Shown: positions 1-35,494 of the stretch, in pieces
How positions within the stretch are numbered: the first letter of the stretch is position 1
Layout: each line of letters begins with the position of its first letter
Assembly: GCA_031373465.1 (NCBI GenBank)
Contig: JANMMQ010000056.1
Coordinates: forward strand, 1-35,494
From: Ilumatobacteraceae bacterium
GTDB lineage: Bacteria > Actinomycetota > Acidimicrobiia > Acidimicrobiales > Ilumatobacteraceae
Direction: 5' to 3'
Length of the DNA: 35,494 nt
The notes under the pieces: generated by a model
Seen by the model: only the letters and a program-made list of their open reading frames with translations
The model's database searches: none
What the model was told of the DNA's origin: nothing
Program-made: the position numbers and the translations under genes

Positions 1-1199
1 CCTTCCTGCGTCGGCCCCACTGGACCGGCTACGACCGTCGATAGCGGTGCAACGTACGGCCACACCTCGAAGAACACGAGGGCACCACCGAACCCGAAGT
101 TGTTGCCGTGATTCATCTGACGACCCTGATCCGTCAGGGAGTAGAACTGACCTTCCAGTGCGTCGGCAGGAATGGTCAGTTCGACGTCTGCTGTTTCACC
201 TGGTCCCACCAACGGCGCGATGAGGGTCTGGGGATCCGTGTAGAGCGAAGCGTTGCGGGCGAGCAGCGTCTGGCGAATCCCCAACATACCCATGGATTTG
301 TCGGTGACACCCGCGTTGACGTAGCGCAGCAACACCTTCTGCCCCGCCGGGACGTCGATGACCGCAGTGTCCGGGAACGACTTGCCGTTGACCAGGTGGT
401 ACACCTTGCGAGGAGTGCCATCGGGGTTCGGCGACTGGCCGAAGTAGCCCATGCCGAAGCTATGCCGCCCGGCCTGGAAGTCGGTTGCGAACTCGAGATC
501 GAGGTCGGTCGTCGCGACGATCGCCTCGTCCACGTATGGAGTTGCTCCGTAAGCACAGGCGTTACATCCAACAGGCGTCACGATCAGAACACCGACAAGG
601 CCCATCGCGATCTGCCGGGGCGCGTCCGCATTGGAGCCTGGCTGGAACACCGATGTGCCGATCATGTCGGCGGTCGTGGTAATGCTGTAGTCGGTGCCAC
701 TCCTGTGCACTGACCCCGCTGGAAGGCTCGGGAACGACAGCTCAGGCATGTCTGCCAGAGCCGGTGCCGAGAAGTGGATGATCAAGTCCGTGCCCGCTGG
801 CACCTTGATCGTCGACGTGTCGCCGCCCGCAAGCGTCACGTCAGACGTAGCGCCAATGTTGACGCCGAAGCCCAGGATCGCCACGTCCTGAGTGCCGAGG
901 GGGTTCGTCACGTCCTTGACCGTCACCGTGCTTGGCCCGGCATACAGGTTGATATCGCACGTCAGTGGTGTGGCGTCGGTCGCACACGTCGTCGCCGCGA
1001 TCGTCGCTGGCCACGTTGGGGCCACGGCCCCCGGCAACAGCCTGTCGCTGAACGTGTCGGCGTGAACTGCAATCGCCCCGCCAGTCAGGCCGGCGATCGC
1101 GATTGCGGCACCGGCCAGCCGCTTCGAGTTGCGCTTGATACCCATGGAAGTGCCTTCCCGCCGAGAGGCTGGTGTTTCTTGAATGGTGGTGTCGTTCAT
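1..1199 (-). CDS. Cupredoxin / multicopper-oxidase-like paralog with no recognisable copper ligands (N-terminal ~400 aa only; continues past the left edge)
   Basis: It is absent from the ORF track because no stop lies in the window. My manual minus-strand translation from ATG 1199 (alternative ATG 1145) stays open to nt 3. It reads MNDTTIQETPASRREGTSMGIKRNSKRLAGAAIAIAGLTGGAIAVHA (signal-like) ... RQIAMGLVGVLIVTP ... YHLVNGKSFPDTAV ... RQMNHGNNFGFGGALVFFEVW. This is collinear with the 1210..2802 product (QVQMGLFGALIIRP, YFMINGRSMPDTVA, NYGITFGGMLTLIKV). The gene starts 10 nt after the upstream stop. Confidence 0.7.
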   Translation of the reverse strand, partial: MNDTTIQETPASRREGTSMGIKRNSKRLAGAAIAIAGLTGGAIAVHADTFSDRLLPGAVAPTWPATIAATTCATDATPLTCDINLYAGPSTVTVKDVTNPLGTQDVAILGFGVNIGATSDVTLAGGDTSTIKVPAGTDLIIHFSAPALADMPELSFPSLPAGSVHRSGTDYSITTTADMIGTSVFQPGSNADAPRQIAMGLVGVLIVTPVGCNACAYGATPYVDEAIVATTDLDLEFATDFQAGRHSFGMGYFGQSPNPDGTPRKVYHLVNGKSFPDTAVIDVPAGQKVLLRYVNAGVTDKSMGMLGIRQTLLARNASLYTDPQTLIAPLVGPGETADVELTIPADALEGQFYSLTDQGRQMNHGNNFGFGGALVFFEVWPYVAPLSTVVAGPVGPTQE

Positions 1200-1209
1200 C
1201 GGTCGGCTC

Positions 1210-2802
1210 TCAATCACAGTTCGTGTTCATCTGGGCCTGGACCGATGCGGGTGGCTCGACCTTGATCAGGGTGAGCATTCCGCCGAACGTGATGCCGTAG
1301 TTGGTCACTTGTGTCAGGTCGTGATTGTGGGCGACGTGGTAATACTCGCCGCACTGCGTCTTGGTGAGGATCCCCGGGTTCAGGATTCCGCTCTCGCCGA
1401 GATAGGGCGAGCCACTCCAGAAGTCACCCTCTTGGAGGTTCAAGCCATTCGGCCATGCGACCGGGACCCGATTGCCGTCCGAGTCTTCGTACCCGACCTC
1501 GTTCGTCCATCGGAAAGTCGCATCCACGGTGGATCCAGGACCCACCATGATGTTGAACTTCTCCTCGGTGTTGTCGTTGCCCGTGCCAGCACCCTTCATC
1601 AGGGCACCGTCCTGCGCGATCACGTGCTCGTGGTTGGAGTGCGGGTGGAAGTCGTAGCCGGCGGTGCCGACAGCGACATAGCGCAACATCGAGTCGAGCG
1701 CGTTGGCGTTCAGTTCCCAGGGACTCACATGGGCCATGGCACCGTACGGCTGCGAAGGAAGCCACGGTGCGTAGTTCGGTGCGACGGTGTCAGGCATGGA
1801 GCGGCCGTTGATCATGAAGTAGTGCGCCTCATAGGCACGGGGGTACGAGTTCCAGTTGAGCAAGTCGACATTGGCCTTGTTCTGCTCCATGAAGGTGTGG
1901 ACGCCAGGATCCATCTCCGACAACATCAAGATGTTCTCGCTCTTCGAATCGCCGTCGTAGATCGCCAGGGGATCGCACCTCGTCGGGTCGTCGAGCCTTG
2001 CATAGGCGCACTTGGCCTTGGCGGCCGCCGCGCTCGCCGCAGCGGGGGTCATCCCGGCGCCACCATTCGTGGTGCCGCTGCCGTCCAGAGGAATCCCAAG
2101 AATGTCGATGTCCTCGATGGCTATCGGCGAACGGCTTCCGTCAGGCAGCTGAACTGAAGGTCGAATGATCAGTGCCCCGAACAAACCCATCTGCACCTGC
2201 AGCTGTGGATCGGAACCGCTCTGATACAGGTACGTGCCCGCGCTGCCTGCGACGAAGCTGTAGCTGATGCTTGCACCGGGGGCAGCCTGTGGCACTAGCG
2301 ACACCAGCTCGCCGGCTGACGCCACTGGACCGACAGGGCCGCTCGTGAAAGTGTCGTCGTACAGGACGCCTGTCTGGCCGGGGAACTGGATCGACGTCGC
2401 GACTGGAAGGAGATTGTGCAGGTTGACCTGGAGTGTGTCACCTTGGTCTGCGCACAGCACAGGCCCGGGCAGTTGGAATGCCCCGGAGGCGTTTCCATTT
2501 CCGTAGCCCCAGTCGTAGATGGCATTGCCGTCGGGCTCGCTGGTGTAGCCGTCGTCAGCGGTGAGGTCGAAGACCCGGTTGCCGGTGGCGTCGAAGCTGC
2601 CCTCGGTGCAAACCATTCCCTCACTCATCGGGCCGCTGGTTGCAGCTTGCGAATGGCCACCGAGCGGCGCGATCGAAGCGCCCGCGGCGCACAATCCTGC
2701 GACGCCGAGCCACACCGCCAACTTCGTCCTACGCCGCCGTGCGACCGTGGGTTCGTTCCCGCTCATCGCGTCCCCGTTCTGAATCATGTTGATGTTGTTC
2801 AT
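1210..2802 (-). CDS. Tat-exported two-cupredoxin multicopper-oxidase-like protein; His-x-His motifs only in the C-terminal domain and no type-1 Cys
   Basis: This is the 3' part of ORF 1210..3150. ATG 2802 gives MNNINMIQNGDAMSGNEPTVARRRRTKLAVWLGVAGLCAAGA (twin-arginine signal-like). The N-domain ligand positions are degenerate (SIQFPGQ; GTYLYQSGSDPQLQVQMGLFG). The C-domain has HPHSNHEH (1624..1647) and YYHVAHNHD...GGM (1321..1338) where HCH would be expected. A GAGG lies about 11 nt upstream of the ATG. Confidence 0.8.
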   Translation of the reverse strand: MNNINMIQNGDAMSGNEPTVARRRRTKLAVWLGVAGLCAAGASIAPLGGHSQAATSGPMSEGMVCTEGSFDATGNRVFDLTADDGYTSEPDGNAIYDWGYGNGNASGAFQLPGPVLCADQGDTLQVNLHNLLPVATSIQFPGQTGVLYDDTFTSGPVGPVASAGELVSLVPQAAPGASISYSFVAGSAGTYLYQSGSDPQLQVQMGLFGALIIRPSVQLPDGSRSPIAIEDIDILGIPLDGSGTTNGGAGMTPAAASAAAAKAKCAYARLDDPTRCDPLAIYDGDSKSENILMLSEMDPGVHTFMEQNKANVDLLNWNSYPRAYEAHYFMINGRSMPDTVAPNYAPWLPSQPYGAMAHVSPWELNANALDSMLRYVAVGTAGYDFHPHSNHEHVIAQDGALMKGAGTGNDNTEEKFNIMVGPGSTVDATFRWTNEVGYEDSDGNRVPVAWPNGLNLQEGDFWSGSPYLGESGILNPGILTKTQCGEYYHVAHNHDLTQVTNYGITFGGMLTLIKVEPPASVQAQMNTNCD

Positions 2803-2815
2803 GTGTCTGCCCGCC

Positions 2816-4372
2816 TCAGCCCGCAACCGGGAATTCGCCGACCCACTCGGGCTCGCCCGCCCAGCCGTTCGGCTTGAGCTGCGGAGCCAGATTCGGGAGA
2901 ACACGCACTTCGCTTCGCTGACCGCCGACCCATGCGTTGGTACCGTCCTCGCTGCCCGTGTAGTGGGACATGCCCCTGTCGTAGAAGGCGTAGGTCCCTT
3001 CCGCAGGAGCCGTGAAGAACACGTCGCGGCTCTCGCCTGGACCAATCTGAATGCTGTCCGTCGCCTTGCGCTGTGCACTCGGCGGTACGTACCGCGAATC
3101 ACGGCCGAGCACGTCGACCTCGAGACCGGGGAACACGATCGTGTGATCAAGGAATCCCAGGTTCGCGAAACGAATCAGGATCCTCTCCCCCGGCGACGCC
3201 TGTACCACCGAGCTCAGCGGGTTGCTGAACAACCGCGAGGCGTCGGTATCGGAGGCAGCCGTCAGGAGGTCTGACTTCATGCCTCCGTGGACCGTGTCTG
3301 CGACCAAACCGCCATCCGTCTGTGCAAAGAGCTGACCCGTGTCGTCGCGTACGCCATTGGGCTCGAGCGTGTCGGGGTACGCACGGCCATTCATCGTCCA
3401 CATGTCCGCGTGGAAGTCTGTCCAGTCCGTGGCTTGGATGTGAGCGTCGCCGAAGTGCGCCCTGGTGTCGATCTCGCTGAGCATGATTGCGTATTCGCGG
3501 TCGTACTTCGTCTCGCCCGTGAGGTCGCCGTCAGCTTGCCCGTATGCCTTGTGCTGTCCGGGCGCTAGCCCAACGGTGTCGGACGGAGACGGCTTGACGA
3601 AGACGATGCCGTGCATGCCCATCGTGACGTGCTCGACGTCTTCGAAGTGGCAGTGGTACATGTACGTGCCGGCGTCCTTCGGGCGGTACACGTAGGTGAA
3701 GTCGTGGCCGATGGCAACGGCGATCGAGCTCTCCGGCACGCCGTCGTAGAACGGGATGGCGTTGCGGAAGCCGTGCCAGTGGAGTGTGTGTCCGTCCACG
3801 AGGTCGGGTCGCAACTGGAGGCCGAGGTTGGTCAGCGTCACCCAGATCTCTTCGCCGACCGTGGAGTAGAAGATCGGAGCGCAGATCTGCGTGCGACCCT
3901 TCTGAGCAGCGACCTGGGACCGGTCGAGGCCCGTCACATTCCGGAAGCAGAAGGCGTAGGTCGTGGTGTTCGCCGGGTCAGCCAGCGGATCAGGGAAGTA
4001 CGGGTCGATGGACGCCGCACCCATGCCTGTTCCGAGAGCACCCGACCAGGGCATCGAGACCCAGCCGTCTGTGCCTGCGAGAGCAAAGTGTCTCACGCCC
4101 AGCGGCGGCGCGCCGACAGCATCGCCGGCTCGTCCGGACGCAGGATCGAGTCCGACCGGCGGCTGGCTGCGGGGTGAGGCCGCAGTGCCGCCCGCGGTGA
4201 TCAGCGCTTTGGCGGCACCCGCCGTGCCGGCCAGCACTGCTGCACCCGTTCCGCCGAGAATGAGGAACTTGCGACGACCAATCAGCCCGCCGACCCTTCC
4301 TTCCTCGTTGTCAGTTCCTGTAGTCACGTCTGTAGTTCCCTTCGTTCCGACCGGGTTGATCCGCCGACTCAT
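2816..4372 (-). CDS. Tat-exported multicopper oxidase family protein; type-1-like site plus four cluster His in the N-terminal cupredoxin domain
   Basis: This is the 3' part of ORF 2816..4600. ATG 4372 overlaps the stop of the giant gene (ATGA at 4369..4372). The N-terminus ...GLIGRRKFLILGGTGAAVLAGTAGAA is Tat-like. HTLHWHG lies at 3770..3790 and YHCHFEDVEHVTMGMHG at 3611..3655. The C-terminal domain (ERILIRFANLGFLDHTIVFPG ... GTYAFYDRGMSHYTG) has no HxH pair. Confidence 0.85.
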   Translation of the reverse strand: MSRRINPVGTKGTTDVTTGTDNEEGRVGGLIGRRKFLILGGTGAAVLAGTAGAAKALITAGGTAASPRSQPPVGLDPASGRAGDAVGAPPLGVRHFALAGTDGWVSMPWSGALGTGMGAASIDPYFPDPLADPANTTTYAFCFRNVTGLDRSQVAAQKGRTQICAPIFYSTVGEEIWVTLTNLGLQLRPDLVDGHTLHWHGFRNAIPFYDGVPESSIAVAIGHDFTYVYRPKDAGTYMYHCHFEDVEHVTMGMHGIVFVKPSPSDTVGLAPGQHKAYGQADGDLTGETKYDREYAIMLSEIDTRAHFGDAHIQATDWTDFHADMWTMNGRAYPDTLEPNGVRDDTGQLFAQTDGGLVADTVHGGMKSDLLTAASDTDASRLFSNPLSSVVQASPGERILIRFANLGFLDHTIVFPGLEVDVLGRDSRYVPPSAQRKATDSIQIGPGESRDVFFTAPAEGTYAFYDRGMSHYTGSEDGTNAWVGGQRSEVRVLPNLAPQLKPNGWAGEPEWVGEFPVAG

Positions 4373-7300
4373 GAGAACGTCACCGCCCTCGTCACCGTGA
4401 GCGTGCCGCTCTGTGTTGCGTTCGGCGGGATGACCGCCGTCGCTGTGCTGTTGACCACGCCGGATGTTCCGGCGGTTCGCTGCGCAGTGATCGTGAACGT
4501 GACGGTTCCGTTGGCAGCCACGTTGATCGTTCGGCTCAACGCCCCGGTCCCCGTCGCTGCTCCCCCGCAGCTGGAGTTCGCTCCGCCTGTGACGGCGCAC
4601 GACCAGCTGTTGAAGTTGACTCCCGGTGGGAGGGGGTTGCTGAGCACAATGCCCGCAATCTGGTCGAGGTTTGCACCGCTGTTGGCGACCCGCACCGCGT
4701 AGGTGTACGTGCCGTTGCCCTGTGGATTGGCCGCATTCGTGGTGTTGGTCAGAACCAGATTGGACCGGGCAACAACGGTGCTCGCCACCGAACTGGCGTT
4801 GTCCGTTGTGACTGTGTCGACGTAGTTCGCAACGGGTCCCAACGTGGCCGACTCGACGATGCTGGACCCGATGGCAGCGCCGTTGGCGACCGCGATCCCC
4901 AGCGGTAGGCCGAAGACAACCGCAGTCGAGTAGGTGAATGTCACCGTGCCGCCGCCGGCGACAGTCAGTGTTCGGTTGATGTTCCCCGCAGCGAGGCCCG
5001 GACCACCACAGTCGCTGCCTGCGCCGACCGCTGAGCAGCCGTACCCGATGAGACCGGTCGTCGCACCAGTGAGAGCGGTGGTCAGCTGGCCCTTCATCGT
5101 CGTCGTGCCGGTGTTGGACACCGTGATCACGTAGGGCAGCACCTGACCACGTGTGACCGACGGCAGTGCAGCGGGGGTGACGAGAACCTTGAGGTTTCCG
5201 CTGACCTGCACTGCAAACACCGCCGATGCCGAGTTGTTGCCGGTGAAGTTGTCAGTGATACCCGAAGTCGGGGCTGGCGCGACCGTGGCGATGTTCGTGA
5301 CCGAGCCGGCCGGGGCGTTGGCGGCCAACGTGCCGGTCAGGACGAAGGTCATGGTGGAACCTGTCGGCAGCAAGACATCCTGGATGAGGTTTCCGGCCGG
5401 GATGCTCGCGGGGCAGGTTGCGCTGCCGGTCGAGGTGCAGCTCCACGTACCGGTGACCGCCGCCGGGGCACCCGGCAGTGTGTCGGCCACCCGGGCAAGG
5501 CCGGCCGCAGGGCCGTAGTTGCTGACTGTGATCGTGTACGTGACCGCGCCGCCCGGGCTTACCGTTGCCGGCGACGCCGTTTTGCTGATGGCGAAGTCCG
5601 CATTGGTGCCCAGTTCGTCGGCGCCGCGGTCGACGTTGCCGATCGGACGATCGTCGGCGTCGATGTCGCGTGGTGGAGCGGTGGCTCCGTCACCGGCATT
5701 GAGTCCGGTGTTGAGAGTGCCATTGACGCCACCGGCGCTCGGCGACAAAAGGTGGTAGTCGGCCAGCAGGGTGATCGGAACCATCTGGGCAACGATCACC
5801 GGGAACGACACGTTGGTGTTGTTGCGCCACATCAAGCTGTCGACCACGAAGTCCTGCGGATGGGCGAAGCCCACACCACCGCCGCTGGCGGCAATCGTGC
5901 CGTCCAAAGTCGGGTTGATGTTGTCCGTCGTGCTCACGTAGCTGAGTGCGGCGCTTCCGGCATGCAACGGTGAACTTGTCGCGTTCGTCGTATTGCCTAT
6001 TCCCGTGAAGGCGAACGGTGCGGCCCCGCCGTTGTTGAGACCGGCCGTCGAGGCGACGCCGATGTCCCAACGCTGAATTTCAGCTCCATTGGTTGGGTCG
6101 CCGATCCCGTGGAGCGCGCTTCCGTTGGATGTCGCCGTCGGCAACTCGGCCCATCCGGCCCGGTTGTCGGCGAAGATGTTGTTCAACAACCTCGGCTTCG
6201 ACCAGTTCGGCGAGTTGGCGGGCATCGGTGGCTGCCCGTTGCAGGTGGCGGCGTTGACGCAGCCTTGCAACTGCACCGAGTTTCCACCTGTCGAGAGGCC
6301 TGCGGGGTTGGCCAGCCTGATGTTGCCGCTGGCAGAGTTGGTGGCCGCGGTCGCCGTGGTGATGTTCTTGACGATGGTGTTGTTCACGAGCGTCACGTTC
6401 GGGGCGTCATCGAGCGCCACACCGCCACCCTCGTGAGTGGACAGGTTGTTGGCGATGATGTTGTTGGACACCATCTCCGGGAAGTTGCCCGCCATCAGGA
6501 ACCTGATGCCACCACCGTCGTCGTTGGACTGGTTGGCAACCAACGTGTTGCTGTCGATGGTGACCGGGCCTGCGCCACGACTCAGTTGAGTGTTGTTGGC
6601 CGGCAGGGCGCCAGCGATCATGATGCCGCCGCCCTCGTCGTAACCCTGGTTGTAGTAGATGCGGTTCCTGGTGATGGCGCCACCGTTCGAGCGGCCGTAG
6701 TGCGAGATCGCCCCGCCGTACTCCGCCGAGAAGTTGCCGCAGAAGTCGTTTCCAGTAACCGTGTAGTTGTCGGCACCGGCAAAGATGCCGAGCGCGCCGG
6801 CCAGGTTCGTGCCGCCGTTGGCAACGATCCTGTTGTTGGCGACGTTGAGGCGTTCGTTGTGGTTGCTCGAGGCATTGGCGTCGCCAGGCAGGTCCGGCGT
6901 CCCGACACGGATCGTGCCGTAGGTGCCGCCGTTCGACTGGATCTGGTTGTTTGTGATCTGGAAGTCACGAACGTACTGATCGAGCATCACGGCGCCGCCC
7001 TGCGCGGGCCCCGGGTTGGTCGGAGCTGCAAGGCCATCGGGGATGCCGCCTGGCAAGGTGTTGATGTTGCCCGGGTTGCCCTGCTGGTCGCCGCCGGTCA
7101 GCAGCAGCCCGTCGAGACCTGCCCGGAAGTTGGTAGAGGGGCTCTGGTTCCCTGGCACGTACTGGTTCTGGGTCTCGGCGATGGCGAGCACGCCCTCACC
7201 CTCGGGAAGTTCGGTTGGGCCGGAACCCTGGCGGGTGAGCGCGGCGGCGAATGTTCGCCAGTCATCGGAGTAGCTGCCGTCCGATGTGTTTTGGTTGCCT

Positions 7301-10300
7301 CCTGACGGAACGACCTGAGTGGCCGACCAGTACTGCGATGCGTCGATGTTCGTGCCCGGAGCGACGTTCGTGGGAGTGATGGCCCCGCCGGGACCAACGC
7401 CTTGCAGCTTGATCTTGCTGTGCAGTACGACGTTCTCGAAGTACGCCGCCAACGGATTGTGTGCCGCGTAGTTCGGCGCCGTGTTCGGGTAGATCACGAT
7501 GAGCTGCGGCCGGGCGTTGCTCCTGTTGCCGGCGTCCTGGCGGGCACGCTCGATGGCCCGTTGGATCGCACGTCCACCGCTGACTGGTGTTCCGACCACT
7601 TCCGAGCCGATCGGCTTTGCGTTTCCGCTGAAACCAGCAGGAGTGTCCGTTGCGGTGTCCCAGGCGTCCATCTGCGGTGTGAAGACGCGGATGCCGACGC
7701 TGTTCGTGCCATCCGTCGTCGGCTCAGGACGAACCTCGTAGACATCACGGCGCTGGAGGTACGCCGAGCCGTTGGCCGACCCCGGCGACAGCACGTGGAA
7801 CGTGAGGCCATTGACGGTGTTGAGGCCATTAGCGTGGACGCTTAGCTGGTATGCACCGGGAGAATTCACCACCGATGCAGGTACGGTAAAAATGATCTCG
7901 TTCTCGGTCGAGGTTGTGGACACAGCTGTCGAGGTGTTACCGAGCGTCAACGTCGTCGTGGCCGAGGCACCGAACCCGCTTCCCCGAATTCTGTAGGTAT
8001 GGCCACTGTCGCCACCGGAGTTCGGGTCGTAATAGGGCTTGTCGATCGAGAAGAGCACAGCGTTCTTCACGTCGAGCTTGCACAGGCTCAGCGCACCGAA
8101 CTGCGCCGCCGGACCCTCGATCGTGATCCCGTTGTGTGTCGGAGCCTGGTCAACGGGATGCACTACACCCGGCCATGCCTGGAACTCAGTCGCAATGGTT
8201 CGGAACTGCGGGTTGTAGTCGAGGTTGCGGTGCGCCGAAGTGCCGGGGTCGTTCCCGACGAGGCGGTACACGTTTGGACAAGGACCGGCCGGCAGCGGGC
8301 AGTTGTATGTCCCCGTCGATGGCAGCAGGATCTCGTAGAAACCGTTGACGTCGCTGTGCGCTGTCAACTTCCAGTTGCCATTCTCGTCGTAGACGCCGAC
8401 AGGAACATTGGAGGCCGGGGCCACCTCACCGAACATGGTGCTGCGACGGTCGGTCTGCACGTTGAGGTCGTCGTTGACCAATCCGTAAAACTTCGATGGC
8501 AGCGGCACCTCGGTGTACATGAAGAAGCCGGCCGGCATCGAGCGGCCACCGGCGACTGTCACGACCTTGGCATCGCAGACCGGAACGGTGCGTCCGGCGT
8601 ACGGGTTGCCGCCGGCATCATTGAGGTCTGGGTTGATGGCACCTTGGCCGGTTCCCGAGCCCACGGGGCCGATGGGTGGCACCGTGAAGGTCGAGCCAGC
8701 GCACAGCGCTACGGTTCCTGCGCCCAGCGAGTTGCGATCATAGCGGATCGGCGCGCTCGGTGTGACCTGCAGGCCGTAGCCACCTGCGGCTCCCGCCGCA
8801 GGGCCGGAGAAACCCTGTTGCGGAACGTAGCTGTCGCCGCTCATCACGTTGATGGCCGTCTCGTCCGTGAACCGGAACAGCCGGTTCGGGTTACTGCCGT
8901 CGATGTAGCCGCCGACGTTCGTGTCGGGAACGCTCTTCACGTTGATCGTGTCAACCGGGTTGACGGCCTCCACGACGTAGTCTCCCGATGTCAGGGCAGT
9001 CGACTGGGTCGGGTTGTTCTGGGCGTCGGCGTAGACCGACTCGAGATCGGTGCCGGCAGGAACCTGCAGCGTCGTCGGATCGATCAGGCTCGTCAGCGCG
9101 TAGTTGCCGTCGACCGTGCCCTCGCCGCCGATCTGCACACCACTCATCGGGGCTTCGATGCACTCGGGGTTGTTGGTATCGGTGTGCGAGGGATCCGCTG
9201 TGACCGGCGAGTCCGGCAGAGCAAGCTCGCCGGCGAGCGGATTACCGTTGACATCTAGCGCGGTGCAGCCAGTGGGTCGAGTCCAGCTCTCCGTGACGTA
9301 GTAGTCGTAGGGCAGACACGGCTGGCTCTCGGTCACGGCGTTGGTGCCGCGCGACATGTCAGGACGCAGGCACTCGTTGCCATTCGGTTGGATGCCCCAC
9401 TGTTGGACGGCGCCGCTGTTCCCGGCAGCGCCGTTGTAGGTGTCGACGTGGACGCCGTCGGACTTGTGGGTCTTCCACAGCTGCATCGAGATGCCCGGGA
9501 CGCCCGGCTGGTAGTCCTCTTGCGCCGAGAAAGCTGGATCGAACTCGTTGCGTGTGACGTCGTACGTGACGGTTCCGACGATTCCGCCGTTCTCGTCCCT
9601 CGGCGCAGTGCCAAGAGCCCCGCCGGACCAGTAGTCGTCGCCCGTGCCGTACGCCTGGACGCCCCAGTCCAAGTGCGCCGACAGACCAATGACGGGGAGG
9701 AAGTCGACGTCTACCTGTGCCGACAACACGGTCTTGGGTGTCAGGTCGTTGTCGGTGTAATAGGTGAAGCCGGTGTTCTTGTAGCGAGGGTTGTAGGCCT
9801 CGGCGATGAGGAACTGGCCCAAGGGATAACCCTGACTGAGGTCGTACTCGCCCTCGTCGTTCGTGACGGCGACATTGGCGCCCTGGTCTTGGACCGAGTT
9901 GCCGCGGGTGCGCTCGGACAACCCGAAATCAGGGATGCCGGGCTCGAGTTGGCCGTTGGGACCAAGGTCGCGCTTACCGTTGCCGTTGAGGTCGTTGAAG
10001 ACGACGCCACGGAGATCGGTGAACCAACCCGGCAGCAGAATGTCTCCGGCGTCGTTGGTGTTGTCGACCTGCGGCGTTGGGGTCGAATCGGCAGTCGTCG
10101 GTGCTGCGTCTTGCCTGCGGACCCGGACGGTCAATCCGTTGCTGCTGACGTTGGTCACCACGAACATGCCGTTCCAGGTTGGGTTGCCTGCGCCGACCAG
10201 AGGGATGGTCGCACCGACAGCGAGACCGGAGGCAACGGCAAAGTTCAGGGTCAGCTGACCGGCGTTGGCACCAGTGCCAATTCGGGTCGCACTCGTGATC

Positions 10301-15496: not shown

Positions 15497-17782
15497 ATGA
15501 CGCCAGTAGCCAAGCGACGGTTCGTCCGCGCCGACGGACCAGACAAGGTGACCGGTAGCGGGCGGTACACCGCTGACCTCACCCTCACGGGCATGCTCGC
15601 GGCGAAGTTCCGGTACGCCGGGATCGCGCACGCCCGCATCACCAGGATCGATGTGAGCGCGGCACGGGCCATTCCCGGTGTGATGGCCGTGTTGACCAAC
15701 GACGATGTACCGGACGTGCGATTCGGGCCGTTCGTACAGGACCGCACCCTCTTCGCCCGCGACGTCGTTCGATTCGAGGGAGAGGTCGTTGCAGCCGTCG
15801 CCGCGACAACCGCTGCCATCGCTCAGAGAGCAGTCGACGCGATCGTCGTCGAGTTCGAACCTCTTCCTGTCATCACCGACCTCGAGGCGGCACTCGCACA
15901 GGACGCGCCGCTGGTACACACCGGTTGGGCCGACTACGGCGCCGCGGGTGAGCTGGTGCGAAATGGCAACGACGCATCGTTCTCGTCGATCGAAAAGGGC
16001 GATGTCGATGCCGGCCTGGCCGCAGCGGACCACGTGGTCACCAGTCGCTATGTCGCCGACGGCAGTCACGCCGTGCCGATCGAGCCGCGTGCGGTCGTCG
16101 CCCAATGGGAGGGCAACAAGGTCACCATCTGGTCGTCCACGCAGGTGCCTTTCGATGCCCGGGGTGGCGTCTGCGAGACGTTGGAGCTTCCGGCCAACCG
16201 GGTTCGCATCGTCGTCCCCCATCTCGGCGGAGGCTTCGGCGGCAAGTGTGGTTTCCATTACGAAGCGCATGTCGCCGCGCTCGCCCGAGCTTCGAAGCGA
16301 CCGGTGCGATTGGTGTTCTCGCGGCGCGAGGAGTTCGTCGCTCCCGACCGTCGTCGCGAAGGGATGGTCATCGACATCACCACCGGGGTCCGCAACGACG
16401 GAACGATCACGGCCCGTCAGGCGTGGATCGCGATCGACAACGGTGCCTACACGGCTGACAGCGGTTTCTTCCCGCAACTGGCGGCGATGCACGTGTCCGG
16501 GCCTTATCGAATCCCCAACCTGCACGTTGCCGCCCATCTCGTGTACACCAACCACCAACCGTCGGGGTCGGTTCGGGCGCCCACGGCGCCGCAGGCATGT
16601 TGGGCCGTCGAGTCGCACACCGACGAGGTCGCTGCCGCAGTGGGCATGGACCCGGTCGAGTTTCGCAGGCTCAATGCGGTCGACACGGGTGTCGAAGGGC
16701 CCAGTGGACAGACCTACGGCGAGATCGGTGTGCAGCAGTGCATCGAAGAGGCCACCAAGTTGGTCGGGTACGGGCGATCCTTGCCCGATGACGAGGCGAT
16801 CGGCGTCGCGATCGGCTGGTGGCCGAGCTTCGCGGTGCCGTCGGGTGCCTACATCAAGATCGACGGTGACGGTTCCGGCCAGATCATCACGGGTGCGCAA
16901 GAGTGCGGCACCGGTTCAGTGATGACGCTCCGCCAGCTCGCCGCGGAGGAGCTCGGCATGGAGCCGGAGGACTTCCAGCTGATCTATCAAGACACCTCCG
17001 TCGCTCCGTACGACATGGGTGCCACAGGCTCACAGACTCTCTTCAACAACGGCCGGGCCGTCGTTGCCGCTGCGGGTCAAATCGCAGAGCAGCTCAAGGC
17101 CCTGGCGGCAGAACACCTCGAAGCGTCCGCCGCCGACATCGTCCTGGCCGACGGTCACGCGCACGTCGCGGGTACCCCGAGCTCGACGGTGTCGATCACC
17201 GAGCTGGCGGCGATCGCTGGCGGCGGTGAGCTGTTGATCGGACACGGGTCGGGTACACCGCCATCAGCGCCACCATTGGCGGGCTCCACGTGTGTCGGCG
17301 ATGTCGGCATGGCGTCGTTCGTCGCCCCGCAGTTCTCGTGTCATGCCGTGCGCATCCGGCTCGATCGCGACACGGGGGTGGTGCGGGTGCTCGAGGTTGG
17401 TGCCGCACACGACTCGGGAACGATCATCAACGAGACCGGTGCGCTCGGTCAGATCCAAGGTGGCGTGATGATGGGGATCGGTCAGGCGTTGACCGAGGGA
17501 ACGCTGTATGACGACGATTCTCGGCAGCGCAATGCCGCGCTGCTTGAGTACAAGTTGCAGACGTCCGCCGATGCGCCGGTGATCAACACGCACTTCGTGC
17601 AGATCGCCACACCGGACGCAGGACCACGCGGCGCCAAGGGGCTGGCCGAAGCACCCAACGTTGCAACTGCTGCCGCAATCTCCAACGCCCTCGCCAAGTT
17701 GCTCGGGGGCCCGGTTCGCCGACTGCCGATGACGGCTGAACGAGTCTGGGAGACGGGCACACAATCAGGGGTCCGTTCATGA
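15497..17782 (+). CDS. Xanthine dehydrogenase / aldehyde oxidase family molybdopterin-binding large subunit
   Basis: This is the 3' part of ORF 15146..17782. The start is ATG 15497 (MTPVAKRRFVRADGPDKVTGSGRYTADL...) or in-frame ATG 15458. The product is ~761 aa with the typical family N-terminus and length. The upstream part of the track ORF overlaps the protease gene. Confidence 0.85.
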   Translation: MTPVAKRRFVRADGPDKVTGSGRYTADLTLTGMLAAKFRYAGIAHARITRIDVSAARAIPGVMAVLTNDDVPDVRFGPFVQDRTLFARDVVRFEGEVVAAVAATTAAIAQRAVDAIVVEFEPLPVITDLEAALAQDAPLVHTGWADYGAAGELVRNGNDASFSSIEKGDVDAGLAAADHVVTSRYVADGSHAVPIEPRAVVAQWEGNKVTIWSSTQVPFDARGGVCETLELPANRVRIVVPHLGGGFGGKCGFHYEAHVAALARASKRPVRLVFSRREEFVAPDRRREGMVIDITTGVRNDGTITARQAWIAIDNGAYTADSGFFPQLAAMHVSGPYRIPNLHVAAHLVYTNHQPSGSVRAPTAPQACWAVESHTDEVAAAVGMDPVEFRRLNAVDTGVEGPSGQTYGEIGVQQCIEEATKLVGYGRSLPDDEAIGVAIGWWPSFAVPSGAYIKIDGDGSGQIITGAQECGTGSVMTLRQLAAEELGMEPEDFQLIYQDTSVAPYDMGATGSQTLFNNGRAVVAAAGQIAEQLKALAAEHLEASAADIVLADGHAHVAGTPSSTVSITELAAIAGGGELLIGHGSGTPPSAPPLAGSTCVGDVGMASFVAPQFSCHAVRIRLDRDTGVVRVLEVGAAHDSGTIINETGALGQIQGGVMMGIGQALTEGTLYDDDSRQRNAALLEYKLQTSADAPVINTHFVQIATPDAGPRGAKGLAEAPNVATAAAISNALAKLLGGPVRRLPMTAERVWETGTQSGVRS

Positions 17783-18678
17783 ACTTCACGATCGCCACCA
17801 CGCTCGACGACGCTCTCGCCGCGGTCGCCTCGGGTGCCCGGCCGGTGGCCGGCGGCAGTGACCTGGTCGTCGGGGCTCGCCAGGGCAAGGCGCCTCTGCC
17901 CGAGTCCGTCGTCGCCATCGACCGGATTCGGTCGCTCGGCGACATAGACGAATCCAACGATGGCGTTCGCATCGGCGCGTTGGTCACGCACGCCAGACTC
18001 GAGGTCGACGCTGGGATCGTGAGGACGTACCCGGCGCTGGCCGACGCAAGTGCGTTGGTCGGCTCACCGTCGACGCGCAACGTCGGAACCCTCGGCGGCA
18101 ACGTGATGAACGCATCTCCGGCCATGGACACCGGCGCACCTCTGCTCGTGTTGGCCGCAGAGATCGAGCTCCAATCGACGAAGAAGTCGCGGCGCATTCC
18201 CATCGGCGAGTTGTGGACGGCACCCGGCCGCACGTCGGCGCAGCCGGACGAGTTGTGCGTTGCAGTCCACCTCCCGACCCAACAGGCGAGGTCATCGAGC
18301 GCGTACCTTCGTCTCGAATATCGCCGGGCCATGGAGATCGCAGTCGTCGGCGCGGCGGCGTCGGTGACGCTCGACGAGGATGGAGGGCTCGCCGCGTTGT
18401 CGATCGCGCTCACCGCCGTTGCACCCACCATTGTCTCGGTTGGCGGCTTGGACGCACTCATCGGCCGTCAGGTCGACGCCGCGCTGCTCGCCGATGTCGC
18501 TTCACGTGCCAGTGAGCAGTCCACACCGATCAGCGACCTCAGAGCCAGCGAGCGTTACCGCCGACATTGCGTCGGCGTGATGGCATCACGGGCAGTCGAC
18601 GCAGCCGCGCGACGAGCTCGAGGTGAGTCGATCGCGGTGCCCGTCAACCGCAACCTCGGGATAGGAGCAGCGTCGTGA
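17779..18678 (+). CDS. FAD-binding medium subunit of a molybdopterin dehydrogenase (CoxM/XdhB-like)
   Basis: There is an ATGA overlap with the large-subunit stop. The product begins MNFTIATTLDDALAAVASGARPVAGGSDLVVGARQGK (AGG[ST]DL motif). Confidence 0.85.
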   Translation: MNFTIATTLDDALAAVASGARPVAGGSDLVVGARQGKAPLPESVVAIDRIRSLGDIDESNDGVRIGALVTHARLEVDAGIVRTYPALADASALVGSPSTRNVGTLGGNVMNASPAMDTGAPLLVLAAEIELQSTKKSRRIPIGELWTAPGRTSAQPDELCVAVHLPTQQARSSSAYLRLEYRRAMEIAVVGAAASVTLDEDGGLAALSIALTAVAPTIVSVGGLDALIGRQVDAALLADVASRASEQSTPISDLRASERYRRHCVGVMASRAVDAAARRARGESIAVPVNRNLGIGAAS

Positions 18679-19142
18679 GCGTCTCGATCACTCTCAACGT
18701 CAACGGAACGGACTATCCCGTGACCATTGACGCAGGACGCAACCTGGTCAGCGTTCTGCGCACCGAGATTGGCCTGACAGGCACGAAAGAGGGCTGCGAC
18801 GACTGCGAATGCGGGGCTTGCATGGTGTTGATCGACGGTCACCCGGTCAACTCGTGCTCCTACCTCGCGGCACAGGCAGCCGACCGACAGGTGTTGACGG
18901 TCGAGGGTGTGATGGTCGGAAACGAACTGCATCCGTTGCAACAGGCGCTGCTCGATGAGGGCGGGGTGCAATGTGGCTTCTGCACGCCGGGCATGATCAT
19001 CTCGGCGACCGCACTGCTGAACCACAACGCCTCACCGACAGAGGAAGAAGTGCGCATCGGTCTGTCGGGGAACCTGTGCCGGTGCACCGGCTACGTGAAG
19101 ATCCTCGCCGCTGTACAACGCGCCGTCGCCGACGCTCACTGA
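18675..19142 (+). CDS. [2Fe-2S]-binding small subunit (CoxS/XdhC-type iron-sulfur subunit)
   Basis: There is a GTGA overlap with the medium-subunit stop. The two cluster motifs are EGCDDCECGACMV and CGFCTPGMI...CRCTGY. Confidence 0.9.
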   Translation: MSVSITLNVNGTDYPVTIDAGRNLVSVLRTEIGLTGTKEGCDDCECGACMVLIDGHPVNSCSYLAAQAADRQVLTVEGVMVGNELHPLQQALLDEGGVQCGFCTPGMIISATALLNHNASPTEEEVRIGLSGNLCRCTGYVKILAAVQRAVADAH

Positions 19143-21328
19143 CCCTGCGTTGTGAGGCGCAGCAGGATCGAGGTCTCGGGCGACAGGATCGGCGCGCTGA
19201 ACCCGAGCGATGACAGCTGGAGCCCGGTCATCTGCAGTCCCTCCGTCAGCCATGCTGGTTGCTGCCGGGCGTTTCGGTGGCTCGTCCCTGCGACCGGGAC
19301 AAGTGAAACGTCGTACGTCCGAGCCGGATCCAGGCCGACGAGCCGCAGAGGTGCCGCGTGCAGCGATGGGCCCGAGCTCAGCCGCGTGCATGCGAACACC
19401 GCTGAGGACTGATCGAGAGCCACCACGCCATGCACCAGGATCTCCGGGTCCGGGTGATCGACGCGCACAACCGTGCCATGGTGCAGCAGAGGTCGCAGCT
19501 CCTTGTGGAGAGCGACGATCGCGGTCACGTCGGCTCGGTCTTCATCCGAGGCCTTCAACAGGTTCCATTCGATTCCGAGTGAGCCGAACAGAGCAGCGAT
19601 GGCCCTGAACCCGAGCCCGTGCGACCGCCCCGTGGTGTGCGCGATCGGCGAACCGATGTGACTACCCATCAACTCGGGTGGGATGAGCAACGAGAAGCCA
19701 CGCTGGATCTGCTGGCGGTCGAGAGCATCGATCGAATCACTGGTCCACGCCCGATCCGTGCGCTCGAATATCCCGAAGTCGACGCGCCCGCCACCCGATG
19801 CACAGGACTCGAACTCGACGCCAGGATGCCCGGCGCGGAGCCGATCGAACAGGTCATAGACACCGAGCGTCTGTCGATGGACCCCGGCTCGTCCCGCCGA
19901 CGTCGCCGCGACGAGATCGCGATTCATGTCCCACTTCACGTAGGCGATGTCGTGATCGCGCAGGAGGGCATCGAGCAGACCGAACAGGTAGCCACGCACC
20001 TCGGTCCGACCGAGGTCGAGCACGAGTTGATTGCGACCGAAGACTGCCGGGTATCGCGGATCGACCAGCGTCCAGTCAGGGTGGTCGCGGTAGAGATCCG
20101 AGTCAGGGTTGACCATCTCCGGCTCGACCCAGATCCCGAACTCCATGCCCAAGCCGCGTACGTGCTCGATCAACGGCGAGAGACCGGACGGCCAGATCTC
20201 GGTGTCGACCCACCAATCGCCGAGGCCGGCGTCGTCGTTTCGGCGGGCGTGGAACCATCCATCGTCGACGACGAAGCGTTCGACACCACACAGTGCCGCA
20301 ATGTCGGCGAGGCCTCGCAACGTGTCGAGGTTGTGATCGAAGTACACCGCTTCCCAGATGTTGAGCAGCACAGGCCGCGGTGTCGATGGATGCTGCGGCC
20401 TGGCACGCATGAAGGCGTGAAAGCTGTTCGACACAGCGTTCAGCCCGTTCGGGGCGTACGCCGTGTAGATGGTCGGCATCTCGTAGCTTTCACCGGGCCC
20501 GAGGCACACCTCCCCCGACGTCAACAGCTCCCCAACCTGCAGCGAGCGCCGTCCATCCGTCACCGAATCGCAGACCAGTTCGAAGTTCCCGCTCCATCCG
20601 ATGTGGCACCCCCACACCTCCCCGCTGTGTTCTGTGAAGAACGGGGTCCCTGCGAACACCATTCCGAGTCGCTCGTGTGAGGTCCTGCCACGGCGATTTT
20701 CGATCGTCAGGCAGTTCCTCCTCCACGGCGTGCGCGTCAGGCCGAACTCGTTCGCCCATCGCCCGCCTACCGTCAGCAACTCCTCGGCCTCAGCAGGAAC
20801 CGGGAGGCTCAGTCGCAGCGCATTGAGCCAATACTGGGTTTCGCCGTCGTTCGACAGCGAAGTGTTGAACACGGCGACGCCACTCTCATGGAGGACGACG
20901 GTGATGGTGAGCGAAAGCCCTGCCGCTTCGTCCACGAGCCCGAACTCCGCTCGGCGTTCGTCGGTGTGGCTCGAATGCAATGCGAACTGCGGGGTGAAAT
21001 CGCCACCATCGTCGCGGTGACCCTCGATGCCCGGCCGGCCGGAGTAGCCGACACTGGACTCTGCGATCAGACCAACCGGCGGGTCGATGTCGAGACCACC
21101 GCGCGGCACGGGCCGCTCGACCGCACGCAGCAATCGCTGGTCCGCTTCGCCGAGAGGCGCCCCCCAATGAACGAGGCTCGGCATGCCGCCTGTGCTTACG
21201 ATCAGCAGACTTGGCCCCCCGTTCGTGAGGTGCGCGAGGCGCGCCGCTTCGTCATCCGCTCGGACAGTCACGCCGGGCACGATACTTTCAGTTCTTGCTG
21301 TCGGACCATCTGCTGATGACGCTGACAT
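19136..21328 (-). CDS. Alpha-galactosidase, glycoside hydrolase family 36
   Basis: The product is 730 aa with FVVDDGWF, KWDMNRD and ESCASGGGR motifs. The start is uncertain. ATG 21328 overlaps the upstream gene by 41 nt. GTG 21280 lies 8 nt after that gene's stop, with GAAAG just upstream. The 3' end overlaps the convergent 2Fe-2S gene by 7 nt. Confidence 0.85.
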   Translation of the reverse strand: MSASSADGPTARTESIVPGVTVRADDEAARLAHLTNGGPSLLIVSTGGMPSLVHWGAPLGEADQRLLRAVERPVPRGGLDIDPPVGLIAESSVGYSGRPGIEGHRDDGGDFTPQFALHSSHTDERRAEFGLVDEAAGLSLTITVVLHESGVAVFNTSLSNDGETQYWLNALRLSLPVPAEAEELLTVGGRWANEFGLTRTPWRRNCLTIENRRGRTSHERLGMVFAGTPFFTEHSGEVWGCHIGWSGNFELVCDSVTDGRRSLQVGELLTSGEVCLGPGESYEMPTIYTAYAPNGLNAVSNSFHAFMRARPQHPSTPRPVLLNIWEAVYFDHNLDTLRGLADIAALCGVERFVVDDGWFHARRNDDAGLGDWWVDTEIWPSGLSPLIEHVRGLGMEFGIWVEPEMVNPDSDLYRDHPDWTLVDPRYPAVFGRNQLVLDLGRTEVRGYLFGLLDALLRDHDIAYVKWDMNRDLVAATSAGRAGVHRQTLGVYDLFDRLRAGHPGVEFESCASGGGRVDFGIFERTDRAWTSDSIDALDRQQIQRGFSLLIPPELMGSHIGSPIAHTTGRSHGLGFRAIAALFGSLGIEWNLLKASDEDRADVTAIVALHKELRPLLHHGTVVRVDHPDPEILVHGVVALDQSSAVFACTRLSSGPSLHAAPLRLVGLDPARTYDVSLVPVAGTSHRNARQQPAWLTEGLQMTGLQLSSLGFSAPILSPETSILLRLTTQGQ

Positions 21329-22922
21329 CGGCGACGAACCTGACCGCGTTGTCGGGAGCCCACTGTCCAGCTGCGTCCATCAGACAATCCATGATCAATT
21401 GGGCGACGGCAGATCCCTGGTCCGCCGGCGCGTGAACGAGCAACTCGTCGTGCAGGCACAGCACGATCTCGGCGTCGTGCTCCCCTGCTCTGGTGCGCAC
21501 CATCACCGCCCACACCTTGAAGAACTCGGCCGCGGCGCCTTGAACCATCGCGTTGCGGCCGTATCGACCTCGCGCCGCTGCCCTGCTGCGATTGTCGCGG
21601 TCGCTCAGTGCTTCGGCAACCGCCGACCCCATGCGAACGAGCCGACCGCCATACGTTCGAATGTCGCGGCCCACCTGACCGGAAACATCGGCATCGGTGA
21701 GATATCGCATTGCCACGGGATATGCCTGTTCGAGGCCGCGCAATGCGGCTGCGCCGTGACCGGTCGTCTGCCCGTACATCGCCCCGAGCACCGCGACCTT
21801 CGCAGTAGCGCGGTCGACGCCCAGCTGCTCGGCCACCGGCAGGTACATGTCGTCCTGCACGGCGGCCTCGGCGAGCGCCTGATCACCCGACACCGCGGCG
21901 AGGATGCGCGGCTCGATCTGCCCGAGATCGGCGCGGATGAACACGTAGCCGTCGTTGGCGATCACGGCAGGGCGCAAGTGCGCAGGCATGTTGTGCAGAC
22001 CGGCCGATGCTGTCATTCGGCCCGCGGCGCCATCGCTTGCCGACCACTCGCCGCGAAGTCGACCGTCGCCTCCCAAGTGCTCGTCCAACCAGCCGTATCC
22101 GAACGTTGTCGCGATCCGTTCCGCCTTGCGCCATTCCAATAGTGCGTCGACCAGCGGATGAGATCCACGAATCGCCTCCAGCCGCCACGCCCGCGTGTCC
22201 GGCAGCTCGACGCCGATACCGCGCAACAACGACTTCACCTGAGCGGGGTTGCGAAGATCGCAGTTCGGGTTCGACGAGTGACGCAACACCTCCATGTCGC
22301 GCGCCAGCCGTTGCTCTGCCGCCTCCGTCTCCGTTCGTGGACGCGGTCCGACGAACGATTCGATGATCGATTCGGCGATTCCACGATCCATGGGCAGCCC
22401 GTCGGCTGAAAGTTCGGCACACAGCAGCTCAGCGGCGGACTCCGATCGGGCAGTCGACAAGGCCTTTGGTCGATCCCCGAGGATTGCCAATCGTGCCTGC
22501 TGCAGCGACGCGACCTGCGCGGCCAGTTGCGCCCAACGTGCGAGCCGTGCCGGCGTCCACGCGAAGTCGGGCGCCAGCCATTCCGGCTTGAGGAACCCGT
22601 CATCGCGAACCGGTTCATCCGCCTGGCGATCGTCGTCTGGCTCGGTGAACAAGTCGACAGGGGCAACAACCGGTGGTTCTCCGTCGAGATCGTGCAGCTC
22701 GGCCCACGCCCGGCCGGGATCTGTTCGCCAACCACCTACGAGCAATCGTTGAACCGCGGCGACGTCCCAGCACTTGGCCGGGCGCAACCCACCATCGACG
22801 AGCAGGCCCATCGGCTCGCGGCCCCACAGCACCCACCGAGGGCGCACGTCGTCTTCGATCGCACGAATCAGTTCGACAGGAGTCTCGCTGGCGACGTGCT
22901 TTGACCAAGTCTCGGTCGCCAA
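21288..22922 (-). CDS. Stand-alone family-A DNA polymerase-like protein ('bifunctional 3'-5' exonuclease/DNA polymerase' type) with a poorly conserved N-terminal domain
   Basis: Motif A-like FIRADLGQIEPRIL, motif B-like RATAKVAVLGAMYGQT and motif C-like LCLHDELLV are present. The track start is TTG at 22922, so the true start is uncertain (a GTG at ...DDVRPRW is possible). Confidence 0.75.
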   Translation of the reverse strand: MATETWSKHVASETPVELIRAIEDDVRPRWVLWGREPMGLLVDGGLRPAKCWDVAAVQRLLVGGWRTDPGRAWAELHDLDGEPPVVAPVDLFTEPDDDRQADEPVRDDGFLKPEWLAPDFAWTPARLARWAQLAAQVASLQQARLAILGDRPKALSTARSESAAELLCAELSADGLPMDRGIAESIIESFVGPRPRTETEAAEQRLARDMEVLRHSSNPNCDLRNPAQVKSLLRGIGVELPDTRAWRLEAIRGSHPLVDALLEWRKAERIATTFGYGWLDEHLGGDGRLRGEWSASDGAAGRMTASAGLHNMPAHLRPAVIANDGYVFIRADLGQIEPRILAAVSGDQALAEAAVQDDMYLPVAEQLGVDRATAKVAVLGAMYGQTTGHGAAALRGLEQAYPVAMRYLTDADVSGQVGRDIRTYGGRLVRMGSAVAEALSDRDNRSRAAARGRYGRNAMVQGAAAEFFKVWAVMVRTRAGEHDAEIVLCLHDELLVHAPADQGSAVAQLIMDCLMDAAGQWAPDNAVRFVADVSVISRWSDSKN

Positions 22923-22978
22923 CGCGAAGCCGACGCGAGGAGCGAGCGCCAGGGCGAGGAACGCGCCCCTTTCAAGGT

Positions 22979-23536
22979 CTACAGCTGGACGCCGAACTGC
23001 TTCAGGAACGTCAGCAGGTCGTCGGCGTGCTCTTCTTCGACCGCCAGGATGCTCTCCATCAAACGACGGGTCGTGATGTCGCTGTCGCCGATCCAGCGGA
23101 TGATCTCGGTGTACGAAGCGATAGCGACCCGCTCGGCGACGAGGTCCTCAGTGATCATGTCGATGAGGCTGTCGCCCGGAACATACTCGGCGTGGCTGCG
23201 CTCAACCAGAGTTGCGGGGTTGAAGTCGGGCTCACCCTGAAGCTGCACGATCCTGGCCGCGATCTGGTCGGCGTGACCCTGCTCTTCAGTGGCGTGCTGC
23301 AGGAACTCCGCAGCGACCGGGGCGGAGTTGATGCCCTCGGCCATGTAGTAGTGGCGCTTGTACCGCAACACGCATACCAGCTCGGTGGCGAGTGCTTCAT
23401 TGAGCACCTTGACGACACGTTCCTGCTCGGGGCCATAATCCTCGGTCAGCGGTCCACGTTCGATGTGATTTCTGGCGTTCTCGCGCAGCTTCTGCACATC
23501 GGATAGGTGAGTGCCCACGCCAGTCTTAGTGCTCAT
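22979..23536 (-). CDS. Ferritin-like / bacterioferritin-family protein
   Basis: The product is 185 aa. It has four-helix-bundle di-iron motifs: NEALATELVCVLRY, EEQGHADQIAARI and ILAVEEEHADDL. Confidence 0.65.
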   Translation of the reverse strand: MSTKTGVGTHLSDVQKLRENARNHIERGPLTEDYGPEQERVVKVLNEALATELVCVLRYKRHYYMAEGINSAPVAAEFLQHATEEQGHADQIAARIVQLQGEPDFNPATLVERSHAEYVPGDSLIDMITEDLVAERVAIASYTEIIRWIGDSDITTRRLMESILAVEEEHADDLLTFLKQFGVQL

Positions 23537-23632
23537 CGTTCACTCTCTTCCGGTTCGATTTGGCCTTCGCCCTGTGACGTTAGCTCCGAGATCCATCTGG
23601 CGAACAGCCGGTGCGCCGGAGAGAATGCAGCC

Positions 23633-24952
23633 ATGACGGATCCACGAACACTCATCTCCGCGGCGGTACTCGACAGTGACGATCCGCGAGGGCTCGCTGC
23701 ATTCTACGAGAGGTTGCTGGGATGGTCGGTGACGGCCAACGAGCCGGCCAGACCGGGCGCCGCTACTGAGGATGGATGGGTGATGCTGAAACCCCCGGCC
23801 GGCGGGACGGGCCTGTCGTTCCAGTACGAGGCCGACTACGTCGCCCCCCTCTGGCCGGCTGCGTCGGGCGAGCAGCAAATGATGGTTCACCTCGACATAG
23901 CGGTCGAGGACCTCGACGCGGGCGTCGCGGTCGCAAGTGATCTGGGGGCCGCCCTCGCCGAGCATCAGCCGCAGGAAGGTGTTCGCGTCATGCTCGATCC
24001 GGCGGGCCATCCTTTCTGCCTGTTCGTCGCCAGTGAAGGTGACGGCGATGGACGCGACTGGTCGTCAGGTGCCGCATACATCGACGGTGCGTTCTGTCCC
24101 ATTGCCGAGGCAAAGATCTCGATCCTCGACATGGGGATGACACGCTCCGACTGCACGTACGACGTGGTCAGCGTGTGGGACGGCCGATTCTTCCGACTCG
24201 ACGCCCACCTCGAGCGCTTCATGCACAGCGCCGCGCAACTCCGGCTCGACATCGGCATGACACGTGAGCAGTTGGAATCAGTACTCCATGAATGCGTCAG
24301 CCGAGCGGGTCTGCAACGCGCATACGTCTCGATGACCTGCACGCGTGGACGTCCTGCCGCTGGGAGCCGCGACCTGCGCACCTGTCGCAACAACCTCTAC
24401 TGCTTCGCGGTGCCGTACATCTGGGTCAGCCCCGAAGAACAACAAGCGGTGGGTGCGAGCATGTGGATCAGCGAAATCCCGCGCATTCCGCCCGAAAGCG
24501 TTGATCCGTCCGTCAAGAACTACCACTGGCTCGATCTCGACATGGCTCAGTTCGATGCCTACGATCACGACGCGCAGATGGTCGTGCTCCGTGACATGAG
24601 CGGCGCGATCACCGAGGGTCCCGGCTACAACATCTTCGCGTTTGTCGACGGTCGCTGGCTCACTCCGGCGACTGGAACACTGCTGGGGGTCACCCGGCGC
24701 ACACTCCTCGAGCTCTGCGCAGAGGCCGGAGCGCCGGCCGAGCAGGCCCGCATGACGGCCGACGACCTGCTGCAAGCCGACGAGGTGCTGACCTGCACGA
24801 CAGCCGGAGGTGTGATGCCCGTGACGCGGCTCAACGGCCAGCCGATCGGTGATGGTCGCGTCGGGCCGCGCACGACGGAGCTGCGCGATCGATACTGGAA
24901 GCGTCACGTCGATCCAGCCTGGTCCACACCGGTCCGCTACGCGAGCCTCTAG
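23633..24952 (+). CDS. Fusion protein: N-terminal VOC/glyoxalase-fold domain + fold-type-IV (class IV) aminotransferase resembling (R)-selective amine transaminases
   Basis: This is the 3' part of ORF 23507..24952; ATG 23633 gives MTDPRTLISAAVLDSDDPRGLAAFYERLLGWSV...MLDPAGHPFCLF (VOC domain). A linker VASEGDGDGRDWSSG follows. The aminotransferase part reads AAYIDGAFCPIAEAKISILDMG...TYDVVSVWDGRFFRLDAHLERF...NNLYCFAVPYIWV...DPSVKNYHWLDL...TCTTAGGVMPVTRLNG. There is no in-frame ATG or GTG in the linker. Confidence 0.75.
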   Translation: MTDPRTLISAAVLDSDDPRGLAAFYERLLGWSVTANEPARPGAATEDGWVMLKPPAGGTGLSFQYEADYVAPLWPAASGEQQMMVHLDIAVEDLDAGVAVASDLGAALAEHQPQEGVRVMLDPAGHPFCLFVASEGDGDGRDWSSGAAYIDGAFCPIAEAKISILDMGMTRSDCTYDVVSVWDGRFFRLDAHLERFMHSAAQLRLDIGMTREQLESVLHECVSRAGLQRAYVSMTCTRGRPAAGSRDLRTCRNNLYCFAVPYIWVSPEEQQAVGASMWISEIPRIPPESVDPSVKNYHWLDLDMAQFDAYDHDAQMVVLRDMSGAITEGPGYNIFAFVDGRWLTPATGTLLGVTRRTLLELCAEAGAPAEQARMTADDLLQADEVLTCTTAGGVMPVTRLNGQPIGDGRVGPRTTELRDRYWKRHVDPAWSTPVRYASL

Positions 24953-24954
24953 TC

Positions 24955-33698: not shown

Positions 33699-34489
33699 CG
33701 GCTGCCTTCCAAGCGATCGCTGTGCGCGGAGCCTCAGGGCCTGTGGTCACGCTGCAAGCGGGGGTCGACTTTGCAGGATATTTTTGGACGACTACGTCGC
33801 GCAGGGCAGCCAAGGTGAAAGCGCTGCGCCGCGATCCTGTCGCATCGGTTCTTTCTCGCAACAGAGATTCGTGGAGCCTGCGCGCCGGGCCAGCCGTCAT
33901 TCTCGATCCGGCTCATCCGTCCGAGGCCATACGTCAACAGCCGGCCTTTGCTCTGGCGGGCACGGCGTTGGCGTTGATGGCCGTCCGGTATCCCGATCAG
34001 ATATTGGGCTATGTCGTCGACGGCGCGACGACCCCTGCGGCATGGCGCCCTCATAATCGGGTGCTGGTGGCGATGCGTCACGAAGACGAGATCTCGTGGA
34101 CCGACGATGGGGTGATCACCAAACAAACGCCTCGATTCAGCAGCGTCGTACACGAGGGCGAATCATCGCCGGTTGACCTCGACGACGGCTGTTGGCTCGG
34201 GATCGACAGCGATGCCGGGCCCCTCGTTGTGCCGGGCGAATGGAACTCCGCCCGGTCGTCTGTCCGCGTGCCTGCTGTCGTACTCGCGGCGCTGCGACCG
34301 CGCCTGCCCGGCCCGGTCTGCATCACGATCGACGACAGCACCTCGCACCGCCCGTCCGACAAGACCGGGATCATCGCCCGTGGTCAAGCGTCGGCATACC
34401 GCGTGCGCGCGGGGGTCGCGTCCATCGGCGTGGACGTCGAGTCCATCACGACATGGAGCGGCTTCCGCTCGACGGTCGCAGCCGCCTGA
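33695..34489 (+). CDS. Hypothetical protein (possibly a split-barrel / PPOX-like fold)
   Basis: There is an ATGA overlap with the upstream stop, and the 264-aa frame looks coding. The weak resemblance ...RRAAKVKALRRDPVASVL... is the only hint of a family. Confidence 0.45.
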   Translation: MTAAFQAIAVRGASGPVVTLQAGVDFAGYFWTTTSRRAAKVKALRRDPVASVLSRNRDSWSLRAGPAVILDPAHPSEAIRQQPAFALAGTALALMAVRYPDQILGYVVDGATTPAAWRPHNRVLVAMRHEDEISWTDDGVITKQTPRFSSVVHEGESSPVDLDDGCWLGIDSDAGPLVVPGEWNSARSSVRVPAVVLAALRPRLPGPVCITIDDSTSHRPSDKTGIIARGQASAYRVRAGVASIGVDVESITTWSGFRSTVAAA

Positions 34490-34505
34490 TCGCCCGGACG
34501 AGGCG

Positions 34506-34784
<279 letters not shown>

Positions 34785-34786
34785 GC

Positions 34787-34817
34787 ATTTCAAACCCTGT
34801 AGTGAGTGTAGAGTCAA
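34787..34817 (-). promoter_or_regulatory. MerR-family (PbrR/CadR-type) operator-promoter: TTGACT - 19 nt - TGAAAT, reading leftwards
   Basis: The minus strand reads TTGACTCTACACTCACTACAGGGTTTGAAAT. It has the long 19-nt spacer characteristic of MerR-activated promoters. By my recollection it matches the PbrR operator TTGACTCTATAGTAACTAGAGGGTGTTAAAT at about 25 of 31 positions. The dyad is imperfect. It lies 40 nt upstream of the divergent MerR start. Confidence 0.55.
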
Positions 34818-34856
34818 GCGCTCATCAAGGCGGCCACCACGACAGGACGGAAAGCC

Positions 34857-35315
34857 ATGCGCATCGGCGAACTGGCCCAGGCCAGCGCAACGACCATCGA
34901 GACCATCCGCTTCTATGAGCGCGAGGGTTTGCTGGCGTCGCCCGCACGAACCGAGGGCAATTACCGGATCTACACGGCAGCCCATGCCGACCGGCTCGGC
35001 CTCATCCGCCAATGTCGCAATCTGGACATGACTCTGGACGAAGTGCGCGTGCTGCTGCGCTTCAAGGACCAGCCGCAAGCCGACTGCGGCCAGGTCAACG
35101 ACCTGCTCGACCAGCACATCGGGCATGTGGCGCAGCGCATCCGCGAGCTGCGTGCGCTTGAAGGAGAACTGCGCACGCTGCGCCGGCAGTGCACGGCGCC
35201 GCATGCGGTTGCGGATTGCGGAATCCTGCAAGGCATCGAGGACGCGGCGGGACAGGGGGGCAACGGCGTGGGGCATCAGGGTCTCACGGCACGAACACGA
35301 ACTCTTTCACGTTGA
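34857..35315 (+). CDS. Heavy-metal-responsive MerR-family regulator (CadR/PbrR/ZntR-like)
   Basis: The product begins MRIGELAQASATTIETIRFYEREGLLASPARTEGNYRIYTAAHADRLGLIRQCRNLDMTLDEVRVLL. The metal-site Cys pattern is ...QADCGQV... and ...RRQCTAPHAVADCGIL. GGACGGAAAG lies upstream of the ATG. Confidence 0.85.
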   Translation: MRIGELAQASATTIETIRFYEREGLLASPARTEGNYRIYTAAHADRLGLIRQCRNLDMTLDEVRVLLRFKDQPQADCGQVNDLLDQHIGHVAQRIRELRALEGELRTLRRQCTAPHAVADCGILQGIEDAAGQGGNGVGHQGLTARTRTLSR

Positions 35316-35494
35316 ACACCGCATGGGCCAGGGCCGCCCACGCCGCCGGGTCGCGGTCCCGGCCGGCGACGAACCCGCGACACACCTCGACCTCATCCGG
35401 TATCGGCGGCCGGCCGAGCGCCCCCCGGTACAAATGTCCGATCCGGTCGCCGACGGCGGCCGCCAGCCTCATACCCCACGCCTCGGCCTGATGA
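35284..35494 (-). CDS. C-terminal end of a protein continuing beyond the right edge (tail resembles DUF1553/PSD1-type C-termini)
   Basis: The minus frame is open from the window edge: ...HQAEAWGMRLAAAVGDRIGHLYRGALGRPPIPDEVEVCRGFVAGRDRDPAAWAALAHAVFNVKEFVFVP*. The family assignment rests on pattern recall only. Confidence 0.35.
   Translation of the reverse strand, partial: HQAEAWGMRLAAAVGDRIGHLYRGALGRPPIPDEVEVCRGFVAGRDRDPAAWAALAHAVFNVKEFVFVP

What the first reader, a model, noticed from the sequence alone, without database searches (positions are those of the whole stretch)
1210..4372. Copper-ligand motifs are partitioned between two adjacent MCO paralogs: a possible 'split' heteromeric trinuclear copper site
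Seen in the sequence:
- The 2816..4372 product has, in its N-terminal cupredoxin domain, HTLHWHG (3770..3790) and YHCHFEDVEHVTMGM (3611..3655). This is an L3/L4-like arrangement providing His/Cys/His/Met for a type-1 site plus two HxH pairs.
- Its C-terminal domain has no HxH pair.
- The 1210..2802 product is the reciprocal. Its N-domain positions are degenerate (SIQFPG; YLYQSGS).
- Its C-domain has HPHSNHEH (1624..1647) and HVAHNH (1321..1338), which are two HxH pairs with Asn/Ala in place of the type-1 Cys.

Established knowledge: a trinuclear Cu cluster needs eight His from four HxH motifs. In two-domain MCOs (the SLAC type) it forms at the interface between domains of different chains.

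Inference: neither protein alone can build the cluster. Together they have exactly the required set, which suggests an obligate hetero-oligomeric MCO.
Basis: partly seen in the sequence, partly recalled or inferred. Interest (0 to 1): 0.8.

Follow-up and report, generated by a model that had tools for sequence, protein, structure and literature searches.

The report
Copper oxidase split across three paralogs
Three neighbouring sister genes each encode a two-domain copper-oxidase-like protein, but only one domain of the first and one domain of the second keep copper-binding residues, and these fit together as the two halves of one oxygen-reducing copper centre, so the enzyme most likely works only as a mixed complex, a form not described for this enzyme class.

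Summary
The motifs are real and lie at the stated coordinates. A (2816..4372, -) is a two-domain multicopper oxidase (MCO). Its domain 1 keeps a full type-1 site plus two HxH pairs (H195/H198/H200, H240-C241-H242, H248, M253), invariant in 67 orthologs. Its domain 2 has no conserved ligand.

B (1210..2802, -) is the mirror image. Domain 1 is dead. In domain 2 the only His invariant across 81 orthologs are H386/H388 (HPH[G/S], aligned by profile to the HTHG motif of Nitrosomonas blue copper oxidase 3g5w) and H492/H494.

A third two-domain paralog, C (window start..1199, -), has no ligands at all. The cassette giant protein-A-B-C is conserved in about 80 genomes of Actinomycetota and Chloroflexota. 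Natural B~C fusions exist.

Best reading: an A·B·C heterotrimeric ring, like a two-domain MCO trimer or an unfused ceruloplasmin, with one T1/trinuclear site at the A-D1/B-D2 interface.

This rests on conservation, synteny and fold. No complex model or biochemistry was possible. I found no report of a heteromeric two-domain MCO. Substrate and the giant protein's role are unknown.

The parts
4369..12096 (-). G: a 2575-aa secreted giant protein with SdrD-B, TIG, beta-helix repeats and DUF11 repeats. It is the first gene of the cassette, and its stop overlaps the A start (ATGA).
   Evidence: ORF. Pfam and NCBIfam domains. An ortholog lies directly upstream of A in every locus that has enough upstream sequence. 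There is no PDB relative by sequence. Across 44 orthologs only one His is conserved. Junction sequence.
2816..4372 (-). A: a 518-aa two-domain MCO paralog. Domain 1 keeps the T1 site and two HxH pairs. Domain 2 is ligand-free.
   Evidence: AF2 model with pLDDT 80.7. Best Foldseek hit is 3g5w, E 3.7e-20, TMt 0.70.
4262..4276 (-). Twin-arginine (Tat) motif R33-R34-K-F-L in the signal peptide of A.
   Evidence: Sequence. R33 and R34 are nearly invariant. An RRx## motif is present in 57 of 67 A orthologs, against 21/81 for B and 10/75 for C.
3770..3790 (-). A motif H195-T-L-H198-W-H200-G: one T1 His plus the first HxH pair. It is followed by the invariant D210-G211 at 3740..3745.
   Evidence: Invariant in 67/67 orthologs. 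Aligns to HTIHWHG of 3g5w.
3614..3655 (-). A motif H240-C241-H242-x5-H248-x4-M253: the T1 Cys, His and Met plus the second HxH pair. E244 and E247 are also invariant.
   Evidence: Aligns to YHCHVNVNEHVTMRGM of 3g5w.
1210..2802 (-). B: a 530-aa two-domain MCO paralog. Domain 1 is ligand-free. Domain 2 keeps two HxH pairs and has no T1 site.
   Evidence: AF2 model with pLDDT 80.2. Foldseek best hits are two-domain MCOs (9cck, 2zwn, 7rab, 3g5w, 3gdc) with TMt 0.67-0.71.
2377..2397 (-). B domain-1 TSIQFPG, the degenerate counterpart of A's HTLHWHG. YLYQSGS at 2212..2232 is the counterpart of YMYHCHF.
   Evidence: hhalign of B-D1 against A-D1, probability 97%. These non-His residues are themselves conserved.
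1636..1647 (-). B motif H386-P-H388-S (family consensus HPHG), proposed as the third HxH pair of the trinuclear cluster. The invariant D398 at 1609..1611 follows it.
   Evidence: H386 and H388 are present in 80/81 orthologs, the 81st being a gap. The motif aligns to the HTHG/HSHG motif of 3g5w and 2zwn domain 2, hhalign probability 94%, E 1e-7. More distant representatives read HPxHxHGN.
1321..1329 (-). B motif H492-N-H494 (family consensus A-H-[N/S]-H-x3-Q), proposed as the fourth HxH pair.
   Evidence: Present in 79/81 orthologs, the other two being gaps. The surrounding loop has low AF2 confidence in the monomer model.
1..1199 (-). C: the N-terminal ~399 aa of a third two-domain cupredoxin paralog, with no conserved His or Cys. 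The gene runs off the start of the window. Orthologs are 750-1300 aa and carry a long C-terminal extension.
   Evidence: Translation. ATG at 1199, 10 nt after the B stop. hhalign against B gives probability 100%, E 3.8e-43, and against A gives E 1.7e-31. No conserved ligands in 75 orthologs. C lies directly downstream of B in nearly all loci with enough sequence. It is fused to B in P0247 and P0252.

Best explanation
A, B and C are three paralogs descended from a type-C two-domain multicopper oxidase. They now assemble as an obligate 1:1:1 heterotrimer: a six-cupredoxin-domain ring like a homotrimeric two-domain MCO, or like ceruloplasmin cut into three chains.

Only one of the three subunit interfaces is catalytic.
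- Domain 1 of A supplies the type-1 copper (H195, C241, H248, M253) and four His (H198/H200, H240/H242).
- Domain 2 of B supplies the other four His (H386/H388, H492/H494).
- Together these form one trinuclear Cu cluster, linked to the T1 site through the Cys-His bridge.
- Electrons taken from a substrate at the T1 site of A reduce O2 to water at the A/B interface.
- The other two interfaces (B-D1/C-D2 and C-D1/A-D2) are ligand-free on both sides and are purely structural.

The complex is extracytoplasmic. A is exported by Tat, and B and C mostly by Sec, so the cluster is probably loaded outside the cell. CopC/CopD genes lie nearby in related loci. The complex works together with the giant secreted protein G encoded just upstream.

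What is shown: the motifs, their exclusive conservation, the folds, the paralogy, the synteny and the B~C fusions. What is inferred: the physical A/B interface, the 1:1:1 ring, copper binding, oxidase activity, and any role for G.
For: 1. Exactly complementary ligand sets. A has invariant H195, H198, H200, H240, C241, H242, H248 and M253, and nothing conserved at the domain-2 ligand positions. B has nothing at the domain-1 positions, and only H386, H388, H492 and H494 are invariant. C has none.

2. Canonical placement. A-D1 aligns to 3g5w domain 1 motif for motif. B's HPH[G/S] aligns to the HTHG of 3g5w/2zwn domain 2 (transitively). Both half-sites keep HxHG-x8-D, which I recall as the spacing of the second-sphere Asp in MCOs.

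3. Fold. AF2 models of A and B are two-domain MCOs. Their top structural relatives are homotrimeric enzymes whose copper centres sit between subunits.

4. No orphan half-sites. With A-D1 paired to B-D2, the remaining interfaces pair dead domains with dead domains. Any homotrimer would leave four conserved His facing a ligand-free partner.

5. Synteny. G-A-B-C lie in this order on one strand in about 80 species-level genomes of Actinomycetota and Chloroflexota, plus one Myxococcota MAG. In the window the junctions are overlapping or 10-13 nt apart.

6. Rosetta-stone fusions. B and C form a single polypeptide in two independent clusters, each sitting in a G-A-(B~C)-small-CopCD locus.

7. Confidence pattern. 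The monomer AF2 models lose confidence exactly at the ligand loops: A 200-220 and 241-250, B 455-480 and 491-508.

8. Covariation (weak). Nine of the ten strongest A-B covarying column pairs link A212/A214, just after HWHG..DG, with B499-512, just after HNH; the tenth is A159-B506. A-D1 x B-D2 pairs are about 2.5-fold enriched in the top 50.
Against: - Convergence of the eight His is therefore untested.
- The covariation signal reflects essentially one deep split of the cassette into two subfamilies. B-D2 columns are also enriched against C. So the signal is suggestive only, and it gives no support for C contacts.
- A is a Tat substrate while B and C are mostly Sec substrates. The subunits therefore cannot be co-exported as a preassembled complex.
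- The second B motif needs a 2-residue indel relative to 3g5w, and HMM methods did not align it confidently.
- A H306/H311 and B H302 are conserved but unexplained.
- There are no biochemical data for any member.
Confidence: 0.62

Rival explanations
1. A and B share the trinuclear cluster as proposed, but C is not the third ring member. The catalytic unit would be an A·B heterodimer, or a ring completed by a second copy of A or B. C, with its long C-terminal extension, would be an accessory or anchoring protein, for example tethering the oxidase to the giant protein or to the cell wall.
For: - Covariation gave no sign of the predicted B-D1/C-D2 or A-D2/C-D1 contacts.
- C carries a 400-900 aa extension that A and B lack.
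- The linkers in the B~C fusions are long, 150-470 aa, so the fusions do not fix a geometry.
Against: - C is a bona fide two-domain paralog of A and B.
- C is present directly after B in essentially every locus, and in some lineages it is fused to B.
- A ring completed by a second A or B would carry an orphan half-site.
- All close structural relatives are trimers.
Confidence: 0.17
2. There is no shared cluster. A would be a blue-copper electron-transfer protein whose four extra His are vestigial or bind a partial site. B would bind a different metal centre of its own, mono- or binuclear, with its four His. The two would act sequentially or independently.
For: - The monomer models fold well without a partner.
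- A and B use different export routes.
- Additional conserved His (A H306/H311, B H302) hint at sites other than the canonical ones.
Against: - Vestigial ligands would not stay invariant across two phyla while the neighbouring His drift.
- The HCH Cys-His bridge in A has no purpose without T3 coppers.
- B's motifs occupy the canonical HxHG position of a trinuclear-cluster half-site.
- The pattern in which A-D2, B-D1 and both C domains are all dead fits a single shared interface too neatly.
Confidence: 0.13
3. The genes are decaying MCO duplicates, that is, pseudoenzymes with structural roles only, and the motif complementarity is coincidental.
For: Catalytically dead MCO-fold proteins do exist. 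FtsP/SufI and insect MCORP turned up in the literature searches. C itself is one such protein.
Against: - The T1 set and the eight His are fully invariant in 67-81 orthologs at 36-99% identity.
- Codon GC3 is coding-like, at 0.77-0.79.
- CopC/CopD genes lie adjacent in related loci.
Confidence: 0.03

Closest known systems
Blue copper oxidase of Nitrosomonas europaea (PDB 3g5w), a type-C two-domain MCO
   Same: - It is the best sequence and structure match of A (E 2.5e-14; Foldseek E 3.7e-20, TMt 0.70).
- The T1 site lies in domain 1, with HTxHWHG and YHCHx5EHVTM motifs.
- It has two cupredoxin domains per chain.
   Different: 3g5w is a homotrimer. Every chain carries ligands in both domains, giving three clusters per trimer. 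Here the D1 and D2 ligand sets sit on different gene products, a third paralog has neither, and at most one cluster per trimer is possible.
SLAC and other type-B small laccases (e.g. 3cg8, 2zwn), and the Nitrosopumilus Nmar_1354 two-domain MCO (9cck)
   Same: They share the two-domain fold and appear among the Foldseek top hits for B. SLAC, from memory, is an actinobacterial enzyme exported by Tat. The copper cluster lies between subunits.
   Different: These are homotrimers. The 'heterotrimer' reported for Nmar_1354 is a mixture of proteolytic forms of a single gene product (PMC11761707). Their T1 site lies in domain 2. They have no dead paralogs.
Ceruloplasmin, hephaestin and factor V/VIII: the six-domain MCO architecture
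   Same: They have six cupredoxin domains in a pseudo-threefold ring, with only one trinuclear cluster at one of the three equivalent interfaces. Foldseek also lists ceruloplasmin and factor V among the matches of A.
   Different: These are single eukaryotic polypeptides produced by fusion. Here the three two-domain units are separate, differently exported chains. Ceruloplasmin also keeps extra T1 sites.
The Mnx manganese oxidase complex of Bacillus (MnxG with MnxE3F3)
   Same: It is the known example of a bacterial MCO that functions only as a hetero-oligomer encoded by adjacent genes. This is from memory and was not checked here.
   Different: In Mnx the whole T1/trinuclear set lies within one chain (MnxG), and the partner subunits are not MCO paralogs. 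Here the catalytic cluster itself is split between chains.
FtsP/SufI and insect MCORP: MCO-fold proteins without copper ligands
   Same: C, B-D1 and A-D2 are cupredoxin/MCO-fold modules that have lost all ligands, like these proteins (abstracts of PMC2661564 and PMC4203857 listed).
   Different: Those proteins act alone in non-redox roles. Here the dead modules appear to serve as structural partners of live ones.

Membership tests
Multicopper oxidase (T1 + trinuclear cluster) | Cupredoxin-fold domains of the MCO type | tested here: met
   Pfam Cu-oxidase, Cu-oxidase_2 and Cu-oxidase_3 hits in A, and Cu-oxidase_3 in B and in the C orthologs. AF2 plus Foldseek place A and B among MCOs.
Multicopper oxidase (T1 + trinuclear cluster) | Type-1 ligands His, Cys, His (+Met) | tested here: met
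   H195, C241, H248 and M253 of A are invariant in 67 orthologs and align to the 3g5w T1 motifs. They are absent from B and C.
Multicopper oxidase (T1 + trinuclear cluster) | Eight His in four HxH motifs within the catalytic unit | tested here: met
   Met only by A and B together: A H198/H200 and H240/H242, B H386/H388 and H492/H494. No single chain meets it.
Multicopper oxidase (T1 + trinuclear cluster) | The eight His converge on three Cu at a domain interface; four Cu are bound; O2 is reduced to water | not testable with these tools
No coordinates are returned for the models. There is no biochemistry.
Two-domain MCO, homotrimeric (types A/B/C) | Two cupredoxin domains per chain | tested here: met
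   A, B and C are each two-domain proteins.
Two-domain MCO, homotrimeric (types A/B/C) | Each chain carries trinuclear-cluster His in both domains, so that identical chains build the cluster between them | tested here: not met
   A-D2, B-D1 and both C domains lack conserved His at the ligand positions.
Two-domain MCO, homotrimeric (types A/B/C) | Trimeric ring quaternary structure | not testable with these tools
   Inferred only, from three co-encoded paralogs, the B~C fusions and trimeric structural relatives.
Copper nitrite reductase (NirK) | A T2 site made of three His, with only one His flanking the T1 Cys (no HCH) and an HxxxxH first motif (recalled, not tested against a NirK structure here) | tested here: not met
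   A has HxxHxHG and HCH, which is the MCO pattern. NirK matches are weaker than the 3g5w match. NCBIfam Cu_nitrite_red scores 26 bits against a cutoff of 296.
CopA/PcoA/CueO-type three-domain copper-resistance oxidases | Three domains in one chain with all ligands; NCBIfam equivalog score reached | tested here: not met
   TIGR01480 scores 55 bits against a cutoff of 479, and CueO scores 23 bits against 525. The models have two domains only.

The most novel reading that the evidence does not exclude
The cassette encodes an obligate heterotrimeric multicopper oxidase. Three differentiated two-domain paralogs would form one six-domain ring with a single T1/trinuclear site split between two chains. 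This would be a living 'unfused ceruloplasmin', the intermediate postulated between homotrimeric two-domain MCOs and six-domain MCOs. The ring would be assembled outside the cell from Tat- and Sec-exported subunits, and would work with a ~2000-2700-aa secreted beta-helix/DUF11 protein as a previously unrecognised extracellular oxidase machine. The cassette is widespread in Actinomycetota and Chloroflexota.
Probability: 0.5. Interest if true: 0.85.

Novelty: new variant of a known kind. Interest (0 to 1): 0.72.

Why it matters
Every structurally characterised MCO that I know of, or that these searches returned, either holds its whole catalytic copper set in one gene product or is a homo-oligomer of identical chains.

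A naturally split trinuclear cluster would matter for four reasons.

1. It would add a new quaternary solution to a textbook enzyme family.
2. It would supply the missing intermediate in the proposed route from trimeric two-domain oxidases to ceruloplasmin-like six-domain proteins: duplication, loss of two of the three sites, then fusion.
3. It would be a clean natural case of paralog subfunctionalisation that locks in an obligate heteromer with 'dead' structural subunits.
4. It would flag a conserved four-gene extracellular system of unknown substrate. The system is present in cultured Kribbella, Nonomuraea, Humibacillus and Oscillochloris, so it is experimentally tractable.

There is also a practical point for annotation. 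B and C are currently labelled 'multicopper oxidase domain-containing' or 'hypothetical', and neither could be active alone.

Tried and rejected
1. **Complex modelling.** A, B and C lie in different reading frames, so no single DNA reference can give two chains.

2. **Profile of the B family against PDB sequences.** Only domain 1 aligned, so this gave no information on the domain-2 motifs. I solved this later with hhalign against 3g5w/2zwn fragments.

3. **hhalign of B-D2 against A-D1.** Probability was 1.3%, so I did not use it to place the second motif.

4. **Inter-protein covariation.** The top A-B pairs fall next to the ligand motifs. However, the signal is a single subfamily split, and B-D2 columns are generally enriched. 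I keep it as weak support only. It gave nothing for ring closure by C.

5. **NirK-like T2 site.** Considered and rejected because of the HCH and HxHG motifs.

6. **Seven-His novel cluster in B-D2.** Considered because H302, H391 and H489 are invariant among close relatives. Rejected once the wider family showed that these positions vary.

7. **Apparent long 'fusions' P0269 and P0273.** These are frameshift or gene-calling artefacts with garbled B C-termini. Only P0247 and P0252 are accepted as real.

8. **The jackhmmer C model.** It became too broad to classify distant representatives, so I did not use it for that purpose.

9. **Literature.** Six searches found no heteromeric two-domain MCO. 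The library is open-access only, so absence is not proof.

10. **Giant protein G.** It has no PDB or NCBIfam relative beyond DUF11 repeats.

Full report
**Observation**

The region holds three co-directional genes on the minus strand. The giant ORF G is at 4369..12096, A at 2816..4372 and B at 1210..2802. One motif string is shifted by a single codon.

A has a typical twin-arginine signal (GRRKFLILGG). B has an RRRR-containing signal.

Pfam finds three MCO domain families in A but only the N-terminal Cu-oxidase_3 domain in B. All NCBIfam equivalogs (CopA, CueO, laccase, NirK) score far below their cutoffs. The best PDB sequence match of A is 3g5w, the type-C two-domain MCO of Nitrosomonas europaea (E 2.5e-14). 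HTLHWHG and YHCHFEDVEHVTMGM of A lie under HTIHWHG and YHCHVNVNEHVTMRGM of 3g5w. The two HxH motifs of 3g5w domain 2 lie over non-His residues of A.

**Conservation**

Both proteins have hundreds of homologs, first seen in Ilumatobacteraceae/Acidimicrobiia MAGs.

A genome-collection scan with the B family returned 126 species-level genomes, of which 80 were kept. They come from:
- Acidimicrobiia;
- Actinomycetes, including cultured Kribbella, Nonomuraea and Humibacillus;
- Chloroflexota (Oscillochloris, Anaerolineae, Caldilineaceae, Ktedonobacterales);
- one Anaeromyxobacteraceae MAG.

In 67 A orthologs, H195, H198, H200, H240, C241, H242, H248 and M253 are invariant. The domain-2 positions equivalent to the 3g5w ligands are not His.

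In 81 B orthologs, the only invariant His are H386, H388, H492 and H494. H391, H393, H489 and H302 look invariant among close relatives but vary in the wider family.

The family consensus of the two B motifs is:
- F-H-P-H-G-N ... D398;
- C-G-E-Y-Y-x-x-A-H-[N/S]-H-x-L-x-Q.

The first is an HxHG-x8-D motif and the second an HSH-x3-Q-like motif. From memory, these are the signatures of the T1-less half of an MCO cluster (laccase L1/L2). A carries the T1-bearing half (HxxHxHG, HCHx5Hx4M) plus its own HWHG-x8-D210-G211.

An unbiased HMM search of 1.84 billion representatives found 337 B-like clusters at E<=1e-30. In these, the first motif reads HP-x-H-x-HG-N with a variable middle residue, and only one sequence has HCH.

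**Placement on canonical ligand positions**

Profile-profile alignment puts B-D1's TSIQFPG and YLYQSGS under A-D1's HTLHWHG and YMYHCHF (probability 97%).

It also puts B-D2's FHPHS under A-D2's VFPG (probability 98%), which one search places under HTHG of 3g5w. A direct hhalign of the broad B-D2 profile against the 3g5w/2zwn domain-2 fragments aligns yPFHPHgN with h-a-x-H-x-H-G-H (probability 94%, E 1e-7).

The second B motif lies at the expected place. It is the last strand-loop-strand before the C-terminus (strands 488-492 and 508-515 in the model). However, it needs a two-residue indel relative to 3g5w and was not aligned confidently by any method.

**Fold**

The AF2 models of B (pLDDT 80.2, pTM 0.79) and A (80.7, 0.80) are two-domain MCOs.
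- B's Foldseek best hits are 9cck, 2zwn, 7rab, 3g5w and 3gdc, with TMt 0.67-0.71.
- A's best hit is 3g5w, with E 3.7e-20 and TMt 0.70.

All of these are homotrimers whose catalytic copper sits between subunits.

In both monomer models, the only poorly predicted parts of the mature proteins are the ligand loops: A 200-220 and 241-250, and B 455-480 and 491-508. This is what one expects of loops that are ordered only by copper and a partner.

Directly downstream of B (ATG at 1199, 10 nt after the B stop) begins a third gene, C, which runs off the window.

C is a third two-domain paralog: hhalign against B gives probability 100% and E 3.8e-43, and against A gives E 1.7e-31. It has no conserved His or Cys in 75 orthologs. 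In full-length orthologs it carries a 400-900 aa C-terminal extension.

Classifying all ORFs of the ~80 loci with A, B and C profiles shows the order A-B-C on one strand in essentially every locus long enough to show it. An ortholog of the giant protein lies directly upstream of A. In the window, the G stop and A start overlap (ATGA), the A-B gap is 13 nt and the B-C gap is 10 nt.

Related loci continue with a small protein and CopD or CopC-CopD.

Two independent representative clusters (P0247, 884 aa; P0252, 1156 aa) are genuine B~C fusions. They share a conserved inter-module domain, and each sits in a G-A-(B~C)-small-CopCD locus whose A gene keeps the usual motifs. Two other apparent fusions are frameshift artefacts.

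**Interpretation**

The distribution of ligands is:

| Protein | Domain 1 | Domain 2 |
|---|---|---|
| A | live | dead |
| B | dead | live |
| C | dead | dead |

In a two-domain-MCO-type ring, each interface pairs D1 of one chain with D2 of the next. If A-D1 faces B-D2, then B-D1 must face C-D2 and C-D1 must face A-D2. That gives one complete site and two interfaces that are blank on both sides, with no orphan half-site. Any homotrimer, or a ring completed by a second A or B, would leave four invariant His facing a ligand-free surface.

Together with the strict synteny, the tight gene junctions and the B~C fusions, this makes an A·B·C heterotrimer with a single T1/trinuclear centre the most economical reading. 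It is functionally an ordinary MCO catalytic unit and architecturally an unfused ceruloplasmin.

The ancestor was probably a type-C two-domain MCO. It was triplicated and then lost sites differentially. The cassette is found in two phyla. Some members (for example Humibacillus and one Ilumatobacteraceae MAG) carry the subfamily otherwise typical of Chloroflexota, which suggests that the whole cassette moves horizontally.

**Weak or complicating evidence**

A simple MI-APC analysis of 61-64 paired A/B sequences puts nine of the ten strongest inter-protein pairs between A212/A214 (just after HWHG..DG) and B499-512 (just after HNH); the tenth is A159-B506. A-D1 x B-D2 pairs number 30 in the top 50 against 12-13 expected. 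Three caveats apply:
- the signal corresponds to one deep bipartition, DG-V-P-E with N-Y..F-G-G against DG-E-P with S-W..M-[S/T]-G;
- B-D2 columns are also enriched against C;
- the predicted C contacts are not enriched.

I therefore treat this as suggestive only.

A has a Tat motif in 57/67 orthologs, whereas B and C mostly have Sec-type signals. Assembly and copper loading of the interface must therefore occur outside the cytoplasm. That is compatible with the neighbouring CopC/CopD genes, but it is unlike a simple co-export model.

A H306/H311 and B H302 are conserved and unexplained.

The giant protein has conserved Cys pairs, a beta-helix repeat region, DUF11 repeats and only one conserved His. 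It has no solved relative. Its role (substrate, scaffold or anchor) is unknown, and so is the oxidase's substrate.

**Comparison with known systems and novelty**

The system works like a multicopper oxidase, and A is closest to type-C two-domain MCOs. It fails the defining feature of the homotrimeric two-domain MCO family, which is ligands in both domains of one chain. It is also neither a NirK nor a three-domain CopA/CueO-type enzyme.

The Mnx complex is heteromeric, but it keeps its copper set in one chain. The 'heterotrimer' of Nmar_1354 consists of proteolytic forms of one protein.

Six full-text searches found no description of a heteromeric two-domain MCO or of this cassette. The library is limited to open-access papers.

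I therefore rate it a new variant of a known kind. It is well supported by comparative evidence but untested structurally and biochemically.

**Context**

The rest of the window is ordinary chromosomal content of a high-GC actinobacterium: a luciferase-like monooxygenase, a Rieske protein, a molybdenum hydroxylase with its FAD subunit, a GH36 alpha-galactosidase, a PolA-like protein, a class IV aminotransferase and LigD. There is no sign of a mobile element around the cassette.

Noticed in passing
window 1..1199 (-), and L001 12795-15854, L002 12715-15522: A third two-domain cupredoxin paralog (C) with no copper ligands starts 10 nt after B and runs off the window. Full-length orthologs carry a 400-900 aa C-terminal extension with no Pfam match.
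   Followed up: yes
window 4369..12096 (-): A 2575-aa secreted protein (SdrD-B, TIG, beta-helix repeats at about residues 1700-1950, DUF11 repeats). It is always encoded directly upstream of A, in two phyla. It has conserved Cys pairs, only one conserved His (H1888), and no solved or curated relative.
   Followed up: partly
window 3440..3457 (A H306...H311) and about 1897..1899 (B H302): Two nearly invariant His at the start of A domain 2 (AHFGDAH; 65/67 and 66/67). The equivalent His in B is present in 69/81. These are not canonical MCO ligands and their function is unexplained.
   Followed up: no
window 4262..4276; N-termini of B (about 2725..2740) and C (about 1090..1145): A has a classical Tat motif, but B and C orthologs mostly have Sec-type signal peptides. 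The proposed complex would therefore be assembled from subunits exported by different routes.
   Followed up: partly
L084 1961-4615 (P0247); L085 5246-8716 (P0252): Natural B~C fusion proteins with a conserved small inter-module domain (CSPC...YYV.ARD). Each is followed by a small ORF and a CopC-CopD fusion gene.
   Followed up: partly
L035; L027/L063 (same contig); L061: Some genomes carry two copies of the G-A-B-C cassette. In L061 the two copies are in inverted orientation.
   Followed up: no
P0373 (696 aa): A protein made of two tandem C-like (ligand-free) two-domain modules followed by a dockerin-like C-terminus. This is a four-cupredoxin-domain protein with no copper ligands.
   Followed up: no
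L050 (Humibacillus) and L082 (Ilumatobacteraceae MAG) compared with Chloroflexota loci: The cassette splits into two subfamilies: A 'DGVPE' with B 'NYG..FGG', and A 'DGEP' with B 'SWG..M[ST]G'. The split does not follow phylum boundaries, which suggests horizontal transfer of the whole cassette.
   Followed up: partly
window 12391..32469: The neighbouring genes are unrelated housekeeping or catabolic genes: luciferase-like monooxygenase (12391-13290 +), Rieske protein (13337-14638 -), molybdenum hydroxylase large subunit and FAD subunit (15146-18678 +), GH36 alpha-galactosidase (19136-21328 -), PolA-like protein (21288-22922 -), class IV aminotransferase fused to a glyoxalase-like domain (23507-24952 +), LigD (27943-29529 +), and a beta-propeller repeat protein (30766-32469 +).
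   Followed up: no
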